From: an uncultured bacterium
GTDB taxonomy: Bacteria > Patescibacteriota > Doudnabacteria > UBA920
Assembly: GCA_963749445.1 (NCBI GenBank)
Contig: CAVVMJ010000010.1
Location: 254,021 to 318,020 of the forward strand
DNA: 64,000 nucleotides
Reading direction: 5' to 3'
Part shown: piece by piece, positions 1 through 64,000 of the stretch
How positions within the stretch are numbered: position 1 is the first letter of the stretch
Layout of the letters: each line of letters opens with the position of its first letter
Program-made: the position numbers and the translations under genes
The notes under the pieces: generated by a model
The model's database searches: none
What the model saw: the letters and a program-made list of their open reading frames with translations, nothing else
What the model was told of the DNA's origin: nothing

Positions 1-157
1 ACGGCGGGCAAAGCCACTCACCTTAGTCGGCATCGCCCGACGAAGCTTCAGCGAAGTCGGGTCGGGGTGGAACACCCCGGAGCCCAAGCTCTCGAGAAAA
101 TATTCTTGATTATAAACCCATTAATTAAATCCAATTTAATCTTACCCAATCAATTTT

Positions 158-1849
158 ATGCCGCATAAAATCCTCGCCTATCTCAAACAGCATAAAGTCA
201 GAATGATAATTATTGCCGTTATCGTCATCGCCCTGGGCTATTACTGGTACCGGCAAACGCACACCGCCGCCAAGTCCGTGCAATACATTACCGCCCCAGC
301 GCAAACCGACACCGTCATCGCCTCGGTTACGGGCACCGGCCAGGTGGCGGCTTCCAACCAGCTGGACATCAAGCCGCAAACCGACGGCCAGTTTACCAGC
401 GTCCCCGTCAAGTTAAACCAACAGGTTAAAAAAGGCGATGTTTTGGGAATTATAGACCAGCAATCGGCAGCCAATACCGTGGCCCAGGCCCAGGCCAATT
501 TGCAGCAGGCCCAGGCCAACTACGACAAGCTGATGGCCGGCGCCACGCAAAACGCCATTGATACGCAAAAACTCGCAATCTTGTCGGCCCAACAGGCGCT
601 GGATCAGGATAAAACGAATTACAGCAATGTCGTGGCCCAGCAGCAATTAAGCGTAAGCAAGGCTTCTTCCACCCTGCTCAGCTCCAATTTGTTGGCGGCC
701 CCGAGCGACACGCAAAGCACCGGAACGATTACGGTGAGCGGCAGTTACAACGGCAATAATCAGGGGCAAATTACAATAACCGTATACAATTCCGGAGACG
801 GCCTGCATTACAGCGTTTCAGGTTTGGGCACCGCCGGAACCGGCCTAATCCAGACAGGGCTTGCCCAAAGCATCGGCGACGGTCTGTTCATTACTTTCGG
901 CACTACCGGCAGTTTCTCGGTTTCCACGACATGGACTATTAATATACCCAATACCAACTCGGCAAGCTACCTTAATAACCTCAACGCTTTTAACTCCGCG
1001 GTACAAGCACAAACGCAGGCGCTGGAAAACGCCCAAGCCAGCATTGTCTCCGACCAAAACGCCCTGGACAGGGCCAATCTTTCCCTGCAAAATATAATGC
1101 TGCCGCCGACCGGCGCGGACATTGCCTCGGCCAAAGCCCAAATCACTTCGGCCCAGGCCCAACTGGCTAACGCCCAGACCACTTACCAAAACACGGTGCT
1201 GCGCGCCCCGTTTGACGGCTCGGTCGCGACTCTGGCTTTCAACGTGGGCGACAAAATTACCGCGGGCACAACCTTTGCCACCATCATTACCAACCAGCAA
1301 ATGGCAAAGATTACCTTAAACGAAGTTGACGTGGCCAAAGTCCAGCTCGGCCAAAAAGCCACCATGACTTTTGACGCCATTGACGGTTTGCAAATGACCG
1401 GCCAAGTCGGGGAAGTTGACACTTTGGGCGCGGTGAGCCAGGGCGTGGTCACTTATGGGGTGCAAATCGTTATGGACACTACTGACCCCAGAATCAAGCC
1501 CGGCATGAGCGTCAGCGCTTCCATCATTACCAAAGTGGCGGCGGACGTTTTAACCGTTCCGAACGCCGCGGTCAAATCCAGTACGGCGGGCGGGAATTAC
1601 GTGCAGGTCTTGGTTAACGGCCAGCCGCAAAACAAAACCGTCACCATTGGCATTGCCGATGATACCAACACCCAAATCCTAAGCGGCATAAACGCCGGCG
1701 ACCAGGTGGTCACGCAAACCATAACCACGGGCGCGACCAGTTCCACTACGGGAACCGCCGCGCAGACCGGCACCAGTATTTTGGGCGGCCTTGGCGGCGG
1801 CGGCGCGGTTAGAGCCATCAGCGGCGGCGGCGGCGCGCCAGGACGATAG
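158..1849 (+). CDS. HlyD-family membrane fusion (periplasmic adaptor) protein of a MacAB-like efflux pump. It has an N-terminal TM, coiled coil, a beta-rich insertion and a Gly-rich C-terminal tail
   Basis: 563-aa ORF. N-terminal TM then coiled-coil repeats (AQAQANLQQAQANYDKL). The C-terminal beta-barrel/MPD region resembles MacA/HlyD. It sits directly upstream of an ABC ATPase and an FtsX-type permease. Paralogous to 13734..15269. Confidence 0.75.
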   Translation: MPHKILAYLKQHKVRMIIIAVIVIALGYYWYRQTHTAAKSVQYITAPAQTDTVIASVTGTGQVAASNQLDIKPQTDGQFTSVPVKLNQQVKKGDVLGIIDQQSAANTVAQAQANLQQAQANYDKLMAGATQNAIDTQKLAILSAQQALDQDKTNYSNVVAQQQLSVSKASSTLLSSNLLAAPSDTQSTGTITVSGSYNGNNQGQITITVYNSGDGLHYSVSGLGTAGTGLIQTGLAQSIGDGLFITFGTTGSFSVSTTWTINIPNTNSASYLNNLNAFNSAVQAQTQALENAQASIVSDQNALDRANLSLQNIMLPPTGADIASAKAQITSAQAQLANAQTTYQNTVLRAPFDGSVATLAFNVGDKITAGTTFATIITNQQMAKITLNEVDVAKVQLGQKATMTFDAIDGLQMTGQVGEVDTLGAVSQGVVTYGVQIVMDTTDPRIKPGMSVSASIITKVAADVLTVPNAAVKSSTAGGNYVQVLVNGQPQNKTVTIGIADDTNTQILSGINAGDQVVTQTITTGATSSTTGTAAQTGTSILGGLGGGGAVRAISGGGGAPGR

Positions 1850-1912
1850 CCGATCATCTAACAATTTAACAATAAAACAATATAACAATTGTTAGATTGC
1901 TAAATTGTTCAA

Positions 1913-2640
1913 TTGTTTAACATTACCATTATGATAGAGTGTAAAAATATCTCTAAATCCTACTTTAGCGGCGATTTGGAAACCCAAGTTTTGCGCGATG
2001 TATCCTTTTCCATCAACGACGGCGAATTCGTGGCCATTATGGGCCCGTCCGGCAGCGGCAAGTCCACGCTCATGCACATTTTGGGCGCGCTGGACACGCC
2101 GACTCCGGCAAATATTTTTTGGACGGGCAAGACGTGTCGCAAATGAGCGACGATGAGCTGGCCGCCATTCGCCGCAAAAAAATCGGTTTTGTGTTCCAAG
2201 CGTTTAATTTGCTGGCTCGCGCTACGGTAGTCCGCAACGCCGCCCTGCCTTTGGTTTACGCGGAAGTCCCGAAAAACGAACGCGAAGAGCTGGCCAAAAA
2301 AGCGCTGCGGCAAACCGGACTGGACGAATCGCGGTTTTATCACTTATCCAACCAGCTGTCCGGCGGGCAGATGCAGCGCGTGGCCATTGCCCGCTCTTTA
2401 GTCAACGACCCCGCTTTGTTGTTAGCGGATGAGCCCACCGGCAACCTGGACACCCACACCGGCGAAATCGTACTGTCCACTTTCCAGTCGCTCAACAGGC
2501 AAGGCCGGACAATTATTTTAATTACCCACGAACACGACGTAGCCATGCACGCGCAGCGCATTATCCACATCCGCGACGGCCAAATTTTAAGCGACGAAAT
2601 TAATCGGCAACAAGTTTTGGCAAAAATTTCAAAAGAATAA
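1913..2640 (+). pseudogene. ABC transporter ATP-binding protein (MacB/LolD-like), interrupted by a -1 frameshift near 2100-2125
   Basis: ORF 1913..2146 carries Walker A (GPSGSGKST). ORF 2119..2640 in another frame carries the Q-loop, the LSGGQ signature, Walker B (LLLADEPTGNLD) and the H-loop. Restoring one T in the run at about 2103-2120 gives a continuous MacB-like ...[23 protein letters not shown]... Confidence 0.8.
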
Positions 2641-2763
2641 TAATTAAAAACTAAACTCTAAACACTAAATTCTAAACAAACTTTCAAAATATAAAATATA
2701 AACCGTTTAAAATTTTAGGGTTTGGATATTTAGGTTTTAGGGTTTAGTTTTTAGATTTTCTAT

Positions 2764-4002
2764 ATGAAAACATCGGATATATTCGAAGAGTCCTACAGCG
2801 CCCTAACCGTAAACAAAGTCCGGACGTCTTTGACCATGCTCGGCATTATTATCGGCATCGGCAGCGTCATTGCCATGGTGGCCGTGGGCCAGGGCGCGCA
2901 GGCTACGATTGCGGCCAACATTGCCTCCATCGGGTCCAATTTGATTATTGTTTCCCCGGGCGCCCAGCGCGGCCCGGGCGTTACCGTCAGCGCGGGCTTG
3001 GGCAGTTCCCAAAGCCTGACCATGGCCGACGAGCAGGCCGTGGCCCAGCAGGTTACCCTGGCCCAGGCTGTAGATCCGGAACTTTCCAAGCGTTACCAGG
3101 TTACGGCCAAAGGCACCAACACCAACACTACTGTCTTAGGCACGGACCAAAACTATCCCACGGTCAGGAATTTGACCATTGACACCGGCTCGTTCATCAC
3201 CGCCCAGGAAGTCACCGATTTGGCCAAAGTCGCAGTGCTCGGGCCGACCACGCGGGATGACCTGTTCGGCGTCGGAGCCAGCGCCATTGGCCAAACTATA
3301 AAAATTAACTCCATTGAATTCAAAGTCATCGGCATAACCACGGCCAAAGGCGGCAGCGGATTTACCAACCAGGATGACAGGATTTACATTCCCATTTCCG
3401 TATCCCAGCACTATTTAACCGGCCCCAACGCCGATGGGCAGCCGTATGTGAGCAACATCGCTGTTTCCGCCCAAAGCGCCAACGATATGTCTACCGTGCA
3501 ACAGGAAGTTACGGATGTCCTGCTGCAGCGCCACAAAATTTCTGATCCTACGCAGGCGGACTTTACCGTCCAAAACCAAGCGGACATTGTCTCGGCCGCT
3601 TCCTCGGTCACCGGCACGTTCACGTTATTGTTGGCCTCGATCGCGGGCATTTCCCTGGTGGTCGGCGGCATCGGCATTATGAACATGATGTTAACTACGG
3701 TAACGGAACGCACGCGCGAAATCGGTTTGCGCAAAGCCATTGGCGCCACGCGCAGCGACATTAATTTACAATTTTTGACCGAAGCGATTTTGCTCACCTT
3801 CATTGGCGGGACCATCGGCATCCTGTTCGGCTGGCTATTGGCTTTTTTGCTGTCGCACTTCGCGGGCACGACCACTTCGGTTTCCACCTCATCAATACTG
3901 TTGGCCTTTGGCGTTTCCGCGGGCATCGGTTTGGTATTCGGTTATTATCCGGCCCGCCGCGCTTCCAAATTAAATCCGATAGAGGCTTTAAGATTTGAGT
4001 AA
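2764..4002 (+). CDS. ABC transporter permease, MacB/FtsX family
   Basis: 412 aa. N-terminal TM, a large periplasmic domain, then three C-terminal TM helices with the FtsX-like motif (GIMNMMLTTVTERTREIGLRKAIGA). Operonic with the ATPase and MFP. Confidence 0.85.
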   Translation: MKTSDIFEESYSALTVNKVRTSLTMLGIIIGIGSVIAMVAVGQGAQATIAANIASIGSNLIIVSPGAQRGPGVTVSAGLGSSQSLTMADEQAVAQQVTLAQAVDPELSKRYQVTAKGTNTNTTVLGTDQNYPTVRNLTIDTGSFITAQEVTDLAKVAVLGPTTRDDLFGVGASAIGQTIKINSIEFKVIGITTAKGGSGFTNQDDRIYIPISVSQHYLTGPNADGQPYVSNIAVSAQSANDMSTVQQEVTDVLLQRHKISDPTQADFTVQNQADIVSAASSVTGTFTLLLASIAGISLVVGGIGIMNMMLTTVTERTREIGLRKAIGATRSDINLQFLTEAILLTFIGGTIGILFGWLLAFLLSHFAGTTTSVSTSSILLAFGVSAGIGLVFGYYPARRASKLNPIEALRFE

Positions 4003-4005
4003 AAA

Positions 4006-4106
4006 ATTGATGGGCATCTTCGTGAATCCACAAAGTTCGCGCGATAATTATCAGTTGTTAAAAAAATATAATTTGCCTTCAAATAACCACTAAGATGCCC
4101 ATCGAG
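4006..4106. repeat. TIR-element copy D1: about 100-bp intergenic element with imperfect 19-bp terminal inverted repeats (TTGATGGGCATCTTCGTG ... CTAAGATGCCCATCGA)
   Basis: The termini are mutually reverse-complementary, and the same termini recur at 8321, 15276, 31106 and 34990. Confidence 0.7.
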
Positions 4107-4218
4107 TCCGGAAGTCCTAAATTGGGGGATAAAGTTTAGGCTGAGGGCGGGATTATCCGACTTAAGCGGAGAAAGAGCGTCCTGGCCTAGCCCTTGTCCC
4201 CCAAAGCGCCATAAATGT

Positions 4219-4256
4219 GATCGCTTTTTTGACGGCCGTCAAAAAAGCGATCACTC
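4219..4256. promoter_or_regulatory. 38-bp perfect palindrome GTGATCGCTTTTTTGACGGCCGTCAAAAAAGCGATCAC. It may be an operator, or a bidirectional terminator
   Basis: The perfect dyad can be read directly. It shares the core TGACGGCCGTCA with the palindrome at 29023..29058. Confidence 0.5.
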
Positions 4257-4304
4257 AATAAATTATCAATCTATATTAACATTAAAGTAAGAAAGGATAA
4301 TAAG

Positions 4305-4772
4305 ATGAACAAGCAAACCATAATCATGGTTGTAGTAGCAGTAGTGTTCGCAGCCGCCGGATTTTTTGGCGGCTACAAGTACAGCCAGGGTAAAGCGCCC
4401 AAAGCCGGGGCCGCGCGTTCAGGCGCTTTTGCGGGCGGAGCAGGCGGCGCGGCAGGCGCCCGCAGGTTCGGCACGGGAAACGATTTTGTAAACGGCACGA
4501 TTTTGTCCAATGACAACGGCCAGCTAACCGTGCAGATGCGCGCCCTGCCCGGCTCTGCCACTTCCACCAGCAGCGGCTCCAAAATTGTTATCTTAAGCGC
4601 CAACACCCAAATTTTCAAAGCCGTAGCGGGCACGCCGGCCGATTTGAGCGTGGGCCAAAGCGTCACGGCCACGGGCGTGGACAATTCCTCCGGCGCCATG
4701 ACCGCGCAAACCATCCAAATCAGCCAAACTCCCCCCGCCGGCCAAGGCACTCCACCCCCGCCGGGACAATAA
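4305..4772 (+). CDS. hypothetical small secreted or membrane-anchored protein (Gly-rich linker, beta-rich C-terminal domain)
   Basis: 155-aa ORF with an N-terminal TM helix, a GGAGGAAG low-complexity segment and a Pro-rich C-terminus. Confidence 0.5.
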   Translation: MNKQTIIMVVVAVVFAAAGFFGGYKYSQGKAPKAGAARSGAFAGGAGGAAGARRFGTGNDFVNGTILSNDNGQLTVQMRALPGSATSTSSGSKIVILSANTQIFKAVAGTPADLSVGQSVTATGVDNSSGAMTAQTIQISQTPPAGQGTPPPPGQ

Positions 4773-4963
4773 ATCACTTTAATGTATTTCCATTTCGACC
4801 TTAAGCTTACCGAGAAGGAGAAATCTATTTATTAACAGATCTCTCCTCGGCTGCACTCGTCGAGATGGACACAATTTCAAAGGCTCGCCATCCATCGGAC
4901 GGTGAGCCTTTAAACTGTCCGCTTCCAAAGTATATACTTGGGTATATACTTTGATATATATTT

Positions 4964-5440
4964 TTATTTTTTTACAATTTGATAATACACCTCCTGGCCG
5001 CGCTCCCCCACCCGGGACAGCTTTCCCAAATTTACCAGATACTCCAAATACCTAGCGGCCGCGGCGTCAGAAATTTTAAGCGCCCGTTGCACATCACCGG
5101 CGGCCAGACGATTATTGCCTTGCGCCAGCGCCAATATCCTGTCCAAATTTTCCCTGCGCTTTGCTATCTGCTCCGGACTTAATAAATTCCCCGATGTGTC
5201 ATCCCCTCGCCCGCGGGAATTTTTTATTATCTGATAAATCCCAAACACGGCCAAAACCACCGCAGCCAAAATCGCCGCTGTTTTTGCGTTCCACATCGCG
5301 CCGAACAAAAGTATCAACGCGATAGCTATGGCAATCATTCCCAAAGTTTTACTACCCATAAAATTTAACCCAATGTCTTTATATTTTACACCTTTTGACA
5401 AAAACAGTGCAATAAAAAATAGCTTAAAGGTTGCGCCCAA
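4964..5440 (-). CDS. membrane-anchored protein with a C-terminal winged-helix-like domain, possibly a regulator paired with the divergent ECF sigma factor
   Basis: 158 aa. Two N-terminal TM helices, then a helical C-terminus (DVQRALKISDAAAARYLEYLVNLGKL). Divergently placed from the sigma-70/ECF gene. Same architecture as 32917..33300. Confidence 0.45.
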   Translation of the reverse strand: MGATFKLFFIALFLSKGVKYKDIGLNFMGSKTLGMIAIAIALILLFGAMWNAKTAAILAAVVLAVFGIYQIIKNSRGRGDDTSGNLLSPEQIAKRRENLDRILALAQGNNRLAAGDVQRALKISDAAAARYLEYLVNLGKLSRVGERGQEVYYQIVKK

Positions 5441-5487
5441 GCTGAAAAAGGCGTAAGATTTATATTGTAAATTAACTATTTCACTCT

Positions 5488-6141
5488 ATGAAAACAGAAA
5501 GCTCGCAAACTCCAGAAACGGCTTTTAACGAGGGCAACGGGAGCGGCTCGACAGAACAAGAGGCGCCGCCTTTGGCCAATAAAGAGTGCAGCGAACAGGA
5601 AATAATCCAGGCCTTAGCCGGCGTGGAAGCTAAAACCAGAAGACTACTGATAAAAATGCTAAAGAAACCCGATGAGGTTGACGATGCTTGGCAAGAAATA
5701 TCAGAACGAATATGGCAAGCTTTATCCGAAGCCAAGTTCAGGGGAGAGTCAACTTTTGACAGCTGGGTTTACCGTATTGCAACAAATGAGGCGAACAGCC
5801 GCCTGAAAAACAAAAAGAATAACCCTCTGCATTATGCCAGTGGGGAAGGTACGATCGATGAACCTCGGGATCACGGCCCAAACCCGGAAGAATTACTACG
5901 GCAAAAACAATTAACCGAACAAATAGCCCGTGTTATGCGAGTTTTGTCGGAAAGAGACCAAAATATTTTATTGCTGAGGGACAGAGACAATCTGCCTGTA
6001 CAAAAAATCGCTGACATTTACGGTTACGGGTTATCAAACACAAAAACATTAATACATAGGGCAAGGAAAAGATTCAGAAAAGAATTTACGCGGCAACAAC
6101 TAATTGACAATCGCGGTCACCCCGGGAAAAATCCTGAATAA
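5488..6141 (+). CDS. RNA polymerase sigma factor, sigma-70 ECF subfamily, with an acidic N-terminal extension
   Basis: Region 2 (WVYRIATNEANSRL) and region 4 HTH (LRDRDNLPVQKIADIYGYGLSNTKTLIHRARKRF) are recognisable. Confidence 0.8.
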   Translation: MKTESSQTPETAFNEGNGSGSTEQEAPPLANKECSEQEIIQALAGVEAKTRRLLIKMLKKPDEVDDAWQEISERIWQALSEAKFRGESTFDSWVYRIATNEANSRLKNKKNNPLHYASGEGTIDEPRDHGPNPEELLRQKQLTEQIARVMRVLSERDQNILLLRDRDNLPVQKIADIYGYGLSNTKTLIHRARKRFRKEFTRQQLIDNRGHPGKNPE

Positions 6142-6200
6142 AAATCATGGTCGGCAAATAACCGTTCGCCCACCGGAAATTTTTATGGTATAATCACAAC

Positions 6201-6785
6201 ATGTCGTGGTACCAACAACTGCTGGGTTTCGTGAGTTTTTCCCGCTACGCGATTGTGTTTGTCGGCTGCATCGTGGAAGGGCCGATTGTCATGATCACCA
6301 GCGGCTTTTTATTGCGCGCCGCCCAGTTCCAAATTTTACCGCTTTACCTTTCGCTGATGGCCGGGGATTTTACGGCCGACCTGGGCTGGTATGCGGTCGG
6401 CCGCTTCGGCGCCCGCACTTTGATCGACCGTTTTGGGCATTACTTTAACCTCACGCCGCTGATCATTACCAAAGTTGAACATCGTTTTAAAAGATACCAG
6501 GACAAAATATTGTTCATTTCCAAAATCACCATGGGCTTTGGCTTTGCCCTGGCCACGCTCATAGTTGCCGGCATGCTGCACGTGCCATTTAAGCGCTACG
6601 CGGCGCTGAACTTTTTGGGCGGCTTTATTTGGACGGCATTTTTAATGCTGTTGGGCTTCTTTTTCGGCAATGTCTATTACATGCTAGCAGGCCCGCTACG
6701 CGCGATTTTTGTGGCGCTGTTAATAATTGTGGTAATTTATGGTTTATGGGCGATTAATCGATATTTAATAAAACAAGAACTATGA
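6201..6785 (+). CDS. DedA/SNARE-associated (TVP38/TMEM64) family membrane protein
   Basis: 194-aa polytopic membrane protein with the DedA-like core (GCIVEGPIVMITSGFLL ... KITMGFGFA). Confidence 0.7.
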   Translation: MSWYQQLLGFVSFSRYAIVFVGCIVEGPIVMITSGFLLRAAQFQILPLYLSLMAGDFTADLGWYAVGRFGARTLIDRFGHYFNLTPLIITKVEHRFKRYQDKILFISKITMGFGFALATLIVAGMLHVPFKRYAALNFLGGFIWTAFLMLLGFFFGNVYYMLAGPLRAIFVALLIIVVIYGLWAINRYLIKQEL

Positions 6786-6792
6786 CGATTTT

Positions 6793-7518
6793 ATGATATC
6801 CTTCATCATTCCAACGCTCAACGAAGAGAAAGTTATAGAAAAGCTGCTGCGCAACCTACGGGAAATTACCACTCTCGATTATGAAATTATTGTCAGCGAC
6901 GGTAAAAGCACCGACAAGACAGTGGAAATAGCCAAAAAACTGGCCGATAAAGTTGTGGAAAACACTTCCGGCCAACGCCAGACCATTGGCCAAGGTCGAA
7001 ATGAGGGGGCCAAGGTTGCCTCCGGTGATCTGCTGATTTTTTTGGATGCCGATGTCCAGGTTCCCGAACCCAATGCGTTTTTTAGCCGCGCACTGGAACA
7101 TTTTAAAAAGGATCCGCAATTATTTGGCCTAAGCGGATGGGTCAGGGTGTTTCCCGAAATCGAAACCTGGGCCGATATTTTTGGCTACGTTATTGTATCG
7201 GACTGCATGTTTTATTTGCTGAACAATATTTTCCACCACGGCTCAACCTGCGGCGAACTTCAAATCATAAAAACCGAAGTGTTTAAAAAGGTTAACGGCT
7301 TCCGGGAAGAATTAGTCGCCGGCGAAGATAAAGATTTGTTCTACCGCATATCCAGACTCGGGCACACCCGGACCGACCCTAAACTTTTAATCTACCATAC
7401 CGGACGGCGGCCCCGGGCAATCGGCTGGCCAAGACTGCTTTGGCAATGGAGCCGCGATACCTTTCACGTGGCAGTCCTGAACAAATCGCACAGCAAGGAA
7501 TGGACGGTAATCCGTTAA
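6793..7518 (+). CDS. glycosyltransferase family 2
   Basis: N-terminal GT-A fold (IIPTLNEEKVIEKLL, DGKSTDKT, the LIFLDADV DxD motif). Confidence 0.8.
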   Translation: MISFIIPTLNEEKVIEKLLRNLREITTLDYEIIVSDGKSTDKTVEIAKKLADKVVENTSGQRQTIGQGRNEGAKVASGDLLIFLDADVQVPEPNAFFSRALEHFKKDPQLFGLSGWVRVFPEIETWADIFGYVIVSDCMFYLLNNIFHHGSTCGELQIIKTEVFKKVNGFREELVAGEDKDLFYRISRLGHTRTDPKLLIYHTGRRPRAIGWPRLLWQWSRDTFHVAVLNKSHSKEWTVIR

Positions 7519-7545
7519 AAAATATTTAAATACGCACGGATGTTT

Positions 7546-7600
7546 AGTGTCAAGGGTCACCCTTGACACAAAGGGTCACCCTTGACACAACTTGACACAA
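7546..7600. promoter_or_regulatory. operator-like repeat cluster: a 21-bp dyad TGTCAAGGG-TCA-CCCTTGACA plus three direct TTGACACAA repeats, immediately upstream of the M23 peptidase gene
   Basis: Read directly: gtgtcaagggtcacccttgacacaaagggtcacccttgacacaacttgacacaa. Confidence 0.5.
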
Positions 7601-8263
7601 TTCCAAATTATGCCAAAAAAATATTTGTTGCTGGCGATATTGCTCGCCGCGGCGGGGTGCGGCAAAACGATTTTGCCGATGAACAATCCGCCGGCCTCTC
7701 CATCGTCTACGCCGCAAACAGTGCAGCAGGCGACGACTACTGATAAGTCTCCGATGCCCCAGCCGACAATCACAGAGCCGATAAGCGGCGGTGTTTCGCG
7801 CGTGACCAAAAAACCGTTTGGCATTTACGTTACGCCGCAAAATTCGCCGGTAAGTCCGGAAAAATTTACCGGCTTTCACACAGGCATTGATTTTGAAACC
7901 ACGCCCACAGAGCAAAATATTGACGTAGCCGTTTACGCGATTTGCGACGGAAAACTGCTGATGAAAAAGTACGCAACAGGCTACGGCGGCGTGGCTGTGG
8001 AAAGTTGCACGATTGATAAAAATCCGGTAACAGTAATTTACGGCCATCTGCGCGAGTCAAGCATTAGCCCAAACATCGGACAAACGCTGACCGCCGGACA
8101 GCAAATCGCCGTGCTCGGCACCGGCTACAGCAGCGAGACCGACGGCGAGCGCAAACATTTGCATTTAGGCATCCATAAAGGCACAGACATTAACATTTTG
8201 GGTTACGTGCAAAAACAATCAGACCTGGCCGCTTGGATAGACCCGTTATTAGTGCTAAAATGA
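7592..8263 (+). CDS. M23-family metallopeptidase (lipoprotein signal, LytM-like)
   Basis: Lipobox-like N-terminus (LLAAAGCGK). M23 motifs HTGIDF and HLHLGIHKGTD. Confidence 0.75.
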   Translation: MTQFQIMPKKYLLLAILLAAAGCGKTILPMNNPPASPSSTPQTVQQATTTDKSPMPQPTITEPISGGVSRVTKKPFGIYVTPQNSPVSPEKFTGFHTGIDFETTPTEQNIDVAVYAICDGKLLMKKYATGYGGVAVESCTIDKNPVTVIYGHLRESSISPNIGQTLTAGQQIAVLGTGYSSETDGERKHLHLGIHKGTDINILGYVQKQSDLAAWIDPLLVLK

Positions 8264-8320
8264 TTTATGGATGGGTGCGCCAAATTGGACGCGCGAGTCG
8301 TACTAAACATAGACGCTTAA

Positions 8321-8422
8321 GTTGATGGGAATCTTCGTGAATGTTTTACCGCCGGCCGATTTTTGTCGGCAGCGGGATAATTACCATCAGCGGTAATACC
8401 AGCAAGAAGATTCCCATCAAAC
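8321..8422. repeat. TIR-element copy D2 (GTTGATGGGAATCTTCGTG ... AAGAAGATTCCCATCAAAC)
   Basis: Terminal inverted repeats with a compensatory change (GGGAATCTT / AAGATTCCC) relative to the other copies. Confidence 0.7.
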
Positions 8423-8475
8423 TGCCAGGAAACCAACCGCTTAAATCAAAAATCAATTAAAATTAACCAAAATTT

Positions 8476-9768
8476 ATGAACAACAATATGTCCCGCAAAG
8501 CGGGATCCGGCTCCGCCGGAAAAAAATACCTCCTTAGCTCCGCGGCGATAATATTCGCCATTTTTGGATTAACCCTAACCGCTTATGCCGCGCCTTTGGC
8601 CAACAGCGCCAAAGTCACGGGCCCAAACACCATTGTGATCACTTATTCCGTGCCGGTTAACACCAGTTTCGGCGACTACAGCAACTTAACCGGCCAGCTG
8701 GCCGGGCGGTCTTTGACCAACTTAAGCGGCAACGGCACCAACACAATTACCCTGACCTTTAGCGGCTCGGCGTTTGCGGCCGATGCCCACGGCGCCATGT
8801 CCGTGGCCAGCACCACCGTGGCCACCGCGGACAATTCCCCTTATACCAACGGCGACATTACCGTAACCGACGGGCAGAACCCGCAGTTCAGCACTTTTGG
8901 CGTTAACGTTTCTTCCAACAGCTCCGGCGCCAACTTGCCCAAAGTCGGCGACACCGTAACTTTAACCTTTACCACCAACGAATCCATTGCCCAGCCTTTA
9001 ATTACTTTGGATGGGCACGCTCTATATCCCAGCGGCACCGGCACCGGCCCGTTTACCCTGACTTATACTTTAGTCAGCGGCGATCCTTTGGGCGCAGTGC
9101 CCTTTAGTTTTAATTTGACCGATTTAACCGGCAATGCCGTACCCATCCAAGGCACGCTGAATTTGACCGGAACTTCCGCGACGGCCGCGCCAACCACAAC
9201 CGCCCCGTCCACTACCGCGACCGCTTCAACCACCGGCCCGGTAATTACCCAAACTACGCCCGTGCCAGACCTTTCCGCCACGGCCACGCCGGTTTACGTT
9301 TTTACCTCCACCGAAGCCGGCACCCTAAACCTTAGCGGCGATTGCAAAAGCTCGCAAACCACGGCGACTGCCGGCATCAACAGCGTTACCTTTACCGCCC
9401 TGGCGGACGGCGCGCACAATAACTGCGTCATCACCCTGACCGATGCGTCCGGCCTAACGAGCAACACAATTTTTATTCCGGCTTTCACGGTCAACACCTC
9501 CGGCGCCGCCGCAACTCCGACCGCAGCCGCACCGGCAACTTTGCAAAGCGACGGTTTTAAATTCACCAAATTCCTTCAGGAAGGAATGACCTCAAACGAC
9601 GTGCTGGAACTGCAACAACGCTTGGCTGCGGAAGGATTTTCACCGGCCCGGTCACCGGTAAATTCGGCGCCATCACTTTAGGCGCGGTCAAAGCCTACCA
9701 AAAAGCCCACGGCATTGACCAAAAAGGCTGGGTCGGCCCCGCCACCCGCGCCGCGCTGAATAAATAGC
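8476..9768 (+). pseudogene. secreted cell-surface protein with Thr-rich repeats and a C-terminal peptidoglycan-binding (PG_binding_1) domain. A -1 frameshift near 9640 truncates the PGB domain
   Basis: Signal peptide plus a long Thr/Ala-rich region. After the ORF stop at 9681, the PGB consensus (GKFGAITLGAVKAYQKAHGIDQKGWVGPATRAALNK) continues in another frame up to 9768. The T4 run in ggattttcacc is one T short of giving EGFFTGPVTGKFG. Confidence 0.6.
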
Positions 9769-9783
9769 AATTGATGAGTATTA

Positions 9784-9822
9784 AAAACCTCTTTCCGGTG
9801 ACTGGCGGGGAGAGGTTTTTTG
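9784..9822. terminator. bidirectional rho-independent terminator between convergent genes
   Basis: aaaacctctttccggtgactggcggggagaggtttttt: a GC stem flanked by A and T runs. Confidence 0.6.
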
Positions 9823-9826
9823 ATGT

Positions 9827-10621
9827 TTACCTTTTTTTCAAAAGGCTCAACCCAAATAAAATCAAGGCAAAAACAACAATCGCCGCGCCGCTCGGCAAAT
9901 TAAGATAAAAAGAAGTGAATAAACCCGCGATTACGGAAATCAAAGAAATTATAACGGCTAATAAAAGCGTTCTAGAAAAACTTTTGCCGAGTTGTATGGC
10001 GGCAAGCACCGGAATGACCATCAAAGCGCCGATGAGCAGGACGCCAACCACCCGCATGCTCAAGGCCACGGAAATGGCCGCCAAAACCATCAGGCCGACA
10101 TTCAAGCTGCTCACCGGCAAGCCATTGGCTTTGGCCAGCTCTTCGTCAAAAGAAACCAAAAAAAACTTTTTAAACAAAACAAAGGTCGCGAGTATAACCA
10201 CCGCTCCAAACCCGCCGATAATAAAAAGGTCGCTTGCGGAAACCGTGGTAATGCTGCCGAACAAATAAGAAAAGATGTTGACGTTCAGACCGTGAGACAA
10301 ACCGAGCAAAATGAGCGCGATGGCCAGACTGCCGCTCAAAAACAAGGCCAGCACCGATTCGCCGAAAAGTTTTCTTTTTTCTCGCAATTTTTCCATGCCA
10401 AAAGCCGCCAAGGTGGAAGCGGCTAACGCTCCAAAAATCGGATTAAAATTAAACAGCACTCCGGCGGCGACGCCGACCAAAGAAACGTGGGACAAAGTAT
10501 CGGCCAAAAGCGAATAACGCTTGACCACCAAAAAAATCCCCACAACCGGGGCCAGCAGCCCAATAACCAAACCTGCAATAAAGGCCCGGATCATGAAATC
10601 GTATTGGAATATTTCCAGCAT
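9827..10621 (-). CDS. znuB: metal (Zn/Mn) ABC transporter permease, ZnuB/MntB family
   Basis: 264-aa polytopic permease. Operonic with the ATPase and the TroA-like SBP. A Zur-type regulator is adjacent. Confidence 0.75.
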   Translation of the reverse strand: MLEIFQYDFMIRAFIAGLVIGLLAPVVGIFLVVKRYSLLADTLSHVSLVGVAAGVLFNFNPIFGALAASTLAAFGMEKLREKRKLFGESVLALFLSGSLAIALILLGLSHGLNVNIFSYLFGSITTVSASDLFIIGGFGAVVILATFVLFKKFFLVSFDEELAKANGLPVSSLNVGLMVLAAISVALSMRVVGVLLIGALMVIPVLAAIQLGKSFSRTLLLAVIISLISVIAGLFTSFYLNLPSGAAIVVFALILFGLSLLKKR

Positions 10622-10625
10622 AATG

Positions 10626-11381
10626 TCAGTGGGTATGATGAATGTGGGTAATTTTCTTGCCGTAAAGGTTTTCTATGATGTTACCCTCGTGCAAAAGCTC
10701 GGGCCTGTCCAGAAAAAACAGCCCCCGGTTCAGGCACAAAATGGATTTTACCTCTTCGGTAATCATGTCTATATCATGCGAAACAAAAACAATGGTCAAG
10801 TTTTGTTCTTGGTTTAATTGTTTTAAAAAGGCGTAAAAATCTTTTTGCGCGGCCACGTCTATACCCACAAACGGCTCGTCTAAGATTAAAATCTTTGGTT
10901 CAGTAGCCAATGCCCTGGCGACGTAAACCCTTTGCCGCTGGCCGCCGGAAAGGTTGCCGATAAGCTTATCCTTTAGTTCCTCAATGCGCGCTATGGCCAA
11001 GGCTTTATCAATCGCTTGCCTGTCTTGATTGGTCGTCCGCCCAAACCATCTGGCCTTTGGGGTCAACCCGCTTTCCACAACTTCATAAACCGTTGCGGGA
11101 AAAGCTATATTTTCCTGTCCCGACCTCTGCGGGACATAACCGATTTGGAATTTATTTTGGAATTGGCCGATGGGAGTGCCGGAAATCTTTACGCTACCGC
11201 TTTGCGCCTCTAAAAGGCCGACTAAAATTTTAAGCAGTGTGGTTTTCCCTCCGCCGTTTGGCCCGACAATGCCAACATAATCACCTTGCTCAATATTAAA
11301 GCTGACGCGCTCTAAAACGGTATTCCCGTTATAAGCAAAACTGACGTCTTTGGCTTCAATTATCGGCTCATTTATTGGCAT
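10626..11381 (-). CDS. znuC: metal ABC transporter ATP-binding protein
   Basis: Walker A GPNGGGKTT, signature LSGGQRQR, Walker B ILILDEP. Confidence 0.8.
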   Translation of the reverse strand: MPINEPIIEAKDVSFAYNGNTVLERVSFNIEQGDYVGIVGPNGGGKTTLLKILVGLLEAQSGSVKISGTPIGQFQNKFQIGYVPQRSGQENIAFPATVYEVVESGLTPKARWFGRTTNQDRQAIDKALAIARIEELKDKLIGNLSGGQRQRVYVARALATEPKILILDEPFVGIDVAAQKDFYAFLKQLNQEQNLTIVFVSHDIDMITEEVKSILCLNRGLFFLDRPELLHEGNIIENLYGKKITHIHHTH

Positions 11382-12322
11382 TGCAAAGCAATCCTTAAGT
11401 TGGCCAAATTGGCCTGCATCTGGCTGATGTAATTCTTGCCCTGGGCGATCTCCTGGTCGGTAAAACCCTCAATCGGGTTTAACTCTAAAGTTTTGGCGCC
11501 AATCTCGCTAGCCACCGTCTGGGACAATTTTGGACTGACTAGGCTTTCAAAAAAAATATATTTGATATTTTTCTGCCTGGCAACGGTGGCGACATCGGCA
11601 ATGGTTTTGGGCGAAGGCTCTTCGTCAGGCGACAATCCCAAAATATACAGGGTGGTTAATCCGTATTGGTTGGCCATATAGTTAAAGGCATTATGGGAAG
11701 TAACAATGAGGTGCTGTTGACATTGGACTAAACCGGTTTTGTATTCTTGATCTAATTCCGCCAGCTGTTGTTTGTAAGCGTCCCTATTTTGATTATATGC
11801 CGTTTCGTGCGCGGGATCAATTTTCACCAGGGCATCGGCTATTAAATCCACTTCCTTTTCGGCGTTAATCGGGTTTAACCAAAAATGCGGATCAAAAGCC
11901 AGATTGGGCTCATCCGGGGAATTATTTTTTAAGGAATCAAGGTGGTCGGAAATTTTTACCACCACCACACCTTTGCTTTCCAAGTCGCTCTGGATTTTTT
12001 CGCCCCAGGCGTCAACGCCGTTGCCGTTCATAATAAATAATTTGGCGTCATAAACTTTGGCGATATCCCTAGGTGTGGGCTCGTAATCATGGGGCTCGGC
12101 TCCGGCTGGCGTGATACTGGTAACTTGCGCGAAGTCGCCGCCGACATTTTTGGCAAAATCATACAGCGGAAAAAAACTGGCGACAACATTTATTTTTTGG
12201 CCTTGTTCCGTACCGGCAGTCTTTGCCGTTTGGCTGGTTAAATTTTTTTTGATTTTTGCGGCAGCAAACGCGCCGACTGCCAACACCGCCACTATAACTG
12301 CGGTCCAATATATTTTTTTCAT
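11372..12322 (-). CDS. znuA: metal ABC transporter substrate-binding protein (TroA/ZnuA-like)
   Basis: Signal/anchor N-terminus and cluster-9 SBP features (His-rich metal site DPHFW, SHNAFNY). Confidence 0.75.
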   Translation of the reverse strand: MKKIYWTAVIVAVLAVGAFAAAKIKKNLTSQTAKTAGTEQGQKINVVASFFPLYDFAKNVGGDFAQVTSITPAGAEPHDYEPTPRDIAKVYDAKLFIMNGNGVDAWGEKIQSDLESKGVVVVKISDHLDSLKNNSPDEPNLAFDPHFWLNPINAEKEVDLIADALVKIDPAHETAYNQNRDAYKQQLAELDQEYKTGLVQCQQHLIVTSHNAFNYMANQYGLTTLYILGLSPDEEPSPKTIADVATVARQKNIKYIFFESLVSPKLSQTVASEIGAKTLELNPIEGFTDQEIAQGKNYISQMQANLANLRIALQCQ

Positions 12323-12406
12323 ATTTAATGTTTATTAATTATCTTGTGGCGTTTGGCCGAAAGCTCTCGGCAAAACGCACGGGAAAAAATTATCTGCTTA
12401 TATCTT

Positions 12407-12425
12407 AATGCAAATCATTTGCATT
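12407..12425. promoter_or_regulatory. Zur/Fur box: perfect 19-bp palindrome AATGCAAATCATTTGCATT overlapping a TTGTCA-N17-TAATAT promoter in the znuA/zur divergent spacer
   Basis: Read directly. It lies between the divergent znuACB and fur-family genes. Confidence 0.65.
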
Positions 12426-12459
12426 TGTCAAGAGCCCGATTTTGTGCTAATATCAGAAT

Positions 12460-12888
12460 ATGGAATGCAAACAGCACAGCAAAGAATCCACAGGCCAGCT
12501 CAAACGCAGCGGCCTAAAAATCACTCCGGCCCGCGTAAAAATGCTGGACATTTTTAAGCACGCTCGAACGCCCTTAAACGCCAAGCAAATCGCCCGCCGA
12601 TTAAAATTCGCGGATGTTGATTTGGCCACAATTTACCGCAACCTGGAAACCCTGCAAAAGCAAAAAATTATCGCCGAAGTCAACTTAAAAAAAGAACAAG
12701 CTTACTATGAACTCTCCGGCACGCACCATCACCACATTATTTGCGAATCCTGCGGCAAAATTTCCGACGTCGGCAACTGCGGCATCCACAAACTGCAATA
12801 CCAAATTATGAAAAAGCACGGCTTTAAAAAAATCAGCCGCCACGAGCTGGAGTTCTTCGGCCTGTGCAAAGCCTGCGCAAAAGTTTGA
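12460..12888 (+). CDS. zur: Fur-family transcriptional regulator, probably Zur
   Basis: 142 aa. Fur DNA-binding N-domain, and the metal sites HHHHIICESCG and CKAC. Divergent from the zinc ABC operon. Confidence 0.75.
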   Translation: MECKQHSKESTGQLKRSGLKITPARVKMLDIFKHARTPLNAKQIARRLKFADVDLATIYRNLETLQKQKIIAEVNLKKEQAYYELSGTHHHHIICESCGKISDVGNCGIHKLQYQIMKKHGFKKISRHELEFFGLCKACAKV

Positions 12889-12932
12889 GCCCAATCTCAA
12901 TCTTGCAGATAAAACTCGTCAGCAAATCGCCA

Positions 12933-12957
12933 TAAAGGCGGTTTTTTTGATTGTAAT
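12933..12957. terminator. rho-independent terminator after zur
   Basis: cgccataaaggcggttttttt. Confidence 0.55.
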
Positions 12958-13039
12958 ATTTGTTGCATTTACGCGCACGTACGCATAAATGCAACAAATA
13001 TTTTTCAATAACCTATTGCCGACTTATCCTCTCAGGGAC

Positions 13040-13100
13040 TTGACAAATCCCAAAAATCGATTATAATTAGACAAACTAACAATTAGACAATCTAATTAAA
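13040..13100. promoter_or_regulatory. consensus sigma-70 promoter (TTGACA-N16-TATAAT) followed by the 17-bp palindrome AATTAGACAATCTAATT (and a second TAGACAA half-site). Probably the marR autoregulatory operator
   Basis: Read directly, upstream of the MarR-family gene. Confidence 0.55.
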
Positions 13101-13103
13101 TAT

Positions 13104-13523
13104 ATGGCTAAAAATTCCGCCACGCAAATTGTGGAATTGTTCTGGAGCATGTCCAAAATGTTCAAACAGCAACTGGACCATAGCAGCCCGGCATTTTACC
13201 TGACCATCGCCCAACTGGAAGCCTTACGATACGTTTCCGAGCAAAAAACGTTAACTATGAAGGAGCTGGCCGATTGCCTGGGCGTGGCTCCCCCTTCGGC
13301 CACGGCCATGGTGGACCATTTGGTCAAACTACATCTGTTAAACCGTCGCCACAGCCCCAAAGACCGGCGCGGCATTAATCTAAGATTGACCGATAAAGGC
13401 CGGTCAATTTACAAAAAAGCCATGGCCGAAAGATGCCGGTGGTTTACCAATTTGATCAAAAACCTCAGCGCCAAAGAGCGCGCCGAACTGGTGGAAATTT
13501 TAAAAAAGATGTCGCAGGCTTAA
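13104..13523 (+). CDS. MarR-family transcriptional regulator
   Basis: 139 aa. Winged-HTH MarR core (LTMKELADCLGVAPPSATAMVDHLVKLHLLNRRHSPKDRRGINLRLTDKG). Confidence 0.8.
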   Translation: MAKNSATQIVELFWSMSKMFKQQLDHSSPAFYLTIAQLEALRYVSEQKTLTMKELADCLGVAPPSATAMVDHLVKLHLLNRRHSPKDRRGINLRLTDKGRSIYKKAMAERCRWFTNLIKNLSAKERAELVEILKKMSQA

Positions 13524-13544
13524 AAATTATATACCTTATCTGTT

Positions 13545-13715
13545 CCATTCCGAGCGAGTCCGAATGCAGCTGAGGGCGAGTCGAGGAATCTGTTCTTCAT
13601 TTTACAGACCCCTCCGCTCCTACTCGCCCTTTCGACTTCGCTCAGGGCGACCCTGAGACTTGCCGAATGGGTCGGATGCACTCGTAGTCGGTCGGGGTGG
13701 CGAACAATTTATTTC
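13545..13715. repeat. GC-rich palindromic repeat, family A (copy A2, about 170 bp, internally dyad-symmetric)
   Basis: About 85% identical over about 78 nt to 42466..42548. Partial copies at 1..100 and inside holA at 44385..44448. Core ...GGCGACCCTGAG...GCCGAATGGGTCGGATGCACTCGT.GTCGGTCGGG.TGG. Confidence 0.7.
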
Positions 13716-13733
13716 TAATCTTTAACCTTATTT

Positions 13734-15269
13734 ATGAACCTCAAATCCTTGGAAAAACACCATATTTTCAGCGGCGCGGCCATTTTGGTAATTGTCGTAA
13801 TCGCGATTATCATCAGTTCTAAACTCAAGCAGCAGCCGAGCTACAATTTTGTCAGCGTAAAAAGGCAAACTATTACCCAGGGCGCCACGGAAACCGGCAC
13901 GGTGAAAGCGGCGCAGGATTTGTCTTTGTCATTCCAAAAAAGCGGCAATATTGTCGCGGTGAATGTCAAAGCCGGCGACCGGGTTAAAAAAGGCCAGTTG
14001 CTGGCCGCCCTGGACAGCAAAGACGCCTCCGCCGCCGTAAGCCAGGCCACAGCCGCCCTGGAAGCGGCCCAGGCCAATTACCAGAAAATTTTAAACGGCG
14101 CCACGAGCGCGGACGTTAACGTCGCCCAGACCGCCTTGGATAACGCCAAAAAGAATTCGGACGAGACAACTAAACAGCAAAATCTGATGGTGGCCAACGC
14201 TCTATCCGCCTACTTAAACACCGTTAATCCGACCGGCATGAGCAACGGTTTGTCAGCGGTTCCTAAAACCGGCAATCTCGGCACAGCCGTAATCACCTTA
14301 AGCGGCAGCTACGCCGACACCGCGCCGGGGCAGTATGTTTTGACCGCTTACAGCACCGGCTCGGGTATGAAATTTACCGTCAACGGTTTGGAAACTGCGA
14401 GTGTGGACGTCAAAACCGCACCCGTGGCTCTGGGCACCAAAGGTTTGTTCATCCAGGTCAGCGGCACGCCCGCGGCCAACGACAGCTGGACGGTAAGCAT
14501 CCCCAACACGCAATCCCCTTCCTATATTCCCGATTACAACGCCTACAATGCCGCCCAAGAAGCACGCAGCCAGGCAATACTCAACGCGCAAAATGCCGTG
14601 GACGCGGCCCAGGCCGCCCTGGATTTAAAACAAACCGCGGCCCGGCCCGAAGACATCGCCTCGGCCAAAGCCCAAATGGACGCGGCCGCGGCCCAGCTGC
14701 AGCTGGCGCAAAATTCCTACAGCGACAATTCCATTGTCTCCCCGATTGACGGCATCGTGACCTCTGTGGACGCCAAAGTCGGCGAACTGGCCAGCCCGGG
14801 CAAACCCATACTATCGCTAATCTCCAGCCAAAAATTTCAAATCGAAACCTACGTTTCGCAGAACGATTTGGGAAAAATTAAAATCGGCGACAAAGCCGCG
14901 GTCACGCTTGACGCCTACGGCAGTGGCGTAAATTTTGACGCCTCGGTAATCAGCATTGATCCGGCCGCCACCGTGCAGAACAACATTGCCGGCTACAAAG
15001 TCACTTTGCAGTTCAACCAAAACGACGATCGGGTAAAAGAAGGACTAAACGCCAACATTGCCATTTTTGACGATAGCCGTGACAATGTCCCGGCAATTCC
15101 GGCCGGCGACATTATTACCAAAAATAACCAAAAATTCGTTATTAAAGATGTCGGCAACGGCAAAACCGCGCAGGTGCAGGTGCAAACCGGTTTGATTGGC
15201 ATGGACAATATGGCGGAAATTACCAACGGCCTGAATGACGGCGACCGCATCGTGAATTTGGGAAATTAA
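13734..15269 (+). CDS. HlyD-family membrane fusion protein (paralog of 158..1849)
   Basis: 511 aa. Same architecture and the same beta-rich insertion (ITLSGSYADTAPGQYVLTAYSTGSGMKFTVNG...) as the first MFP. Confidence 0.75.
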   Translation: MNLKSLEKHHIFSGAAILVIVVIAIIISSKLKQQPSYNFVSVKRQTITQGATETGTVKAAQDLSLSFQKSGNIVAVNVKAGDRVKKGQLLAALDSKDASAAVSQATAALEAAQANYQKILNGATSADVNVAQTALDNAKKNSDETTKQQNLMVANALSAYLNTVNPTGMSNGLSAVPKTGNLGTAVITLSGSYADTAPGQYVLTAYSTGSGMKFTVNGLETASVDVKTAPVALGTKGLFIQVSGTPAANDSWTVSIPNTQSPSYIPDYNAYNAAQEARSQAILNAQNAVDAAQAALDLKQTAARPEDIASAKAQMDAAAAQLQLAQNSYSDNSIVSPIDGIVTSVDAKVGELASPGKPILSLISSQKFQIETYVSQNDLGKIKIGDKAAVTLDAYGSGVNFDASVISIDPAATVQNNIAGYKVTLQFNQNDDRVKEGLNANIAIFDDSRDNVPAIPAGDIITKNNQKFVIKDVGNGKTAQVQVQTGLIGMDNMAEITNGLNDGDRIVNLGN

Positions 15270-15275
15270 TTACAA

Positions 15276-15378
15276 GTTGATGGGCATCTTCTTGCGCCCA
15301 TATCGGTCAACGGATATTGGCTGGCTGATGCATCCATTATCATCAACTGTAATTTAACCACGAAGATGCCCATCAAAC
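15276..15378. repeat. TIR-element copy D3 (GTTGATGGGCATCTTCTTG ... CACGAAGATGCCCATCAAAC)
   Basis: 19-20-bp terminal inverted repeats around a unique interior. Intergenic, downstream of the MFP gene. Confidence 0.7.
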
Positions 15379-15423
15379 ACTAGTAATAATAATCCAACAA
15401 TAATTATCCTTCACCAAACACTT

Positions 15424-16119
15424 ATGGACGAACCAATCAACAATCAAGAACAAAAACCCGAAGCCGCGGCCAACGAAGCAACCAGCGCGCCCAAAGAGAA
15501 AAAGAGTTTGCTAAAAAACAAATGGGTCCGAAGCGGCGGTTTAGTGGCGCTTGTGCTGATAATTGCCGGCGGATTTTTGTACTGGCAAACGGCCAGCACG
15601 CGCGTCGGGATTGACAACTCGCTAATCTCCGCCCCAACCATTGCCCTGGCGCCCACCGCCGGAGGCACGCTTAACCAAATTTATGTTAACGTCGGCGACC
15701 AGGTGCCGGCCAACACGGCCGTGGCCGAAGTCGGCAACGAAATCATTAAAACCAAAGTGGCGGGGATTATTGTGAGCGAGCAAAACGACACCGGCAAAAT
15801 TTTCAGCCCGGGCCAGGCCGTGGTCAATATGATAGACCCAACCGAGCTGCGCGTGGTCGGCACCATCGCGGAAAACAAGGGCTTAAGCCAAATCCAGGTC
15901 GGCCAAAAGGCGGGCTTTACCGTGGACGCTTTTGGCTCCAAAAAATACACGGGCATAGTGGACGAAGTCAGTCCAACGGCCAACCAAGCCAGCGTAGTCT
16001 TTAACATTTCCGACCAACGGGTCACCCAGGACTTTGACGTCAAGGTCCGTTTTGATCCCGCCCAGTATCCGGAATTAAAAAACGGCATGTCGGCAAAACT
16101 CACTATTTTTACAAAGTAG
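15424..16119 (+). CDS. EmrA-like HlyD-family secretion/efflux adaptor protein (short form)
   Basis: 231 aa. N-terminal TM, then a biotinyl-lipoyl-like and beta-barrel region. Upstream of a DHA2 MFS pump. Confidence 0.65.
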   Translation: MDEPINNQEQKPEAAANEATSAPKEKKSLLKNKWVRSGGLVALVLIIAGGFLYWQTASTRVGIDNSLISAPTIALAPTAGGTLNQIYVNVGDQVPANTAVAEVGNEIIKTKVAGIIVSEQNDTGKIFSPGQAVVNMIDPTELRVVGTIAENKGLSQIQVGQKAGFTVDAFGSKKYTGIVDEVSPTANQASVVFNISDQRVTQDFDVKVRFDPAQYPELKNGMSAKLTIFTK

Positions 16120-16213
16120 CTAAAACTTTCCAGAAAATCGGAAGTCGGAGAAATCGGAATTCCGATTTTCTAATTTATCCGATTTTCCGATTATAACCTG
16201 GACTATCTGGATA

Positions 16214-17737
16214 ATGGATACTTTACCCTCGACGACAAATCAACCCACCACCGAATCCCCCGCCGAAAAATCCTCCCTCAAATGGTGGGTTCTGTTAACC
16301 GTAATCATCGGCACTTTTTTGGGACGCCTTGACCAGACCATTGTGAATTTGGCGCTGCCCAAAATCATCAGCGACTTCAGCATTTCGGTTTCCGACGCCG
16401 GCTGGATTGCCACGGCCTACATTTTGGCCAACGCGATTTTCGTGCCCATTTGGGGAAAATTAGGCGACACCATCGGCCGCAAAAAAGTTTACATTTTGGG
16501 CTTTAGCATTTTTATTCTGGGCTCGGTGCTGGCCGGGCTGTCTTGGAATTTAAGTTCCATGCTGTCTTTCCGCGTTATCCAAGCCATGGCCGCCTCGGCC
16601 GACTACCCCACGGCCATGGCCATTTTGGCCGTAACTTTCCGCGGCCAAAAAGAACGCGCGCAGGCCTTGGGCATTTGGTCGTCCTCGTTTGCCGCGGCCG
16701 CGGTGTTCGGGCCGCTCGTCGGCGGGCCGCTAATTGACAACTTCGGCTGGCGCAGCGTGTTTTTAGTTAATTTGCCGGTGGGAATTCTGGGCCTGTTTAT
16801 GGCCATCACGTTCGTTAAAGAATCGGTGTCCGAACACAAGACCACGCACTTTGACTGGTGGGGAGCCCTGACTTTGGGCACTGCGCTGTCGGCTTTGGTT
16901 TTGGTTTTGGACCAGGGGCAATCCTGGGGATGGCTGTCTATTAATTCTCTATTGTCCTATTTGACTATGGTTGTGTTTACGGCCGTGTTCATCCGCATTG
17001 AACACCATTCTCCCGAACCGATTGTGGATTTAAAATTTTTCAAAATCCCCGCTTTCGTCAATACGCTCTGGAATAATTTTATTGTGTTTATGGGGATGAT
17101 GGGAGGCGTGTTTTTGATCCCGATTTTCGCCCAGACTTTTTTGGGCTATAGCGCCACGCAGAGTGGCTACTTGTTTATTCCCATGGCCGCGGCCATGATG
17201 CTGGCAGCTCCCTTAGGCGGCAGCCTGATAGGCAAAGTCAAACCCAACTACGTAATTATGGCCAGCACGTTTGTGGCCGGCCTGGGCATTTATTTATTCT
17301 CGTTTTTAGACCCGCGCTCCACGGCTTTGGCCATAATTTGGCCCCTGTCCATAATGGCCTTTGGCCTGGGTTTTGGCATGGCCCAGCGAACTAATATTAT
17401 CGCTGTGATCGTCCCGCATGACGAAATCGGCGTTGCCTCTTCCATTTTGGCTCTGGCGCGCAACATTGCCGGCGCGTTCGGCATCGCGCTGTTTGCCACG
17501 ATTTTAACCAACGTGACCAACAGCAATGTCATTAAATACGAGCAACACAGTATTCTGCAAAGCACCAATCCGGCCGATTACCAAAAATTCCTCGGCCTGA
17601 TAATCCTAAAATCCCAGGTCGCGGCCTACGCCACCGTATTCGTCATCGCGGCCGCGGTAATTCTTGTAGGCGCCATAACCGCCTACTGGATCAAAGTTGA
17701 CCGCTCCATGACCGGCGAAAAAATTCTGATAGAATAA
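16214..17737 (+). CDS. MFS transporter, DHA2 (EmrB/QacA) family, 14 TMS
   Basis: 507 aa with MFS motif A (GKLGDTIGRKK) and motif C. The operon runs marR-MFP-emrA-emrB. Confidence 0.8.
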   Translation: MDTLPSTTNQPTTESPAEKSSLKWWVLLTVIIGTFLGRLDQTIVNLALPKIISDFSISVSDAGWIATAYILANAIFVPIWGKLGDTIGRKKVYILGFSIFILGSVLAGLSWNLSSMLSFRVIQAMAASADYPTAMAILAVTFRGQKERAQALGIWSSSFAAAAVFGPLVGGPLIDNFGWRSVFLVNLPVGILGLFMAITFVKESVSEHKTTHFDWWGALTLGTALSALVLVLDQGQSWGWLSINSLLSYLTMVVFTAVFIRIEHHSPEPIVDLKFFKIPAFVNTLWNNFIVFMGMMGGVFLIPIFAQTFLGYSATQSGYLFIPMAAAMMLAAPLGGSLIGKVKPNYVIMASTFVAGLGIYLFSFLDPRSTALAIIWPLSIMAFGLGFGMAQRTNIIAVIVPHDEIGVASSILALARNIAGAFGIALFATILTNVTNSNVIKYEQHSILQSTNPADYQKFLGLIILKSQVAAYATVFVIAAAVILVGAITAYWIKVDRSMTGEKILIE

Positions 17738-17791
17738 ATCCCCCGCTCCGTGTCATTGCGAGCGGAGCAAAGCAATCTCTTTTAGCAACAC

Positions 17792-17817
17792 AAATCGCCA
17801 CAAAGGCGATTTTTTGT
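17792..17817. terminator. rho-independent terminator (AAATCGCC-N5-GGCGATTTTTT)
   Basis: Read directly. The same hairpin type recurs at 19288..19312 and 12933..12957. Confidence 0.55.
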
Positions 17818-18061
17818 TATACTGTATTTATGGCCAATTATAAAAACTTTAAAAAGAAACTCCTAAAAAATAAAGCTATCAAAAGGACCTATAAAAAACT
17901 CGGCCCAAAATTTGCTTTGATCGAGCTGCCCATTTCAAAATCATAGATTATGTCCTGCGAAAAAATTCTAATTGGGTAAAAATCTCCCATTTCAAGATAA
18001 ACAAAAAAGCACTCCCTTGCGGTTGTGCTTTTTTAATCAATCCAACATTCCCAAAGCGAAA

Positions 18062-19243
18062 CTAAAATTCTTTGTCGGAGATTTTGGGTTGCAGAAAAAT
18101 AAAGGCGAGCATAGCGGCAAAAGTCACTATTGCCGCAAAGCCGAAAGCGTAGGTCGGGTGAAGCACCCATAACGCGCCGGCGATCGCGGAAGCCGGAAGA
18201 TAGACAAGTCCGGTGGTAAAATTATACATCCCGATAGCCGTGGCGCGGCGCTCCGGCTCAATATCCGCGATGAACGCCTTGCTTTGGGCTTCGTCAATGC
18301 TGTAAAAAATGCCGAACAATATAAATAATACCACGACTTCCCATTTTTGCGCGGCAAAAACAAAGCCGAGCGACATTATAATGTAGACCAGGTATTCCAA
18401 AATAATAACGGATTTCCTGCCGATAAAATCCCCGAGTTTGCCCACGGGCGCGGCGACAACGACGAACGAAATATTGAACAGCGCGTAAAGCAAGACAACG
18501 TCTTTTACGGAAAAGCCGATTGTGTACGCGCGCAACAGCAAAAATCCAAAGCTAAAATACGCCAGGGAAAATATTCCCGCCGGAATCAGGAACAGCTTAA
18601 AACTATGGCTTAACGTACCCCAGGCTTTAAAGATATTTTCCCGTTTCTGCGGCTGGGTGGGGCGGTCTTTTATAAAGGCCAGGGCCACTACCGCCAGCGC
18701 AGCCGCTAAAACAGCCACAATAAACAGAATATGGAAAGCGCGCAAATTTTGGCCAAACTTATTTAAAATGGCGTATGCCAAAAGCGGACCCAAAATCGCG
18801 CCGGATTTGTCCAGGGCTTTGTGTACGCCAAAAGCGTAGCCCCGGGAGGATTTTTCCGCCACGGCCGAAAGCCAGGCGTCCCGGGGCGGCCCGCGGAAAC
18901 TTTTCCCCAGCCGCTCTATCACCCTAAACAAAGCCAGGGCCGTGACGGAACTGGCAACCAATAAGGTGATTTTTGCCAAAGTGGAAAAGAAATACCCAAG
19001 CATGGCCAGCGGTTTGTTTTTGCCGGATCGGTCCGCCAGCCAGCCGGACAAGTAGTCCAGAGAAGACGCGGAGAAATCCGCCAATCCTTCCACCAACCCC
19101 AAAAGCGCCGCAGAAGCGCCGGCTATAGTGGTAAAAAAAACGGAAAAAACGGAAAAAATCGCTTCGGAACTCACGTCGGTCAAAAAACTCACCAGGCCTA
19201 ATTTTACCACGTCGGGATGGACGTTAAACAGGTCTTTTTTCAT
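18062..19243 (-). CDS. MFS transporter
   Basis: 393-aa 12-TMS protein with MFS motifs (GWLADRSGKNKPL). Confidence 0.75.
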   Translation of the reverse strand: MKKDLFNVHPDVVKLGLVSFLTDVSSEAIFSVFSVFFTTIAGASAALLGLVEGLADFSASSLDYLSGWLADRSGKNKPLAMLGYFFSTLAKITLLVASSVTALALFRVIERLGKSFRGPPRDAWLSAVAEKSSRGYAFGVHKALDKSGAILGPLLAYAILNKFGQNLRAFHILFIVAVLAAALAVVALAFIKDRPTQPQKRENIFKAWGTLSHSFKLFLIPAGIFSLAYFSFGFLLLRAYTIGFSVKDVVLLYALFNISFVVVAAPVGKLGDFIGRKSVIILEYLVYIIMSLGFVFAAQKWEVVVLFILFGIFYSIDEAQSKAFIADIEPERRATAIGMYNFTTGLVYLPASAIAGALWVLHPTYAFGFAAIVTFAAMLAFIFLQPKISDKEF

Positions 19244-19423
19244 ATTGTGATGGGTTAGATGTTGTTTTAAAGAATTTTAATCATTATAGCAAAAAATCGC
19301 CGCATTTGGCGATTTCATATCTTCATTCTGGGGTGCTATAATGAGCGGCGCAGGCCGGGCTTGCCAACCGGCAGTTTCCGATATATTATAAAGGGAACTT
19401 GCCAGAAGCATTAAAATTTTCAG

Positions 19424-19828
19424 ATGATAAAAAAATATATATTTTTCGGGTTAGCGGGTTTTGCGTTAATAGCGGCAGGCTGTCTGCTTTGGCAAAGCAG
19501 GCCGCAAAGCGCCGCCACGGGAGCCGTCAAAGGCGCCAGCATCAAATCGGAAATTTTTATGGACGTCCGGACCGACCAGGAATGGGCCGCCGGGCACTTA
19601 GATGGGGCCGTCCATTTTGAATTGGCGAAAATGCAACAGGGACAGCTGCCAGGTTTGCCCAAAGACACGCCCATCGCCCTTTATTGCCGCACCGGCATCC
19701 GCGCCGGGCAGGCTTTGGCCATCCTGAAACAAAACGGCTTTACCTATGCCCGCAATGCCGGAGGATACGCCGATTTGCTGGCGCAGGGGGAAAAATCCTG
19801 TACCGGCATGGAATCGTCCTGCGATTAA
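19424..19828 (+). CDS. rhodanese-domain protein (sulfurtransferase), secreted or lipoprotein
   Basis: Signal peptide. Rhodanese motifs DVRTDQEWAAGHLDGAVH and the active-site loop CRTGIRAG. Confidence 0.75.
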   Translation: MIKKYIFFGLAGFALIAAGCLLWQSRPQSAATGAVKGASIKSEIFMDVRTDQEWAAGHLDGAVHFELAKMQQGQLPGLPKDTPIALYCRTGIRAGQALAILKQNGFTYARNAGGYADLLAQGEKSCTGMESSCD

Positions 19829-19837
19829 TCTCCAAAT

Positions 19838-20077
19838 ATGAAAATCCAAGTCTTAGGCTCGGGCTGTCCGACCTGCAAAAAATTATTTGAAATCACAAAA
19901 AAAGCGGCTGCCGAACTGCGACTCCCCGACGAAGTGGAATACATTACCGATATACAGCAAATAGTAAATATGGGACTGATGTCCAGCCCGGTTTTGGCCG
20001 TGGACGGCAAACCCGCGCTGGTCGGCTTTGTGCCGGACGTGGAAAAAATAAAAGCGGCGATTAAAAAACATCAATGA
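19838..20077 (+). CDS. thioredoxin-fold small redox protein (redox-active disulfide protein 2-like)
   Basis: 79 aa with a CPTC motif. Typically paired with a DUF318 permease. Confidence 0.7.
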   Translation: MKIQVLGSGCPTCKKLFEITKKAAAELRLPDEVEYITDIQQIVNMGLMSSPVLAVDGKPALVGFVPDVEKIKAAIKKHQ

Positions 20078-21039
20078 GCGTATTCTCCCCCATTCAATGG
20101 CTTGCCGATTGGTTAACCCTTTCGGCATTTAATTTGGCCCCCGGAACTGCGCTGGCCGGGGCGGTGAATTTTTTTATTTTTGATACGGCCAAGATATTCA
20201 TTTTGCTGGCTGTGATAATTTTTGCGGTATCCGTCATCCGCTCTTTTTTGCCCCCGGAAAAAATCAGGCAAATCTTATCCCATAAAAATAAATACGCGGG
20301 AAACATTATCGCTTCGGTGCTGGGCATCGCCACCCCTTTCTGTTCCTGCTCGGCCATTCCCCTATTCCTCGGTTTTGTGCAGGCAGGCGTGCCGCTCGGC
20401 ACGACCTTTTCTTTCCTGGTGGCGTCGCCGATGATAAACGAAGTGGCTTTGGTTTTACTGCTCGGATTATTCGGCTGGAAAATCGCCTTACTTTACATTA
20501 TCAGCGGGCTGGTTATAGCCATTCTTTCCGGGATCATCATCGGAAAAATGAAAATAGAAAGTCTGGTAGAGCCGTTCGTGTTCCAAAATTCCATAAATAC
20601 CGATGTTGGCTTACCGAAAATGGAATGGAAAGACAGGCTGACCTATGCCAAAGGCTACACGCTGGACATTTTAAAAAAGGTTTGGCCTTACATTATTATC
20701 GGCATAGGCGTTGGAGCCTTTATCCACGGTTATGTTCCCACTGACTTTTTGGCCAAATACGCCGGCCGTGATAAATGGTACGCCGTACCTTTGGCCGTGC
20801 TTGTTGGCATCCCGCTTTATTCCAACGCCGCGGGAGTAATACCGTTAGTCAGCGCTTTAACCGAAAAAGGCGTCAGTATGGGAACAACGCTGGCTTTTAT
20901 GATGTCCGTCACCGCCCTGTCTTTACCGGAATTTATGATTTTAAAAAAGGTAATGAAATTAAAACTTATCTTAATTTTTGCGGGGATAGTGGCAATTGGG
21001 ATTATGCTGACAGGATTTTTATTTAATATAATTTTATAG
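20074..21039 (+). CDS. permease, DUF318/ArsP-like (UPF0718) family
   Basis: 321-aa polytopic protein with the conserved CSCSAIP motif. Confidence 0.7.
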   Translation: MSVFSPIQWLADWLTLSAFNLAPGTALAGAVNFFIFDTAKIFILLAVIIFAVSVIRSFLPPEKIRQILSHKNKYAGNIIASVLGIATPFCSCSAIPLFLGFVQAGVPLGTTFSFLVASPMINEVALVLLLGLFGWKIALLYIISGLVIAILSGIIIGKMKIESLVEPFVFQNSINTDVGLPKMEWKDRLTYAKGYTLDILKKVWPYIIIGIGVGAFIHGYVPTDFLAKYAGRDKWYAVPLAVLVGIPLYSNAAGVIPLVSALTEKGVSMGTTLAFMMSVTALSLPEFMILKKVMKLKLILIFAGIVAIGIMLTGFLFNIIL

Positions 21040-21183
21040 CTTAACTATTATCATTACAAATATGAAACCTGCCTACAATAAAAAAAAGGGTAAAAAAAAG
21101 GGGACATGACCCATATATAAAAATATACCTATATCAATAGGTATATTTTTGCTTGGGGAGGAGAGCTGTAACGTCGAAATGCT

Positions 21184-21537
21184 ATGAATGACGGCGGGAG
21201 GGTAAAGGTATATAATATAGATAATCTTATGAGCAATAAAAAAATTCCCTCGGGAACAGTGCATAAATTACCGCCCGATTTAAGAAAGACTCTTGTTTCC
21301 GACAAAGAGGCTTTGGCCGTGTGGCAGGGTTTGACGCCTTTGGCGCGCAATGAGTGGATATGCTGGGTTACGTTTGTCAAAAAGGAGGAAACGAGGAAGC
21401 AACATGTAGAGAGAGTGCGGATCGAGCTTAAAGAAGGCATGCGGAGGCCGTGTTGCTGGCTGGGTTGCATTCATCGTACGGATAAGAAAGTCAGCCCTTC
21501 GGTGCAGGGAATACTCAACAGACGGTCTAAAAAATAA
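21184..21537 (+). CDS. YdeI/OmpD-associated family protein
   Basis: 117 aa. Matches the YdeI-like C-terminal pattern (LARNEWICWVTFVKKEETRKQHVERVRIELKEGMRRPCCW). Confidence 0.6.
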   Translation: MNDGGRVKVYNIDNLMSNKKIPSGTVHKLPPDLRKTLVSDKEALAVWQGLTPLARNEWICWVTFVKKEETRKQHVERVRIELKEGMRRPCCWLGCIHRTDKKVSPSVQGILNRRSKK

Positions 21538-21541
21538 TCTT

Positions 21542-21892
21542 ATGAAACGCGCAAAGGACGTAAACCGATATATAGAGCAAGCGCCTAAAGAAATGCAAAG
21601 CGGCTTAAAAAAGCTTCGCGCTTTAATTAAGAAAACCGCGCCTAAGGCTTTAGAGAGCATTAGTTACGGCATACCATTTTACGGCTACAAAGGGCGGCTG
21701 GTCTATTTTGCGGCCATGAAAGGCTATCTCGGGCTTTACATTCCTCCCCCGATAATTGCCAATCATTCCAAGGAACTGAAAATTTACGCCACAACCAAGT
21801 CGGCCATCCATCTGCCGATCAAAAAACTGCCGGCCGCGCTTATAAAAAAATTGGTTAAAGCGCGGATAAAGCATAATAATACAATTCGTTAA
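21542..21892 (+). CDS. DUF1801 (YdhG-like) domain protein
   Basis: 116 aa. The DUF1801 pattern (ISYGIPFYGYKGRLVYFAAMKGYLGLY) is recognisable. Confidence 0.6.
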   Translation: MKRAKDVNRYIEQAPKEMQSGLKKLRALIKKTAPKALESISYGIPFYGYKGRLVYFAAMKGYLGLYIPPPIIANHSKELKIYATTKSAIHLPIKKLPAALIKKLVKARIKHNNTIR

Positions 21893-21956
21893 AGGTCGCG
21901 GTATTTCCCGCCAGAGGCGGGTCCGCCTTTGGCGGAAATTAACCAAATTTTATAAT

Positions 21957-22121
21957 ATGGTAAAAGGAAATTTTATCGGCGCGGCGATTGTCGCGATAAT
22001 CTACACAGTTTATATTGCATGGCATCCCCTTCCCTCGCGCACGCAAACAGCATTAGTATTGGTGGTTCTTAATGCATTAACCATCGTGCTGATGGCTTTT
22101 GCGTTCAAAGGTTTAAAATAG
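21957..22121 (+). CDS. possible small membrane protein (54 aa)
   Basis: ATG ORF below the track cutoff, with two hydrophobic helices and no SD. Weak support. Confidence 0.25.
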   Translation: MVKGNFIGAAIVAIIYTVYIAWHPLPSRTQTALVLVVLNALTIVLMAFAFKGLK

Positions 22122-22189
22122 GAGTTAATATGTGGCAATTGTATGTATTTGGTTTTTTAAGTGACTTTGCGTCTTAACCCCAAACGGTT

Positions 22190-22768
22190 TTGTACAATAA
22201 TCCTATGTCCGACTATGGCTATGTCATCGTCGCAAGTTGGTTGGTACTTATAACGGTATGGGTGATAGGTGCCTTTACCGCCAAACGCGACGCTTCAAAC
22301 AGATCAAGTATCGTTCTTTCGCTGTTACGGCTCCTTTTATTGGGGCTCTTGATTTTTGTTCTGCGAAATCCGCATGACGATGTGGCCGTCCTTGAGCGAA
22401 CATTCTTTAATTTCGGCCCCGCGGTAAACTGGGTTGGCGCGTTTTTGACCGTTATTGGGATCGCGTTTGCAATCTGGGCGCGATACCGCTTGGGACGCAA
22501 CTGGGGCTCACGTCAGAAAGAAGACCCTGTGCTGATAACCAGCGGTCCTTACGCATTTGTCCGCCATCCGATTTATACCGGCGCTACTTTTGCACTCCTC
22601 GGTAGTGCATTGACCGGAAGCATTGTTGCCGTTGTGTTGTTTATTATAAGCATCGTCTTTTGTCTACGCCGCATCGATAAAGAAGAGCGCATGATGCTCA
22701 GCCTTTTCCCCGGGCAATATCCGGCCTATCAAGCGCGTACTAAGCAGTTCATACCGTTCGTGTGGTAA
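22190..22768 (+). CDS. isoprenylcysteine carboxyl methyltransferase (ICMT)/phospholipid methyltransferase family membrane protein
   Basis: 192 aa. Matches the C-terminal ICMT motif (FVRHPIYTGATFALLGSAL ... EERMM). Confidence 0.65.
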   Translation: MYNNPMSDYGYVIVASWLVLITVWVIGAFTAKRDASNRSSIVLSLLRLLLLGLLIFVLRNPHDDVAVLERTFFNFGPAVNWVGAFLTVIGIAFAIWARYRLGRNWGSRQKEDPVLITSGPYAFVRHPIYTGATFALLGSALTGSIVAVVLFIISIVFCLRRIDKEERMMLSLFPGQYPAYQARTKQFIPFVW

Positions 22769-22818
22769 ACGAAGCATATATTGCGGCTTGGCACGACGGG
22801 CGCTCCCCCCTTAGATGA

Positions 22819-22847
22819 TTGACCAAAATCATATAAAATGATATACT
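22819..22847 (+). promoter_or_regulatory. strong sigma-70 promoter (TTGACC-N17-TATACT), about 150 nt upstream of tRNA-His
   Basis: Read directly. It would produce a leader or a small RNA before the tRNA. Confidence 0.45.
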
Positions 22848-23004
22848 ATTTTTACCTGGCACTTCTCGGCTTCGCTCGAAGCCTCCGGCAGCCACGGTAA
22901 GATGTTTGGCACAGCAAACATCAAACGCAACTCTTCACGATTCTGTGCGAGAGTTTTTCTTTTGTCCGACGTAGCTTTAGCGAAGTTGGATTGTTTGAAA
23001 ATAT

Positions 23005-23080
23005 GGCGACTATAGTTCAATGGTAGAACGCCGCTCTGTGGCAGCGGATACGAGGGTTCGATTTCCCTCTAGTCGCCCCA
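23005..23080 (+). tRNA. tRNA-His (anticodon GTG), with genomically encoded G-1 and 3' CCA
   Basis: Manual cloverleaf: acceptor GCGACTA/TAGTCGC, anticodon stem CCGCT/AGCGG, loop CTGTGGC, T-arm GAGGG-TTCGATT-CCCTC. G-1 pairs with discriminator C. A terminator hairpin and T-run follow (23083..23115). Confidence 0.9.
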
Positions 23081-23221
23081 AAAAAATATCCCGATTGGTC
23101 GGGATATTTTTTTATTTGATTTTTTCCGATGGATATGCTATAATTAATACATAAAGGTTAATTTCAGCAAGAAATAAAAACAAAATTTAACCAATGCGTT
23201 GGAATCGAGCCAAAAATAGGC

Positions 23222-25168
23222 TTGGTTTTAAGCATTAAACAAATGACTAAACCTGCCAAAAAGGCGAGGCCGCTGAAGAGACGGTCCAAAAAAATCGTTC
23301 GCAAGGCTATCCGCAAAGCCGGCAAAACACACGGCGCCTGGCATAATTTTTTTGAAATTCAAGTTAGCAGCGCCATAGCGCTAGTTTTGTGTCTTTCGAT
23401 CGCCGGCACGGCGGCCACCGCTGTCCTGCCCGCTTATAACGAGTTGGCCGATACGGGCCTTGTTTTAGCTTACGCCGCCTTGCCCCATCACCACACACAA
23501 GCTAGCCCGCAAGTGCTCGGCACAAGCACGACAACGACTGCGGCGCCGGCCCAAAAGCCAACGATGATGCAAGCCGCCGACGTTGAAGTGTCCCCTGCCC
23601 AGGACTTGCCCGCTGACGTAGGCGTGTACTTTTGGGACGGCCAGCTGGACAACGTCCCGGCCGGACAAATGCTAGCCAAAGGACAAGAACTGGCAGACAG
23701 TTTGGGAGTTAAAACTCTCCGCATTTTCATGTCGCCGAAATCGGACATAGATTATTCCATATCGAATAAATGCATCAGTAATTTTACCCTGGCCAAACTG
23801 GCGGCGCGCAGCGATTTTAAGGCCATTTTGAGAGACCCGCAATTTCAAACCATCATCATCACCGCCTACGACGGAACGACTTTTGGCAATTGCGTGAAAA
23901 AAAATTACATGATTCCGACATTTTTAACCCCAACCAAGCTGGCCAGCGTCCAAACCGAATACCGCGGCCTGGCAACCTATTTAAAACAGTTCAATAAAAC
24001 TTTCATTATAGACGCTTGGGAGGGCGACAACGATTTATACTGCGGCGACGCTTTTGACGCCACGCCCGGCAGCTGCCCGGGCATAAACGACAGAATCACC
24101 GGTTATACCAAATGGATGCAGGCGCGGGCGGCGGGAATTAAATCGGCCAAAACCGCAAACGTATTTAGCGCCATGGAATTCAACAACGTCCATTCGCTGC
24201 CGGACCAGGGAATGCCGAACATTCTTTATAATGTCCTGCCTAACGTGGATGTGGATTATTATTCCTATTCTTCCTACGAGTCCATTAACGTGTCAGCCGC
24301 ACAGCTGGCCACGGACATTGACGGCATAAGGGCATCGCTGTCCGGCTACGGCAAAGACCCGAGTCATTTGTTCATTGGGGAATTCGGTTTTGACTCCGAA
24401 ATCTTTGGCAAGGACGTGGCGGCGCAAAAAGTCGCGGAAACTATTGCCGTAGCCAGGCAAAAAAACATTCCTTACTCCATTCTTTGGAACCTAATAGACA
24501 ACCCGACCTTGGGCGCGTTTGATACCGGTGGAAATTTGACGGCTTACGGAAAAGCTTTAAGCGCCAGCCTTCCCGATCCCCCAACCCTGGACGCGGCACA
24601 GGGCTATAATACCCAAACCGGCCAGTATACCGATGGCTTTGGTTACGACAATGAATATCTGATTGCTTACGGCAATTTTTCCCAGACCGGCAATACCGTA
24701 TACGTCGGCGGCGTGGCCTTTACTCCCGACTATGAAGGCGCCAACCAAATCAACGTCAAACTGGACAATACCCGCCTAAACGCCGGCGACAGCAGCAACC
24801 AAGTCCAGGTTTATGTCTCCGACGCGGATGGACAAACCAGTTCACCTGCAACTTTCATCCTGGCTCCCGAAAACGCCATCGTTTACGCCGAAGGCTACGA
24901 CGCCCAAAGCGGCCAGTCTTCAGCCGGTTCGGCCGACGTTAGCGAATACCTCCTGTTGTTCGGAAACTTCGTTCCCAGCGGCAATTCCGTTTATATCAAC
25001 GGCACTGAATTCACCCCAATGTTTCAGAGCGGCATGGAACTTGTGGTGCCTTTGCAAAACAGCGGCAAAATCCAAGCCAGCCTAAGCGGTACGCCGGCGT
25101 CCGTGTACGTTATAAACAGCCTCGGCCGCACGCCAGAGGTTACGGTAAAATTTTATTTGGCCAAATAG
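23222..25168 (+). CDS. large secreted hypothetical protein, possibly a TIM-barrel glycoside-hydrolase-like domain (weak), with two tandem C-terminal beta-domain repeats
   Basis: 648 aa. N-terminal basic segment and a TM/signal anchor. Internal tandem repeat (YTDGFGYDNEYLIAYGNFSQTGNTVYVGGVAFTP / SADVSEYLLLFGNFVPSGNSVYINGTEFTP). The true start may be the internal M. Confidence 0.4.
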   Translation: MVLSIKQMTKPAKKARPLKRRSKKIVRKAIRKAGKTHGAWHNFFEIQVSSAIALVLCLSIAGTAATAVLPAYNELADTGLVLAYAALPHHHTQASPQVLGTSTTTTAAPAQKPTMMQAADVEVSPAQDLPADVGVYFWDGQLDNVPAGQMLAKGQELADSLGVKTLRIFMSPKSDIDYSISNKCISNFTLAKLAARSDFKAILRDPQFQTIIITAYDGTTFGNCVKKNYMIPTFLTPTKLASVQTEYRGLATYLKQFNKTFIIDAWEGDNDLYCGDAFDATPGSCPGINDRITGYTKWMQARAAGIKSAKTANVFSAMEFNNVHSLPDQGMPNILYNVLPNVDVDYYSYSSYESINVSAAQLATDIDGIRASLSGYGKDPSHLFIGEFGFDSEIFGKDVAAQKVAETIAVARQKNIPYSILWNLIDNPTLGAFDTGGNLTAYGKALSASLPDPPTLDAAQGYNTQTGQYTDGFGYDNEYLIAYGNFSQTGNTVYVGGVAFTPDYEGANQINVKLDNTRLNAGDSSNQVQVYVSDADGQTSSPATFILAPENAIVYAEGYDAQSGQSSAGSADVSEYLLLFGNFVPSGNSVYINGTEFTPMFQSGMELVVPLQNSGKIQASLSGTPASVYVINSLGRTPEVTVKFYLAK

Positions 25169-25176
25169 CGACATTT

Positions 25177-25206
25177 AAAAACGGCCTCAAAAGAGGCCGT
25201 TTTTTT
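25177..25206. terminator. rho-independent terminator
   Basis: aaaaacggcctcaaaagaggccgttttttt. Confidence 0.7.
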
Positions 25207-25309
25207 ACTGGATGTTTCCGCCAGAGGCGGATCTCAGCCGAAGGCTGACCAGCCTCTGGCTGGCGCAACCAACTTTGGCGGAAAAATATCATTATGATAA
25301 AATGCCTAT

Positions 25310-26227
25310 ATGGCTTCGGAACCCACAATCTGTTTCGGCCAACAACCTGCCGGGTTTTTCCCCAAGCGGTTTTTGGCGGCCAAAATCAATACCGCAAAAA
25401 AATTGCGCGATGAAATCGGCGGCAAGGTCGTCTTTTTTTATCACGACAGCGATGCCGACTATCGAGAAACGATTACGATTATGCGCGACCGAACGACCGG
25501 CGCGGAAGTCCGCTTAAATTTTACCCAGGAAAACAAACTGCAAAAAAAATTCTCCCCGCTTTACTTAAAAAGAATCCCTGCGGGCTGGAAAGGAGAAATA
25601 TTAAAACAGCTTCCGCGCTTTGCCGACAAGCCGCTGATAGATATTTTTACATCCACCGATGAAAAAACCGCAGCCGATTTTTGCCTGGAAATGTACCGCA
25701 AAATGAGATTACTTGAAAGAATTGGAATTTTAAGATCATCTGACAAAAATTTTAGGCAGAAAGCCCAAGACCTTGCCATAGACTACTTTGCCGATATAGA
25801 ATACCAGGGCGAAGTTGTGCGGGCCAAGGTTGAATCATTGCAAACTCCAACCACCTCCCCCCGCTTCGCGGGGTACTCCTCCTTAAAAAAGGAGGAGAGG
25901 CTCCGCACTTCATCGGATATTTCGGATGACCGCGGAGCTTCCCCTCCTACCAAGGAGGGGTGGACGCCGGAGGCGGACGGGGTGGTTGGAGTTCTCCACG
26001 AAGGCGGCAATAAATTTATCCGCTTTCCGATAAACCAGCCCATCCAAAAATCGCAAAAATCCCCCAACCGAGACCAAAGGTTTGCCTGGATGCAGTCAGT
26101 GATAAATTGCACCCACTACATTTACGGCGAAGGCGAAAAGGAATACCTGGATATTTCTAAATTTCCCGATATCAAATTCATTGACCGCGAAAAAATCGAC
26201 GACCCAAGTTATGCATGGTTAGGTTAA
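25310..26227 (+). CDS. BshC-like protein (short form) carrying an in-frame GC-rich repeat insertion
   Basis: 305 aa. The N-terminal segment ICFGQQPAGFF ... VVFFYHDSDADYRE resembles the BshC motifs ITGQQAGL and VFWVAGEDHDFAE. The family-B repeat at 25850..25998 is embedded in-frame. It sits directly upstream of bshB- and bshA-like genes. Confidence 0.4.
   Translation: MASEPTICFGQQPAGFFPKRFLAAKINTAKKLRDEIGGKVVFFYHDSDADYRETITIMRDRTTGAEVRLNFTQENKLQKKFSPLYLKRIPAGWKGEILKQLPRFADKPLIDIFTSTDEKTAADFCLEMYRKMRLLERIGILRSSDKNFRQKAQDLAIDYFADIEYQGEVVRAKVESLQTPTTSPRFAGYSSLKKEERLRTSSDISDDRGASPPTKEGWTPEADGVVGVLHEGGNKFIRFPINQPIQKSQKSPNRDQRFAWMQSVINCTHYIYGEGEKEYLDISKFPDIKFIDREKIDDPSYAWLG
25850..25998. repeat. 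GC-rich palindromic repeat, family B (copy B1), inserted in-frame in a CDS
   Basis: Shares CAAGGAGGGGTGGACGCCG.AGGCGGACGG ... GGGGTGGTTGGA with 28455..28550, and AAGCCTTGGCGA.GG.GGGGGTG with 37985..38075. Has internal dyads (ctcctccttaaaaaaggaggag). Confidence 0.7.
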
Positions 26228-26310
26228 GGATTACGGATTAATACGGATATACAGATAACTGCAGTATCCGTAATCCGTATATCCGTATTAAATCAGTAAT
26301 CTATAACCCT

Positions 26311-27003
26311 ATGAAAATCCTCGCAATCGGCGCGCACCCCGACGACGTGGAGTTCGGCGCCGCTCCGCTTTTAATCAAGGAAATCCAAAAAGGCAACCAG
26401 GCCAAAATCGCGGTGTGTTCTTTGGGCGAGGCCGGCACCAGCGGCACGCCCCAAGGCCGCAAAAAAGAAGCAACCGATGCGGCTAACGCCATCGGCGCGG
26501 AAATTGAATTCCTAAATTTAGGCGGCGACTGCCACATAGAATGCAATCCGCGAAACGGTTTTAAAATTGCCGCGATTTTAAGAAAATTTAAACCTAACAT
26601 TGTGCTTGCGCCGTCGCTGATGGAAAACCAGCATCCCGACCATTTGAATTTGGCAAAACTCACCCGCGATGCCTGCAGATTCGCGCGCTACGGCGGATTA
26701 AAAGAACTTAAAAGCTTACCGACGCACAAGGTCGGTATGTTGTATTATTACGGTTCCAGCGCAGAATGGGACAAAAAACCGGACCTTTTGGTTGATGTCA
26801 CGGACGTGGAAAGGCAGTGGCAAAAGGCCATGGCCTGCCACAAGAGCCAAATGAAAACCAAACAATACATAGATTTAATTTTTAGCAAATCGCGGGCACT
26901 CGGCGCTTCCTGCGGCGTCAAATACGCGGTGGGGCTTTATTCCAACGATCCGATAAGGCTTGATAGGCTTTCCGATATTACTCTGTCTTCAAGAAATTAT
27001 TAA
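26311..27003 (+). CDS. bshB: LmbE/PIG-L family N-acetylglucosaminyl deacetylase, BshB1-like
   Basis: HPDDVEFG metal-site motif and HPDH. Collinear similarity to B. subtilis BshB1 (YpjG). Confidence 0.7.
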   Translation: MKILAIGAHPDDVEFGAAPLLIKEIQKGNQAKIAVCSLGEAGTSGTPQGRKKEATDAANAIGAEIEFLNLGGDCHIECNPRNGFKIAAILRKFKPNIVLAPSLMENQHPDHLNLAKLTRDACRFARYGGLKELKSLPTHKVGMLYYYGSSAEWDKKPDLLVDVTDVERQWQKAMACHKSQMKTKQYIDLIFSKSRALGASCGVKYAVGLYSNDPIRLDRLSDITLSSRNY

Positions 27004-27096
27004 TATGAGATACCAATATACTAATACATGCGAATAATACTAATCAGTTTGCATTCGTATTATTAGTATCATTAGTACCATTGGTATATTAGTATC

Positions 27097-28230
27097 ATGA
27101 CTATGAAAATCGGCATTGTCTGCTGGCCTTCCATCGGCGGCAGCGGCGTGGTGGCCACCAATTTGGGCAATGAATTGGCCCGGTTAGGGCACCGGGTGCA
27201 TTTTATTTCCTACGAAAGGCCGTTTTTGCTCAACTTGCGGGCCAAAAACGTGTTTTTCCACCAGGTCAAAATAAACGAGTATTCGCTTTTTAAATATCCC
27301 GACTACACCCTGCCTTTGGCGGAAACCATTGTCAACGTCCAAGAAAAATATGGCTTGGATGTTTTGCACGTGCACTACGCGGTGCCGCACGCCACAGCCG
27401 CGCTTTTGGCGCGCCGCATTATGAGGCAAACCAACATTCCCCTGCCTAAGATAGTCACCACCCTGCACGGCACGGATATTACCCTGTTCGCCAGCGACAA
27501 AAGCATGTTTTCCACCATCAAATATTCCATTGAGCGCTCGCACTGCGTGACCGCGGTTTCGCAAAATTTAAAAAACCAGACCGTCAAAATTTTCAGGATC
27601 CAAAAGCCAATCCATGTAATTTATAATTTTTATAATCCGGTTTTAGTTAAAATTTCGCGCGAAAAAGTTAGACGACGGCTAAAAATCAAACCCGACGATT
27701 TCCTCGCCATCCATTTATCCAACCTCCGCCCGGTCAAGCGCATTCCGGACTTGCTTAAAATTGCCGCGCTGCTGAAAAAACAACGTAAATTTAAATTGCT
27801 AATTCTGGCCGGCGAGCCGTTTGCCAAGTACCGGCCTCTGGTAAAAAAATTGCGGCTGAATAATGTTTTGGTCAGAGAAAACGTCAAAGATATTCAAAAT
27901 TATTTAAACGCGTCCGATGCCGGCATTTACACTTCGCAGGACGAAAGCTTCGGCATGGGCATTTTGGAAACTATGTCTTACGGCAAACCGGTGCTGGCCA
28001 CGCGCGCCGGCGGCATCCCGGAAGTTATGCGCGACAAAATTGACGGATTTTTGCTCAAAATCGGCGACACCAAAAGTTTTGCGCAAAAATTGGAATTGCT
28101 AATGAATAACCCCGGGCTCACAAAAAAACTCGGCCAAAATGCCGGGTTGCGGGCCAAAGAAAAATTTTCCGCCGGCGTAATAGTAAAAGATTACGTCAAA
28201 CTCTATACCCGTACCTGCGGCAAATTTTAA
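27097..28230 (+). CDS. bshA: GT4 glycosyltransferase, BshA-like
   Basis: N-terminal MKIGIVCWPSIGGSGVVATNLGNELARLGHRVHFIS closely matches the BshA N-terminus. C-terminal GT4 EX7E region (ESFGMGILETMSYGKPVLA). Confidence 0.7.
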   Translation: MTMKIGIVCWPSIGGSGVVATNLGNELARLGHRVHFISYERPFLLNLRAKNVFFHQVKINEYSLFKYPDYTLPLAETIVNVQEKYGLDVLHVHYAVPHATAALLARRIMRQTNIPLPKIVTTLHGTDITLFASDKSMFSTIKYSIERSHCVTAVSQNLKNQTVKIFRIQKPIHVIYNFYNPVLVKISREKVRRRLKIKPDDFLAIHLSNLRPVKRIPDLLKIAALLKKQRKFKLLILAGEPFAKYRPLVKKLRLNNVLVRENVKDIQNYLNASDAGIYTSQDESFGMGILETMSYGKPVLATRAGGIPEVMRDKIDGFLLKIGDTKSFAQKLELLMNNPGLTKKLGQNAGLRAKEKFSAGVIVKDYVKLYTRTCGKF

Positions 28231-28295
28231 TAAAAAATTTTCTTCCGCTAAAATTTTATTACGACTTTTGCCGCAATTGCGGCAAAAGTCGTAAT

Positions 28296-29048
28296 TTATT
28301 TCGTATTCCATTCAATCAACTTGCCTGCCTGAATTTCAACCGGATCCGCTTTGCGTAAATTTTTTAGCTGCTGGCTGTTTAAAATTTTATAGTGTTTCGC
28401 TTTATCCAAATAATCCGGCAGATCCGCCAAATCCTTTTCCGTGGTGCGCCAATCAGCGCTTCCGCTCCCCTTCTTTTCAAGGAGGGGTGGACGCCGCAGG
28501 CGGACGGCTTGTCCTCCGAAGCCTTGGCGAAGGTGGGGGTGGTTGGAACTAAACGGGTGTTTATCGAAAAATCTCAGATCAAACGGCGCGGAGTATTCCC
28601 GCAGCGTCTTTCTGCCGCTGTCCAAAAAATATTCGTGGAAATACGACAACGACAATTCACGGATAGTTTTATATATCGGTTCGCGATAACGCAGCACCGC
28701 GTGGTTGGTTTTGCTAATCGCGCCCCAGCAGCCGAACTGCTTAAACAAGGCCACTACGTGATCTAAATCGTCATCTGTCGAACGTAAATCCAGTAAAAAC
28801 GGCTTATACCCATGAAATTCCAAAATTGCCGCGGCCAAAAGCGCGCCTTCCATACAGTGGGCTTTACCGATTTTTAAAACCTCCCGCGGGCTGCGGCACT
28901 CCACGCCGTCCTTGGCCGGATTATGCCTAATTTTAAACGCCAAAAAATCCTGAATTTTTTTGGGCGAATCCAGACTTTTGAATACTTTTATTTCCCGAGG
29001 TGTATAAAGAAGCATTTTGTGCCTGATTCTGTTTGTGACGGCCGTCAC
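28296..29048 (-). CDS. hypothetical protein with a possible papain/transglutaminase-like Cys-His core; contains an in-frame family-B repeat
   Basis: 250 aa with a GKAHCMEGALLAAAIL motif. The repeat at 28455..28550 is embedded in opposite orientation to copy B1. The N-terminus overlaps a perfect palindrome, so the true start is probably the internal MLLYTP. Confidence 0.4.
   Translation of the reverse strand: MTAVTNRIRHKMLLYTPREIKVFKSLDSPKKIQDFLAFKIRHNPAKDGVECRSPREVLKIGKAHCMEGALLAAAILEFHGYKPFLLDLRSTDDDLDHVVALFKQFGCWGAISKTNHAVLRYREPIYKTIRELSLSYFHEYFLDSGRKTLREYSAPFDLRFFDKHPFSSNHPHLRQGFGGQAVRLRRPPLLEKKGSGSADWRTTEKDLADLPDYLDKAKHYKILNSQQLKNLRKADPVEIQAGKLIEWNTK
28455..28550. repeat. GC-rich palindromic repeat, family B (copy B2), in-frame within a CDS
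   Basis: See 25850..25998. Confidence 0.7.
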
Positions 29049-29058
29049 AAACAGAATC
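29023..29058. promoter_or_regulatory. perfect 34-36-bp palindrome GATTCTGTTTGTGACGGCCGTCACAAACAGAATC at the junction of two tandem genes
   Basis: Read directly. Shares the core TGACGGCCGTCA with 4219..4256. Confidence 0.5.
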
Positions 29059-29060
29059 AG

Positions 29061-29969
29061 CTACTTTCTTGATTGAACTCCGTGGCCTCCAAATTGTTTC
29101 CTCAATAGTGCCACAATTTTATTGGAAAATTTTTCCTGATTTTTTTTGTCTGAGGATTCTTGACGCACTTTTAATGAATCTTCAATGACGCGCGCGTCCA
29201 CACCCAATTCTTTAGCCGCGCTCACGGTCCATTCCCCCTCGCCGGTAGCCTCGATGAATCCCGATGTTGATTCAATGTCTTCGTTTTCAAAAATATCGCG
29301 CACCAAGTCAATCAGCCAGCTTTTGATTACCGACCCTTCCTGGTAAATTTTGGTAACCTGGTTTAAATCCAATTTAAATTCACTCGCATGCAGCACGCCG
29401 TAGCCCTCAGCGATTGATTCCATCATCCCGTACTCAATGCCGTTATGCACCATTTTAACAAAATGCCCAGCGCCGTTTTTGCCGACCAGCCCATAGTTCT
29501 CTCCGGATGATAAAGCCTTCATCAGCGGCTCAATTTTTGGCCACTGCTCCTTTGGCCCGCCGACCATAAGCGCGAAACCGTTTTTTTCGCCCCACACTCC
29601 CCCGCTAGTACCACAATCATAAAACACTATCCCCTTAGCCCTTAGCCCTTCTGCCCTCCTGATGGAATCTTTATAGAAAGAGTTACCGCCGTCTATTACA
29701 ATATCGCCGGGCTTTAAATGCGGGCCGAGCTGGTTTTGCAAAAATTCGTCCACAATTTTGTGCGGCAGCATCAGCCAGAAAACTCGCGACTGATCAGTCA
29801 TATTTTTCAACAGCCGCCCAACATCAGCGAACGCCTTTACTCCGGCCTTGGCGACTTCTTCGCGCGGACCGGCCGACCGGTTCCACGCCAAAATCTCAAA
29901 CCCGCAGCTTTGCAGCCGCCGCGCAATCTGCCCGCCCATTTTGCCTAACCCAAATATCGCTACTTTCAT
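29061..29969 (-). CDS. gnd: 6-phosphogluconate dehydrogenase, decarboxylating, short (about 300 aa) NAD(P)-binding form
   Basis: Rossmann N-terminus MKVAIFGLGKMGGQIARRL plus the 6PGDH C-domain. Adjacent to zwf. Confidence 0.8.
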   Translation of the reverse strand: MKVAIFGLGKMGGQIARRLQSCGFEILAWNRSAGPREEVAKAGVKAFADVGRLLKNMTDQSRVFWLMLPHKIVDEFLQNQLGPHLKPGDIVIDGGNSFYKDSIRRAEGLRAKGIVFYDCGTSGGVWGEKNGFALMVGGPKEQWPKIEPLMKALSSGENYGLVGKNGAGHFVKMVHNGIEYGMMESIAEGYGVLHASEFKLDLNQVTKIYQEGSVIKSWLIDLVRDIFENEDIESTSGFIEATGEGEWTVSAAKELGVDARVIEDSLKVRQESSDKKNQEKFSNKIVALLRKQFGGHGVQSRK

Positions 29970-30406
29970 AACTTTATGAAATATTGGGTAATAATAAAAG
30001 TTAACGCCACGCCTTCAACCACGGCAAAAACAACGTCAAAAAAGCTGTGGCCGCTGAAGTCCAGTAAAATTTTGTCCTTGATGATTGTCCGCAAAGCAAG
30101 GTCTTGGCTTTTGGCAAAATAGCTTTCAAAAATCAGCTCCCGCTTGTGATCTTCCAACAGGCCGTAAATGATTATCAGCGCCAAAAACAGGCAAAAACCG
30201 AACAGTGCGCCAAGTCCCTGGCTCAAACCGACTAAATACAGCGCCGAGGTCAGCACCGCCGTATGCGCGCTGGGAAAGCTGCCGACCCACAAGACCGACC
30301 AGGAAAAACGATTGTCGAGAATGTTCCGCCGGCGCTTAAGCAGCACAAAAAATTTAATCAGCTGGTTAACAATATAGACTATCAGCGGCACCAAAATGAA
30401 TTTCAT
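29966..30406 (-). CDS. divergent PAP2 (DUF212, YuiD-like) family membrane protein
   Basis: 146 aa with a GSFPSAHTA motif and 3-4 TMS. Confidence 0.5.
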   Translation of the reverse strand: MKFILVPLIVYIVNQLIKFFVLLKRRRNILDNRFSWSVLWVGSFPSAHTAVLTSALYLVGLSQGLGALFGFCLFLALIIIYGLLEDHKRELIFESYFAKSQDLALRTIIKDKILLDFSGHSFFDVVFAVVEGVALTFIITQYFIKL

Positions 30407-30447
30407 ACTGTCTTAATTATAGCAAAAAATTGCCTTCTTGCCGATTT

Positions 30448-31056
30448 TTAATCTTTGATCCGCAAACTCGCCCAAAGATGACGGCTGGCAACGGTTTTAT
30501 ACGGGTGCCAGGCATCCAACAATTTTTCCAGTTTTCGATGGTGACGTTTTGCGTCTATCTTATATAGTTTTTTCAAACCATTGCGCAAACCCAAATCGCC
30601 GGCAGAAAAAACGTTCGGCCGCGCCAGGGAAAACATCAAAAACATTTCCGCGGTCCAGCGCCCGATGCCCTTTATGGTTATCAGTTGGCTGATAATTTCC
30701 TCATCCTCCATTTGCGAAAACTTTTTAAACTCCACATTCCCCTTTTCCACAGAACGGGCGAGATTCTTGATGTAGGATATTTTTTGGAACGACAGCCCGG
30801 CTGTGCGCAATTTTTTATCAGAAACTTTTAAAACCTCAGTTGGTTTGGGAAACCGCCCCATAAATAAATCGCGAAATCTTTTTTCTATCGTGGCCGCGGC
30901 CTTGCCCGAAAGTTGCTGGTTGATAATAGAAACCACCAAAGATTCAAAATGATTGCGGCGGGTCCTCAGCGGCATCACTTTGGCGCGCTTAATTACCGCG
31001 GCCATTATCGGGTCTGCCTTAGAAAGATGCAATAATGCCTGTTTATGATGATCCAT
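30448..31056 (-). CDS. DNA-3-methyladenine glycosylase II / HhH-GPD family base-excision glycosylase
   Basis: HhH-GPD motif (IKGIGRWTAEMFLMFSLARPNVFSAGDLGLRNG). Confidence 0.75.
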   Translation of the reverse strand: MDHHKQALLHLSKADPIMAAVIKRAKVMPLRTRRNHFESLVVSIINQQLSGKAAATIEKRFRDLFMGRFPKPTEVLKVSDKKLRTAGLSFQKISYIKNLARSVEKGNVEFKKFSQMEDEEIISQLITIKGIGRWTAEMFLMFSLARPNVFSAGDLGLRNGLKKLYKIDAKRHHRKLEKLLDAWHPYKTVASRHLWASLRIKD

Positions 31057-31105
31057 AAAGGTACTATATCAGTATTTCGCTACTTTTTAAAAACGTGGGC
31101 TTAAA

Positions 31106-31207
31106 GTTGGTGGGCATCTTCACGCGGTAACAAAGGCTAATCGATATTTATAAGCAGGCGCATCAGCCATTGTCAACAATAAACAACCTTAAAGATTCCC
31201 ATCAAAC
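31106..31207. repeat. TIR-element copy D4 (GTTGGTGGGCATCTTCACG ... TTAAAGATTCCCATCAAAC), partly degenerate
   Basis: Terminal motifs match family D, with imperfect pairing. Confidence 0.6.
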
Positions 31208-31450
31208 ATATTGGCAATCAGGGAGGTAACTTAAACAATTATTGCCTAAGATAAGACCAAAATCAATAAAATCATTGACAAAATTATTTAGATGTGACAT
31301 AATGTATAAACTAATCAATCTATTAGACTCGTACTCATACTTATCTGAAATACTGAAATATTTCCGACCTTTGAGAAAACGGGTCGGAAATATTATTTAT
31401 GACACCACCCTTCGGCTCCGCTCAGGGTTTCGGTGTCTAAATTGTAAAAC

Positions 31451-32852
31451 TATGATACCTCAACAACCTACGTTTGACGGCCTGGGCATTGCGCCAAAAC
31501 TTTTAGAGATACTTGACAGGCTCCAATTTAAAACGCCCACGCCAATCCAGCTCCAGTCCATTCCGACCGCCCTGCAAGGCAAGGACATTATGGGCATTGC
31601 CCAAACCGGCACGGGCAAAACCCTGGCTTTCGGCATACCCATGATCCAACGCCTGGCAAAGGACAAAGGCCGTGGCCTGATTATTCTGCCCACGCGCGAA
31701 CTCGCCGTGCAGGTGGATGAAGCCTTAAACAAACTCGGCCGGCCCATTGGGCTGAAGACCGCGGTGTTAATCGGCGGGGAAAACATCGGCAAGCAAATCC
31801 GCCAGCTAAGAAACAACCCGCACATTATTATTGCCACGCCGGGAAGGCTGATTGACCATTTGGAACAAAAAACCGTCCGACTCAACGACGTCGTAATTTT
31901 GATTTTGGATGAGGCCGACCGCATGCTGGATATGGGTTTTGCGCCGCAGATAAAAAAAATCCTGGTCACCGTACCGGCCAAAAGGCAGACCATGCTGTTT
32001 TCCGCAACCATGCCCCAGGAAATTGTGCAAATTGCCAACTCTTATATGCAGCTGCCCGTACGCGTGGAAGTTGCCCCGTCCGGCACCGCGGCGCAACTGG
32101 TAACCCACGAGCTGTTTTTTGTCCATAAGCAGGACAAAATGGCGCTGCTGGAAAACCTGCTTAAAGAATACAAAGGCAGCGTGCTGATTTTTTCCCGCAC
32201 CAAATTCGGCGCCAAAAAAATCGCGGCCAGCCTGAACCGCTTGGGTCACACGGCCGCGGAAATCCACAGTAACCGTTCACTAAACCAACGCCTGGAGGCC
32301 CTAAACGGCTTTAAGGTCGGCAAATACAGGGTTTTGGTAGCCACGGACATTGCCGCGCGCGGCATAGATGTTACCGGCATTGAACTGGTCATAAATTTTG
32401 ATTTACCGGAACAGGCCGAAGATTACGTGCACCGGATTGGCCGGACCGGCCGCGCCGAACACAGCGGCCACGCCATCTCCTTTGCCACGCCCGAGCAAAA
32501 ATTTGATGTCCGCGCCATTGAACGGCTCATTAAAAAACAATTACCCGTCTCTCCCCTGCCGGCGCTCCCCGAAAGAAAAATTACGGACGATTATTCTCCC
32601 GTGCGCCAACACCGCAGCACAGGTTTTGGCGGTTTCCGCAGGCCTGACCGGCATTCGCGCGACAGCTTTGGCAGCCACGGCCAATCCCGGCCGTCACAAA
32701 CCCCCGAGCCTTTGCGCAGCCGTTTTGCCCGCCACAGTCGCTCGAGCAGCGACGTGGCCCGCAGGACCGGGCCGCCATCAAGCGGCCAAAAATTCCGCCC
32801 CCGCCGGCAATTCAAAACCTTCCGCCGCATGCCCCAGGACAGATCGTTCTAA
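31451..32852 (+). CDS. DEAD-box ATP-dependent RNA helicase with an Arg/Ser/Pro-rich C-terminal tail
   Basis: Q-motif, Walker A AQTGTGKT, PTRELA, DEAD, SAT, HRIGRTGR. The track ORF begins at 31242, but the likely start is the M at 31451. The leader contains a 12-bp perfect-stem hairpin (atatttccgacc...ggtcggaaatat). Confidence 0.85.
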
Positions 32853-32857
32853 TCGAT

Positions 32858-32900
32858 ATAAAACCGCCTTTCGAGCGTAATCGAGAAGCGGTTTTTTAAA
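32858..32900. terminator. bidirectional terminator between convergent genes
   Basis: aaaaccgcctttcgagcgtaatcgagaagcggtttttt. Confidence 0.5.
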
Positions 32901-32916
32901 TTTCCAATCAACCAAT

Positions 32917-33300
32917 CTAAAACAAATTAAATTCCGAATCCTTATTCAAGGCAAAACTGTTGTCGCCGTTTTCATCCCTGAATTGGCGCACGATGCCCCG
33001 GGCTTCCAGTTGGCCCAAATACTGCACGGCCTGCGACTCTTCTACCAAAAGCGCTTGGATTACTTCCTGCATGGTAGCTCCCTCGCTATGCCCCAACAAA
33101 AAATTATAGAGTTTCTCCAGATTTTCCGCGTTCTCCTGGGCTTGTTTTGTCAGCCGGATCTGTTCCCGGCCGCCGGCCACGCTTTGCCGGCGCCAAATAA
33201 ACAAAACCAAGCCGATGCCCAACAGGACCCAGCACCGACTAGAACTACTTTGATTATCTCTGCATCCGACATTAAGCAATAAATTAATTCTTCTAGCCAA
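32917..33300 (-). CDS. membrane-anchored protein with a C-terminal winged-helix-like domain (paralog-like to 4964..5440)
   Basis: 127 aa. N-terminal TM, then ENLEKLYNFLLGHSEGATMQEVIQALLVEESQAVQYLGQLEARGIV. Confidence 0.4.
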   Translation of the reverse strand: MARRINLLLNVGCRDNQSSSSRCWVLLGIGLVLFIWRRQSVAGGREQIRLTKQAQENAENLEKLYNFLLGHSEGATMQEVIQALLVEESQAVQYLGQLEARGIVRQFRDENGDNSFALNKDSEFNLF

Positions 33301-33445
33301 ATTATAGCTTATTTTAACTGGAATGCAAACTCCGCCTTAGTTTTGCTAAATCGATGGCCAAAAAATCACGTGGGATATTTGTCTGATATCGGAAATTCAA
33401 CAAATCCTGTCTTGATTCATTCTTCATTATTCATTATTCTGAATA

Positions 33446-34930
33446 CTACCTCGTCTGCCACTTCCGGTCGTCTTTGGCCATAAGCTCGTCCGACTGCTTG
33501 GGGCCGTTACGCCCAGGTTTGTACTTATAAAGCGGCAGGCTCCTAAACACCGGGCTGTCGGTAATGCTGTCCACGAATTTCCAGGCGGCCTCTATTTCGT
33601 CGCTACGGATAAATAAGCGCTGGTCGCCCTCCATAAAATCGAGCAGCAGCCGTTCGTAAGCCGACGGGATTTCGCTCTGGAAATTTTTTTGGTAGCCAAA
33701 CTCGTAATCGCCCTGGTGGAGCTGGATGCCAAAGCCGGGCACTTTGTTGTTGAGCCGCAAATGCACGGACTCGTCCGGCTGGATACGGAAAGTCAAAACA
33801 TTGGCCGCGCAGCCTTCAAACAGGCAGCGCGCCTGTTCGCGGAAATGGATGGAAATTTCCGTGAGTTTTTTGCTCAGGCGTTTGCCGGTGCGCAAATAAA
33901 ACGGCACGCCGGCCCAGCGCGGCAAATTTATGTAAGTTTTTAGGGCAAAAAAAGTTTCCGTGGCGCTTGTCCCGCCCTTGGGGCTTAGGCTTTTGATGTC
34001 TTTGGCATAACCTTAGTACTGGCCCAAAACCAGCCGCGCCGGCAACTTGTCCGGCCCCAGAATCTGGAGCGCGTTAAGAACGCGCAGTTTTTCGTTGCGG
34101 ATCATGTCCGCAGTCAGCTGGTACGGCTCTTCCATGGCAATCAACGCCAACATTTGCAAAATATGATTTTGTAAAAAATCTTTAATCGCCCCGGTCCGGT
34201 CGTAATACGCGGCGCGGCCGCCCACGCTGTCTTTTTCCAAAACCGAAATTTCCACGTGCTCAATGAAGCGATTATTCCACAGCGGCTCAAACAAAGAATT
34301 GGCAAAACGCACCACCATCAAATTCTGCACCGTTTCCTTGCCCGCGTAATGGTCAATGCGGTAAATTTGGTCTTCGGCAAAATACTTGAGCAACAGGGCG
34401 TTTAAATCCCGCGCGGATTTTAAATTAAAGCCAAAAGGTTTCTCCGCCAAAATCCGGACTTTGCGCCCGTGTGCCGCGCAAGCGGAAAGCAGGCCGGTCT
34501 GCTTTAAAATTCGGGCGATGGAAGCGAAAAACTGCGGGCTGGTTGCAAAATAATATAACCGGTTAAAACACTTATGCCGAGGCTGTTCTTTGGTTTCCAA
34601 AAGTTTAGTTAGCGGGCCAAAAGACGATACATCCGTAAAATCGCCCTGAAAATAAGTCAAATTGCGCAAAAAATGCTGGCGCTGTTTTTGGGTGATTTTT
34701 TTAATGACCGAAGATTTTTTAACAATGAAGTCAAGATATTTTTCGCTGGTCAGAGGCCTCCTGCCCACGCAAACCAGCTGGAAATCTGCCGGCAGCATGC
34801 CTTCCTGGTCCATATGAAGTAGCGCCGGCAGCAGGTAGTCGGAGGACAAATCGCCGGTGGCGCCAAAGATGGTCAAAACCGTGGGCGGCAACTTTTGAAT
34901 TAAATAATGGAACCCAAAGCCATGTTTCAT
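33446..34930 (-). pseudogene. zwf: glucose-6-phosphate dehydrogenase (zwf) interrupted by a single in-frame TAA at 34013..34015
   Basis: N-terminal ORF has GATGDL, EKPFG, RIDHYAGKE and ends ...LVLGQY*. The same frame continues as GYAKDIKSLSPKGGTSATETFFALKTYINLPRWAGVPFYLRTGKRL..., which is the G6PD C-domain. The two halves are in one frame. Confidence 0.8.
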
Positions 34931-34989
34931 AAAAACCCCGATTTAACTATACATCAAGAAACCTAGTAAGACAATCCCCTGTTAATGCC

Positions 34990-35090
34990 TTGATGGGCAC
35001 CTTCGAGGTTGTAGTTTAGTTGACGGTCATAGACGCGCTGATTAATGAAAATCGACAAACCTATTTTGTCGCACGAAGGTGCCCATCAAG
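34990..35090. repeat. TIR-element copy D5 (TTGATGGGCACCTTCGAGG ... CACGAAGGTGCCCATCAAG)
   Basis: Terminal inverted repeats with compensatory substitutions (GGGCACCTTCG / CGAAGGTGCCC). Confidence 0.7.
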
Positions 35091-35161
35091 CGCATCAAAA
35101 AAATTTATGCCAACTCCGGCATAATAGTGTATAATACCAATAACCATTAACAATTTTTTCT

Positions 35162-35392
35162 ATGAGCTATTACGAACACCACAAGCGTTCCCTGGCAAAA
35201 ACCATTGGTTTCCACACCTTAATAATTTTGGCGGATTTAGTCGTGGTTTTTGTCATTACCCACCAATACCAAATCACCATCAGTATAATCTTGTTTACCA
35301 ATTTGATGAGCGGCTTGATTTACTTTTTGCACGAACGCGCCTGGAACCGCATCCACTGGGGGAAAAGCAGTTTGGAAATAGAGTTAAAATAA
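35162..35392 (+). CDS. DUF2061-family small membrane protein
   Basis: 76 aa with two TM helices. Matches the DUF2061 pattern (HKRSLAKTIGFHTL ... FLHERAWNRIHWGK). Confidence 0.5.
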   Translation: MSYYEHHKRSLAKTIGFHTLIILADLVVVFVITHQYQITISIILFTNLMSGLIYFLHERAWNRIHWGKSSLEIELK

Positions 35393-35394
35393 CA

Positions 35395-35455
35395 ACAACG
35401 ATAACTATAACCATAACCATAACCATAACAAAACCAGCCGTTATGGTTATTTTTT
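35395..35455. terminator. bidirectional terminator preceded by an (ATAACC)x4 microsatellite
   Basis: ataaccataaccataaccataacaaaaccagccgttatggttattttttatt. Confidence 0.5.
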
Positions 35456-35459
35456 ATTG

Positions 35460-36482
35460 TTATTGTTCTTTACCTTTTATATCGGTTCTGTAGATACCCA
35501 CCAGGGCCACAAAAATTGCCATCAAAATCGGGCCGAGCAAAACGCCCAAGACACCGAAGCTGACTACCCCGCCCAAAATGGCGAAGATAGTCAACAGCGG
35601 GTGCAGGCGGACCCGGGCCGAGACCAGCTTGGCCGCCAAAACGTTGTCAATGAGCGCCACTGAGGCCGCGGCCCAAATGGCCATGCCCACTGCCGCGCCA
35701 AAATGGCCGGTGACATACAAAAAACCGATGGCCGGCAGCCAGACCAAAGACGTGCCAAAGGTCGGCACGAACGCGGCCACGAACATTGCGCAACCCCACA
35801 ACAGGCTGTTGGGCAGCCCAAAAATCGAAAAACCGATAAACGCGGCGGTGGAAATGGACAGCACCACCAAAAACTGACCCTTGATTACGCCGCTCACCGC
35901 CTGGGTGAGTTTGTTGAACAAGATATTTTCGTTGGCCGCGGACAAAGGCAAAATATCTTTCAATAATTTTTTTATGGCGTCACCGTCGCGCAGCAAAAAG
36001 AAAGTGGAAAACGCCACCACAACCAAAGAGCCAAACAGCCAGCCCAAAGATGATAGCAGGCCGGAAAGCGAGGCGAACGCCTGGCTCGTAAGCTGGGCCA
36101 CCCATGCGTGAATGTCAACATTAAAGCTAATGGCTAATTGCTGCAAAGGCTGGGGCAAGCTGTGCACAAAAGCGCTGGACTGCCCGGGCAAATTACCCAG
36201 GTTCAGGGACCTATAAAAATTCGCCAACTCAAAAAATACCTGCTGGCCAATCAGCAGCACCGGCCCGGCAATGATGATGGCGATCAGCAACACCACAAAG
36301 CCCGCGTTTAAATTGGGCGCTTTGAGATGCCGCTCCAGGCGTTCGTAAAGCGGATGGAACAACACGGCCAAAATCAAGGCAAAAGCCAGCAGCTCCCAAA
36401 ACGGCCAAAAAATCTTTAATACGATTAGCGCCGCCGCCGCCAGCAGCACAAAGAACCCGATGGTTTGTGTTTTTTGTTTCAT
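35460..36482 (-). CDS. AI-2E family transporter (PerM/YhhT, UPF0118)
   Basis: 340 aa, 7-8 TMS, with AI-2E-like topology and motifs. Confidence 0.7.
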   Translation of the reverse strand: MKQKTQTIGFFVLLAAAALIVLKIFWPFWELLAFALILAVLFHPLYERLERHLKAPNLNAGFVVLLIAIIIAGPVLLIGQQVFFELANFYRSLNLGNLPGQSSAFVHSLPQPLQQLAISFNVDIHAWVAQLTSQAFASLSGLLSSLGWLFGSLVVVAFSTFFLLRDGDAIKKLLKDILPLSAANENILFNKLTQAVSGVIKGQFLVVLSISTAAFIGFSIFGLPNSLLWGCAMFVAAFVPTFGTSLVWLPAIGFLYVTGHFGAAVGMAIWAAASVALIDNVLAAKLVSARVRLHPLLTIFAILGGVVSFGVLGVLLGPILMAIFVALVGIYRTDIKGKEQ

Positions 36483-36753
36483 TTTAGATGATACTGATAT
36501 ACGGATTAATACGGATGATACCGATAATACTAATACGGTTAAATATCCGTATTATCGGTATTATCAGTATGCATCAGTATATCGGTATCTCATGTATATT
36601 ATAGCAAATTATTGACATTATTGTAAATTAATGCTATATTTTAAGCTACTTCCCGAAAAGTAGCGCGGGATTTTTTAGTGAACTAATTAAAAACAATTTC
36701 GAATTGCGTATTACGAATTCTTAATCCGTAATGCGTAATCCGTAATACTCAAA

Positions 36754-38706
36754 ATGAAAAGGGATAACATACGAAACATCGCCATTATCGCCCACGTGGA
36801 CCACGGCAAGACTACGCTGGTGGATGCCATGCTAAAGCAAACCCACAGCATCAAAGACGACGCCGCGGATTTGGTAATGGACAGTATGGATTTGGAGCGC
36901 GAGCGCGGCATTACTATCAAAGCAAAAAATGCATCTCTGATATATAATGGGGTAAAAATAAATATTGTAGATACGCCAGGCCACGCGGATTTTGGCGGCG
37001 AAGTGGAGAGAACTTTAAAAATGGCCGACGGCGTCCTGCTTTTGGTGGACGCCAAAGAAGGCCCAATGCCCCAAACCAAATTCGTGCTCAAAAAAGCTTT
37101 GGAGCTCGGACTTAAAGCCATTGTCGTCATCAATAAAGTGGACAAGCCCGACGCCCAGGTTGACCACAGTGTCAATCATACTTTTGATTTGTTCGTCAAA
37201 CTAAACGCCACCCACAACCAATTGGATTTTCCGATTATTTATGCTTCGGGGGTAAGGGGTCTGGCGGATTTGAATTTGGAAAATCTTTTGGAAAAAATCT
37301 CCGCCCAAGGCGGATCCGCCTCCGGCGGAAAATACTCTGGCGAACCCGACGTCTCTCCCCTGTTTGACGCCATCATCAAATACATCCCCGCCCCGGAAGT
37401 GGAAATGGAAGATGCCTTTGCCGTGCAAATTTTGGCTTTGGCTTACGACAACTACTTGGGCCGCCTGGGCATCGGCAAAGTGTTTTCGGGGAGCTGTAAA
37501 AAAAACCAGAACGCCATGCTGATTAAACAGAGCGGCGAGCGGATGACCTCTAAAATTACTTCCCTGCAAATGTACGAAGGCTTAAAACAAATTGACGTGG
37601 AAGAAGCCGTGGCCGGCGACATTGTGGCTTTTGGCGGCTTTGACGACATCCACATTGGCGACGTTTTAACCGATCCCCTAAATCCCAAAACCCTGCCGCC
37701 CGTGGAAATTGAGCCGCCCACAATAAAGATGACCTTTGGCGTCAACACTTCCCCGTTTGCCGGCCGCGAAGGCAAGTATGTGACCTCGCGCCAGTTGCGC
37801 GAACGCTTAATTAAGGAACTGGAAACCAATGTGGCGCTAAAGGTCCAGGGCTTGGAACAGGGTTCGGATTCGTTTTTGGTGTCCGGCCGCGGCGAACTGC
37901 ATTTGGCGGTTTTAGTGGAAACCATGCGGCGCGAAGGTTTTGAACTGCAGGTTTCCCAACCCGAAGTTATCTACCATTATCAAAGGCCGGACGGTTCTTC
38001 GTCCCCTCTCCCTTTGGGAGAGGGCCAGCCTGCCCGCCAAAGCCTTGGCGACGGCGGGGGTGAGGGTTCGGAGAAAATGACAAAACTCGAGCCATACGAA
38101 ATTCTAACGATTGATGTCCCTTCCGAACACCAGGGCGTCGTAATTGAAGAACTCGGCAAGCGCGGCGGACAAATGCAAATCCTGGAAACCGGCCACGGCG
38201 GCGACGTGCACGCCGAATATTTAATCCCTACGCGTGGCTTGATTGGCTTAAAAAACCTGCTGATGACGCGCACCCGCGGCACCGTGGTCATAAATAATCT
38301 TTTTGACAGTTATAGGCCCGTGCACGACATAGACACCCGCAGCAACGAACACGGCAGCTTGATTGCCTCAGAGTCCGGCCAAAGCAACTCTTACGGCTTA
38401 AACAACGCCCAGCAGCGCGGCATGTTGTTTATCGGCCCGGCCGTTGACGTTTACGAGGGCATGGTGGTGGGCAAAAATTCCGTGGACAGCGATTTGGAAT
38501 TAAACGTCTGCCGCACCAAAAAACTCACCAACATCCGCTCCTCCAGCTCCGATGAAGCCATTATTTTAACTCCTCCGCGTCCGGTGGAACTGGACTTCGC
38601 TCTGGAATACATCGGCGCCGACGAGCTGGTAGAAGTTACGCCGCAGTCCATCAGGATAAGAAAGCGGATATTAAACGCCACCGAACGCAAACGCGCCGCG
38701 AAATAA
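36754..38706 (+). CDS. typA: translational GTPase TypA/BipA, with two in-frame insertions derived from repeat elements
   Basis: G1 AHVDHGKTT, G3 DTPGH, G4 NKVD. Collinear with E. coli BipA throughout. It is 650 aa rather than the usual about 605, because of inserts at about 37300..37340 (GGCGGATCCGCC palindrome, peptide AQGGSASGGKYSGEP) and about 37985..38075 (family-B repeat, peptide RPDGSSSPLPLGEGQPARQSLGDGGGEGSE). Confidence 0.9.
   Translation: MKRDNIRNIAIIAHVDHGKTTLVDAMLKQTHSIKDDAADLVMDSMDLERERGITIKAKNASLIYNGVKINIVDTPGHADFGGEVERTLKMADGVLLLVDAKEGPMPQTKFVLKKALELGLKAIVVINKVDKPDAQVDHSVNHTFDLFVKLNATHNQLDFPIIYASGVRGLADLNLENLLEKISAQGGSASGGKYSGEPDVSPLFDAIIKYIPAPEVEMEDAFAVQILALAYDNYLGRLGIGKVFSGSCKKNQNAMLIKQSGERMTSKITSLQMYEGLKQIDVEEAVAGDIVAFGGFDDIHIGDVLTDPLNPKTLPPVEIEPPTIKMTFGVNTSPFAGREGKYVTSRQLRERLIKELETNVALKVQGLEQGSDSFLVSGRGELHLAVLVETMRREGFELQVSQPEVIYHYQRPDGSSSPLPLGEGQPARQSLGDGGGEGSEKMTKLEPYEILTIDVPSEHQGVVIEELGKRGGQMQILETGHGGDVHAEYLIPTRGLIGLKNLLMTRTRGTVVINNLFDSYRPVHDIDTRSNEHGSLIASESGQSNSYGLNNAQQRGMLFIGPAVDVYEGMVVGKNSVDSDLELNVCRTKKLTNIRSSSSDEAIILTPPRPVELDFALEYIGADELVEVTPQSIRIRKRILNATERKRAAK
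37985..38075. repeat. GC-rich palindromic repeat, family B (copy B3), in-frame inside typA
   Basis: cccctctccctttgggagaggg dyad plus aagccttggcgacggcgggggtgagggttcgg, similar to copy B2. Confidence 0.6.
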
Positions 38707-38751
38707 TTTCAATGTGTCATTCCGGCCTCCGAGCCGGAATCTATCTTTAAG

Positions 38752-38790
38752 CAAAACCCCGCTCCGGGCAAAGCCGAGGGGCGGAGTTTT
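38752..38790. terminator. rho-independent terminator after typA
   Basis: aaaaccccgctccgggcaaagccgaggggcggagttttt. Confidence 0.55.
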
Positions 38791-38795
38791 TAAAT

Positions 38796-39314
38796 TTACC
38801 ACTCCTTGTCGTCCGCGCTCGGGCCGTAAATTTTCGGCACCGCGATGTTGTTTAAGCGCATATAAACCGTAAGCTGGCCGCGGTGGTGGACCAAATGGTT
38901 AATAGTATCGCAGACAGTGTTCTTTTTGCTGTCTGTAGCCAAAACCTGATCTTTCATTTTTAAGGAAAAAGGCTTTTCCAAATCCGCGTCCGAAACTTTT
39001 TCCACGGCCCTCTTAGCTGCCGCGAGATTATTGTCAAAAAACTTGAGCATTTCTAAGGTCTTAGTTGGCCGCCCCATTTTAAACGTGGCAAAGTCAATAT
39101 CCCCTTTTTCAATAACGTGCGCGATCCACGCCGGAATACCGGCCACAGTTAAAACCAAATGGCCCATCTTCATGGACTTTTCGTGCGGCTTGTATTCATA
39201 CAAACTTTCCGGCACGCGCTCCAGACATTTCCTGCTGGCAGGCGCCTCGGCCTCCAGTTCCTTTAAATATAACCGTCCTAATGTATCGCTCATAATAGTC
39301 TCCTTTTCCGCCAA
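38796..39314 (-). CDS. DinB/YfiT-like (DinB_2) damage-inducible family protein
   Basis: 172 aa with the HLVHHRGQLTVYMRL motif. The true start may be the internal MSDTL. Confidence 0.6.
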   Translation of the reverse strand: MAEKETIMSDTLGRLYLKELEAEAPASRKCLERVPESLYEYKPHEKSMKMGHLVLTVAGIPAWIAHVIEKGDIDFATFKMGRPTKTLEMLKFFDNNLAAAKRAVEKVSDADLEKPFSLKMKDQVLATDSKKNTVCDTINHLVHHRGQLTVYMRLNNIAVPKIYGPSADDKEW

Positions 39315-39521
39315 AGACGGATCCGCCTTTGGCAGACTTTAATTTTTGATAATATTCTTCCAACGCTGTTCCAATAAATGGTTTGCCATATAAACGGCCC
39401 TAAAAATGTAAACGGATTCCGCGCGCCAACGTTACACATAAAGGAAGCTTTAACAAATTCAACAAAATCGCGTATCTGTAATATATGAAAGGTCGAAATT
39501 AATGTAGAAAGACATAAACTT

Positions 39522-39710
39522 ATGAAAACGCTATCATGCAAGGCCATGGGAGACCCCACCTGCAGCTTTGTCGCCAAAGGCGAAACCGACGAGGAGGTTA
39601 TGGATATGATGATGGAACACATTCAGGAAAAGCACCCGCGGGTTATGGATAACATGGATATGGCAGCCATGAAATCCAAAATGATGTCCAAAATCCAGGA
39701 AGTGATGTAA
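39522..39710 (+). CDS. DUF1059-family small protein
   Basis: 62 aa. MKTLSCKAMGDPTCSFVAKGETDEEVMDMMMEHIQEKH matches the DUF1059 pattern. Followed by a terminator at 39748..39786. Confidence 0.55.
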   Translation: MKTLSCKAMGDPTCSFVAKGETDEEVMDMMMEHIQEKHPRVMDNMDMAAMKSKMMSKIQEVM

Positions 39711-39880
39711 ATGCCCGCCTCCCCTGTCCGCGCCACCTAAAAAATCACCCCGAGCTTTTTCGAAGGGTGATTTTTTTGTTTGGCAAAACTCCGCACACAA
39801 TAAAGCTTCGGTTATATTTTACCTACCTATCCTTGATGGGTCGGGTGGGGGCGAACCCACAATAGGCATATATTTTTGAA

Positions 39881-40009
39881 TTATTTCTCAATAAAAAACA
39901 AACCCGTCGCAACGACTAAAAAAATAATGCCAGCCCTCAGCCAAACCTCGCTTTGCGCCGGGTTAGTTTTGTGTAAGCTCAAAGTGAAGAAATTATACCA
40001 AAATGTCAT
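39881..40009 (-). CDS. small hydrophobic peptide (42 aa) with an LSLHKTNPAQS motif, paralogous to 41251..41361
   Basis: ATG-to-TAA ORF below the track cutoff. Shares an about 50-nt conserved segment (ctttgcRccgggttRgttttgYgYaagctcaaRRtgaRg) with the second copy. Coding status uncertain. Confidence 0.35.
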   Translation of the reverse strand: MTFWYNFFTLSLHKTNPAQSEVWLRAGIIFLVVATGLFFIEK

Positions 40010-40117
40010 TTTAAAGTATATTTGGAGGTGTCTATGCCTTGGATTTCCATGTACTTGATTAAATTCGGTTTGGCAATATTGTTTAGAAATTCTATTGCTT
40101 TCAGCAAATCCGGCATT

Positions 40118-40366
40118 TTAGCTTTTTTTACCGGCTGACCAAAGACCTTTCTTTAGAAGCTGGTCATTTTTTAAAACGCCAATTTGTTTGTCCAGCTGTT
40201 TCTTTTCTTCCCCGGTTTTCTTATGCACGCCTCCGCCGTCCTTCATTTTGGCCAGCATGATAATTAAATTTTCGCGGTATTTTTTAAGCTCGTAATAATC
40301 GTCTACCCTCTCCTGTTCTTTTCTCTTTTCGTTCAAAGTTGGCCTGCCTGTTCTTTTGTTTGGCAT
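40118..40366 (-). CDS. hypothetical small basic protein (82 aa)
   Basis: ORF in an AT-rich islet. Lys/Glu-rich and helical. Confidence 0.4.
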   Translation of the reverse strand: MPNKRTGRPTLNEKRKEQERVDDYYELKKYRENLIIMLAKMKDGGGVHKKTGEEKKQLDKQIGVLKNDQLLKKGLWSAGKKS

Positions 40367-40379
40367 ATATTTTATAATG

Positions 40380-40562
40380 TTAATACTTATACGGCGTGCC
40401 TTTAAAGCCTAATTTTAGCATTTCTTCCGGCGAACGCAAAAAGGGATTTTCGCGATCCAAATTTTTAATAAATTCTTGGATCAAATGTTCCGTTTCCCCC
40501 GGCTCAAAATTAAATTCAGGTTCAAATACTTCTCTGGGTACAAACAGGCCCGGGCGATTCAT
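40380..40562 (-). CDS. hypothetical small acidic protein (60 aa)
   Basis: ORF in an AT-rich islet. Confidence 0.35.
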   Translation of the reverse strand: MNRPGLFVPREVFEPEFNFEPGETEHLIQEFIKNLDRENPFLRSPEEMLKLGFKGTPYKY

Positions 40563-40604
40563 CTCTAAAACTATTTCCTCCTCGTCGGGGTTATGCAGAG
40601 TTTA

Positions 40605-41228
40605 TCAACGAGTTGTCAATTTGAAAGTTTCAGTAATAGTTTTCCAGAATTTGATTGCGGAAAAACCATAATAATCATTTATTGCCGGGGATTCAATTTT
40701 AACAAAAGAGTTATCTAAATAAAATTCAACAAAATTTCTACCCCGGAGGTCTAATTCAGGGTCGTCTTTAAGAAGTTCAGGATCGCTATTAAGAAATCTA
40801 TATTTAATTCCTTGGGGGTTGGTAAACACGGCAGCTGATTCCCATTCCTGCTCTGGAGTGGAAGATTTTTTTACCTCAACATAGAAAGGAGCCGGTTTAA
40901 CTGGCTCTTTCATCTCTGGCGGTGCACCAGGAGGGATTTCCGCAAAACCAGACCATCCGATTTCTATTGAGCAAAAATTTTCATTGATTTTCTTTACTTT
41001 TATATCATCCCAATTTTTAAATACCGGAATCTTAAAAGTAACGCCGGAAATACCATCACAATAAAAATCTTGATTTTCAATTACCCCACTAGTATTCGGT
41101 GATGTAGAAACAGTATTATCCATAGTTTTGTGAAAAGGGTTAAATATTGCAACAGCCAAAATTAATATCAATAAAAGTAGTAGTAGTAATAGTATTAGTA
41201 TAGCAAATATTGAAAGTTTTTTTAACAT
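40605..41228 (-). CDS. hypothetical secreted or membrane-anchored protein with a poly-Leu N-terminal helix
   Basis: 207 aa. N-terminal LLLLLLLLLILILAVAIF anchor, then a hydrophilic domain. No recognisable family. Confidence 0.45.
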   Translation of the reverse strand: MLKKLSIFAILILLLLLLLLILILAVAIFNPFHKTMDNTVSTSPNTSGVIENQDFYCDGISGVTFKIPVFKNWDDIKVKKINENFCSIEIGWSGFAEIPPGAPPEMKEPVKPAPFYVEVKKSSTPEQEWESAAVFTNPQGIKYRFLNSDPELLKDDPELDLRGRNFVEFYLDNSFVKIESPAINDYYGFSAIKFWKTITETFKLTTR

Positions 41229-41250
41229 TATTGGGTGCCAGCTTGGCCAT

Positions 41251-41361
41251 CTAGTGGGGATGCTTGCCGGAACTTTGCACCGGGTTGGTTTTGCGCAAGC
41301 TCAAGATGAGGAAAATTATTCCGAGGGCGGCGAAGATTGTGGAGATGATGTTTGGGATCAT
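41251..41361 (-). CDS. small hydrophobic peptide (36 aa, MIPNIISTIFAALGIIFLILSLRKTNPVQSSGKHPH)
   Basis: ATG-to-TAG ORF. Paralogous segment to 39881..40009. Confidence 0.35.
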   Translation of the reverse strand: MIPNIISTIFAALGIIFLILSLRKTNPVQSSGKHPH

Positions 41362-41399
41362 ATTTAATATCTATACGGCGTGATTTTATTTAAACCATA

Positions 41400-41654
41400 C
41401 TATTTCACCAACCCCATATCTTTTGCCCAGGCTGCCAGTTGCCGGTCTCTCTTCATGTCTTTCTTAAGGATGGTTACAGCCTCGTCCAATGCTTTTTGCA
41501 ATTCAGTCCTGATTTCCTGTTCCTTATTTGGAATTTTTTCCAGTAAATCCTGGAATTCTAAAATAGGATCCTTAAAATTATCAAACTGATCGTTTTTGTA
41601 CATGCGCAGCACCGTTTCGGCACGTGTTATAAGTTCTTGATCATTGTTTGTCAT
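41400..41654 (-). CDS. hypothetical small helical protein (84 aa)
   Basis: ORF in an AT-rich islet. Charged and helical. No family recognised. Confidence 0.4.
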   Translation of the reverse strand: MTNNDQELITRAETVLRMYKNDQFDNFKDPILEFQDLLEKIPNKEQEIRTELQKALDEAVTILKKDMKRDRQLAAWAKDMGLVK

Positions 41655-42249
41655 ATATTTGTAGGGTTATTTATAAATTTAATTGAAAGAAGGAGTAATG
41701 GATATTATATATTTTAATAATGTTTTTTACAGTTCTCGACTTGGAACTTTTTAAAGTTGGGGTTGTTTTGTTTTTGCTTGTGTTGCATATTATCCATAGT
41801 CGCATAAAACTTATCAAACCTGTTCGCCTTTTGCAATCTTGTTTTTCCAGTAATCTATCGCTTTAATGCTGTGCTCAAAATATTGATCGAAATTGTAGTC
41901 CCTGAGCAAACTCAAGCACAATCCTCTAAGCATTTTGTCGGTTTCTATTAAACTTTTCATACGTTTATTTACTCATACTATACAATAAAAAGTAAATTTT
42001 AAAAGTTTTATTACATTTTAATATTATCCATATTTTTCCCCATTAGCTTATATAACTAATTTTACATTTTTCGAAATAATTGAAAGCTTTTTCTCTATTT
42101 TATTTAAGCATATACCCAAAGCCTGGTTATTGTAAATATCCCTTATTTTAGGCAATATTAAAAGGCCAGCCCTTCGGAAGGCTGAGGGCTGCGCCGGGCT
42201 GACACTTTAAAACATCCTTACAAACTTGAGAATGTAAGGATGATATTAT

Positions 42250-42459
42250 TCATCCGATAATATTCTGCACGCGGCCGACTTGGCCGCTTTGTAGGCGGAC
42301 TTTGATGCCGTGGGGGTGGAATTGGGAGTTGGTTAAAATGTCCGCCACCAAGCCGCGTGTGAGTTTGCCGGTTCTTTGATCTTCCTTAAGCACAATGTCC
42401 ACTTCCAGTCCGGGTGATATGTTTTCGCGATTTTGTCCGTCCATAATATATCCCTCCAC
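42250..42459 (-). CDS. YwbE-family (DUF2196) small protein
   Basis: GQNRENISPGLEVDIVLKEDQRTGKLTRGLVADILTNSQFHPHGIKVRLQSGQVGRVQNI matches the YwbE consensus along its full length. Confidence 0.8.
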   Translation of the reverse strand: MEGYIMDGQNRENISPGLEVDIVLKEDQRTGKLTRGLVADILTNSQFHPHGIKVRLQSGQVGRVQNIIG

Positions 42460-42461
42460 TC

Positions 42462-42548
42462 CTCCTCGCCCCTCGATTTCACTCGGGGCGACCCTGAGCG
42501 TAAGCCGAATGGGTCGGATGCACTCGTCGTCGGTCGGGATGGAATACC
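42462..42548. repeat. GC-rich palindromic repeat, family A (copy A3)
   Basis: About 85% identical to the right half of 13545..13715. Confidence 0.7.
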
Positions 42549-43778
42549 CTAAGCGGCGGTTTCTTTATCCCGCCGCAAAAGCCAGTAGCCCAAACCCGCG
42601 GCAATTAGAGCGGCAAAGCCGCCGACGGCTAGCCCCCAGCGCGGACCAACATACTGTCCTATAAACCCGATTATCGGCCCGCCAATGGGCGTGGAGCCAA
42701 GGAAAGCCATGGCCCAAAACGACATCACCCTGCCGCGCATTTGCGGGTCGCTTTCCAGCTGCAGCGTGGTATTGCCCAGGGCCAAAAAATTTATGGAATA
42801 AAACCCAACGGCCACCATGGCTATGAGCACCAAAGTAAACTTAGGCAAAACCGCAGCCAGCAGGACGGTAACGCCAAAAAACAGCGCGGCTTTTACCAGC
42901 GCGCCCGCGGTAGTGGTTTTGCGACTGGCCGTGTATAGCCCGCCGGCTATGGAACCAACCCCCATGGCCACGGTAAGCGCGGCGTAAGTGCCGGCATTGC
43001 CGTGAAATGTAAACTGCGCCACCAGCGGCAGAATTACGGAGAACTCGTAAGTGAGCGTGCCGATTATGGCCATCATAAGCAGCGTGTCGCGCAAAATTTT
43101 GTTGGACTTGATGTATCGCCAGCCTTCGCCCAACTGGCCTTTGGCGCGTTCGGCCGCAGGAGCGGAGCTTAATTCCTTTGAACGCATCATAAACAAAGCC
43201 CCCAGCACGGCAATAAAAGAAATCGCATTAATTAAAAAACACGGCGCCAAACCCAAAGAGGCAATCACGGCGCCGGCAATGGCCGGGCCAATCACGCGCG
43301 CCAAATTCACCATAGTGGAATTCAACGAAATGGCATTGGCCACGCTGTCTTTGCCCACCATCTCAAAAATAAAAGTCTGGCGGGTGGGATTGTCTATAAC
43401 ATTGACCAATCCCAAACCCAGCGCCAAAACGTAAACCATCCACAACTGCACGCTGCCGGTTACCATGAGCAGCCACAAAATCAAAGCCAGCAGTCCGGCC
43501 GAAGTTTGGGTAAAATATAAAACTTTGCGCTTACTGAAACGGTCGGCCACGATGCCGCCCAGCGGGGCTAAAAACAGCATGGGCAAAAATTGCACCGCGG
43601 CTATAAGTCCGAGCTGAGCGCCGGAATTGGTCAGCTTAAGCACCAGCCAGGCCTGGCCAATGGTTTGCATCCAGGTGCCGCATAAAGAAACGGCCTGGCC
43701 GATAAAGTACAGGCGGTAATTACGGAGTTTAAGTGAGGCAAAAGTCTGGTTGCTGAAGTTTAAAAAATTTTTTCGCAT
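42549..43778 (-). CDS. MFS transporter
   Basis: 409 aa, 12 TMS, with MFS motif A (GGIVADRFSKRKVL). Confidence 0.75.
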   Translation of the reverse strand: MRKNFLNFSNQTFASLKLRNYRLYFIGQAVSLCGTWMQTIGQAWLVLKLTNSGAQLGLIAAVQFLPMLFLAPLGGIVADRFSKRKVLYFTQTSAGLLALILWLLMVTGSVQLWMVYVLALGLGLVNVIDNPTRQTFIFEMVGKDSVANAISLNSTMVNLARVIGPAIAGAVIASLGLAPCFLINAISFIAVLGALFMMRSKELSSAPAAERAKGQLGEGWRYIKSNKILRDTLLMMAIIGTLTYEFSVILPLVAQFTFHGNAGTYAALTVAMGVGSIAGGLYTASRKTTTAGALVKAALFFGVTVLLAAVLPKFTLVLIAMVAVGFYSINFLALGNTTLQLESDPQMRGRVMSFWAMAFLGSTPIGGPIIGFIGQYVGPRWGLAVGGFAALIAAGLGYWLLRRDKETAA

Positions 43779-43799
43779 GATGGAAATTTGATAAAAAAG

Positions 43800-43875
43800 T
43801 TTCTGTCATCCCGGAATTTTTCACGCAGGCGATTATCATCAGTCGTGAAAAATATCCGGAATGACACTGAAATGC
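43800..43875. repeat. GTCATCCCGGAAT...ATTCCGGAATGAC hairpin element (family C)
   Basis: gtcatcccggaatttttcacg ... cgtgaaaaatatccggaatgac inverted repeat. Related copies at 54655..54720 and 38712..38740. A variant (gtcattgcgagcgg) at 17755..17785. Confidence 0.55.
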
Positions 43876-43876
43876 T

Positions 43877-44941
43877 TTAAATAAACAGCTGCGCCAAAAT
43901 CAAGTCCAACAAAACCCGCGGCGGGGTGGAGGTGGTTTTAAGCTCCTTGTCCAGCGCCGCCAATTTATTGAGCGTCTGCTTGACTATATCCGGCTTAAAC
44001 CGGCCAGCGATTTTTTTGAGCACATAAAGCCGGCCGCTTTTCCAAGCCGTAAGGCTTAAAATTTTGTCATCCGAGATTTTGCGGGCCAGCAAATCCGAAA
44101 GCGCGTAAATATTGCGGAACTGTTCGCTGAGCAGAGCGTTTAGCTGGATAATTTGCGCCTTAGTGTCGCCCTCGCTTAAAAACTTACCGATAAGCTCCAA
44201 AGCCGCCTGTTTGTTATGGTCGCCTATGGCATTGATAATTTTAAACACATCCACTTCCCCGTTTTCGGAAACCAGATTGTTAACGTCCGCTTCTTTGATT
44301 TCCTGACCGTTTGCGTATGCGATTAATTTGCGGATTTCGGAATCCGCCTGCCACAGACTGTAAATTTCTTCGCCCGCGATAAGTTTGCCGCCCCCTCGAC
44401 TTTGCTCGGGGCGGCCCTGAGCCTTGCCGAATGGGCCGCCCGCCCGGATTTCTTTGGCGTCATCCCGCCCCAATTTTTTGGCCAAAAACGCTGCCGCGCC
44501 CTTGCTTATTGTGCTGTTTAACTCTTTGGCGCGGCTGGTAATCCATTTATCCAAATCCGCGCCGTGCGGCAAATCAAATTGTTTAACTTCCGCGCCCTTG
44601 TGCGCCAGCCACTGCTTATTATTGGACAGGCGCTTGTCTACTTTATCCTCCTCAAACACAATAACATTTTTGCCGACCACTAGCTTATCGGCAATTTCCT
44701 GATTATAATCATATCCGGCCAAAAGATTTTGTAGAACCACGACTTTGGTTTTGGAAAACAAATCCTGGCCAAAAAGCCCTGACAGTTGCGGCCGCTCCTC
44801 TGCCGAAACAAAAAATTCCGCCTCGGCTTTATGCTTTTTGGCCAAAGAGGAAATCTGGCTGTCTTTAGAAAAATTGTCCGGTCCGAGAAAGAAAAACAAC
44901 ATAAATTTTGGTGGGTTGGGTGGGGATCGGACCCACGACAC
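43877..44941 (-). CDS. holA: DNA polymerase III subunit delta (HolA), carrying an in-frame family-A repeat insertion
   Basis: The N-domain (LFFFLGPDNF...KVVVLQN) and C-domain (VFKIINAIGDHNKQAALELIGKFLSEGDTKAQIIQLNALLSEQFRNI) match HolA. A segment of about 25 aa (DAKEIRAGGPFGKAQGRPEQSRGGG) is encoded by the repeat at 44385..44448. The likely start is the internal MLFFFLG. Confidence 0.65.
   Translation of the reverse strand: MSWVRSPPNPPKFMLFFFLGPDNFSKDSQISSLAKKHKAEAEFFVSAEERPQLSGLFGQDLFSKTKVVVLQNLLAGYDYNQEIADKLVVGKNVIVFEEDKVDKRLSNNKQWLAHKGAEVKQFDLPHGADLDKWITSRAKELNSTISKGAAAFLAKKLGRDDAKEIRAGGPFGKAQGRPEQSRGGGKLIAGEEIYSLWQADSEIRKLIAYANGQEIKEADVNNLVSENGEVDVFKIINAIGDHNKQAALELIGKFLSEGDTKAQIIQLNALLSEQFRNIYALSDLLARKISDDKILSLTAWKSGRLYVLKKIAGRFKPDIVKQTLNKLAALDKELKTTSTPPRVLLDLILAQLFI
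44385..44448. repeat. GC-rich palindromic repeat, family A (partial copy A4), in-frame within holA
   Basis: ctcgactttgctcggggcggccctgagccttgccgaatgggcc is about 80% identical to the core of A2/A3. Confidence 0.6.
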
Positions 44942-45005
44942 GCGGCTTAAGAGGCCGCTGCTCTACCAACTGAGCTACCAACCCATGTGCAAACAATTGA
45001 CAATT
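44929..45005 (-). tRNA. tRNA-Lys (anticodon CTT), with encoded CCA
   Basis: Manual fold of the reverse complement: acceptor GGGTTGG/CCAACCC, anticodon stem GCGGC/GCCGC, loop CTCTTAA, T-arm GTGGG-TCCGATC-CCCAC. Confidence 0.85.
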
Positions 45006-45092
45006 GACAATTAACTGTCCAAAAAATTAATCGTTAATGACTAATGGTTTTCCGTATCCTTGATATTTTAGCTTATATCACGGAAAATTTCA

Positions 45093-45169
45093 ATGGTGCA
45101 CCCGGTAGGATTTGAACCTACTGCCTCGTGGTCCGAAGCCACGCGCTCTATCCAAATGAGCTACGGGTG
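45093..45169 (-). tRNA. tRNA-Arg (anticodon TCG), with encoded CCA
   Basis: Manual fold: acceptor GCACCCG/CGGGTGC, anticodon stem CGTGG/CCACG, loop CTTCGGA, T-arm GTAGG-TTCAAAT-CCTAC. TTGACA repeats lie between the two tRNAs. Confidence 0.8.
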
Positions 45170-45261
45170 CAGTCCTTATATTATATAAAAAAATCCCATT
45201 TAAAGCCAGATGGGATTTACAGCCAAAAAGCCGGATACCGCGGCGCTAAAATCCGTGCCGC

Positions 45262-45588
45262 CTATTGGGGTGTGGCGCCCGCCGGAGCCGGCGCGGCCGC
45301 GGGGTTAAAAGGATCTCTGGTCAGGCCGCCGCTGGGCTGGAAATTTTGCCCGCTTTGGATGCGCTGGACGTCATAATCATAATCCGAAAAATTTATCCTC
45401 GCCCCGGGTCCGGCGGCGGAAACCGGGGCAATCTGGTTTTCCAGCTTAATGACCATGTCAATGGCGTCCTTGGCGACCAAACCGTCCATAACCAATACCA
45501 CCAGCAAAATCGCCAAAAACAAATAACGGACGTCAAATTTGAAGTGGCGGAGGTCTTTTAAATTAAGATTGGCGGAGAGGTTCTTCAT
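45262..45588 (-). CDS. PilP-like type IV pilus assembly protein
   Basis: 108 aa. N-terminal TM and an RDPF motif near the C-terminus. Last gene of the pilMNO(P) operon. Confidence 0.45.
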   Translation of the reverse strand: MKNLSANLNLKDLRHFKFDVRYLFLAILLVVLVMDGLVAKDAIDMVIKLENQIAPVSAAGPGARINFSDYDYDVQRIQSGQNFQPSGGLTRDPFNPAAAPAPAGATPQ

Positions 45589-45702
45589 AAATTTAAGCTA
45601 GCGCGCCATTAATTTAAGATTGATGGCCGCAAACATTGTAAAGACATTCTGCCGATGGAATTTTTGGTGGTATCGAATAAACATAATTAAATTAAAAGCG
45701 CG

Positions 45703-46245
45703 CTAATGGCTGCGGATATAGAGGGTGGCGCTAATGGCGGCATTGACCGTGCCGCCGGCGCCGGTTAGATTTAAAGAGTTCAGGCTGACGGCAAAATCCA
45801 GATTTTCCAAATTCTCAACGGTGTCCACCACCTTGCTGAAAGAGCCGTTAATTGAAATGCTCACCGGGATCAAATAAAGCGGGCTTTTGGTCGGGGCTTT
45901 GGGTACGCTCCCGATGGTGCCGCTAATTCCTCCCAAAGTTAAGCTCACGCCCCGGACATTGCCCAAATTCTCAAAAACCTCAATTTCTTTAACCAAGGTA
46001 ATGTCTTGGCTAAAAAAATCTATCGGCTGAAGGGATTTGGCTTTCATGTCGTTCAAATCCTGCAGGGCCAACTGATAATTTTTGTCTTCCGCCTGTAAAG
46101 CCAACAACTGGTTCTTTTGTTTGGAAATTTGCGCCAAAGCGGCGCGGTTAGACTGGTCCAGAATTTTAAAACCGTACAAAAACATCGCCCCGCAAAGGCC
46201 CAGCCACAACACGGCAGCAAGATAAATTTTAGTCCTAATACTCAT
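45703..46245 (-). CDS. pilO: type IV pilus assembly protein PilO
   Basis: 180 aa. N-terminal TM plus coiled coil, then a periplasmic domain. Operon position after pilN. Confidence 0.6.
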   Translation of the reverse strand: MSIRTKIYLAAVLWLGLCGAMFLYGFKILDQSNRAALAQISKQKNQLLALQAEDKNYQLALQDLNDMKAKSLQPIDFFSQDITLVKEIEVFENLGNVRGVSLTLGGISGTIGSVPKAPTKSPLYLIPVSISINGSFSKVVDTVENLENLDFAVSLNSLNLTGAGGTVNAAISATLYIRSH

Positions 46246-46282
46246 AAGTCAATCGGGCAAAATTTCTTGAAATCTTATTTAA

Positions 46283-46837
46283 TCACTTCAGCAGGCTGTC
46301 AACCACTTGAAAAGTGAAGTGGAAAGAATCATTTTTCGGCGCGGCCACGTTCTCCAAAGGGTAATCTATACCATAAAACTCCTTGCTGTCGGCCAAGATA
46401 TTATTATAGAGCTGGATGACGACGTCCCGGGTTGAGGCGGTACCGGTTATGATGATTTTTTTGCTTTGAAAGTCCGGGGCAAAAGAGCTTATGACCACGC
46501 CCGGGGGCGGCAAAACCGCAAACGCCTTTAAGACCTTGGACCATTTGGGAATACCCGAAGACAGGTCCTTATAGTCAGTAATGTAATTATTGATATCCGC
46601 AATATCTTTTTTCGTGCTGGCATTTTCCTGCCTTTTGACCTGGCTTTGCAGCTGGGCGATGCTGGCCCCGATGGAAGTCGCCTGGTTTTGCAGATACAGT
46701 TTGACGCCAAACTGCGCGCCAACCACCAAACCAAAACCCAGCACGCTGTAGCCCATCAGCGCGAGCAGCGCCCGAAACACGGCTTCCTGCTCGAGGAGCT
46801 TTTGACGGGCCGGCGGCAACAAATTGATAATTTTCAT
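46283..46837 (-). CDS. pilN: type IV pilus assembly protein PilN
   Basis: 184 aa. N-terminal LLPP/arginine segment (MKIINLLPPARQKLLEQE) and TM, typical of PilN. Confidence 0.65.
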   Translation of the reverse strand: MKIINLLPPARQKLLEQEAVFRALLALMGYSVLGFGLVVGAQFGVKLYLQNQATSIGASIAQLQSQVKRQENASTKKDIADINNYITDYKDLSSGIPKWSKVLKAFAVLPPPGVVISSFAPDFQSKKIIITGTASTRDVVIQLYNNILADSKEFYGIDYPLENVAAPKNDSFHFTFQVVDSLLK

Positions 46838-46857
46838 AAATCGTTAGGCATTTAAAA

Positions 46858-46916
46858 AATTCTCTAATTCTCTAATTCTCTAATTCTCTAATTCTCTAAT
46901 TCTCTAATTCTCTAAT
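46858..46916. repeat. tandem octanucleotide repeat (TCTCTAAT) x about 6.5 in the pilM-pilN spacer
   Basis: Read directly: ttctctaattctctaattctctaattctctaattctctaattctctaattc. Confidence 0.9.
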
Positions 46917-47967
46917 TCAACCCGCGCATGGCCAATCCCACGGCAGTGGCAAATCCCAAGGATTCGCCCGGATCTAAAGGCTGCGACTTTAACCCCAAAA
47001 TCCCCTGCCAGGGATTGCCCAGCTCCACGGGCGGGCTGCCGAACTCGCTGAACTGCGGGCTTAAAAACTCGGGCAAATTTTTTAGCCGGGCGGCGCCGCC
47101 CGCCAATAAAATTTTCTTAACCTGCTTGCCGGAATGCTCGCCGTGGAACCTTAAAATGCTTTTGATCTCCGCGCTGAGATTGTTCAGCACCGGCAGTAGC
47201 GCGATTTTGATATTCGGGTAGTCGGCGGTGTTGGCAATACCCACTTTCTTTTTGATTTCCTCGGCCTTGACGTTGGATACACCCAAAATTTTGGCAATAT
47301 TCTCGGTAAAATTATTACCGGCAATGGGCACAGTGGAAGTGAACTGTAAATTTCCATCCTCCACCATGACCAGGCTGCTGCGAAACGCGTCCAAATCCAC
47401 AATCAATACCGTGTCCCGGCCGCCGGGCGGCAATAATGCCCGCAGGCAGCTTTGCGACTCCACCTCCAAGGCCGCAGCCTTGACGCCGGCACTGTCCAAC
47501 AGCGACAAATATTGGTCCACAAAATCCTTTGGGGAAGCCACAATTAAAATATTAAGCTTGCCCTCGCTGCTGCCGATTTTTTGCCAGTCCAAATCGACCT
47601 GGTCCACGGGCAAAGGGATAAAACTTTCGGCTTCCACCGGCACCGCGGACTGCGCCTCACTGTCGCTCATTTGGGGAATCTGAATAACCCGGACAAAGGA
47701 CTTGGATTCCGGAAGGCTGACGACGGCGTAATCAGTGTGCAGCTGCCCGTGCTGGCACTTCTGCAAACTGGCTTTCAACATTTGGCTAAAGGCTTTGCCG
47801 TCGGCAAAAGCTTCGTTGACTATCATGCCCTTAGGCAGCGGCACGTCGCTAAAGGCGCGCAGTTTGACTTCCTTGCCGCTCTTGCCCAGCTCCAAAATCT
47901 TCAAGGCGCTGCCGCTGACGTCCAAACCAAAGGCTTTTTTTTGATTGCTAAACAGTTGCCAGGACAT
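46912..47967 (-). CDS. pilM: type IV pilus assembly protein PilM (actin-like ATPase fold)
   Basis: 351 aa, with PilM/FtsA-like motifs throughout. Confidence 0.8.
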   Translation of the reverse strand: MSWQLFSNQKKAFGLDVSGSALKILELGKSGKEVKLRAFSDVPLPKGMIVNEAFADGKAFSQMLKASLQKCQHGQLHTDYAVVSLPESKSFVRVIQIPQMSDSEAQSAVPVEAESFIPLPVDQVDLDWQKIGSSEGKLNILIVASPKDFVDQYLSLLDSAGVKAAALEVESQSCLRALLPPGGRDTVLIVDLDAFRSSLVMVEDGNLQFTSTVPIAGNNFTENIAKILGVSNVKAEEIKKKVGIANTADYPNIKIALLPVLNNLSAEIKSILRFHGEHSGKQVKKILLAGGAARLKNLPEFLSPQFSEFGSPPVELGNPWQGILGLKSQPLDPGESLGFATAVGLAMRGLN

Positions 47968-48185
47968 ATTTACCCGCCTAAATTTGCAATTAGCTATAAA
48001 TAATTTTTAAATTTGATAAATCCAATCCAATTAGACTCTATTTCCTAAACCCAGAGCAAATTTCGGCGGGTTAACTCCGCCTAAATTTTGCCTTAGTTTG
48101 TAAAGTTTATTTTTAATTCCACCCACTAAACTATTATTTTTGCAAAGATGATAAAAATTTCGCAAAATTTTGGCGGGTAAATTAA
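47968..48185. promoter_or_regulatory. conserved leader element of about 210 bp (copy E1), upstream of pilM
   Basis: Block-wise conserved with 51635..51860 (upstream of pilB). Shared blocks: TTTACCCGCCTAAATTTGC, AAATCCAATCCAATTA, GGCGGGTTAACTCCGCCTAAATTTTGCC, TTTTGCAAAG, TTTTCGCAAAATTTTGGCGGGTRAATT. Internal GGCGG/CCGCC dyads. Confidence 0.7.
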
Positions 48186-49393
48186 TTAATATTCTGCGCT
48201 ATCTGGTAAATCGGCGCAATCAGCGCCATGGCCAGCACGCCCACCACGCCGCCGATCACCAACAGCAAAAGCGGTTCAATAATGGACGACAGGTTCTTGA
48301 GGGTGTCATCGACTTGGCCTTCATAATGCTCAGCCAACTGGCCTAACATATCTTCCACCGTGCCGCTCTCCTCCCCCACCTCCAGCATCTGCACCACAAT
48401 GACCGGAAACAAATTGGGATCTTTGCCCAGCGACTCGGTTAAGGGCTTGCCTAACTTGACGTCAACCGCGGCTGCTGCGACCAAGTCTTGATACCAGACA
48501 TTGCCCATGGAATCAGCCGAAACTTCCAAACCCTGGACAATGGGAATGCCGCTTTTCAGCAGGGAGCTCAAAATGCGCGCAAACCGCGCCAGATTAATTT
48601 TTTTGATAATGCCGTTAACGACCAAAAAATGCAGCAGCAGCCAGTCAAGGACCCGTCCTCCGAAAGAAGTTCTGATAAAAGCTATTACTCCCGCCACCAA
48701 ACCGAACATCAGCCCGATGACCAGCGCCGCGTGATGGCTCATAAAGTCAGAAAAAGCGATGACGACTTTGGTGGTAAGCGGTAAATCGCCGGTGCCGAAG
48801 TCCGAAAGCGTGGAGGTTAAGCTGGGCAGGACGAAAATTGACAAAAACACGCCGATGATAATCATAGCCGAAACAATTACCGAAGGATAAATCATGGCGC
48901 CCCGAACCTTGGAACGCAGGTCGGCGTCTCGCTGCAGCTGGATGGTCAAATATTCCAAACTCTTTTCCAAATTTCCGGAAATCTCGCCGACTTTGATCAT
49001 GCTCACAAAAATGTTAGAAAAATTATGCGGATATTTACTAAGAGCCTCGCCCAGGCTTTTGCCCGATTCCACCTGCCCGGCAATATCGCTTAATATGTTC
49101 TTAAACCTGGGGTTTTTGGTCTGCTTGACCTGAATGCTCAAGGCTCGGCTGACCGCAATTCCGGCTTTGAGCATAATGCCCAAATTTTCCGCAAAGCCTA
49201 TCTTTTCCGCAAAGCTGACCGTGCCGAGTTTCTGCAATTGGTCCAAAAACGAAAGCCCCTTGTGTTCCTCCAGCAAAGTCGGCAGAAGGCCCCGCTCTTT
49301 CAGCAAATGGCCGGCGGCGGCCAAATTGCCGGCGGCAATCATGCCGCTTTCGCGGTGCCCGTCTTTAGTTATGGCGTTATATGTAAAATCCAT
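48182..49393 (-). CDS. pilC: type IV pilus assembly / type II secretion platform protein PilC (GspF family)
   Basis: 403 aa with two T2SSF repeats and three TMS. Confidence 0.85.
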   Translation of the reverse strand: MDFTYNAITKDGHRESGMIAAGNLAAAGHLLKERGLLPTLLEEHKGLSFLDQLQKLGTVSFAEKIGFAENLGIMLKAGIAVSRALSIQVKQTKNPRFKNILSDIAGQVESGKSLGEALSKYPHNFSNIFVSMIKVGEISGNLEKSLEYLTIQLQRDADLRSKVRGAMIYPSVIVSAMIIIGVFLSIFVLPSLTSTLSDFGTGDLPLTTKVVIAFSDFMSHHAALVIGLMFGLVAGVIAFIRTSFGGRVLDWLLLHFLVVNGIIKKINLARFARILSSLLKSGIPIVQGLEVSADSMGNVWYQDLVAAAAVDVKLGKPLTESLGKDPNLFPVIVVQMLEVGEESGTVEDMLGQLAEHYEGQVDDTLKNLSSIIEPLLLLVIGGVVGVLAMALIAPIYQIAQNIN

Positions 49394-49438
49394 TGTGGGA
49401 TTGACAAGAATTAAAAGATTTAAATGATTGACAAGAAT

Positions 49439-49828
49439 TTAAGACAATTTGCCCGGGTGATTTTTTATTGAAGTATTTCTGGAAGACGTCATAATGGCAG
49501 TTAATTCATCAGCTTCCTTAAGCAAATCTTGAACTAAAGAAAGCGGAACTACGCCTGACGCGACCAAAAGTTCCAGCCAGCCCAAAGTCTCGTCAGCCTC
49601 TTCAACCACGGTACCCATTTTTGAAATAAAATCCTTGGCTGACTTACATCTGCATACCGCTCGATAATTACCGAAAACACCCGTACCAGAACGTAAAACC
49701 TGGTCGCCCAGCTTCCTTCCGACATTGCCGCAATTCTTTTCCAAATACTGGGCAAGTTTTATAATCTTAATTGCGAATTGTTTTGTTTTTTCCTTTAATT
49801 CTTTTGGATCCATAATTTTTAAAATCAT
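49439..49828 (-). CDS. four-helix-bundle protein (formerly 23S rRNA intervening-sequence protein family, PF05635)
   Basis: 129 aa. LAQYLEKNCGNVGRKLGDQVLRSGTGVFGNYRAVCRCKSAKDFISKMGTVVEEADETLGWLELL is the family pattern. Inserted between pilB and pilC. Confidence 0.8.
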   Translation of the reverse strand: MILKIMDPKELKEKTKQFAIKIIKLAQYLEKNCGNVGRKLGDQVLRSGTGVFGNYRAVCRCKSAKDFISKMGTVVEEADETLGWLELLVASGVVPLSLVQDLLKEADELTAIMTSSRNTSIKNHPGKLS

Positions 49829-49882
49829 GTCGCCGCTTCAATCATGTCAATCTTTTAAATCATGTCAATCTTGTCAATCACA

Positions 49883-51634
49883 CTACTCTTTGCTCACCCG
49901 CACAATTTCTTCCACCGTCGTTATCCCCTTGGCCGCTTTTATAAAACCGTCCTCCCACATCAAAACCATGCCCTCCTTTTCCCCCTGCTCCTGGATTTCC
50001 GGCGCGCTATTGTGGGCCATGATCATCTGCGAAATGGCCGGGCTGACTTCCAGAATTTCGTGGATGCCGACGCGGCCGCGGTAGCCGGTATGGCTACACT
50101 TGTCGCAGCCTTCGCCTTTGAAAAATTGGATGTCCGCCAATGATTTGGCTTTTTCGGGCGCCGCACCGCGCCGCGCCAAAACCGGCAGGAGTTTTTCCAA
50201 ATGGAATTGCTTGGCCAGGCTGCCGAGCACAACCTCGTCCAGCTTAATGGCCGCTTTGCAGTCCTTGCAGATCACGCGGACCAGGCGCTGCGCCAGCACC
50301 GCGTTGATGGTGGAAGAGATCAAGTAAGGCTCCACGCCGATGTCCAAAAGCCGGGGCAAAGCCGAGGCCGCGTCGTTGGTGTGGAGAGTGGAAAACACAA
50401 TGTGGCCGGTCATGGCCGCGTGTACCGCTTCTTCGGCCGTTTCCTTGTCGCGGATTTCGCCGATCATAATGATATTCGGGTCCTGCCGCAGAAGCGCCCT
50501 TAGGCCGATGTCAAAAGTCAGGCCGATTTTGGGGTTGATTTGCATCTGGTTGGCGCCGACCAGCCGGTATTCCACCGGGTCTTCAATGGTGGAAATGTTC
50601 ACGCTCTTGGTATTCAGCATGCTCAAGACCGTATACAGCGTGGTGGATTTGCCGCTGCCCGTGGGGCCGGTCACCAGCATCATGCCGTGCGGCTTTTTGA
50701 TGTTGCGCGTAATCAGGTCAATGCCTTCCGGCTCAAAACCTAAATCTTCCAAAGACGCGGCCTTGGCTGACTCGTCCAGCAGGCGGATGACGACTTTTTC
50801 CCCGTCGAAAATCGGGATCGCGGACACGCGCATGGAAAATTTATAGCCTTCCTTTTCAATCTTAAACCGGCCGTCCTGGGGCAGGCGATGCTCGTCAATT
50901 TTTAAATTGGTCAAAACCTTGATGCGCGCCACAATCGCCGCCTGGATGACTTTGGGCAAAGTCATAACGTCATGGAGCACGCCGTCAATGCGGTAACGGA
51001 CAATCACCGCATTCTCCTGCGGCTCAATGTGGATGTCGGAAGCTTTTTCAAAAATCGCATACTCAATTAACGTGTCCACCACGCGGATGACGGGGATTTC
51101 CTCGGCCATTTTTTTCAGGCCGTCCTCGGCGCTCTCCCCTTCCGGACTGGCTTTCAACGGCTTGTCGGAACCTGTGAACAGGTGTTTGATTTCCTTTTCC
51201 AGGCTGGAGTGGTATTTGGACAGGCCGAACTCCAAACTGCTTTTGCCAATGAGAAAAATTTTAATCTTCAGGCCGGTCTTTTTTTGGATGAATTCCTTGG
51301 TCTGCAGGTCCGACGGGTCGGTCATAGCCAATGACAGGTCTTCCTTGGTTTTGGCGAAACTGATGACCTGATGACGATGGGCAATCGGCTCGGGCACCAG
51401 ATTGAGCACGTCCTGGGCAATGGTTTCGTTGCGCAAATCCACCACCGGCGCGCCCGTGGCTTCGCTTTTTATGGCCAAAAGCTGGTCTTCGGTCACGATT
51501 TTTTTCTCAACCAAAAAATCTTCCCACGACGTAGGCGCCTTTTGGGAATTTAAATCCTTTTCCAGCTGGGCGATGCTGGCATCGGTCAAAAGCTTTTTGC
51601 TTTTTAACACTAAATTGAGTTCCTTTTTATCCAT
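49883..51634 (-). CDS. pilB: type IV pilus assembly ATPase PilB (GspE family) with N-terminal GSPII_E_N domains
   Basis: 583 aa. Walker A GPTGSGKST, Asp and His boxes, and a tetracysteine motif (CKDC...CDKC). Confidence 0.9.
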   Translation of the reverse strand: MDKKELNLVLKSKKLLTDASIAQLEKDLNSQKAPTSWEDFLVEKKIVTEDQLLAIKSEATGAPVVDLRNETIAQDVLNLVPEPIAHRHQVISFAKTKEDLSLAMTDPSDLQTKEFIQKKTGLKIKIFLIGKSSLEFGLSKYHSSLEKEIKHLFTGSDKPLKASPEGESAEDGLKKMAEEIPVIRVVDTLIEYAIFEKASDIHIEPQENAVIVRYRIDGVLHDVMTLPKVIQAAIVARIKVLTNLKIDEHRLPQDGRFKIEKEGYKFSMRVSAIPIFDGEKVVIRLLDESAKAASLEDLGFEPEGIDLITRNIKKPHGMMLVTGPTGSGKSTTLYTVLSMLNTKSVNISTIEDPVEYRLVGANQMQINPKIGLTFDIGLRALLRQDPNIIMIGEIRDKETAEEAVHAAMTGHIVFSTLHTNDAASALPRLLDIGVEPYLISSTINAVLAQRLVRVICKDCKAAIKLDEVVLGSLAKQFHLEKLLPVLARRGAAPEKAKSLADIQFFKGEGCDKCSHTGYRGRVGIHEILEVSPAISQMIMAHNSAPEIQEQGEKEGMVLMWEDGFIKAAKGITTVEEIVRVSKE

Positions 51635-51860
51635 TTACCCGCCTAAATTTGCGGTTACCCACAAATAATTTTTAAATTTATTCAAAATCCAATCCAATTA
51701 ATTCAAACTCTGTTTGTTATCAGGGCAAATTTTGACGGGTTAACTCCGCCTAAATTTTGCCCAAATTGGCAAATTTATATTCTCAACCGCCAAAATTGTC
51801 ATTTTGCAAAGCTTATCGAGAGTTTTCGCAAAATTTTGGCGGGTGAATTTTTTGTTTCAA
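51635..51860. promoter_or_regulatory. conserved leader element of about 210 bp (copy E2), upstream of pilB
   Basis: See 47968..48185. Confidence 0.7.
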
Positions 51861-51957
51861 TGTTGCTGATTTGCCTATTCATTATACCACAAACCTTGCC
51901 AAACGCGCAAAAATAGCACCACTGATAAAAAATATGCGCTCCGCGGCGGCAAAATTA

Positions 51958-52359
51958 TCAGTGGATGAATAAAGCGATAAACATGGCCGTAAAGTTGGCG
52001 GCCGAAATCACGCACCAGGTGCAGAAAGCGCGCAACACAAAGGCTTGGATAAAAGTAAAGTATACGGAGAACAAAAAGCCAAACACAACCACGGCCTTCA
52101 CCAGCCACGGCGCGGCCAGGCCGATGGCGGCAAAATAAGTCAACCCAATAATGGCCAAATACATCAGCAAACCCAAAAACGGATTCGGCACGCCGAACGT
52201 CTTGCTGAATTTGCTGTACTGCACTTTTTTGCACCACTCGGCCGGAAACCACCAGCACGCTACGTCCGTGCGCTTTATGGCATGATAGGATAAATAAACA
52301 GTATCCACCAAACCAACGACGGAAAAAAGATAAAACTCCATCGCCGTTCCCTGGTTCAT
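51958..52359 (-). CDS. vitamin K epoxide reductase (VKOR) family protein
   Basis: 133 aa, 4 TMS. A loop Cys pair (CWWFPAEWC) and the TM4 CTWC redox motif. Confidence 0.7.
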   Translation of the reverse strand: MNQGTAMEFYLFSVVGLVDTVYLSYHAIKRTDVACWWFPAEWCKKVQYSKFSKTFGVPNPFLGLLMYLAIIGLTYFAAIGLAAPWLVKAVVVFGFLFSVYFTFIQAFVLRAFCTWCVISAANFTAMFIALFIH

Positions 52360-52493
52360 ATATTTTATTTTTTGTTTTAATGATAAATCTATAACCTTTC
52401 AGAACTTGCCCTGCGGGCCAAATGGTGGAAATGACCCGCAGCGATTGCGGGTCATTATCGTCCCTGCCTTTCGGCTACGCTCAAAACTGCGGC

Positions 52494-53807
52494 CTAGCGG
52501 CCTTGCCAGGTAAAAATATAATACAAGGTCTTTAGGATAATCTCCAAGTCAAACAGTACGCTGCGGTGCTTAATGTAATACAAATCGTACTGCAGCTTGA
52601 GCCTGGTTTCCTCCAGACTGGCGGCGTAGACGTTGTTGATTTGCGCCCAGCCGGTCAGTCCCGGCTTGACCAAATGGCGCTCGTCGTAAAACGGGATATG
52701 CTGTTTCAGTTCTTCAACGATGTGCGGCTGTTCCGGCCTCGGTCCGACCAAACTCATATTGCCAAGCAGCAAATTAATAAACTGCGGCCACTCGTCAACG
52801 CGCGACATGCGCAAAAAGCGCCCAACTTTGGTAATGCGCGGGTCATTAGCGCTTGTCCAGGTATTGGTCGCTCCCCACGACTGCATAGTGCGGTATTTAT
52901 AAACCTTGAAGACTTTGTTGTTTTTGCCTACGCGCTCTTGGACAAAAAAAATCGCGCCGCGCGAAGTGAACTTAATCAGCAAAGCAATCACGGGAAAAGT
53001 CACGGCAAAAACTACGCCGGCAGTCAAGCCGACAACCAAATCGATTATTCTTTTTAATAAATTGTAAAACCGTTTCTCTCGGTAATCGATGTTTTCCAAA
53101 AACCACAGCTCGCTGATCTGGGACAAATAGACGCGGCGCAGCAAGCTTTCGTAAAAATCCTTGTAATTGTAAAAATCCACTCCCGACCGCCTGAGCTCGT
53201 AAAATTTCTTCAGCACCTCCGGCCGCTCGCCTAAATTGTCGGGCAAGACAATGGCCGCGCCTTTGGAAAGCGCCGCCTCGGGCAGGCTCTGGCCGCTGAT
53301 GTGCCCGAGCACCCTAAAACCCAAATAGTTGTGGTGCGCGATTTCCTGCTCCAGCTCGCGCAGTTCGTTGTTAAAAGAAAACAAATACACGCCTTGGGAA
53401 ATCCGGTTCTTGATTAAATACTTAATGAGCAGGTGCCAGCCCAAAATCAACACGAAAGAGACGGCCGCGTCAATCAACAAAAACCTTCTGGGCGTGAAAA
53501 TCAGCAACGGCTGGAAGTAGAAAAAAATGATGGCCGCCAAAACGTTAAACATCATGGCGGAAACCAGGCTGAACACCAGACTGGTGTAACGACGCAGGGA
53601 AGAAAAATCAAACAAGCCGTGGATAAAAAAAATCACGGCCCAGACCAAATAAATCAAGGAAAACAGCCGCAGATGGTTTAGCCAGACCAAAGGCGAAAGG
53701 CCGCCGCCGTAGCGGATTTGAACCGTCAACCACAAACTTAAATAGAGCAGCAGGACGTCGGGCAGCAGGATGATGAGAAAATTTTTGGGCTTATTTACGC
53801 TGGCCAT
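52494..53807 (-). CDS. polyprenyl glycosylphosphotransferase (bacterial sugar transferase, WbaP/CpsE-like), initiating enzyme of exopolysaccharide synthesis
   Basis: 437 aa. N-terminal TMS, and a C-terminal Bac_transf domain (VGKNNKVFKVYKYRTM ... DEWPQFINLLLGNMSLVGPRPE). Confidence 0.85.
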   Translation of the reverse strand: MASVNKPKNFLIILLPDVLLLYLSLWLTVQIRYGGGLSPLVWLNHLRLFSLIYLVWAVIFFIHGLFDFSSLRRYTSLVFSLVSAMMFNVLAAIIFFYFQPLLIFTPRRFLLIDAAVSFVLILGWHLLIKYLIKNRISQGVYLFSFNNELRELEQEIAHHNYLGFRVLGHISGQSLPEAALSKGAAIVLPDNLGERPEVLKKFYELRRSGVDFYNYKDFYESLLRRVYLSQISELWFLENIDYREKRFYNLLKRIIDLVVGLTAGVVFAVTFPVIALLIKFTSRGAIFFVQERVGKNNKVFKVYKYRTMQSWGATNTWTSANDPRITKVGRFLRMSRVDEWPQFINLLLGNMSLVGPRPEQPHIVEELKQHIPFYDERHLVKPGLTGWAQINNVYAASLEETRLKLQYDLYYIKHRSVLFDLEIILKTLYYIFTWQGR

Positions 53808-53826
53808 AAGCTGATTATAGCAAAAA

Positions 53827-54609
53827 TCAGCGGTTTTTGAAACGCCGCCAAATTGGCCCGGCGCCCCACAATTGCAGGCGCCATTTTAGCCTTGCCCAAA
53901 AATAGTTCGGATAAAAATCGCGGTATTGTTTAATCAGCCGTAAAATAGCGCGGATTTGGAACCGGTTTTGGCGTCGCGTAATCCCTTGTTCATTTAAACG
54001 GTGTCCGACCATTACATCGGGCAGATTAGCCAACCGGCCCTTTTGGCCCAAGCGCAACCACAAGGCGTAATCTTCCACGTGAAGATCTTCGGCGCGATAA
54101 CCGCCTGCCTGCAACAAGGCCGATTTTCTGATAACGACGGAGCTGTGCACAAAACAATTATGGAGCAAAATTTCCTTGCGGATTTGGCTATCGTTGGCGG
54201 GCGGGCGGAAGTCGTAAAGTTTTTTGCCCGATGCGGCGGTTACCACAGCGCCGGTGCCGACTAAATTACAATCAGGATGCTCCCGCAAAAATAAGATTTG
54301 CTTAGCCAGCTTTTCGCGGCCTGGCCAAACGTCGTCCGCATCCAGCCGCGCCAGTAATTCACCGCGGGCAGCACCCACGGCATCATTAAGCGACTTTACC
54401 AATCCCAAATTTTGCGCGTGACTGATAAGTACCACGCGGCTGTCACGGTTTTGGAATCGCGCAACAATGTCCGGCGTGTTATCGGCGGAACCGTCATTGA
54501 CAATAACCAGTTCCCAATCGGCGAATGACTGATTAAACACACTTTGCACAGCCGTCTCTAAATCGCGGTCGCCGTTATACACCGGCAAAATTATGGAAAC
54601 TTGGGGCAT
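53827..54609 (-). CDS. glycosyltransferase family 2
   Basis: IILPVYNGDRDLETAVQSV ... NDGSADNT ... LDADD motif set. Confidence 0.8.
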   Translation of the reverse strand: MPQVSIILPVYNGDRDLETAVQSVFNQSFADWELVIVNDGSADNTPDIVARFQNRDSRVVLISHAQNLGLVKSLNDAVGAARGELLARLDADDVWPGREKLAKQILFLREHPDCNLVGTGAVVTAASGKKLYDFRPPANDSQIRKEILLHNCFVHSSVVIRKSALLQAGGYRAEDLHVEDYALWLRLGQKGRLANLPDVMVGHRLNEQGITRRQNRFQIRAILRLIKQYRDFYPNYFWARLKWRLQLWGAGPIWRRFKNR

Positions 54610-54654
54610 AGATTAATTCACCAATGCTTTTTAATAAACCATTCTAAACTCTTA

Positions 54655-54720
54655 CTGTCATTCCGGATATTTTTGCCTGCTTCCGGGACATCATCGGCAG
54701 GCAAAAATATCCGGAATCTA
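54655..54720. repeat. GTCATTCCGGATATTTTTGCCTGC...GCAGGCAAAAATATCCGGAAT hairpin element (family C)
   Basis: Perfect long inverted repeat, visible directly. Confidence 0.6.
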
Positions 54721-54816
54721 GGATTGTACTATTCCTTGTTTCTGGATCCCGCATATTTTTTGGACTGATGAATACCCTTTAGCCAAAAAATTGTGGGATG
54801 ACACTAAGTGGATTGA

Positions 54817-55446
54817 CTAAAGGAAATTCTGGGATCTCGGATCTTTTGCCCAAGCCTGAACGGTTAAGCCGCCGCGGTCTTTATCGGAAATCAGCAAGCC
54901 AGGACTTTTTAAAACCTGTACAAACTTTTTGTGCAAACCCGACTCGCACAAAGACCAGTCAATGTCCTTAGACAACGGCGAAATCCCCTCTTCGCAATCG
55001 GGATTATATTCTCCGGAACAAAAATACTCAATCGCCGTTTCCTCCAAGTAAAAATTCCCGTGGGCGAACCCCGGCGGCAGCCAAATCCATTCCGAAAAAT
55101 CGTTTCTGGGATCCTGCGGCATATTGTACATAATGGCTTTGCCGTAAGCCAGCGAATTTTTGCGGATATCCATCGCAACGTCAATCATGTGGCCAAAAAC
55201 CGTGCGCACCAGTTTGCCGACATAAGGGTTCCACTGGAAATGCAGCCCGCGCGCCGTGCCTTTGCGGGAATAGCTTTCGTTGCTTTGGACAAAATTAACA
55301 TTGCGGATAAAATCCAGCTCCGGCTTGCCGCGAAAATCGCTCTCCCGCCACGGCTCGCTGAAATATCCGCGGCGGTCCAAAAACCTGCCAAACCGGATAA
55401 CCTTGACCTCCGGAAAAACCAAACTTTTTACTTCCAAAATTTTCAT
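54817..55446 (-). CDS. dTDP-4-dehydrorhamnose 3,5-epimerase family protein (RmlC-like cupin)
   Basis: RmlC motifs: FxDxRGxFxE-like (FLDRRGYFSEPW), RGLHFQ, and LPPGFAHG. Confidence 0.75.
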   Translation of the reverse strand: MKILEVKSLVFPEVKVIRFGRFLDRRGYFSEPWRESDFRGKPELDFIRNVNFVQSNESYSRKGTARGLHFQWNPYVGKLVRTVFGHMIDVAMDIRKNSLAYGKAIMYNMPQDPRNDFSEWIWLPPGFAHGNFYLEETAIEYFCSGEYNPDCEEGISPLSKDIDWSLCESGLHKKFVQVLKSPGLLISDKDRGGLTVQAWAKDPRSQNFL

Positions 55447-55570
55447 ATCGTTTTAATCATACCATTTTTTTGCCAACAAAAAAAGCCTTTACATTTAAGG
55501 ATTTTTAGGGTATAATGCTTGGTCACGGCACGAGCCGCGAGACAGTCCACAACCTGGACTGGAGGAAAAA

Positions 55571-56500
55571 TTGCGCAGGCATATTTTTGACACCATTATG
55601 GCCGCCATGAAAGCGGCTATGATGGCAGTCTACGACTACCAGATTGGCAACAGGCGGCTCGTTGCGCCCGCGGAAATTAAGGCGCACGATGCCACGCTGC
55701 TGACGCAGTGCGACAAGGACAGCGATGTTGCTGCCAAAGCGCACCTGCTCACGCTACCGACGGAATACGACATCCAGCCCGAAGACGGCGACGGACGCAC
55801 CACGCCCGGAGCCGAGTATTTAGTCTGGCTGGATAACCTGGACGGCACCCGGCCGTTCACCAACGGCCTGATAACCTCAACTGTTATTTTGGCCGTTTAT
55901 GACTACGCCGTCAGACAACTGGTCTGGTGCGCGATCGGCGAGCCCATTAGCGGGCGCATTTGGATCTCGTCCCTACCCGGACAGGAAACCAAGGGAGCTT
56001 GGTTGGTGGGGATGTCGCACCAAAACCAAACGCTTTCGGTACCACGACCGATCCAAGTTAATGCCGACCCCCTCGACGGCCAAGCCACGGTACTTATGGA
56101 TTTAGCCAAAGGATTCCCGCGCAAGGGCAAAGACAACTCTGTGCGACAAATCCTCACCAACAATCAGGTACACAACCTGATCAACGCCGTCACTGCCCAA
56201 GGCCCATACGTACTGGTCTACCAATCTAACGGTTGCCAGCAGGCTGCCGTGGCCAATGGCGGCGAGAAAATGGTAGCCTCCATTACGACCGCCATGGGCG
56301 GCGAGTGGGACGCGGCGGGCGTGTTGCTGGTTCTGGAAGCCGGCGGCGCGGCGCGGGCGTTTCGGAGGAATGACGACCATACGCTGACCGAAGCCGATCC
56401 GCTCGATCCGTTCAGCTACGACCTGCTGGTCTGCGCCAACAGCAAAACAGCGGCCGACCAACTGGCCGCCACGCTGATCGAGGTATGCAAAATCGTCTAA
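55571..56500 (+). CDS. inositol monophosphatase (IMPase/FIG) family protein
   Basis: Motifs WLDNLDGT and WDAAGVLLVLEAGG. Alternative TTG start. Confidence 0.6.
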   Translation: MRRHIFDTIMAAMKAAMMAVYDYQIGNRRLVAPAEIKAHDATLLTQCDKDSDVAAKAHLLTLPTEYDIQPEDGDGRTTPGAEYLVWLDNLDGTRPFTNGLITSTVILAVYDYAVRQLVWCAIGEPISGRIWISSLPGQETKGAWLVGMSHQNQTLSVPRPIQVNADPLDGQATVLMDLAKGFPRKGKDNSVRQILTNNQVHNLINAVTAQGPYVLVYQSNGCQQAAVANGGEKMVASITTAMGGEWDAAGVLLVLEAGGAARAFRRNDDHTLTEADPLDPFSYDLLVCANSKTAADQLAATLIEVCKIV

Positions 56501-56564
56501 CAATCAAGAGAGCAGGAACGCCGCGTTCGCGCGACGGGCCTGCTCTTCTTCATTTACAAAAAAA

Positions 56565-57776
56565 TTATTTATCTTTCTTGCCCCACTTTTTTATGGCCGC
56601 GTCGTATTCTTTGCCGTAGTTGCCGTCTATGGCCTGCCTCATGGCGCGGACGCCGGCTAAGGTGCCCATGGGGTGGGAGGTTAGGGCGCCGCCGACGTTG
56701 GCCATCCAGTTGGCATGGCCGACTTCGGCTTTAATATACTCCACGAGCCCAGGCTGCATACCGCAGCTAAGTGCCGGCACACAGTTAATATCGTTAAGAT
56801 CCTGGATAATGCGCTTGGTGCGCTCGGTTTCGTCGTTAAGATAGCCGCCGATCATGCCCACATGCAAAGTACTGCAGCCGCTTAAACCGGCCAGGTTAAA
56901 AATTACCCGCTCGTTAATGTTATAGGGACCGGTATTTAAAACTTTGTCCCCGCTTTTTTGGAAATGCATAAGCAAAGGCAAATCCAGTTCGCGCAGGGAT
57001 TTATAAACCCCTAAACCGCAATGGAAATTTATATGGATGCCGTTACCGCCCAAATCCGCCACCAATTTGGCCCGCTTTAAAATATGCGCGGGGTCGGAAC
57101 TCATGGACACGCAATAAAAAACTTTGGCGCCGCTGTCCCTTAAATATTCCATAACCAGCGGCACGCGTTTTTCTATGGGGCAATGCGCCGGATCGGACAA
57201 AATTTCGTCTTCCTTGATAAAATTACAGCCCCCGTCTATAAGCTGTTTGACCAAATCCAAGTGCCGCTCCGGCGACAGCCCGACTTTGGGCTTGACTATG
57301 CCGCCGAACAAAATTTTATTTTCCGGGACGCCGCAATATTCCTTCATCTCCCGCAGGCCTACTTTAGGTCCCAAAAGGCACTTGCGCATATTCGGGGTCA
57401 ACCGGACATCCAGCAGCTCGCAGCCCTCAATGATGTCTATGTCCATTTGTCCCCCCATGGTTTGCACCAGGAGCTGAGAGACGCCGTCAGTCTGGAAATT
57501 AATATTGGCTTCCGGAAAGGCAATCTGCACCGTCCCCTGCTTTAAGCGCTCCAGACTTTTTTCATCGCTGAGCACCAGGCAGGAATGGTGCTCAAACAGC
57601 TCATCGGTTTCAAATTCCGAACGGTTTTTGGGATTGCCCACCGACTGGCCGATGGCCAAATCCCACGCCGCGTCCCTTAAGTTGGTCTGGCTTTTTAAGC
57701 GGTAAGTCGCGATGTAATATTTATTAAAAAATTCTTCCGAAAGCTCGGAGCTCGATCCCCGAAAAATATCAATCAT
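56565..57776 (-). CDS. RuBisCO large-subunit family protein, probably a RuBisCO-like protein (type IV RLP)
   Basis: Strong match to the RuBisCO core LFGGIVKPKVGLSPERHLDLVKQLIDGGCNFIKEDE (KPK, carbamylation Lys and acidic metal ligands present). The HIHRA-equivalent segment reads IHINFH, so the catalytic His/Arg look substituted. About 403 aa, shorter than bona fide RuBisCO. Confidence 0.65.
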   Translation of the reverse strand: MIDIFRGSSSELSEEFFNKYYIATYRLKSQTNLRDAAWDLAIGQSVGNPKNRSEFETDELFEHHSCLVLSDEKSLERLKQGTVQIAFPEANINFQTDGVSQLLVQTMGGQMDIDIIEGCELLDVRLTPNMRKCLLGPKVGLREMKEYCGVPENKILFGGIVKPKVGLSPERHLDLVKQLIDGGCNFIKEDEILSDPAHCPIEKRVPLVMEYLRDSGAKVFYCVSMSSDPAHILKRAKLVADLGGNGIHINFHCGLGVYKSLRELDLPLLMHFQKSGDKVLNTGPYNINERVIFNLAGLSGCSTLHVGMIGGYLNDETERTKRIIQDLNDINCVPALSCGMQPGLVEYIKAEVGHANWMANVGGALTSHPMGTLAGVRAMRQAIDGNYGKEYDAAIKKWGKKDK

Positions 57777-58096
57777 ATGATTTCAAATTTATCGTTTTTT
57801 ACTGACGGAATTTTGACCACGATGAGTTCGCATTCCGTAAAAAATACCGGGTCGGCGACTTCACCGGGTTTAATGATAAAGACGTCGCCTTTAGTGAATG
57901 TCCTGTTCATCAGCTTCATTTTGCCCCGAATCAGATAATTGATTTCCGTGGCCACTTTGTGGTAATGCTTGGCCCAGCGCTCGCCTTTGGGGTGGAGCTT
58001 AAAACAAACTTCAAAGTCTTGGGTTTTATGGGCGGCCGGGCGGAAATTGCCAATGAACCAACCGCCTTTCCATTTTTTGGATTTATGGACTTCCAT
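57773..58096 (-). CDS. cupin-domain protein
   Basis: 107 aa with a two-His cupin motif (KHYHKVATEINYLIRGKMKL). Confidence 0.6.
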   Translation of the reverse strand: MEVHKSKKWKGGWFIGNFRPAAHKTQDFEVCFKLHPKGERWAKHYHKVATEINYLIRGKMKLMNRTFTKGDVFIIKPGEVADPVFFTECELIVVKIPSVKNDKFEII

Positions 58097-58100
58097 AAGG

Positions 58101-58820
58101 CTATAAATTTCTCCATTTCTTGTAATTTTCGTAGTCTTCCGGTATGCCGATGGGAAAATGCATATTAAAATGGTAAGGGAGAATCTTCATGCCTTTTTTC
58201 AGCATATAGTTGTAGGAAGGTGCGACATAATATTCGCCGTTTAAAGCATCTTTATTCTGCTCCATTTCCTCAACCGATTCCACAAAATATTTCCCTTTTT
58301 TCCAGTAATGCAGCCCGTTGGTGGCCAAATTGCTAATGACGACCTTTTCCTTGGTTTCAGTCACCAGGTTACTTTCATTGATTTTAACATAGCTGTTTTT
58401 GGGGCTGCTGGAAAAGAACGTGCCCAAAACCCCGTCGGGATTGTGGAAATCGCAAAAATTCTTGAATTGTTCGTAACTGAAATCCTCTATAATTTGGTCG
58501 CAGTTGACCACGATAAGCGGCGTATCGTTATTGATATGCCGCTTGGCCTGCATGCAGGACATGGCCGAACCCTGGGGCACGTAATCTATTTCCACCAGCT
58601 TATAATCGGAAATCAGCCCGTCCAGTTTTGCCTTAAGCGCGGCCGGGTCCAGGCTTTTTTTGTTCACCACAAAAATAAATTTTAAATCCGGATGCGCCAA
58701 GTTTTTGACCACGCGCTCTATCATAGTGGATTTGCCCATAGGCAAAAAAGGCTTGGGCACCTTGTAACCCATATCGCTGAACCTTTGGCCAAGTCCGGCC
58801 ATGGGAATCAATATATTCAT
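58101..58820 (-). CDS. sugar-phosphate nucleotidyltransferase (GT-A-like NTP_transferase fold)
   Basis: N-terminal ILIPMAGLGQRF...KPF motif, characteristic of nucleotidyltransferases. Confidence 0.6.
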   Translation of the reverse strand: MNILIPMAGLGQRFSDMGYKVPKPFLPMGKSTMIERVVKNLAHPDLKFIFVVNKKSLDPAALKAKLDGLISDYKLVEIDYVPQGSAMSCMQAKRHINNDTPLIVVNCDQIIEDFSYEQFKNFCDFHNPDGVLGTFFSSSPKNSYVKINESNLVTETKEKVVISNLATNGLHYWKKGKYFVESVEEMEQNKDALNGEYYVAPSYNYMLKKGMKILPYHFNMHFPIGIPEDYENYKKWRNL

Positions 58821-58833
58821 AAAGTTTGATTAA

Positions 58834-59289
58834 TTATAGATATTTGGTTATGAAATCGCTGCAAATTCCGGCGCAAGCCTTTAGCCCACGGTTGTCTTTG
58901 CGCGCTTCCGGCAAAACACAAATGCTGTTTTTCAATAACCGCCCTTTGAAGCAATGGACCCAAATGTAGCCTTTGGAAGTCAAAGCGTAGTCGTCTTCCT
59001 GGTGCCAAAAATAGTGCAGTCCGGGACGCTGTTTTAAATAGACAAGCGCCGCGGCGTTTTTAGCGTGATACCAGGCGCGCGCCGGATCAAGCTCCGTAAA
59101 AAGAGTTTCGTCAACTTTATATTGCGGCCCATCGTGCCCCAAAAACAGGCCGCCTTGGGTATGCCATAAATCAAGCTCAATGTCAAAACCTAAAGATTGA
59201 GCGAACTTTAGGTACGAAGGCTGGTTTTCTTTTTCAGGCCTCGCCCCCTCTGTATTGCCGCGATGGGATATTAATATCATTTTAAACAC
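58834..59289 (-). CDS. glycerophosphodiester phosphodiesterase (GDPD)-like family protein, short
   Basis: N-terminal ISHRG motif and an E-x-D motif (FDIELDLW). Confidence 0.45.
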   Translation of the reverse strand: MFKMILISHRGNTEGARPEKENQPSYLKFAQSLGFDIELDLWHTQGGLFLGHDGPQYKVDETLFTELDPARAWYHAKNAAALVYLKQRPGLHYFWHQEDDYALTSKGYIWVHCFKGRLLKNSICVLPEARKDNRGLKACAGICSDFITKYL

Positions 59290-60373
59290 CTGTCTTAATG
59301 TTCATGCTTTGCATGCGCCTATGGTGTTTTTGCGCGATTGATTGAACGACAAAGGCATGGAATTTTGGAAATTGTTTCTTGATGAAAAACCGGAAATTAT
59401 AAACCACCGCGTAAGCCAGCTCCTCAAAAATATTCGGGACAATGACTAAGTGGTTGTTGGCGTATTTATTAAGCAGTTTTTTGTATTCGGTAAAAGTGTA
59501 CGGGCCGCCGTTGTTCAAGAAAGGGGCTTTCGCAAAGGCCACGCCGGGAAATTTTAACCAATTTATCCCGGCCCGCCGGCTGCTTAACAGGATGCAATTG
59601 CTGGCAAAATATTTTTCCGAGAGGGCGATATTGTCATGGGAAATATCCTCAATGTGCTCAAAATGCATTGGCTTGTATTTTGACAAAAACTGGGACCAAA
59701 TGTACTGTTCCGCCGAATATGGGTTAATAGCGACGCGCTCATCGCCGTTTTGGTCTTTCCTGGTCGTTTGCTTATTTATTAACGGGATGTCGAAAATATT
59801 TTTAACGTCTTCGGTTAACCCGAAAAAAAACCAGTCGCAGCAGTTAAACGGCCATTTTTGCCTCCGGTTGGGGTTGCAGGTGGTTAAGGTAACGACTCTT
59901 TGCTTTAAAATTTTATAATTTTGGTCAAACGGCAGCTGGCTGTATTTAATGAAATAATCTATAAATTTTTTCCCCTTAAGCTCCAAATCGCTTCTCATTT
60001 TGATGGCGTATTTGGTCCGGCAGGCTTTCAGGCCGTTGCCGGAAGAAACTATCTGGCGGAAACAATTGGTAGGATTATCCCCCATCTGATTGGGACCCGG
60101 GTCTTTGCTTAAAATTAAGACATCGTAATCCAAATTTTCCGTATCCGCGCCTTCCCAGGTGGATAAAATTATCTGGGCGCCGGGCAAATATTTGCGGACG
60201 CTCTTTAAACAAATATGCGTCAGCCTGTGCTTGGGATTGTTATTTTTCGAACCGGATACAGCCCCCTGGACCACGACCGATATTTCGCTGTTTTTAATAT
60301 TTTCCGTTGTCATATGTATTTGAATGTTTGATAAGCTTGGCTGCGCCCCGGAAGCAAACGCAAAATCGCCCAA
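59282..60373 (-). CDS. polysaccharide/LPS biosynthesis protein, WavE-like (tentative)
   Basis: 363 aa. ISVVVQGAV...STWEG N-terminal pattern. Sits in a glycan cluster. Family assignment from memory only. Confidence 0.3.
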   Translation of the reverse strand: MGDFAFASGAQPSLSNIQIHMTTENIKNSEISVVVQGAVSGSKNNNPKHRLTHICLKSVRKYLPGAQIILSTWEGADTENLDYDVLILSKDPGPNQMGDNPTNCFRQIVSSGNGLKACRTKYAIKMRSDLELKGKKFIDYFIKYSQLPFDQNYKILKQRVVTLTTCNPNRRQKWPFNCCDWFFFGLTEDVKNIFDIPLINKQTTRKDQNGDERVAINPYSAEQYIWSQFLSKYKPMHFEHIEDISHDNIALSEKYFASNCILLSSRRAGINWLKFPGVAFAKAPFLNNGGPYTFTEYKKLLNKYANNHLVIVPNIFEELAYAVVYNFRFFIKKQFPKFHAFVVQSIAQKHHRRMQSMNIKTGV

Positions 60374-60472
60374 ATTGCACCATAATTACAAACAAAATTC
60401 AACGCGATCCCACAATTATCACCCACTTGTAATTATAGCTCATCCAGCGGCTTTTTGCATCCCGAAACCAGG

Positions 60473-61518
60473 CTACAAGGTGAATAATTTTTTTAGGTTT
60501 GCCTCAACCGCGGCCTCGCTGCAATCCCTTAAAATATCCTGCCGGCACCTTTCGTTTTGTCCTTCGGCAATCCCGGGGTGTTGTAAATAATATAAAAGGT
60601 TTTCCGCCAATTTGGCGGAATCGGTCGGCTCATGAAACAAGGCCTTACCGCTAAACACTCCTATAAAGGACATTATTTTCGGCAGGCACAAAGCGCAGCC
60701 GCACAGAGCCGCGTCGTAGACGGCCACGCACTGGCCTTCGTCAAAAGACGAATTCACGCAAACCGCAAACGAATTTAAAACGGCCGCCAAATCGGCCTGG
60801 GCAAAAAACCATAAGTCTTAACATTATCTTTTAAGCCCCGTTTCTCCGCCTCCGGCCAAAAACTTCCGTCGTTAAGCGCGCCAATTACATGCAACTCTAT
60901 TTCCGGCATGCTCTTTTTTAGAATCTTTAACGCGGCAAGGATGGTCGGCAAATTTTTTTTAGGCGCGACATTGCCCAAATAAACCACATTCTTACGCGGC
61001 AAATTGCCGAACTTGTAAAAATATTTCGCTGAAACTGCCAAAGGCGCCACAAATAGTTTGCCCGGCGCGCACCCCCGGGCGACCAGAAATTCCTTTTCCC
61101 GCTCATTGTTTAAACGCACACGGACAAAAAATCTAAACACAAAATCCTGGATCTTTTGCTTAAGCTTGGTCTGCCTGACCACGTGAGTATGGCCCATAAA
61201 AATAGATTTGCCGGCGACAAACGGCACTAAAAAAGACTGCCACTCATAACTGTTCACATAAAACAACGCCCGGCGGTATTTAAACAATTGCCAAAAAAAA
61301 TTCCAGAAATTTTTATAATCAACCACTTTGATGTCCGGATCAAAACGGGGGTCGTTTTGCATATTGCCCGGGCCTTGCCTAATGAGAGCGATCGGCTGGT
61401 AACCCAAAGACTTAGCGACTTTCAGCGCCTGCAGGTGGTAATTTTCTTCCGGCGCAAAATCATACATTTGCCGCGAATAGCCCCAAATTACCGAAACAAA
61501 ATACTTTGGCTGGCTCAT
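60473..61518 (-). pseudogene. glycosyltransferase family 4 (GT1 fold), split by a -1 frameshift near 60775..60795
   Basis: The N-terminal ORF (60775..61518) and C-terminal ORF (60473..60790) overlap. The C-terminal ORF carries the GT4 EX7E-region pattern. The junction lies in a T6/C3 homopolymer context. Confidence 0.7.
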
Positions 61519-61543
61519 GGAAGTTTGATTAATAAAACTTTAC

Positions 61544-62611
61544 TTAAATGTCAAAAATTATGTTAAAAATCTCCCGGAACCGGATTTCAAAAGTGTGTTC
61601 GCGCAAGGTGCGCTCGTATCCGCATCTGGCTATGGCCTCGCGCTCCCGGGGATTTTCCAGATAATATTTAATCTTGCGCGCCAGCTCCGCGTTATCCTTA
61701 AATACGATGATCTCGCGGCCATCCTCGTAATATTCCCCCAGGTTATCGGCATAACCTGTGAGCAAAAAACCGCCGCAGCCCGGCACTTCAAAAGTCCGGC
61801 CTTTGATTTGGTCTCTCTGGTGGCCCAAAAACGAGCGGCAGTTTTCCGCCCAGCGCCAGGGGTTGTGCGGCCTGACGCGGCCGTGCTGTTTGTACAAAAA
61901 AACTCGCGCCACTGACCGCAGCGAATTATAACCGGAACCTTTGGTCAGGTTCAAATTTATCCGCGATTTATAAAACGCCTCAATCATTCCGGTCTGGTCA
62001 ATCCTGCCGTTGGGCCAGCCGGCGCCAAAGCAGGAAACGTCAATTCCCTGCTCGGCTAACTCCGCCATAATCTTTGCCCTGTCCCCATGCACCTGGCCGA
62101 TAAAACTGGCCCCGTAGGTATAGTCTTTTGGCGGCACCGGCCCCGCAGGTTTGTACAAAAAATGGTTGCAGGCCCACTGGGTTTTTATGGCATTATTGTA
62201 ACCAATGCGGCGGTATTTTTCCGGCGCCTCGGAATCCGTGGTGGAGACAAAACTAAAGTTCGGCGCGTAGTACTTGGAAAAATTGTCAAACCGCCAGTGG
62301 TCGTCGGCAAACCAGTTAAAAGTTTTAATGCCCATATTAGTAATTTGTTTGACGGTTTGAGGCAAAATTTCATTGCGGAACAAATAAAAAAAACACAAAT
62401 CCGGTTTTTCGGAGGAAACGGTCTCCAAAAGCTTTTGGTTCATGGCCTTATGGCCGCTTTCGCGCATAATTTCGTCAAACGCAAAATACAATACCTTATG
62501 CCGGCCGTTGTCCATCTTCGCAAGCGTATCGTAAAAATTGTAATATTCCACCGACAAGCCCCTTTCGGGTTTGCCGGTATCGTGCTTTAAGGCTACAAAT
62601 AAAATTTTCAT
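61544..62611 (-). CDS. CgeB-family / DUF3880-type glycosyltransferase-like protein
   Basis: 355 aa. C-terminal Glyco_trans_1_2-like segment (GCGGFLLTGYADNLGEYYEDGREIIVFKDNAEL). Confidence 0.5.
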   Translation of the reverse strand: MKILFVALKHDTGKPERGLSVEYYNFYDTLAKMDNGRHKVLYFAFDEIMRESGHKAMNQKLLETVSSEKPDLCFFYLFRNEILPQTVKQITNMGIKTFNWFADDHWRFDNFSKYYAPNFSFVSTTDSEAPEKYRRIGYNNAIKTQWACNHFLYKPAGPVPPKDYTYGASFIGQVHGDRAKIMAELAEQGIDVSCFGAGWPNGRIDQTGMIEAFYKSRINLNLTKGSGYNSLRSVARVFLYKQHGRVRPHNPWRWAENCRSFLGHQRDQIKGRTFEVPGCGGFLLTGYADNLGEYYEDGREIIVFKDNAELARKIKYYLENPREREAIARCGYERTLREHTFEIRFREIFNIIFDI

Positions 62612-63453
62612 ATTTTTTTATTCCCAAAAAAAAACTTTTTTAAAACCGGCCGCACGGGCATACCTCCGATTAACCTTCTGATAATTAAGCGCGTGTAAGC
62701 AAAAAACAAAGCGGAAGTAAAACGGGGATAGGTTTTCCCATACTGCTTGATCAAACTGACATTTTTGATTTGTTGTTTCAATAAATTTTTTCCCCCGTCC
62801 GAACTCGGACGGAGCCGGCATCTCACGCCATAAAAAGGCAAGTTGGCCATTTTTCCCACAGTCCCCAAATTCAGCCACAGCTCATAATCTTCCACGTGCC
62901 TCATAACTTCCCCGGCTTTATAGCCACCCACGGCCTTAAAAGCGGCTTTGCGGAATACCACGCTGGAATTAATGAAGCAGCTGCCGAACAAAATGTTTCT
63001 GCGGATTTTTTCATCGGTTTGGGGCGGGATGTAATCGTAAGCTTTGCGGCCCTTCTCATCCACGCCGCGCATCCCGGTGCCCGCCAAAACGCAGTCCGGA
63101 TGGTGTTCAAAAAAATCCAGCTGCTTTTTTAATTTACCGGGGTCAATCCATTCATCGTCGTCGTCAAGCAGCGCAACAAATTCTCCCCGCGCGTCGGCGA
63201 TGCCGAAATTTCTGGCCGCGGCCTGTCCGGCGTTGTCTTGCCGCAGATAACGCACGCGGCCATCCTGCTTGATCAGTTCCCCGACGATTTCCGCCGCGTT
63301 ACCCACGGTGGAGCCGTCATCGATGACAATTATTTCCAGATTTTGATAACTTTGCGATAAAACCGAAACCACCGCCTGCCTAATGAATTCGGAGGAGTTG
63401 TAAGTAGGCATTATGACTGAAACCAAATTTTCCATAAAATTTCTAAACTTCAA
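62608..63453 (-). CDS. glycosyltransferase family 2
   Basis: VIMPTYNSSEFIRQAV ... DDGSTVGN ... LDDDD motif set. Confidence 0.8.
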   Translation of the reverse strand: MKFRNFMENLVSVIMPTYNSSEFIRQAVVSVLSQSYQNLEIIVIDDGSTVGNAAEIVGELIKQDGRVRYLRQDNAGQAAARNFGIADARGEFVALLDDDDEWIDPGKLKKQLDFFEHHPDCVLAGTGMRGVDEKGRKAYDYIPPQTDEKIRRNILFGSCFINSSVVFRKAAFKAVGGYKAGEVMRHVEDYELWLNLGTVGKMANLPFYGVRCRLRPSSDGGKNLLKQQIKNVSLIKQYGKTYPRFTSALFFAYTRLIIRRLIGGMPVRPVLKKFFFGNKKI

Positions 63454-64000
63454 ACGCCTTAAAAATGTTTTTTAAACCCTGCTCATAAGTATAGTGCTTG
63501 ACCGCCTCCTGCTGCTGGCGGACAAAATCCTTATACTCCCTCTCGGACAGGCTTAAAGCCTTATCCACCATCTCGCTAATGCTGCCTTTTAAAGTGACAA
63601 ATAAGTCGTCAAATTTTTTGATGTTGGAAAAGGCCAGCTGGCCGTAAGAAATATTTTTGAACATCCGGCAGGGCAAATAATTATGCGCGGCCTGAAAACC
63701 TCCGCCGATGGCCGGAGCCAGCCTTGAACGCCTGATTAAAAACCGGTGCAGGCCGTCGGGCACAAACCTTACGGGATAAAACGCCAGGCCGCGATTTTTT
63801 AATACCTCTTTTAATTCAGCAATTTCGCGCAGGTTCCCCTGGTTATGCTCGTCATTCCAAACGCTGCCGACCCAAAATACGCGCCGGTGGCGGTTGAACG
63901 TCGGCGGCTTAAATTCGCCCGGCAACAAATCTGTGCCCCAGGGCTGGTATAAAATCCGGAAACGCGGGTTAAAAAAAACGACTTTATCCCATTGCTGGTT
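63443..64000 (-). CDS. hypothetical glycan-cluster protein (CgeB-like C-terminal region?), 5' end probably beyond the window edge
   Basis: The frame stays open upstream of the annotated TTG start up to position 64000. Confidence 0.4.
   Translation of the reverse strand, partial: NQQWDKVVFFNPRFRILYQPWGTDLLPGEFKPPTFNRHRRVFWVGSVWNDEHNQGNLREIAELKEVLKNRGLAFYPVRFVPDGLHRFLIRRSRLAPAIGGGFQAAHNYLPCRMFKNISYGQLAFSNIKKFDDLFVTLKGSISEMVDKALSLSEREYKDFVRQQQEAVKHYTYEQGLKNIFKAFEV

Follow-up and report, generated by a model that had tools for sequence, protein, structure and literature searches.

Hypervariable islets between convergent genes combine conserved flanks with a gap that varies in size and content. 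The locus described here shares this arrangement, and it also shows the atypical GC content and codon usage, the mostly orphan small genes, and the possible tRNA-like remnant at one edge that are found in such islets. Unlike them, it has neither an integrase nor a transposase and no clear att sites, and its weak tRNA-like piece (E 0.02) does not adjoin the intact tRNA-Lys gene. Integron cassettes and CALINs resemble the locus in consisting of small ORFs, most of them orphans, that line up on one strand and are atypical in composition. In integrons, each cassette is followed by an attC site, an imperfect palindrome of 57 to 141 nt with R''/R' boxes, and intI lies nearby; here, the spacers are too short for attC, the 159-nt spacer between orf48 and orf84 contains no inverted repeat, and the one imperfect inverted repeat lies within pepA and has arms that compare poorly with the R''/R' consensus. 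Given the spacing and the lack of attC-like repeats, we rejected an integron cassette array, and no IntI or integrase domain was found among the ORFs scanned in the window, by which we mean the whole 64-kb stretch of DNA that was analyzed.

In the reading we prefer, an accessory islet specific to this lineage occupies a variable hotspot between bipA and holA, and two mini-ORFs of the islet, pepA and pepB, are most likely translated micro-proteins; taken as a whole, we consider this reading about evenly poised between right and wrong. The hotspot is the more solid and practical result. The islet is a typical orphan-rich one and leaves current understanding unchanged.

The gap between bipA and holA

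The islet lies between the conserved convergent genes bipA and holA, in a Patescibacteria (Doudnabacteria-like) genome, and sits in the gap between their 3' ends. The flanks, consisting of an AI-2E transporter and BipA on one side and holA, tRNA-Lys, tRNA-Arg, and PilM on the other, are syntenic in relatives. The gap itself measures 61 nt in two relatives (L089 and L090), approximately 0.6 kb in a third (L091), 2.2 kb in a fourth (L086), and 5.8 kb in a fifth (L085), where it contains Fic, NERD, PspC, and PadR genes. None of the islet ORFs was found in any locus that we fetched, those of the relatives included. The flanks are kept and the islet ORFs are absent from the relatives' gaps, in line with an acquired island, a possibility that the first-pass annotation had raised. 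Because the size of the gap varies between 61 nt and 5.8 kb and its contents are unrelated among relatives, we regard it as a variable hotspot in this lineage, and therefore as a good place to seek strain-specific accessory genes. With BipA identities no higher than 76%, the relatives compared at this site are too distant for a recent gain of the islet to be dated.

The same annotation had described the sequence between the DUF1059 gene and ywbE as turning AT-rich and had proposed local GC content and codon usage as a check on horizontal acquisition; both proved atypical. Among all 2.36-kb stretches in the window, positions 39800 to 42160 have the lowest GC content, 35.6% compared to a window mean of 48.3%. 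GC3 is 0.39 to 0.44 in the islet and 0.60 ± 0.06 in host genes. Synonymous codon usage is atypical as well, most of all in orf207, which has a GC3 of 0.25 and a synonymous codon score (-0.29) that falls under the 1% quantile for pieces of host genes; GC3 of the other islet ORFs is approximately 0.44. With its deviant composition and codon usage and its absence from the syntenic site in relatives, the islet behaves like acquired or fast-turnover DNA. When the entire islet was used as a blastn query, neither phage nor plasmid collections yielded a match, and exact-protein look-ups for near-identical strains led back only to the sample of this DNA itself, ERR10755942.

Genes of the islet

The islet is probably a single minus-strand transcription unit of about eight closely spaced small genes, mostly orphans, comprising orf48, orf84, pepB, orf207, orf60, orf82, orf36, and pepA (Table 1). 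Apart from the spacer between orf48 and orf84, these tightly packed minus-strand ORFs are separated by -4 to 42 nt; orf36 begins 1 nt past the stop codon of orf82, and its own stop codon overlaps the start of pepA as ATGA. Promoter-like matches occur at most at approximately twice the expectation from shuffles. Minus-strand ORFs of 82, 60, 207, 84, and about 49 aa had been reported previously, and all were found where expected, the last being 48 aa in length. The coding log-odds of orf84, orf82, orf60, orf48, and orf36 are within the range of true gene pieces, and public annotation calls four of these five as genes.

Table 1. Features of the islet, by position in the window (log-odds, coding log-odds)
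Feature	Position	Strand	Description
AT-rich islet	39790..42160	-	One minus-strand unit between two terminator-like hairpins
Terminator-like site, islet head	42185-42166	-	
Candidate sigma-70-like promoter, islet head	42107..42136	-	TTTACA-18-TATGCT; consensus match alone
orf48	41814..41960	-	48 aa; hydrophilic orphan; gene in public annotation; log-odds +8.6
orf84	41400..41654	-	84 aa; four-helix; log-odds +17.2
pepB	41251..41361	-	36 aa; N-terminal TM-like helix, LSLRKTNPVQS, basic tail
Copy B of 50-nt repeat	41273..41322	-	In pepB
orf207	40605..41228	-	207 aa; membrane-anchored or secreted, Mog1/PsbP-like fold
orf60	40380..40562	-	60 aa; orphan; sole islet ORF with an upstream Shine-Dalgarno-like GAGGAGG
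orf82	40118..40366	-	82 aa; Lys/Glu-rich orphan; log-odds +16.6
orf36	40006..40116	-	36 aa; between orf82 and pepA; log-odds +10.7; absent from the first-pass annotation
pepA	39881..40009	-	42 aa; short hydrophobic N-terminus, LSLHKTNPAQS, TM-like helix
Copy A of 50-nt repeat	39951..39999	-	In pepA
Inverted third copy of 18-nt repeat core AAAACAAACCCGTCGCAA	39895..39912	+	In 3' part of pepA, 40 nt from copy A
Piece like 3' half of tRNA-Lys (T-arm to CCA)	39834..39867	-	Between pepA stop and terminator
Terminator-like hairpin closing the islet	39748..39765	-	Back to back, common to the islet and the DUF1059 gene

The ORFs had also been called family-less, which holds for nearly all of them. All eight fall far below the curated cut-offs of Pfam and NCBIfam, PHROGs and PADLOC gave only marginal matches (best E 0.0064; those in PADLOC were to models other than toxin-antitoxin ones), and a PDB sequence search returned nothing significant for any of them. 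The exceptions are orf207, for which we found three homologs, and orf84, which has two or three remote ones; for neither did we find relatives on viral contigs or phage records, or a viral fold match. The remote homologs of orf84 include P0010 and P0011, and a full HMMER search gave three weak relatives. The protein belongs to a rare family with the motif (Y/F)DNFKD...(E/D)(F/C)(R/Q)DL(L/I). Structure prediction, which had been proposed for the 82- and 84-aa proteins, gave a confident fold for orf84 from single-sequence input (AF2 pLDDT 86.5), and the model has no fold match in the PDB. The N-terminal half of orf84 is marginally resembled by orf48 (p 0.014 to 0.06).

The largest gene, orf207, encodes an exported protein that is anchored in the membrane and has a Mog1/PsbP-like fold, and its codon usage is clearly foreign; public annotation has it as 172 aa, starting from an internal ATG. 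Its predicted structure, modeled with moderate confidence (pLDDT 72.5), fits the Mog1/PsbP-like alpha-beta-alpha sandwich of solved members. Compared with Mog1/PsbP-like proteins, including the type VI secretion system (T6SS) immunity proteins Tsi3, TplEi, and Tli, orf207 shows 6 to 15% identity and no profile match. Unlike the T6SS immunity proteins, it has no T6SS or effector gene in its neighborhood, and the fold is functionally promiscuous.

Hydrophilic proteins and hydrophobic peptides

The first-pass annotation read the islet as two paired modules, each with a hydrophilic protein of approximately 83 aa and a small hydrophobic peptide, that might work as toxin-antitoxin, bacteriocin-immunity, or membrane-effector pairs. 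Small hydrophobic peptides beside small hydrophilic proteins, tight spacing, and an acquired islet agree with this reading and make the locus look toxin-antitoxin-like by eye; neither homology nor conserved pairing supports it. We considered orf82 and orf84 as diverged paralogs, given their near-equal length and similar starts (AAATATATGNCAAACAA), but they are not detectably related (BLASTP E 0.024 over 17 residues; shuffle p 0.10 for local and 0.35 for global alignment). Because the two proteins are not paralogous, the modules have only the 50-mer in common: pepA and pepB share 14 residues, and orf82 and orf84 align no better than shuffled sequences. The mini-ORFs had been placed directly downstream of the 82- and 84-aa genes. 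This is so for pepB, whereas orf36 intervenes between orf82 and pepA and interrupts the module to which pepA would belong.

Homology searches do not recover the pairing elsewhere. No homolog of orf82 was found among 5.8 billion proteins, and in a k-mer-indexed search orf82 and orf84 each matched only themselves. The orf84 homolog P0010, located in L164 and the only homolog with readable DNA, has no adjacent small hydrophobic ORF. No toxin-antitoxin, defense, bacteriocin, or phage family is matched, the pair is not conserved as a unit at another locus, and the Mog1/PsbP-like fold of orf207 is widespread and not specific to immunity proteins. We regard two functional modules of this kind as highly improbable.

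Individual resemblances to known systems are limited in the same way. With 36 to 42 aa, one hydrophobic helix, and a charged tail, pepA and pepB are like the type I toxins (Hok, TisB, and Fst-like), and an antisense reading or transcript is conceivable, as in type I toxin-antitoxin systems. Unlike those toxins, they match no family, have neither a recognized antisense RNA nor a structured mRNA (z approximately 0), and are embedded in an operon instead of standing alone. Class II bacteriocins and their immunity genes are also small peptide genes beside small proteins in accessory islets; pepA and pepB differ in having neither a double-glycine nor a Sec leader and in resembling membrane anchors instead of amphipathic peptides that are secreted. 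In the interval from 38.7 to 43.9 kb, we found neither an ABC exporter nor a C39 peptidase.

The 50-nt repeat in pepA and pepB

Two mini-ORFs, here called pepA (42 aa) and pepB (36 aa), had been reported to share a segment of about 50 nt at about 80% identity and an LSL(H/R)KTNP(A/V)QS peptide motif, and our results agree on each point. In a self-comparison, the shared segment is 50 nt in length, with 82% identity and one gap (E 1.4e-7). A 32-nt degenerate pattern has exactly two matches in the window compared to 0.00 in shuffles, and a codon-aware 32-nt pattern had no matches in GTDB species genomes, JGI metagenomes, or IMG/VR. When both 50-mers were compared by blastn with 2.4 Mb of fetched loci, from relatives and more distant genomes, only chance-level matches were obtained; one, in L096, was inspected and dismissed. 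The segment is therefore not a dispersed noncoding repeat, a possibility raised earlier, given that it has two full copies in the window and none in the collections or fetched loci. Its 18-nt core has three matches in the window compared to 0.11 expected; the third, inverted match is absent from the first-pass annotation and is among the long inverted repeats of the window.

At the protein level, pepA and pepB have in common FxxLSL(H/R)KTNP(A/V)QS, and none of 3,000 shuffles beat the peptide alignment. Each has a hydrophobic stretch of approximately 20 residues. The motif had been said to sit next to a hydrophobic helix, which is true of both mini-ORFs, although on opposite sides: the helix precedes the motif in pepB and follows it in pepA, so the two differ in architecture. 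Both start with ATG and occupy the sole gaps in the gene row. In the shared block, pN/pS is 0.25 in the pepA/pepB frame (four synonymous and four conservative changes, eight substitutions in all; Fisher p 0.03) and 0.40 (p 0.32) in the antisense open frame. Three-base periodicity is strong in pepB (p 0.0007; T2 0.41, C3 0.57) and not significant in pepA (p 0.32), and the coding log-odds are +6.1 for pepB and +4.0 for pepA, the latter being the best of its six frames. On sequence grounds, pN/pS, the periodicity of pepB, and the ATGA overlap modestly favor pepA and pepB as single-pass membrane peptides. Because the host genome is mostly without Shine-Dalgarno sites, their lack at pepA and pepB is no argument against translation. 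The 50-mer is open on both strands, so that coding is not proven by the ORFs alone, and because no collection searched contains a match, the peptide motif has no comparative support.

Several observations run against a peptide reading. A peptide motif does not explain the inverted core within pepA. The similarity between pepA and pepB ends sharply at the 50-mer boundaries, and the helix precedes the motif in one but follows it in the other. At copy B, the antisense ORF has a coding log-odds of +6.9, as good as that of pepB; pepA is aperiodic; and public annotation calls neither pepA nor pepB. We also asked whether the plus-strand ORF that spans copy B might be a DUF1059 paralog in decay and rejected this (p 0.26, not significant).

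According to our preferred reading, pepB and pepA would most likely be single-pass membrane micro-proteins with a partial duplication in common, which would encode the end of the hydrophobic segment and a basic juxtamembrane motif, (R/H)KTNPxQS. By the positive-inside rule, this motif would face the cytoplasm, and the peptides might have a joint role with orf207 at the cell envelope. Should the peptides prove real, a Patescibacteria genome would gain two micro-proteins that annotation has missed, together with a rare helical family and a PsbP-like protein that is exported. Small envelope proteins are suspected mediators of the episymbiotic lifestyle in Patescibacteria. A bolder extension, which we consider a long shot, is that pepA and pepB found a family of micro-membrane proteins that is restricted to this lineage and carries (R/H)KTNPxQS as a conserved juxtamembrane motif on the cytoplasmic side. 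These would be coexpressed with an exported Mog1/PsbP/Tsi3-like protein and with several helical mini-proteins of de novo-like character. Together they would make up a cassette of effector/immunity type, serving the envelope or host interaction, that can be swapped in and out of a recombination hotspot in the genome of an episymbiotic member of the Patescibacteria; the 50-mer and its inverted core would double as the recombination handle by which such cassettes are shuffled.

Selection could instead act on the core and not on a peptide, if the conserved segment were a cis-acting element such as a regulatory RNA, attenuator, terminator, or protein-binding site on DNA; the first-pass annotation had offered an RNA element as its alternative. 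Such an element would be consistent with both strands being open across the 50-mer, with the palindrome TTGCGCAA in copy B, and with the core occurring three times, once inverted, which gives a stem of 16/18 bp and, after it, a U-run where the operon ends. However, on the strands folded, energies are ordinary, both for the 50-mer copies (z -0.02 and -0.42) and for the hairpin of the inverted core copy (z -1.2 and -1.8), and no inverted partner exists for copy B. Copies A and B are predicted to fold differently, and the positions that vary disrupt base pairs instead of compensating, two copies being too few for a covariation test. The sole Rfam match, to a Na+ riboswitch model, is not credible (E 1.3; 18 bits, where the gathering score is 40.5) and falls outside the repeat. 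The substitution pattern fits a reading frame. We think a cis-acting element very unlikely.

A serious rival to translated micro-proteins, and one we hold to be possible without thinking it probable, is that the 50-mers are a scar at the DNA level and the mini-ORFs are incidental or gene remnants. In one version, the 50-mers are att-like direct repeats from a 1.3-kb insertion, comprising orf207, orf60, orf82, and orf36, into a small native two-TM gene, of which pepB would be the N-terminal half and pepA the C-terminal half; in another, they are a duplication or gene-conversion junction that arose during hotspot turnover. The sharp boundaries of similarity fit a scar, as do the presence of the inverted core copy and a similarity that runs approximately 10 nt past a frame-breaking indel, but the repeats are just 82% identical, and a pN/pS of 0.25 suggests constraint at the protein level. 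A helix before the core in pepB and after it in pepA is expected of the halves of one gene, and the two helices are weakly alike (GIIFL); the reconstructed 52-aa two-TM hybrid, however, has no homolog in the fetched loci or NCBIfam. Codon usage likewise points both ways. Codons in the N-terminal part of pepB end in C as host codons do (GC3 0.75), unlike the islet, and orf207, which lies between the repeats, has foreign usage. On the other side, the two would-be halves do not match in codon style, with ATC and TTC in the N-terminal half of pepB and ATT and TTT in the C-terminal half of pepA. Nor does every gene between the repeats look foreign, given that orf82, orf60, and orf36 resemble orf84 outside them. 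The locus is a demonstrated insertion hotspot and has a tRNA-3'-like piece 84 nt downstream of copy A; against this, the islet and its surroundings contain neither an integrase nor a transposase.

Besides the 50-nt direct repeats, this weak tRNA-Lys 3'-like piece is the only att-like candidate at the islet. It has 77% identity over 35 nt to residues 42 to 76 of tRNA-Lys(ctt) at positions 44909 to 44984, which makes it the best non-self match (E 0.023). We considered an island integrated at tRNA-Lys and rejected it, given that the gene adjoining tRNA-Lys is no integrase but holA (DNA polymerase III delta), which is syntenic in relatives; therefore, the piece cannot mark integration at tRNA-Lys. 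An alternative origin for the piece is the palindrome family in the window, of which it may be a degenerate arm.

Islet composition and the variable bipA-holA interval

The islet is real but unremarkable, an accessory islet rich in orphan genes that occupies a variable hotspot of a Patescibacteria (CPR) metagenome-assembled genome. The first-pass annotation had described an AT-rich composition between the DUF1059 gene and ywbE, and this is borne out: GC content is 35.6% in 39800-42160 compared to a window mean of 48.3%, the minimum of all 2.36-kb windows. Terminator-like hairpins bracket the islet, one after ywbE/DUF2196 and one back to back with the DUF1059 gene, and a compact row of minus-strand ORFs fills the space between them. 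Four of these ORFs are in public records, on one 372,259-bp contig (NCBI/ENA) and in the Logan run ERR10755942, in which one contig is identical to 40141-42488. Both Logan contigs covering the islet (L001 and L165) stop within orf82, at 40141-40161, where they share about 20 nt; this shared end could be a graph branch, i.e., strain variation in the sample.

Islet elements in minus-strand order (orf names give length in amino acids; pepB and pepA are mini-ORFs holding copies B and A of the 50-nt segment)
Element	Position	Strand	Distance to next ORF
Hairpin after ywbE/DUF2196	42185-42166		
orf48	41960-41814	-	159 nt
orf84	41654-41400	-	38 nt
pepB (36 aa)	41361-41251	-	22 nt
orf207	41228-40605	-	42 nt
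orf60	40562-40380	-	13 nt
orf82	40366-40118	-	1 nt
orf36	40116-40006	-	ATGA overlap with pepA
pepA (42 aa)	40009-39881	-	last in row
Hairpin at DUF1059 gene	39765-39748		

We assessed synteny by tblastn of the proteins of the window, with the loci fetched by BipA and MFS queries as target. The flanks are conserved: one consists of an AI-2E transporter and BipA, the other of holA, tRNA-Lys(ctt), tRNA-Arg(tcg), three small ORFs, and PilM. The interval that they enclose, from bipA to the convergent holA gene, is as a whole a variable hotspot with unrelated cargo. Its length is 61 nt in both L089 and L090, some 0.6 kb in L091, and 2.2 kb in L086; in L085 it reaches 5.8 kb and contains unrelated genes (Fic, NERD, PspC, PadR). 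Here it spans 5.2 kb (38707-43876) and holds DinB, DUF1059, the islet, ywbE, and MFS. None of the islet ORFs was found in any fetched locus by tblastn. The gene for the membrane-anchored or secreted protein orf207 has a synonymous codon score of -0.29, below the 1% quantile and far outside the host range, and a GC3 of 0.25 against 0.60 +/- 0.06 for the host; the remaining islet ORFs have a moderately low GC3 of about 0.44. Because the islet ORFs are missing from the fetched loci and codon usage is atypical, neither conserved synteny nor genome-typical codon usage speaks against acquisition, which the earlier note had proposed to test, and within the reach of these tests the islet is an acquired or variable region.

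Neither an integrase nor a transposase is present, and holA adjoins tRNA-Lys. A 35-nt piece at 39867-39834 (minus strand), between the pepA stop and the terminator, weakly resembles the 3' half of tRNA-Lys(ctt) from T-arm to CCA (77% identity, E = 0.023); it is the best non-self match of its search, and the tRNA-Lys(ctt) gene lies 5 kb away. Its origin is ambiguous because it has CCCATCAAGG in common with a palindrome family of the window, and a degenerate arm of that family is another possible source. These long intergenic palindromes occur in four copies in 64 kb (4007-4105, 8322-8420, 15277-15376, and 34988-35091), with a variable spacer of ~63 nt separating the arms TTGATGGGCATCTTCGTG and CACGAAGATGCCCATCAA, and are among the 17 long inverted repeats in the window (~0.2 expected). 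Rfam gave no match to the family at gathering threshold; in this lineage, its members may represent REP/MITE-like elements or long-stem terminators.

Coding content of the islet

Ribosome-binding sites do not discriminate between genes and chance ORFs here, because this genome mostly lacks Shine-Dalgarno sites (found by a loose test in 7 of 41 confident genes). A codon log-odds model trained on the confident genes of the window scores orf84 at +17.2, orf82 at +16.6, orf36 at +10.7, orf60 at +10.1, and orf48 at +8.6, all within the range of equal-length true gene pieces and well above the ORFs' own alternative frames. From its single sequence, orf84 is predicted as a four-helix protein (pLDDT 86.5), and a PDB fold search with this model gave no meaningful match. 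When 1.84 billion representatives were searched in full with HMMER, only three relatives of orf84 emerged, all of them weak: P0010 (36% identity, E = 2e-6), P0011, and a repeat protein, which have the motif (Y/F)DNFKD...(E/D)(F/C)(R/Q)DL(L/I) in common with it. The homologue search with orf82 returned none at all.

On another Patescibacteria-like contig (L002 3295-3947, L003 795-1447), a homologue of orf207 (P0008) immediately follows a tRNA-Arg(ccg) gene, a hint that the orf207 family moves together with tRNA-associated variable regions. On the minus strand of the islet there are three instances of the start context A(A/C)TATGGATAATA (Met-Asp-Asn), at 42031, 41797, and 41123, and one site is the internal ATG chosen by public annotation for orf207; this recurrence is statistically at chance level, yet adds to an impression of internal sequence recycling.

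The two-copy 50-nt segment and its possible readings

The islet holds one real two-copy 50-nt segment and an additional inverted core. Self-comparison aligns 41322-41273 with 39999-39951 (82% identity, one gap, E = 1.4e-7), in agreement with the roughly 80% reported from first inspection, and exactly two copies occur in 64 kb, compared to zero in shuffles. A third copy of the 18-nt core AAAACNAACCCGKYGCAA, in inverted orientation, lies at 39895-39912 (plus strand), 40 nt from copy A, giving three matches against 0.11 expected. Translated, the segment reads F(F/L)(T/I)LSL(H/R)KTNP(A/V)QS.

Most likely, the segment would be the mark of a partial duplication common to two unannotated single-pass membrane micro-proteins, pepA and pepB. 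Their 14 shared codons carry four synonymous and four conservative nonsynonymous changes, with a pN/pS of 0.25 (Fisher P = 0.03) in this frame and 0.40 (P = 0.32) in the antisense frame, the only other open frame of the segment. Three-base periodicity is strong in pepB (P = 0.0007), including its N-terminal 19 codons (T2 0.63, C3 0.68, P = 0.0003), and coding log-odds are positive for both pepB (+6.1) and pepA (+4.0); from the log-odds calibration, we estimate a combined likelihood ratio for coding of ~4 to 5. In addition, the two ORFs occupy the only gaps of appreciable size in the row of genes, pepA is coupled to orf36 through ATGA, and each has a hydrophobic stretch of ~20 residues.

Several observations count against coding. 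The similarity between pepA and pepB breaks off abruptly and their architectures differ, the core is also present inverted, pepA has no periodicity, the antisense ORF of copy B has a score of +6.9, and neither ORF is called in public annotation. Furthermore, searches of 596 Gb of species genomes, of JGI metagenomes, and of IMG/VR did not find the motif; the GTDB collection searched was one without a species-level representative of this organism. A serious rival to the peptide reading, which we consider possible but on the unlikely side, is that the copies are a DNA scar: att-like direct repeats on either side of 1.3 kb inserted into a small two-TM gene, or else the junction of a duplication within a recombination hotspot. 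The suggestion that the segment is an RNA element is not supported: the two copies fold with z-scores of -0.02 and -0.42 into differing structures, the A/A' hairpin reaches -1.2 and -1.8, and Rfam offers no credible match.

The first-pass annotation had placed each peptide directly downstream of a hydrophilic protein of about 83 aa, its motif beside a hydrophobic helix, and had suggested that the pairs are toxin-antitoxin, bacteriocin-immunity, or effector modules. The placement holds for pepB after orf84 and fails for pepA, which orf36 separates from orf82; both peptides do have the helix, before the motif in pepB and after it in pepA. The proposed functions find no support here and are very improbable: orf82 and orf84 show no detectable relationship (BLASTP E = 0.024 across 17 residues; shuffle P = 0.10 local, 0.35 global), no islet ORF significantly matches toxin-antitoxin, defence, phage, or bacteriocin profiles, neither peptide has a bacteriocin-type leader, and the pairing is not conserved at the one orf84 homologue with readable DNA.

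Neighbouring genes and other window features

For the adjoining MFS transporter, the nearest genome loci are in Candidatus Doudnabacteria MAGs (74 to 76% amino-acid identity). Close relatives of this MFS_3-type protein (42549-43778, minus strand) at 44 to 76% identity (L004-L083) are scattered among Patescibacteria, Frankia and other Actinomycetota, Chloroflexota, Dormiibacterota, and Micrarchaeota MAGs, which suggests wide spread by horizontal transfer. In Doudnabacteria representatives, the transporter is followed by PadR-PspC, the same pair as in the L085 bipA-holA gap.

ARAGORN places a starred tmRNA at 56613-56976 (plus strand; tag peptide ADHAHMQSTAAA) inside the region of a 403-aa minus-strand ORF, and Rfam reports no tmRNA at gathering threshold; the call is probably a false positive. 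The glucose-6-phosphate dehydrogenase ORF (34013-34930, minus strand) is just 305 aa long, and its match to the C-terminal domain is limited to the first 101 of 296 positions; the gene may be truncated or frameshifted. BipA (36754-38706, plus strand) carries a lineage-variable Gly/Ser/Pro-rich insertion, here ...PDGSSSPLPLGEGQPARQSLGDGGGEGSEK...; L087 has a longer version, L085 a shorter one, and L086 almost none. Finally, GCAAATTTAGGCGGGTAA occurs at 47968-47992 and 51635-51659, immediately upstream of the ATG of two minus-strand genes of the same cluster, the PilM gene (46912-47967) and a 583-aa gene (49883-51634), and has an inverted partner (47969-48074); it may be a common leader or regulatory site for pilus genes.

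What the first reader, a model, noticed from the sequence alone, without database searches (positions are those of the whole stretch)
46858..46916. Octanucleotide microsatellite (TCTCTAAT) x 6.5 between pilM and pilN
A perfect tandem 8-mer tract sits in the 70-bp spacer between the pilM stop and the pilN start. Tracts like this expand and contract by slipped-strand mispairing. In this position they could modulate pilN-pilO-pilP translation or termination, giving phase-variable piliation. That is uncommon outside host-associated bacteria and would be notable in an environmental, episymbiotic-style organism.
Basis: partly seen in the sequence, partly recalled or inferred. Interest (0 to 1): 0.55.

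Follow-up and report, generated by a model that had tools for sequence, protein, structure and literature searches.

The report
Young octamer microsatellite after pilM stop
A perfect 8-base repeat really does sit between two pilus-assembly genes of an uncultured Doudnabacteria (CPR) genome, but it looks like a recent replication-slippage expansion in a spacer and not a switch that turns pili on and off.

Summary
The repeat is real. It is a perfect 8-nt tandem array, window 46858-46918, 61 bp and 7.6 copies (not 6.5). The unit is GAATTAGA on the coding (minus) strand. It is the highest-scoring short-period array in about 690 kb examined.

It is not wholly intergenic. The first unit supplies the last Asn codon and the TAG stop of pilM. 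The array ends 20 nt before the pilN ATG, and the stop-to-start spacer is 74 nt.

Relatives show a derived expansion. The closest one (PilM 87% identical) has a 27-nt spacer with no repeat, and the window carries a 48-nt (six-unit) insertion there. Further relatives have 24-nt and 11-nt spacers.

No copy-number change can alter PilM or PilN, because every unit carries a stop codon on both strands. No promoter-like or terminator-like site lies in the tract. The RNA is unstructured. Modelled copy numbers from 0 to 20 barely change accessibility of the pilN start.

Copy-number polymorphism could not be tested, because only one genome of this species is on record.

Best reading: a young, probably near-neutral microsatellite in a lineage whose spacers are rich in short tandem arrays. 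Slippage origin is supported. Phase-variable piliation is not.

The parts
46858..46918 (-). Perfect octanucleotide tandem array, (GAATTAGA) x 7.6 on the coding strand (AATTCTCT on +). It has TAG in every unit on the minus strand and TAA in every unit on the plus strand.
   Evidence: TRF score 122, 100% matches; sequence read directly; 16-mer count 6 against 0.01 expected.
46912..47967 (-). pilM (351 aa). Its last codon (AAT) and stop (TAG, 46914-46912) are encoded by the first repeat unit.
   Evidence: Pfam PilM_2 E = 7.2e-44; the C-terminus ...AMRGLN* is shared with relative L092.
46838..46857 (-). Non-repeat remainder of the spacer (TTTTAAATGCCTAACGATTT), directly upstream of the pilN ATG. 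It has no Shine-Dalgarno-like motif. It contains a 5-codon mini-ORF (ATG at 46851) whose TGA overlaps the pilN ATG.
   Evidence: Sequence; SD scan.
46283..46837 (-). pilN-like gene (184 aa), starting MKIINLLPP.
   Evidence: Sub-threshold Pfam PilN hit, E = 0.055; 72 homologues at E <= 1e-20, several named 'Tfp pilus assembly protein PilN' by JGI; conserved position after pilM in all relatives.
45703..46245 (-). pilO-like gene (180 aa), next cistron downstream.
   Evidence: Weak Pfam PilO hit, E = 0.0032, below the cut-off; conserved position in relatives.
45262..45588 (-). 108-aa ORF, last cistron of the presumed pilMNO operon. No family match was found.
   Evidence: No Pfam hit even at E <= 10; an ORF of similar size follows pilO in relatives.
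47968..48181 (-). Upstream region of pilM, presumed promoter and leader of the pilM-N-O unit. It is a near-duplicate of the region upstream of pilB (51635-51850), which places the tract inside an operon and not at its promoter.
   Evidence: 84% identity over about 215 nt, up to the start codons.

Best explanation
The tract is a young, lineage-specific microsatellite. An 8-nt unit at the pilM stop codon (GAATTAGA followed by GAATT, a natural slippage seed) was amplified by replication slippage, adding six units (48 nt). This stretched an ancestral spacer of about 25 nt to 74 nt. In the pilM-pilN-pilO mRNA it forms an A-rich, C-free, unstructured stretch with a stop codon in every frame. Its only predictable effect is to move the pilN start further from the pilM stop, so pilN must be initiated de novo instead of by termination-reinitiation coupling. 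This organism seems able to do that, since few of its genes have Shine-Dalgarno sequences. Gain or loss of units should change spacer length only, with little or no effect on pilus production. The tract is most likely near-neutral. It fits a general tendency of Doudnabacteria spacers to accumulate short tandem arrays. Shown: existence, perfection, position, derived status, absence of promoter, terminator and structure signals. Inferred: slippage mechanism, co-transcription, near-neutrality.
For: Perfect 7.6-copy array. The alignment with L092 (PilM 87%, PilN 82% identical) shows a clean gap of six units, with conserved flanks on both sides. A relative with 74% PilN identity has a 24-nt spacer by gene coordinates, and L016 (76% PilM) has 11 nt. 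Other relatives range from overlapping genes to about 200 nt, so spacer length at this site is tolerated. The pilM stop lies in unit 1 and TAG or TAA occurs in every unit, so no ORF depends on copy number. No promoter-like or terminator-like site lies in the tract on the coding strand. RNA fold z-score is 0.10. Modelled copy numbers 0-20 give pilN start accessibility of 0.34-0.43 with no switch. An SD-like motif precedes only 7 of 67 ORFs. 18 of 21 tandem arrays lie in the 15% of the window that is non-coding. Array density is 0.27-0.33 per kb in the window and in Doudnabacteria relatives, against 0.11-0.15 per kb in control loci. The unit is not a dispersed motif.
Against: It is an outlier among the lineage's arrays. 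It is perfect, has the most copies, and has no inverted partner array. That could mean recent origin, or selection for perfection or hypermutability. Near-neutrality is inferred, not measured. The assembled copy number may be collapsed. No read-level or strain-level data were available. The RNA accessibility model ignores ribosome coupling, RNA-binding proteins and RNases.
Confidence: 0.6

Rival explanations
1. Contingency locus or rheostat. Slippage changes the number of units, and with it the pilM-stop to pilN-start distance, or the binding of some factor. This would tune PilN/PilO output relative to PilM and give heritable but reversible variation in piliation within the population.
For: A perfect tract of more than 7 units is the kind of sequence that slips (established knowledge of SSRs). 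It has demonstrably expanded in this lineage. It sits in a pilus operon, and PilM binds the PilN N-terminus, so stoichiometry could matter (own knowledge). In Haemophilus influenzae, the number of 7-bp repeats upstream of hmw1A/hmw2A grades expression (PMC2424069).
Against: It is not in an ORF and not in or next to a recognisable promoter. The 20-nt pilN start context is outside the repeat. Modelled accessibility is flat across 0-20 units. Relatives tolerate spacers from overlap to about 200 nt. No other long perfect SSR occurs in the 64-kb window, so there is no 'phasome'. No polymorphism data exist.
Confidence: 0.12
2. Functional intercistronic RNA element. The A-rich, C-free, unstructured tract would act as a ribosome standby or S1 landing platform, or a spacer against occlusion. 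This would support Shine-Dalgarno-independent de novo initiation at pilN. Selection would act on having a long unstructured stretch, not on its variability.
For: SD-like motifs are rare in this genome (7 of 67), and pilN has none. The tract is 50% A and 0% C on the mRNA strand and is predicted to be largely unpaired. Accessibility of the pilN start rises slightly from 0.34-0.37 at 0-2 units to about 0.40-0.43 at 5 or more units.
Against: The closest relatives manage with spacers of 11-27 nt or with overlapping genes, and no tract. The modelled gain in accessibility is small. Nothing requires a perfect repeat for this role.
Confidence: 0.15
3. Assembly effect. The tract is real, but its length or perfection in the contig is a product of de Bruijn graph traversal. 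This would be a collapsed longer array, or a consensus that hides unit variants.
For: 61 bp falls in the window k to k+7 expected for a minimal traversal at k=55 (inference). The k=31 Logan unitig L001 breaks exactly k-1 = 30 nt into the repeat, which shows that assemblers do stumble here.
Against: Both flanks are syntenic with all relatives, and two assemblies agree on the junction sequence. The tract therefore exists, and only the copy number is in doubt. A 61-bp tract is easily spanned by 150-nt reads.
Confidence: 0.08

Closest known systems
SSR-driven contingency (phase-variation) loci of Neisseria and Haemophilus, especially the 7-bp repeats upstream of H. influenzae hmw1A/hmw2A
   Same: A perfect short-unit tandem tract next to a surface-structure gene. 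The unit length (7-8 nt) is not a multiple of three. In hmwA the tract is non-coding and repeat number grades expression (PMC2424069).
   Different: The hmwA repeats lie within the promoter region, and copy number (9-28) varies among isolates. Here the tract is intercistronic, downstream of a stop codon, with no promoter-like site, no predicted effect of copy number, no polymorphism data, and no repeat in the nearest relative.
Cyanobacterial STRR (short tandemly repeated repetitive) heptamer arrays
   Same: Tandem arrays of 7-nt units in intergenic and intercistronic spacers, for example between hupS and hupL. Their function is unknown, and proposed roles are transcript stability or translational coupling (PMC2670836). 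The Doudnabacteria spacers in general resemble this, with short-unit arrays that are often hairpin-forming.
   Different: As I recall, STRR units are a few families dispersed over many loci, and they can form hairpins. This unit is not dispersed, the tract has no inverted partner, and it has no significant fold.
Perfect tandem repeats of Borg extrachromosomal elements
   Same: Perfect, at least 50 nt long, A-enriched on the coding strand, and lineage-specific and recently formed. Intergenic units are often not divisible by three, and the first unit often lies within a gene end (PMC9879509). All of these descriptors fit this tract.
   Different: Borg repeats are pervasive along an archaeal element, and about half are in ORFs. 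Here there is one such perfect tract in 64 kb of a bacterial chromosome. The resemblance is descriptive, and no common mechanism is implied.

Membership tests
Simple sequence repeat (microsatellite) | Head-to-tail perfect copies of a short (1-10 nt) unit, in more copies than chance allows | tested here: met
   7.6 perfect copies of an 8-mer, TRF score 122; 6 matches against 0.01 expected.
Simple sequence repeat (microsatellite) | Copy number differs between related lineages (expansion or contraction in whole units) | tested here: met
   The insertion relative to L092 is exactly six units, with conserved flanks. Relatives have spacers of 24 and 11 nt.
SSR contingency / phase-variation locus | The tract lies inside an ORF, so that unit changes shift the frame | tested here: not met
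   Only the last 7 nt of pilM overlap the tract. The stop is in unit 1, and every unit carries TAG (minus strand) or TAA (plus strand), so neither PilM nor PilN changes.
SSR contingency / phase-variation locus | Or the tract lies in or next to a promoter (between -35 and -10, or at a regulator site), so that copy number changes transcription | tested here: not met
   No sigma-70-like site in or flanking the tract on the coding strand. The tract is internal to the pilM-N-O unit, whose upstream region is 47968-48181. The consensus scan is crude, so this is not absolute.
SSR contingency / phase-variation locus | Copy-number heterogeneity within a population or among strains | not testable with these tools
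   PilM, PilN, PilO and PilC are singleton 90% clusters. The only other record is a k=31 unitig that ends inside the repeat. No reads are available.
SSR contingency / phase-variation locus | Copy number alters expression of the adjacent gene | tested here: inconclusive
   In silico only. The unpaired probability of pilN -20..+13 is 0.34-0.43 for 0-20 units. No experiment was possible.
STRR-like dispersed tandem arrays | The same unit recurs as arrays at many loci of the genome | tested here: not met
   AATTAGAS occurs 5 times outside the tract against 2.8 expected. It is absent from 160 other loci.
STRR-like dispersed tandem arrays | The array can form a hairpin (array plus inverted array) | tested here: not met
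   There is no excess of inverted units within 150 nt: one inverted-unit match, reached by 72.5% of shuffles. The fold z-score is 0.10. Many other spacers in the window do meet this feature.
Type IV pilus PilM-PilN-PilO alignment-complex operon | PilM (actin-like ATPase fold) followed by PilN with the N-terminal INLLP-type motif, then PilO | tested here: met
   PilM_2 7e-44. PilN starts MKIINLLPP, has a weak Pfam PilN hit, and has homologues named PilN. PilO has a weak hit. The gene order is conserved in relatives.

The most novel reading that the evidence does not exclude
The tract is a genuinely hypermutable locus in a CPR (Doudnabacteria) bacterium. Its unit number would vary within the population and tune the PilN/PilO : PilM ratio, and hence piliation. 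That would be a contingency-type rheostat acting on intercistronic distance in an SD-poor, environmental episymbiont. It would also be the youngest visible stage of a lineage-wide process that builds Doudnabacteria intercistronic spacers out of short tandem arrays, which later acquire inverted partners and become hairpins.
Probability: 0.1. Interest if true: 0.6.

Novelty: new member of a known kind. Interest (0 to 1): 0.25.

Why it matters
Type IV pili are thought to be central to how CPR bacteria attach to hosts and take up DNA (own knowledge). A stochastic switch on pilus assembly in an environmental CPR lineage would therefore extend contingency-locus biology beyond host-adapted pathogens. 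The evidence here argues against a switch: the tract cannot change any protein, and no promoter-like site was found in it. As it stands this is an ordinary, if unusually clean, microsatellite. It is useful mainly as a strain marker, and as a warning that short-read assemblies may break or collapse at this point. The broader pattern seen around it may be the more interesting lead. Doudnabacteria spacers are built from short tandem arrays and array hairpins, and some of these enclose small ORFs.

Tried and rejected
(1) Copy number in other strains or samples. Exact-protein look-ups found no PilM record and only one extra PilN contig, a k=31 Logan unitig that starts 30 nt inside the repeat. Cluster look-up showed singletons. 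This was uninformative.

(2) Scans of genome and metagenome contigs for relatives found none carrying the unit. The nearest relative lacks the tract. The contig of the 74%-identical PilN gave gene coordinates but no DNA.

(3) Promoter or terminator in the tract: none on the coding strand. I checked by eye for -10/-35 combinations created by the 8-nt phasing and rejected them: GAGAAT is only 4 of 6 and has no compatible -35 at 16-18 nt.

(4) RNA structure or switch: fold z = 0.10, and no dependence on copy number.

(5) Known RNA family: Rfam reports only tRNAs in the window.

(6) Dispersed motif, uptake sequence or regulator site: the unit is not enriched elsewhere.

(7) Hidden inverted partner array, as in other spacers: none.

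(8) Small ORF within the tract: impossible, because there are stops in all six frames.

(9) A rut-like, C-rich and G-free antisense reading of the + strand was considered. It is pure speculation and was not pursued.

Full report
**Observation**

The window carries a perfect tandem array of an 8-nt unit at 46858-46918. It is 61 bp long and has 7.6 copies, 100% matches and TRF score 122.
- A 16-mer of two units matches six times against 0.01 expected in dinucleotide-preserving shuffles.
- No other short-period array approaches its score. The next best is 78 in the window, and 73-74 in about 630 kb of related and control loci.
- An independent k=31 assembly of run ERR10755942 (L001) encodes an identical PilN and begins 30 nt (k-1) inside the same repeat. 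The repeat is therefore real, but that record says nothing about copy number.
- 61 bp lies in the range k to k+7 that a k=55 assembler would emit for a longer collapsed tract. The copy number may be a lower bound (inference).

**Anatomy**

All genes here are on the minus strand:
- pilB: 49883-51634, T2SSE 1.5e-129.
- A 129-aa protein of the 23S_rRNA_IVP family: 49439-49828.
- pilC: 48182-49393.
- pilM: 46912-47967, PilM_2 7e-44.
- A PilN-like gene: 46283-46837.
- A PilO-like gene: 45703-46245.
- A 108-aa ORF: 45262-45588.

The PilN call rests on four things: the N-terminal MKIINLLPP, a sub-threshold Pfam PilN hit, homologues that JGI names PilN, and conserved gene order.

On the coding strand the junction reads ...CGC GGG TTG AAT TAG AGAATTAGA..., so the array is not purely intergenic.
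- Its first unit encodes the last Asn codon and the TAG stop of pilM (46914-46912).
- The array ends 20 nt before the pilN ATG (46837).
- The stop-to-start spacer is 74 nt.
- Every unit contains TAG on the coding strand and TAA on the other strand, so all six frames are closed within 24 nt.

No gain or loss of whole units can therefore alter PilM, PilN or any other ORF.

**Organism and relatives**

PilM relatives place the window in Candidatus Doudnabacteria (Patescibacteria/CPR). The pil proteins are singleton clusters at 90% identity in a 15-billion-protein collection. They are known only from one 372-kb contig plus the Logan run, so no second strain exists to compare.

The pilM-pilN spacer in relatives:

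| Relative | Identity to window | pilM-pilN spacer | Repeat |
|---|---|---|---|
| L092 (JGI contig) | PilM 87%, PilN 82% | 27 nt | none |
| Logan contig carrying P0006 | PilN 74% | 24 nt (from gene coordinates) | no DNA held; spacer too short for the tract |
| L016 | PilM 76% | 11 nt | none |
| More distant Doudnabacteria | lower | overlapping genes to about 200 nt | none |

L092 has the same PilM C-terminus (...AMRGLN*). Its junction reads ttgAATTAA|AAAGATTTTTTAGCG...ATG. Aligned to it, the window has a clean gap of six units between conserved flanks. The unit occurs in none of the 160 other loci fetched.

The tract is therefore a derived, lineage-specific expansion. It was seeded at the pilM stop, where GAATTAGA followed by GAATT forms a natural slippage seed.

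**Tests of a regulatory role**

- The consensus scan finds no sigma-70-like promoter and no intrinsic terminator in or flanking the tract on the coding strand.
- The spacer RNA folds no better than shuffles (z = 0.10).
- Rfam reports only tRNAs in the window.
- I rebuilt the pilM-end/tract/pilN-start RNA with 0 to 20 units. The mean unpaired probability of pilN -20..+13 stays between 0.34 and 0.43, with no threshold.
- The unit is not a dispersed motif: 5 occurrences outside the tract against 2.8 expected.
- About 215 nt upstream of pilM is an 84%-identical duplicate of the region upstream of pilB, right up to the start codons. This suggests that pilM-N-O has its own leader there and that the tract is internal to the operon.

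**Genomic context**

- Shine-Dalgarno-like motifs precede only 7 of 67 ORFs. Many starts sit 6-12 nt after a TATAAT-like box. This points to SD-independent, often leaderless-type initiation, so uncoupling pilN from pilM termination by a longer spacer is probably tolerated.
- Short tandem arrays are a general property of this lineage's spacers. 18 of 21 arrays (score >= 40) lie in the 15% of the window that is non-coding.
- Array density is 0.33 per kb in the window and 0.27-0.29 per kb in Doudnabacteria relatives. It is 0.11-0.15 per kb in Fibrobacter, Actinomycetota and other control loci.
- Most of those arrays are degenerate (70-90% matches, 5 copies or fewer). About ten have an inverted partner array within 150 nt, forming AT-rich hairpins.
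- The pilM-pilN tract differs. It is perfect, has the most copies, and has no inverted partner. That fits a very recent origin.

**Interpretation**

- Best explanation (confidence about 0.6): a young microsatellite produced by slippage at the pilM stop. It lengthens an intercistronic spacer from about 25 to 74 nt, and is probably near-neutral.
- Rival, contingency locus or rheostat on pilN expression (about 0.12): there is no ORF or promoter for it to act on, the modelled effect is flat, and no polymorphism data exist.
- Rival, selected unstructured A-rich landing pad for SD-independent initiation (about 0.15): close relatives do without it.
- Rival, assembly effect (about 0.08): this concerns the copy number only, not the existence of the tract.

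**Comparison with known systems**

- It is a member of the general class of bacterial simple sequence repeats.
- It fails the architectural criteria of SSR contingency loci, since it is in neither an ORF nor a promoter. This is unlike, for example, the 7-bp hmwA promoter repeats of H. influenzae, whose number grades transcription (PMC2424069).
- It resembles cyanobacterial STRR heptamer arrays in being an intercistronic short-unit array (PMC2670836). It lacks their dispersal and hairpin potential.
- It matches the descriptive traits of Borg perfect tandem repeats: perfect, A-rich, first unit in a gene end, lineage-specific (PMC9879509). It lacks their pervasiveness.

**Verdict**

The slippage origin is supported. 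Phase-variable piliation is not supported, and cannot be fully tested without reads. Novelty is a new member of a known kind. Interest is about 0.25.

Noticed in passing
window 1859-1917, 2645-2759, 16140-16192, 26228-26300, 27004-27098, 35389-35467, 36483-36600, 36680-36753; also pilB-pilC spacers of L005, L006, L013, L015, L016: Many intergenic and intercistronic spacers are built as a tandem array of a 6-10-nt unit, a short loop, and then a tandem array of the reverse-complement unit, which gives long AT-rich imperfect hairpins. The unit differs between spacers and between species. An array hairpin at the pilB-pilC spacer nevertheless recurs across Doudnabacteria. This resembles cyanobacterial STRR hairpins. 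I found no description of it for CPR in the paper library.
   Followed up: partly
window 49394-49438 and 49829-49882, flanking ORF 49439-49828; L008, L014, L017 at the same position: Between pilB and pilC, two inverted arrays of a TTGACAAGAT-like unit flank a small ORF (129 aa here, Pfam 23S_rRNA_IVP 6.8e-11). The ORF therefore sits in the loop of an array hairpin. L014 and L017 have a 103-107-aa ORF between similar arms, and L008 a 95-aa ORF between arms of a different unit. L014 also carries the same unit in its pilM-pilN spacer. This recalls ORFs inside rRNA intervening-sequence hairpins.
   Followed up: partly
window 4007-4105, 8322-8420, 15277-15376, 31107-~31205, 34990-35089: Five copies of an element of about 99 nt, with conserved 18-nt terminal inverted repeats (TTGATGGGCATCTTCGTG ... 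CACGAAGATGCCCATCAA). The interior, about 60 nt, is not conserved but has constant length. The 18-mer matches 9 times against 0.04 expected. The stem shows a few compensatory changes. All copies are intergenic, and two start 5-8 nt after a stop codon. It could be a MITE-like element, a terminator, or a structured RNA family. It is unassigned.
   Followed up: partly
window 47968-48181 and 51635-51850: The regions directly upstream of pilM and pilB are 84%-identical duplicates of about 215 nt. Each contains three copies, in mixed orientation, of a GCAAA(A)TTTAGGCGG motif. Both end in GGCGGGTAAAT just before the start codon. This looks like a shared promoter, leader or regulator-binding module for the two pil transcription units.
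   Followed up: partly
window-wide; e.g. upstream of 6201, 12460, 29966-30406(-), 52494-53807(-), 54817-55446(-): Shine-Dalgarno-like motifs precede only 7 of 67 ORFs. Many start codons lie 6-12 nt downstream of a TATAAT-like box, which suggests widespread leaderless or very short-leader mRNAs.
   Followed up: partly
window 46851-46834 (minus strand): A 5-codon mini-ORF (ATG CCT AAC GAT TTA TGA, MPNDL*) lies between the tract and pilN. Its TGA overlaps the pilN ATG in an ATGA arrangement. It is not conserved in L092, so it is probably fortuitous.
   Followed up: no
window 56613-56976 (+): ARAGORN calls a permuted tmRNA here. The call lies inside a 403-aa minus-strand ORF (56565-57776), and Rfam finds no tmRNA at gathering threshold. 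It is probably a false positive.
   Followed up: no
window 43800-43870, 54660-54725, 38707-38740, 17745-17775: Several spacers carry hairpins that begin with a shared GTCATTCCGGA/GTCATTGCGAG-type arm, a REP-like palindromic family.
   Followed up: no

What the first reader, a model, noticed from the sequence alone, without database searches (positions are those of the whole stretch)
47968..51860. Duplicated leader of about 210 bp upstream of pilM and pilB, with repeated GCAAAWTTT-GGCGGG motifs
The 5' regions of the pilMNO(P) operon (47968-48185) and of pilB (51635-51860) are block-wise conserved over about 210 bp, including the sequence abutting the start codon (TTTACCCGCCTAAATTTGC). Both also share an internal hairpin-containing block (GGCGGGTTAACTCCGCCTAAATTTTGCC) and a distal block (TTTTCGCAAAATTTTGGCGGGTRAATT). 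This implies co-regulation of the pilus ATPase and the alignment-complex genes by a shared cis-element: a promoter/operator set, or a structured 5' UTR (riboswitch or thermosensor-like). pilC lies immediately downstream of copy E1 without its own copy.
Basis: seen in the sequence. Interest (0 to 1): 0.65.

Follow-up and report, generated by a model that had tools for sequence, protein, structure and literature searches.

The report
Duplicated palindromic leader cassette, CPR-wide family
The two ~214-bp "leaders" before pilB and pilM are copies of a two-unit palindromic cassette from an apparently undescribed repeat family of Doudnabacteria-like (CPR) bacteria; the family fills the exact gap between a transcription start or upstream stop codon and the next start codon at many unrelated genes, so it is not a pilus-specific switch.

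Summary
Two ~214-bp blocks (47968-48181 and 51635-51849, minus strand) are about 81% identical. Each runs up to the start codon of pilM or pilB, and the similarity stops at the block ends.

Each block is two tandem units. A unit is a 5' arm (TTYACCCGCCAAAATTTTGC), about 68 nt of AT-rich spacer, and a 3' arm (GCAAAATTTAGGCGGGTAA) followed directly by ATG.

Single units of this kind occur in many Doudnabacteria and other Patescibacteria contigs, upstream of unrelated genes (trpS, relA-like, VKOR, rplM, rpsI, pilB). In 28 of 33 units the ATG lies exactly 3 nt after the arm. In 13-14 units a -10 box ends exactly 7 nt before the arm, and in 6 an upstream stop codon lies 1-8 nt before it.

A ~45-bp short form sits in frame inside FtsZ, PNPase and prepilin genes, with flanking direct repeats. 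Six relatives have only 1-3 nt between pilC and pilM, so the pilM copy is an insertion.

Best reading: a mobile palindromic cassette that is transcribed, with ends that pair and bury the AUG. The host genome has no Shine-Dalgarno sites.

It is not a pilus regulon and not a riboswitch. The RNA-level function is inferred, because covariation is uninformative.

The parts
51635..51849 (-). Composite two-unit cassette in the pilB 5' leader. It ends at GGCGGGTAA-ATG, where the ATG is the pilB start.
   Evidence: (78.3 and 58.6 bits)
51828..51848 (-). M1, 5' arm of unit 1 (ATTCACCCGCCAAAATTTTGC on the transcript strand)
   Evidence: I8, I15
51745..51765 (-). M2, 3' arm of unit 1 (GGGCAAAATTTAGGCGGAG). 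Its GC end is degenerate compared with single-unit leaders.
   Evidence: I8. Orthologous to the 3' arm of the single-unit pilB leader in L128.
51725..51743 (-). M3, 5' arm of unit 2 (TTAACCCGTCAAAATTTGC)
   Evidence: I13
51634..51652 (-). M4, 3' arm of unit 2 (GCAAATTTAGGCGGGTAAA). It overlaps the A/T of the pilB ATG.
   Evidence: I13, I15
51881..51891 (-). Extended -10-like box TGTGGTATAAT, about 30 nt upstream of M1. Probable pilB promoter.
   Evidence: Read from the sequence. The same box precedes pilB in L128, L003, L004 and L130. No transcription-start data.
47968..48181 (-). Second copy of the composite cassette. It fills the whole gap from the pilC stop codon to the pilM ATG.
   Evidence: (78.3 and 48.4 bits)
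48162..48181 (-). M1 of the pilM copy (TTTACCCGCCAAAATTTTGC). It starts directly after the pilC TAA.
   Evidence: I12, I22
48076..48092 (-). M2 of the pilM copy
   Evidence: I22
48056..48074 (-). M3 of the pilM copy
   Evidence: I9
47968..47987 (-). M4 of the pilM copy (GCAAATTTAGGCGGGTAAAT), followed by the pilM ATG
   Evidence: I9, I12
49883..51634 (-). pilB (T2SSE ATPase with an MshEN domain)
48182..49393 (-). pilC (T2SSF)
46912..47967 (-). pilM (PilM_2)
49395..49883 (-). Context: a cassette with unrelated arms but the same architecture. A 42-nt inverted repeat flanks a 23S_rRNA_IVP-family ORF (49439-49828) and spans the pilB stop to the pilC ATG.
   Evidence: I1
45599..45705 (-). Context: a third inverted-repeat filler (arms TAGCGCGC..TTAATTT) spanning the pilO-like stop to the next ORF's ATG
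   Evidence: I10

Best explanation
Each block is a composite of two units of a repeated palindromic cassette family found in Doudnabacteria-like Patescibacteria. It is MITE-like: it has terminal inverted arms, it is present or absent at orthologous sites, and a short form is inserted in frame in genes.

Origin (inferred from comparison). pilB first carried a single-unit leader, as the relative L128 still does. A second unit then landed between that unit's 3' arm and the ATG. Later the whole M1-to-M4 composite was copied, arm to arm, into the 1-2-nt spacer between pilC and pilM.

Mechanism (inferred, not shown). The cassette is transcribed as part of the pil mRNA. Its arms pair, as M1:M2 plus M3:M4 or as M1:M4 plus M2:M3. 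In either case the last arm and the AUG sit at the base of a 17-20-bp stem. In this genome, which has no Shine-Dalgarno sites and many leaderless-type genes, such a stem should control access to the AUG. Where the transcript starts at the arm, the stem also caps the 5' end.

The cassette is therefore a generic, portable cis module acting on translation and mRNA stability. It is not a pilus-specific sensor.
For: Shown here.
(1) The window blocks have a four-arm, two-unit anatomy with sharp boundaries.
(2) The family exists elsewhere. The arm pattern hits 24 Patescibacteria loci in genomes and 87 metagenome stretches. Arm pairs fall into two discrete classes, with gaps of 2-5 nt or 64-72 nt.
(3) Position is highly regular. 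Among 33 unique long-form units, the ATG lies exactly 3 nt after GGCGGG in 28. A -10 box ends exactly 7 nt before CCCGCC in 13-14. An upstream ORF's stop codon lies 1-8 nt before the arm in 6. One example spans the rplM stop to the rpsI ATG.
(4) Downstream genes are unrelated in function.
(5) The pilM copy is an insertion. The pilC-pilM spacer is 1-3 nt in L001, L003, L004, L126, L127 and L130. Removing TTTACCC...GGGTAAA from the window restores TAA-T-ATG, as in L126.
(6) L128 has a single-unit pilB leader whose 5' arm context and 3' arm match M1 and M2. L077 shows the same event at trpS, where a second unit sits before the ATG compared with L019.
(7) The short form lies in frame in FtsZ, PNPase, TrxB-like, ComM-like, phosphoesterase and prepilin genes, with 7-11-bp flanking direct repeats.
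(8) Window genes lack SD sequences and many are TATAAT-N6-ATG. Loss of the anti-SD has been reported in some Parcubacteria (PMC9297842).
(9) Minimum-free-energy folds pair 12 of the ~15 nt around both AUGs, with z-scores of -2.75 and -3.72. Predicted occlusion of the translation start by upstream sequence is an outlier among window genes for pilM (-25.2 kcal/mol, z -8.9) and pilB (-23.6, z -3.9).
Against: There is no direct evidence of transcription, RNA pairing or any effect on expression.

The arms are nearly invariant. Only one pair shows compensatory change, and covariation does not exceed shuffled controls.

Wobble asymmetry is absent: 8 G.U against 6 A.C pairs in the sense strand. The inverted repeat could therefore equally matter at the DNA level.

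The TTT of the 5' arm would lie upstream of the inferred transcription start, which hints at DNA-level symmetry.

No transposase or other mobilising gene was found. Target-site duplications are ambiguous for the long form.

A relay in which a ribosome terminating on pilC opens M1 and thereby frees the pilM AUG is not supported by the fold for the pilM copy.

Both collection scans used one exact arm pattern, so the sample is biased toward conserved arms and possibly toward related populations.
Confidence: 0.55

Rival explanations
1. A purely selfish, functionally neutral palindromic insertion (MITE / RPE-like). Under this view the copies persist only where they do no harm. Their apparent precision would reflect extremely short intergenic spacers plus a requirement that the insert fold back on itself.
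For: Presence or absence varies at orthologous sites. The short form lies in frame in essential genes with flanking direct repeats. Other unrelated inverted-repeat or tandem-repeat fillers occupy the same pil junctions in the window and in L128. Spacers are not conserved.
Against: Neutral insertion does not predict a -10 box exactly 7 nt upstream in 13-14 of 33 units together with an ATG exactly 3 nt downstream in 28 of 33. It also does not predict recurrence at the same gene families in different contigs, namely trpS, relA-like, VKOR and pilB.
Confidence: 0.2
2. An RNase III processing cassette, i.e. an mRNA 'intervening sequence'. The arm stem would be cut, detaching the leader or the upstream cistron and leaving a near-leaderless mRNA that starts a few nt before the AUG. 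That would suit a translation system without SD sites.
For: The stem is 17-20 bp with a conserved internal A.A mismatch in 25 of 30 units. A neighbouring cassette with the same architecture carries a 23S_rRNA_IVP-family ORF. Ribosomal RNA intervening sequences are excised by RNase III (textbook knowledge). CPR bacteria retain RNase III (PMC12641178). Many window genes are of the leaderless type.
Against: This rests entirely on analogy, with no cleavage data. The same stem inside coding regions (the short form) would then destroy essential mRNAs. However, in the orientation found inside genes the short form carries an extra A.C mismatch.
Confidence: 0.1
3. A set of DNA operators for a transcription factor. 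The arms would be binding sites, one at +1 to +17 and one about 85 bp downstream, repressing by looping. pilB and pilMNO would then belong to that factor's regulon.
For: The arms are conserved in sequence, not merely in pairing. The -10 box sits at a fixed distance from the first arm. The spacer length is tight at 64-72 nt. There is no strand-specific wobble signal.
Against: The arms are 16-20 bp long. The short form is a ~40-bp perfect hairpin found inside ORFs, in a single orientation, with flanking direct repeats. Operators do not explain the fixed 3-nt distance to the ATG or the placement right after stop codons inside operons. The spacer range covers most of a helical turn, so there is no clear phasing. 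No candidate factor was identified.
Confidence: 0.07
4. A pilus-dedicated riboswitch or RNA thermometer shared by pilB and pilM, which is the first reader's structured-UTR reading.
For: The AUG is buried in an AU-rich stem with mismatches, which is thermometer-like. There is a weak full-length match of the pilM copy to the Rfam family lysM-TM7 (25.6 bits).
Against: There is no conserved core between the arms. The lysM-TM7 score is far below the gathering threshold of 61.5, the pilB copy gives no match at all, and none of 12 related loci reaches any gathering threshold. The element sits at many non-pilus genes. Most pilB and pilM relatives lack it.
Confidence: 0.05
5. An assembly artefact or an ordinary segmental duplication.
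For: None beyond the presence of two similar blocks.
Against: The copies differ by about 19% and by several indels. The flanking coding sequence is not duplicated. Independent contigs from other samples carry the same architecture.
Confidence: 0.01

Closest known systems
Rickettsia palindromic elements (RPE; Ogata et al. 2000, recalled from memory)
   Same: Small palindromic repeats in a reduced genome of a host-dependent bacterium. Copies are inserted in frame inside protein-coding genes and are also found in non-coding regions. No transposase of their own is known.
   Different: The arm sequence is unrelated. The in-frame copies seen here are only ~45 bp. The long form, including the window copies, is intergenic and locked to transcription starts, stop codons and start codons. 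RPEs are not described that way.
Neisseria Correia elements (CREE/NEMIS)
   Same: About 100-150 bp with terminal inverted repeats. They sit next to genes, are co-transcribed, and their repeats form a hairpin in the mRNA that RNase III cuts. They can alter expression of the adjacent gene.
   Different: Correia ends, their TA duplication, their IHF site and their own promoters are defined experimentally, and none of that is shown here. The strict rule of an ATG 3 nt after the arm, and the SD-less host context, are not Correia features.
REPINs (REP doublets mobilised by RAYT transposases)
   Same: Two inverted ~20-nt repeats separated by a ~70-nt spacer, forming a long hairpin. They are multi-copy and intergenic.
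   Different: No RAYT gene was looked for or found. REPs are usually species-specific and lie downstream of genes. These arms are shared across many MAGs and lie immediately 5' of start codons.
Rfam RF03005 lysM-TM7 RNA (Weinberg et al. 2017, PMC5737381)
   Same: A candidate cis-regulatory 5' UTR motif from a CPR lineage, with a long closing stem of similar composition. It is the only Rfam family to give a full-length, though weak, match.
   Different: The score is 25.6 bits against a gathering threshold of 61.5, and only for one copy. The internal stems of the model are not matched. The gene context is different.
23S rRNA intervening sequences that carry IVP/S23p ORFs
   Same: An insert whose ends pair into a stem. 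The cassette between pilB and pilC in this operon carries an IVP-family ORF.
   Different: Those sit in rRNA and are known to be excised by RNase III. Here the host is an mRNA and excision is only a hypothesis.
5'-terminal stabiliser stem-loops (the ompA type) and long-range structures that mask translation starts
   Same: A stem starting at or within a few nt of the mRNA 5' end, and a start codon buried in a long-range helix.
   Different: Those are gene-specific sequences. Here a single arm sequence is reused as a portable module at many genes.

Membership tests
Rfam RF03005 lysM-TM7 | Covariance-model score at or above the curated gathering score (61.5 bits) | tested here: not met
   25.6 bits for the pilM copy. 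No match for the pilB copy. No match at gathering score in 12 related loci or in the whole window.
Riboswitch (ligand-binding aptamer) | Conserved nucleotides and covarying helices in the region enclosed by the closing stem | tested here: not met
   The spacers of 16 elements cannot be aligned; only the arms are conserved. Only one covarying pair was found, and it lies in the closing stem.
MITE (miniature inverted-repeat transposable element) | Terminal inverted repeats bounding a short non-coding element | tested here: met
   ATTTACCCGCC.AAATTT / AAATTT.GGCGGGTAAAT at the outer ends, 18 nt at 89-94% complementarity (I12 and I15). The same holds in about 40 long-form elements.
MITE | Presence/absence polymorphism at orthologous sites | tested here: met
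   The pilC-pilM spacer is empty (1-3 nt) in six relatives but holds 214 nt in the window. The pilB leader carries the cassette in L128 but not in L001, L003, L004 or L130.
MITE | Target-site duplication | tested here: inconclusive
   Window copies: a 2-3-nt duplication (TAA or AT) is possible but cannot be separated from the arm itself. Short form: 7-11-bp flanking direct repeats in L027, L099, L069, L057, L124, L035, L076 and L081.
MITE | A cognate autonomous element or transposase with the same ends | not tested
   Whole genomes could not be fetched. No arm pair enclosing a transposase was seen in the loci held. L103 encloses only a GIY-YIG-like remnant.
Rickettsia-type palindromic elements | In-frame insertion of the palindrome inside functional protein-coding genes | tested here: met
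   Met for the short form only: FtsZ, Mg-chelatase/ComM-like, Pyr_redox_2, Metallophos, PNPase and an N_methyl prepilin. The window copies are intergenic.
REPIN / REP-RAYT system | A RAYT (Y1 transposase) gene in the genome, and REP sequences that are themselves imperfect palindromes | not tested
   No genome-wide gene search was possible. Some 5' arms do form local hairpins (CCCGC..GCGGG).
Transcription-factor operator / pilus regulon | Motif restricted to, or enriched at, promoters of functionally related genes | tested here: not met
   Downstream genes are unrelated. Copies also occur inside ORFs. The window holds no further copy.
Intrinsic terminator | A GC-rich hairpin followed by a U tract | tested here: not met
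   On the transcript strand none of the four arms is followed by a T run. The only terminator-like call at the central hairpin is on the opposite strand.
Structured RNA under selection for pairing | Compensatory changes, or G.U tolerated on the sense strand only | tested here: inconclusive
   90.6% of cells are paired, but 8 of 19 pairs never vary. One pair shows UA to CG in 3 sequences. Covariation does not exceed shuffled controls. G.U 8 against A.C 6.

The most novel reading that the evidence does not exclude
The cassette is a domesticated 'bridge' that lets an SD-less CPR translation system of the leaderless type start at an AUG that is not at the 5' end. The conserved stem would place the mRNA 5' terminus, or the upstream stop codon, 2-3 nt from the next AUG. 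Alternatively the stem is excised by RNase III to regenerate a near-leaderless mRNA. Either way, palindromic inserts would behave as mRNA 'intervening sequences'. That would explain why every filler in this operon, whatever its sequence family, is flanked by inverted repeats running from stop codon to start codon.
Probability: 0.2. Interest if true: 0.85.

Novelty: new variant of a known kind. Interest (0 to 1): 0.65.

Why it matters
If correct, this is a sequence-defined, portable 5'-leader and intercistronic module in the Candidate Phyla Radiation, where almost nothing is known about gene regulation. It is reused at dozens of unrelated genes. It is tied with single-nucleotide regularity to promoters, stop codons and start codons, in genomes that lack Shine-Dalgarno sites.

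Three things follow:
- **A testable handle on translation.** It offers a way to study how translation starts on leadered and internal cistrons in such organisms.
- **A second RPE-like case.** After Rickettsia, it is another example of palindromic DNA inserted in frame in core genes (FtsZ, PNPase, TrxB-like, prepilins) of reduced, host-dependent bacteria.
- **A warning for annotators.** Shared upstream motifs in CPR genomes may be repeats rather than regulons.

Tried and rejected
- **Pilus regulon.** I looked for further copies in the 64-kb window with a mismatch search and with a covariance model run with filters off. There are none beyond the four units. Elsewhere the arms sit at non-pilus genes.
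- **Known RNA family.** I ran five Rfam searches: the region, each copy at permissive E-values, 12 related loci, and the whole window. Only a sub-threshold lysM-TM7 match to one copy appeared.
- **Covariation test of the closing stem.** It is uninformative because the arms hardly vary. Wobble asymmetry is also uninformative.
- **Ribosome-relay model for pilM** (pilC termination opens M1, M2 then pairs with M3, and M4 is freed). The constrained fold keeps M3:M4 in the pilM copy and frees the AUG only partly in the pilB copy. I dropped it as a claim.
- **Internal sigma-70 promoter in unit 2.** The consensus scan finds none on the coding strand. The only hit is a weak TTGAAA-16-CAAAAT overlapping M1 of the pilB copy.
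- **DNA uptake sequence.** I considered this because of the link to pili. I rejected it on density, with only four arms in 64 kb.
- **Integron attC.** The R-box consensus is not present and the genes are a syntenic core operon.
- **Phage origin.** There are no matches in the viral contig collection.
- **Literature.** Searches combining CPR, Patescibacteria or Doudnabacteria with palindromic, MITE, inverted repeat or RPE terms found nothing describing this family.
- **Failed look-up.** The look-up of the window's own PilM by exact sequence failed, although a 100% identical protein exists on a 372-kb contig.

Full report
**Gene context.** All genes in the region are on the minus strand. Pfam identifies:
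- pilB, 49883-51634 (T2SSE plus MshEN)
- a 129-aa ORF of the 23S_rRNA_IVP family, 49439-49828
- pilC, 48182-49393 (T2SSF)
- pilM, 46912-47967 (PilM_2)
- two PilN/PilO-sized ORFs after pilM

PilM homologues place the organism among Patescibacteria close to Candidatus Doudnabacteria.

**The observation.** The two blocks are real. One lies at 47968-48181, between the pilC stop codon and the pilM ATG. The other lies at 51635-~51849 and ends at the pilB ATG.
- They align with 81% column identity, and the similarity stops at the coding sequence on both sides.
- The repeat finder recovers 56-nt and 47-nt sub-blocks at 84% and 89%.

**Anatomy.** Read on the transcript strand, each block holds four copies of one 16-20-nt arm in alternating orientation:
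- M1: TTYACCCGCCAAAATTTTGC
- M2: GGCAAAATTTAGGCGGAG
- M3: TTAACCCGYCRAAATTTGC
- M4: GCAAATTTAGGCGGGTAA, followed directly by ATG

M1 can pair with M2 or M4, and M3 can pair with M2 or M4 (I8, I9, I12, I13, I15, I22). Each block is therefore two tandem units of the form "5' arm - ~68-nt AT-rich spacer - 3' arm".

**The block is not conserved in close relatives.**
- Contigs encoding PilM proteins 67-76% identical to the window's have pilB-pilC-pilM contiguous. The gap from pilC stop to pilM ATG is 1-3 nt in L001, L003, L004, L126, L127 and L130.
- Their pilB leaders are short, with an ordinary TGnTATAAT box and no arm motif. A covariance model finds no unit in any of them.
- Removing TTTACCC...GGGTAAA from the window leaves ...AATTAA-T-ATG. 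That matches the junction ...CAATAA-T-ATG of the 75%-identical relative L126.
- The pilM copy is thus a precise insertion, running arm to arm.

**The arms are a widespread repeat.** I scanned one genome per species (GTDB) with the pattern GCAAAN{0,1}TTTWGGCGGGTRAAT.
- It hit 34 stretches. About 24 are in Patescibacteria MAGs, with labels as given in the records: Doudnabacteria, Saccharibacteria, Yanofskybacteria and "Patescibacteria group". The remaining hits are solitary 20-mers in coding sequence of unrelated bacteria.
- The same scan of metagenome contigs gave 87 stretches.
- In the Patescibacteria loci the arm almost always has an inverted partner. The gap between partners is either 2-5 nt (the "short form", 45 unique copies) or 64-72 nt (the "long form"), with a few at 35 nt and 75-79 nt.
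- The window units have gaps of 67-70 nt, so they are long-form members.
- Two other contigs carry the same two-unit arrangement: L077 upstream of trpS and L122 upstream of a cupin gene.

**Positional regularity of the long form** (33 unique units that have an ORF nearby):
- The ATG lies exactly 3 nt after GGCGGG (GGCGGG-TRA-ATG) in 28.
- A -10 box (TATAAT or TAAAAT, often with TGn) ends exactly 7 nt before CCCGCC in 13-14. This puts the expected transcription start on the A that opens the arm.
- The arm begins 1-8 nt after the stop codon of an upstream ORF in 6. One example spans exactly the rplM stop to the rpsI ATG in L014/L067.
- The pattern used for the scans does not require the G of the ATG. 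In many cases it matched the other arm, so this regularity is not an artefact of the search.

**Downstream genes are diverse.** They include tryptophanyl-tRNA synthetase-like, RelA/SpoT-like, VKOR-like, ribosomal proteins L13 and S9, HAD hydrolases, an ABC ATPase, a RuvA-like protein, membrane proteins, PilB and, in the window only, PilM. These gene names are my reading of the sequences. Pfam was run only on the window genes and on the hosts of the short form. This diversity rules out a pilus regulon.

**What is conserved.** Only the arms are conserved; the spacers of 16 elements cannot be aligned.
- The 19-bp closing stem is paired in 90.6% of cells but is almost invariant. There is one compensatory pair (U-A to C-G in three sequences), and covariation does not exceed shuffled controls.
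- In 30 sense-oriented units there are 8 G.U and 6 A.C oppositions, so there is no strand-specific signal. The central position is an A.A mismatch in 25 of 30.
- Comparative data therefore cannot tell an RNA stem from a DNA-level inverted repeat. The case for RNA rests on position.
- No Rfam family reaches its threshold. The only lead is a full-length but weak match of the pilM copy to lysM-TM7 (25.6 bits against 61.5). It is absent for the pilB copy and for 12 related loci.
- lysM-TM7 is a candidate 5' UTR motif from TM7 (PMC5737381). Membership is not met.

**Evidence for mobility.** The short form reads ATTYA-CCCGCCWAAATTTTGC-N3-4-GCAAAACTTAGGCGGG-CAAG/TTTA.
- Fifteen of 45 unique copies lie in stop-free frames of at least 190 codons in one orientation. 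Only one does so in the other orientation.
- Pfam confirms the following hosts:
  - FtsZ, in the C-terminal linker
  - a Mg-chelatase/ComM-like ATPase
  - a thioredoxin-reductase-like flavoprotein
  - a metallophosphoesterase
  - PNPase, between the RNase PH and KH domains
  - prepilins, where the insert sits in the leader peptide just before G|FTLVE
- The insert encodes ..FTRQNFAKQNLGG.. or ..LPAKILQSKTWAG...
- Several copies have 7-11-bp flanking direct repeats, for example CAACCGACA in the PNPase gene and CGCTACACG in L069.
- This matches what I recall of Rickettsia palindromic elements. No paper in the searchable library links such elements to CPR bacteria. No copy occurs in the viral contig collection.

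**History of the window blocks.**
- L128 (PilM 69% identical) has a single-unit pilB leader: TGTGGTATAAT-N~35-AGAAACAAAAAATTCACCCGCC...TGCCAATTTTTGGCAAAATTTAGGCGGGTAA-ATGGAC.
- Its 5' context and arm match the window's M1. Its 3' arm, with the adjacent small hairpin, matches M2.
- In the window, however, M2 ends GGCGGAG-TTAAC and is followed by unit 2. Unit 2 was therefore added between the old 3' arm and the ATG.
- L077 shows the same event when compared with L019 at trpS.
- In all three tandem cases the inner 3' arm has lost its GGCGGG end.
- The two window blocks share both units and both spacers at ~81%. The composite was therefore copied as a whole, from outer arm to outer arm.

**Host context.**
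- In a crude set of 57 window genes there is no Shine-Dalgarno-like enrichment upstream of start codons. Many genes read TATAAT-N6-ATG, which is the leaderless type.
- Loss of the anti-SD motif in part of the Parcubacteria has been reported (PMC9297842). CPR bacteria retain RNase III, RNase J, PNPase and YchF (PMC12641178).
- The pil operon of the window carries other fillers that relatives lack:
  - a 42-nt inverted repeat enclosing the IVP-family ORF, spanning pilB stop to pilC ATG
  - a 19-nt inverted repeat spanning the pilO-like stop to the next ATG
  - an (AGAGAATT)x7 tandem repeat between pilM and pilN
- L128 has unrelated inverted-repeat and tandem-repeat fillers at its pilB-pilC, pilC-pilM and pilM-pilN junctions.

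**Predicted RNA behaviour.**
- Both window leaders fold more stably than shuffled controls, with z-scores of -2.75 and -3.72.
- The minimum-energy structure is M1:M2 plus M3:M4 for the pilM copy, and M1:M4 enclosing M2:M3 for the pilB copy. In both, 12 of the ~15 nt around the AUG are paired.
- Among 43 window genes with long upstream regions, predicted occlusion of the start region is strongest for pilM (-25.2 kcal/mol, z -8.9) and third strongest for pilB (-23.6, z -3.9).
- Forcing M1 to be single-stranded, to mimic a ribosome terminating on pilC, does not free the pilM AUG. It frees the pilB AUG only partly. I therefore do not claim a relay mechanism.

**Conclusion.**
- Shown: the blocks are two copies of a two-unit member of a repeated palindromic cassette family. 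The pilM copy is a lineage-specific insertion. The family is not pilus-specific. Its long form is locked to promoter, stop-codon and start-codon positions. Its short form is inserted in frame in core genes.
- Inferred: the cassette is transcribed and its arms pair, placing the AUG at the foot of a 17-20-bp stem. Where the transcript starts at the arm, the same stem caps the 5' end. The cassette would then act in cis on translation and mRNA stability. Whether this is regulation, tolerance of selfish DNA, or RNase III-type processing cannot be decided with these tools.
Its "structured 5' UTR shared by pilB and pilM" is a fair description of the anatomy.

Noticed in passing
L051, L070, L100, L045, L027, L076, L081, L069 (coordinates): A ~45-bp short form of the same arms is inserted in frame, always in one orientation. 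The hosts are FtsZ, a ComM/Mg-chelatase-like protein, a thioredoxin-reductase-like protein, a metallophosphoesterase, PNPase and prepilin leader peptides. It encodes ..FTRQNFAKQNLGG.. and often has 7-11-bp flanking direct repeats.
   Followed up: partly
window 49395-49436 / 49842-49883, enclosing the ORF at 49439-49828: A 42-nt inverted repeat (83% complementary) flanks a 23S_rRNA_IVP-family ORF. It spans exactly from the pilB stop to the pilC ATG. Relatives have no such ORF between pilB and pilC.
   Followed up: partly
window 45599-45617 / 45687-45705: A different 19-nt inverted repeat (TAGCGCGC..TTAATTT) bridges the pilO-like stop codon and the ATG of the next ORF (45588). Relatives have about 10 nt there.
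   Followed up: partly
window 46850-46918: An (AGAGAATT)x7-8 tandem repeat on the coding strand fills the pilM-pilN gap. L128 has an analogous (CCTAATTC)x7 array, with a partly complementary GAATTATG array, in its pilB-pilC gap (L128 4560-4670).
   Followed up: no
L128 5880-6000: At the same pilC-pilM junction, a relative carries an unrelated 120-nt filler with the arms CGCGAATATACAAAT / ATTTGTATATTCGCG. This is an independent insertion of another inverted-repeat family at the same site.
   Followed up: no
whole window (57 crude gene calls): There is no Shine-Dalgarno signal upstream of start codons. Many genes have TATAAT 6 nt before the ATG (leaderless type), for example at 6200, 12459, 25309, 27096 and 52493-53807.
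   Followed up: partly
L016 2983-3092 (identical in L115 and L120): The same arms flank a tRNA-Val gene, which looks like a processing stem around a tRNA.
   Followed up: no
L103 995-1294: Arms 263 nt apart enclose a GIY-YIG-like remnant, a 33-aa ORF followed by a stop, directly upstream of a trxB-like ATG. My Pfam hit used a hand-joined translation and is weak.
   Followed up: partly
window 21904-21942, 37297-37335, 39304-39342: A repeated GC-rich double hairpin, TCCGCC(A/T)AAGGCGGATCCGCCTTTGGCGGA. It may be a bidirectional terminator or another repeat family.
   Followed up: no
L065, L068, L083, L113 and the window pilB leader at ~51850-51862: An A-rich string, GAAACAAAAA(A)T, recurs just upstream of start codons of unrelated genes and upstream of M1 in pilB leaders. 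It may be an SD-independent initiation context.
   Followed up: no
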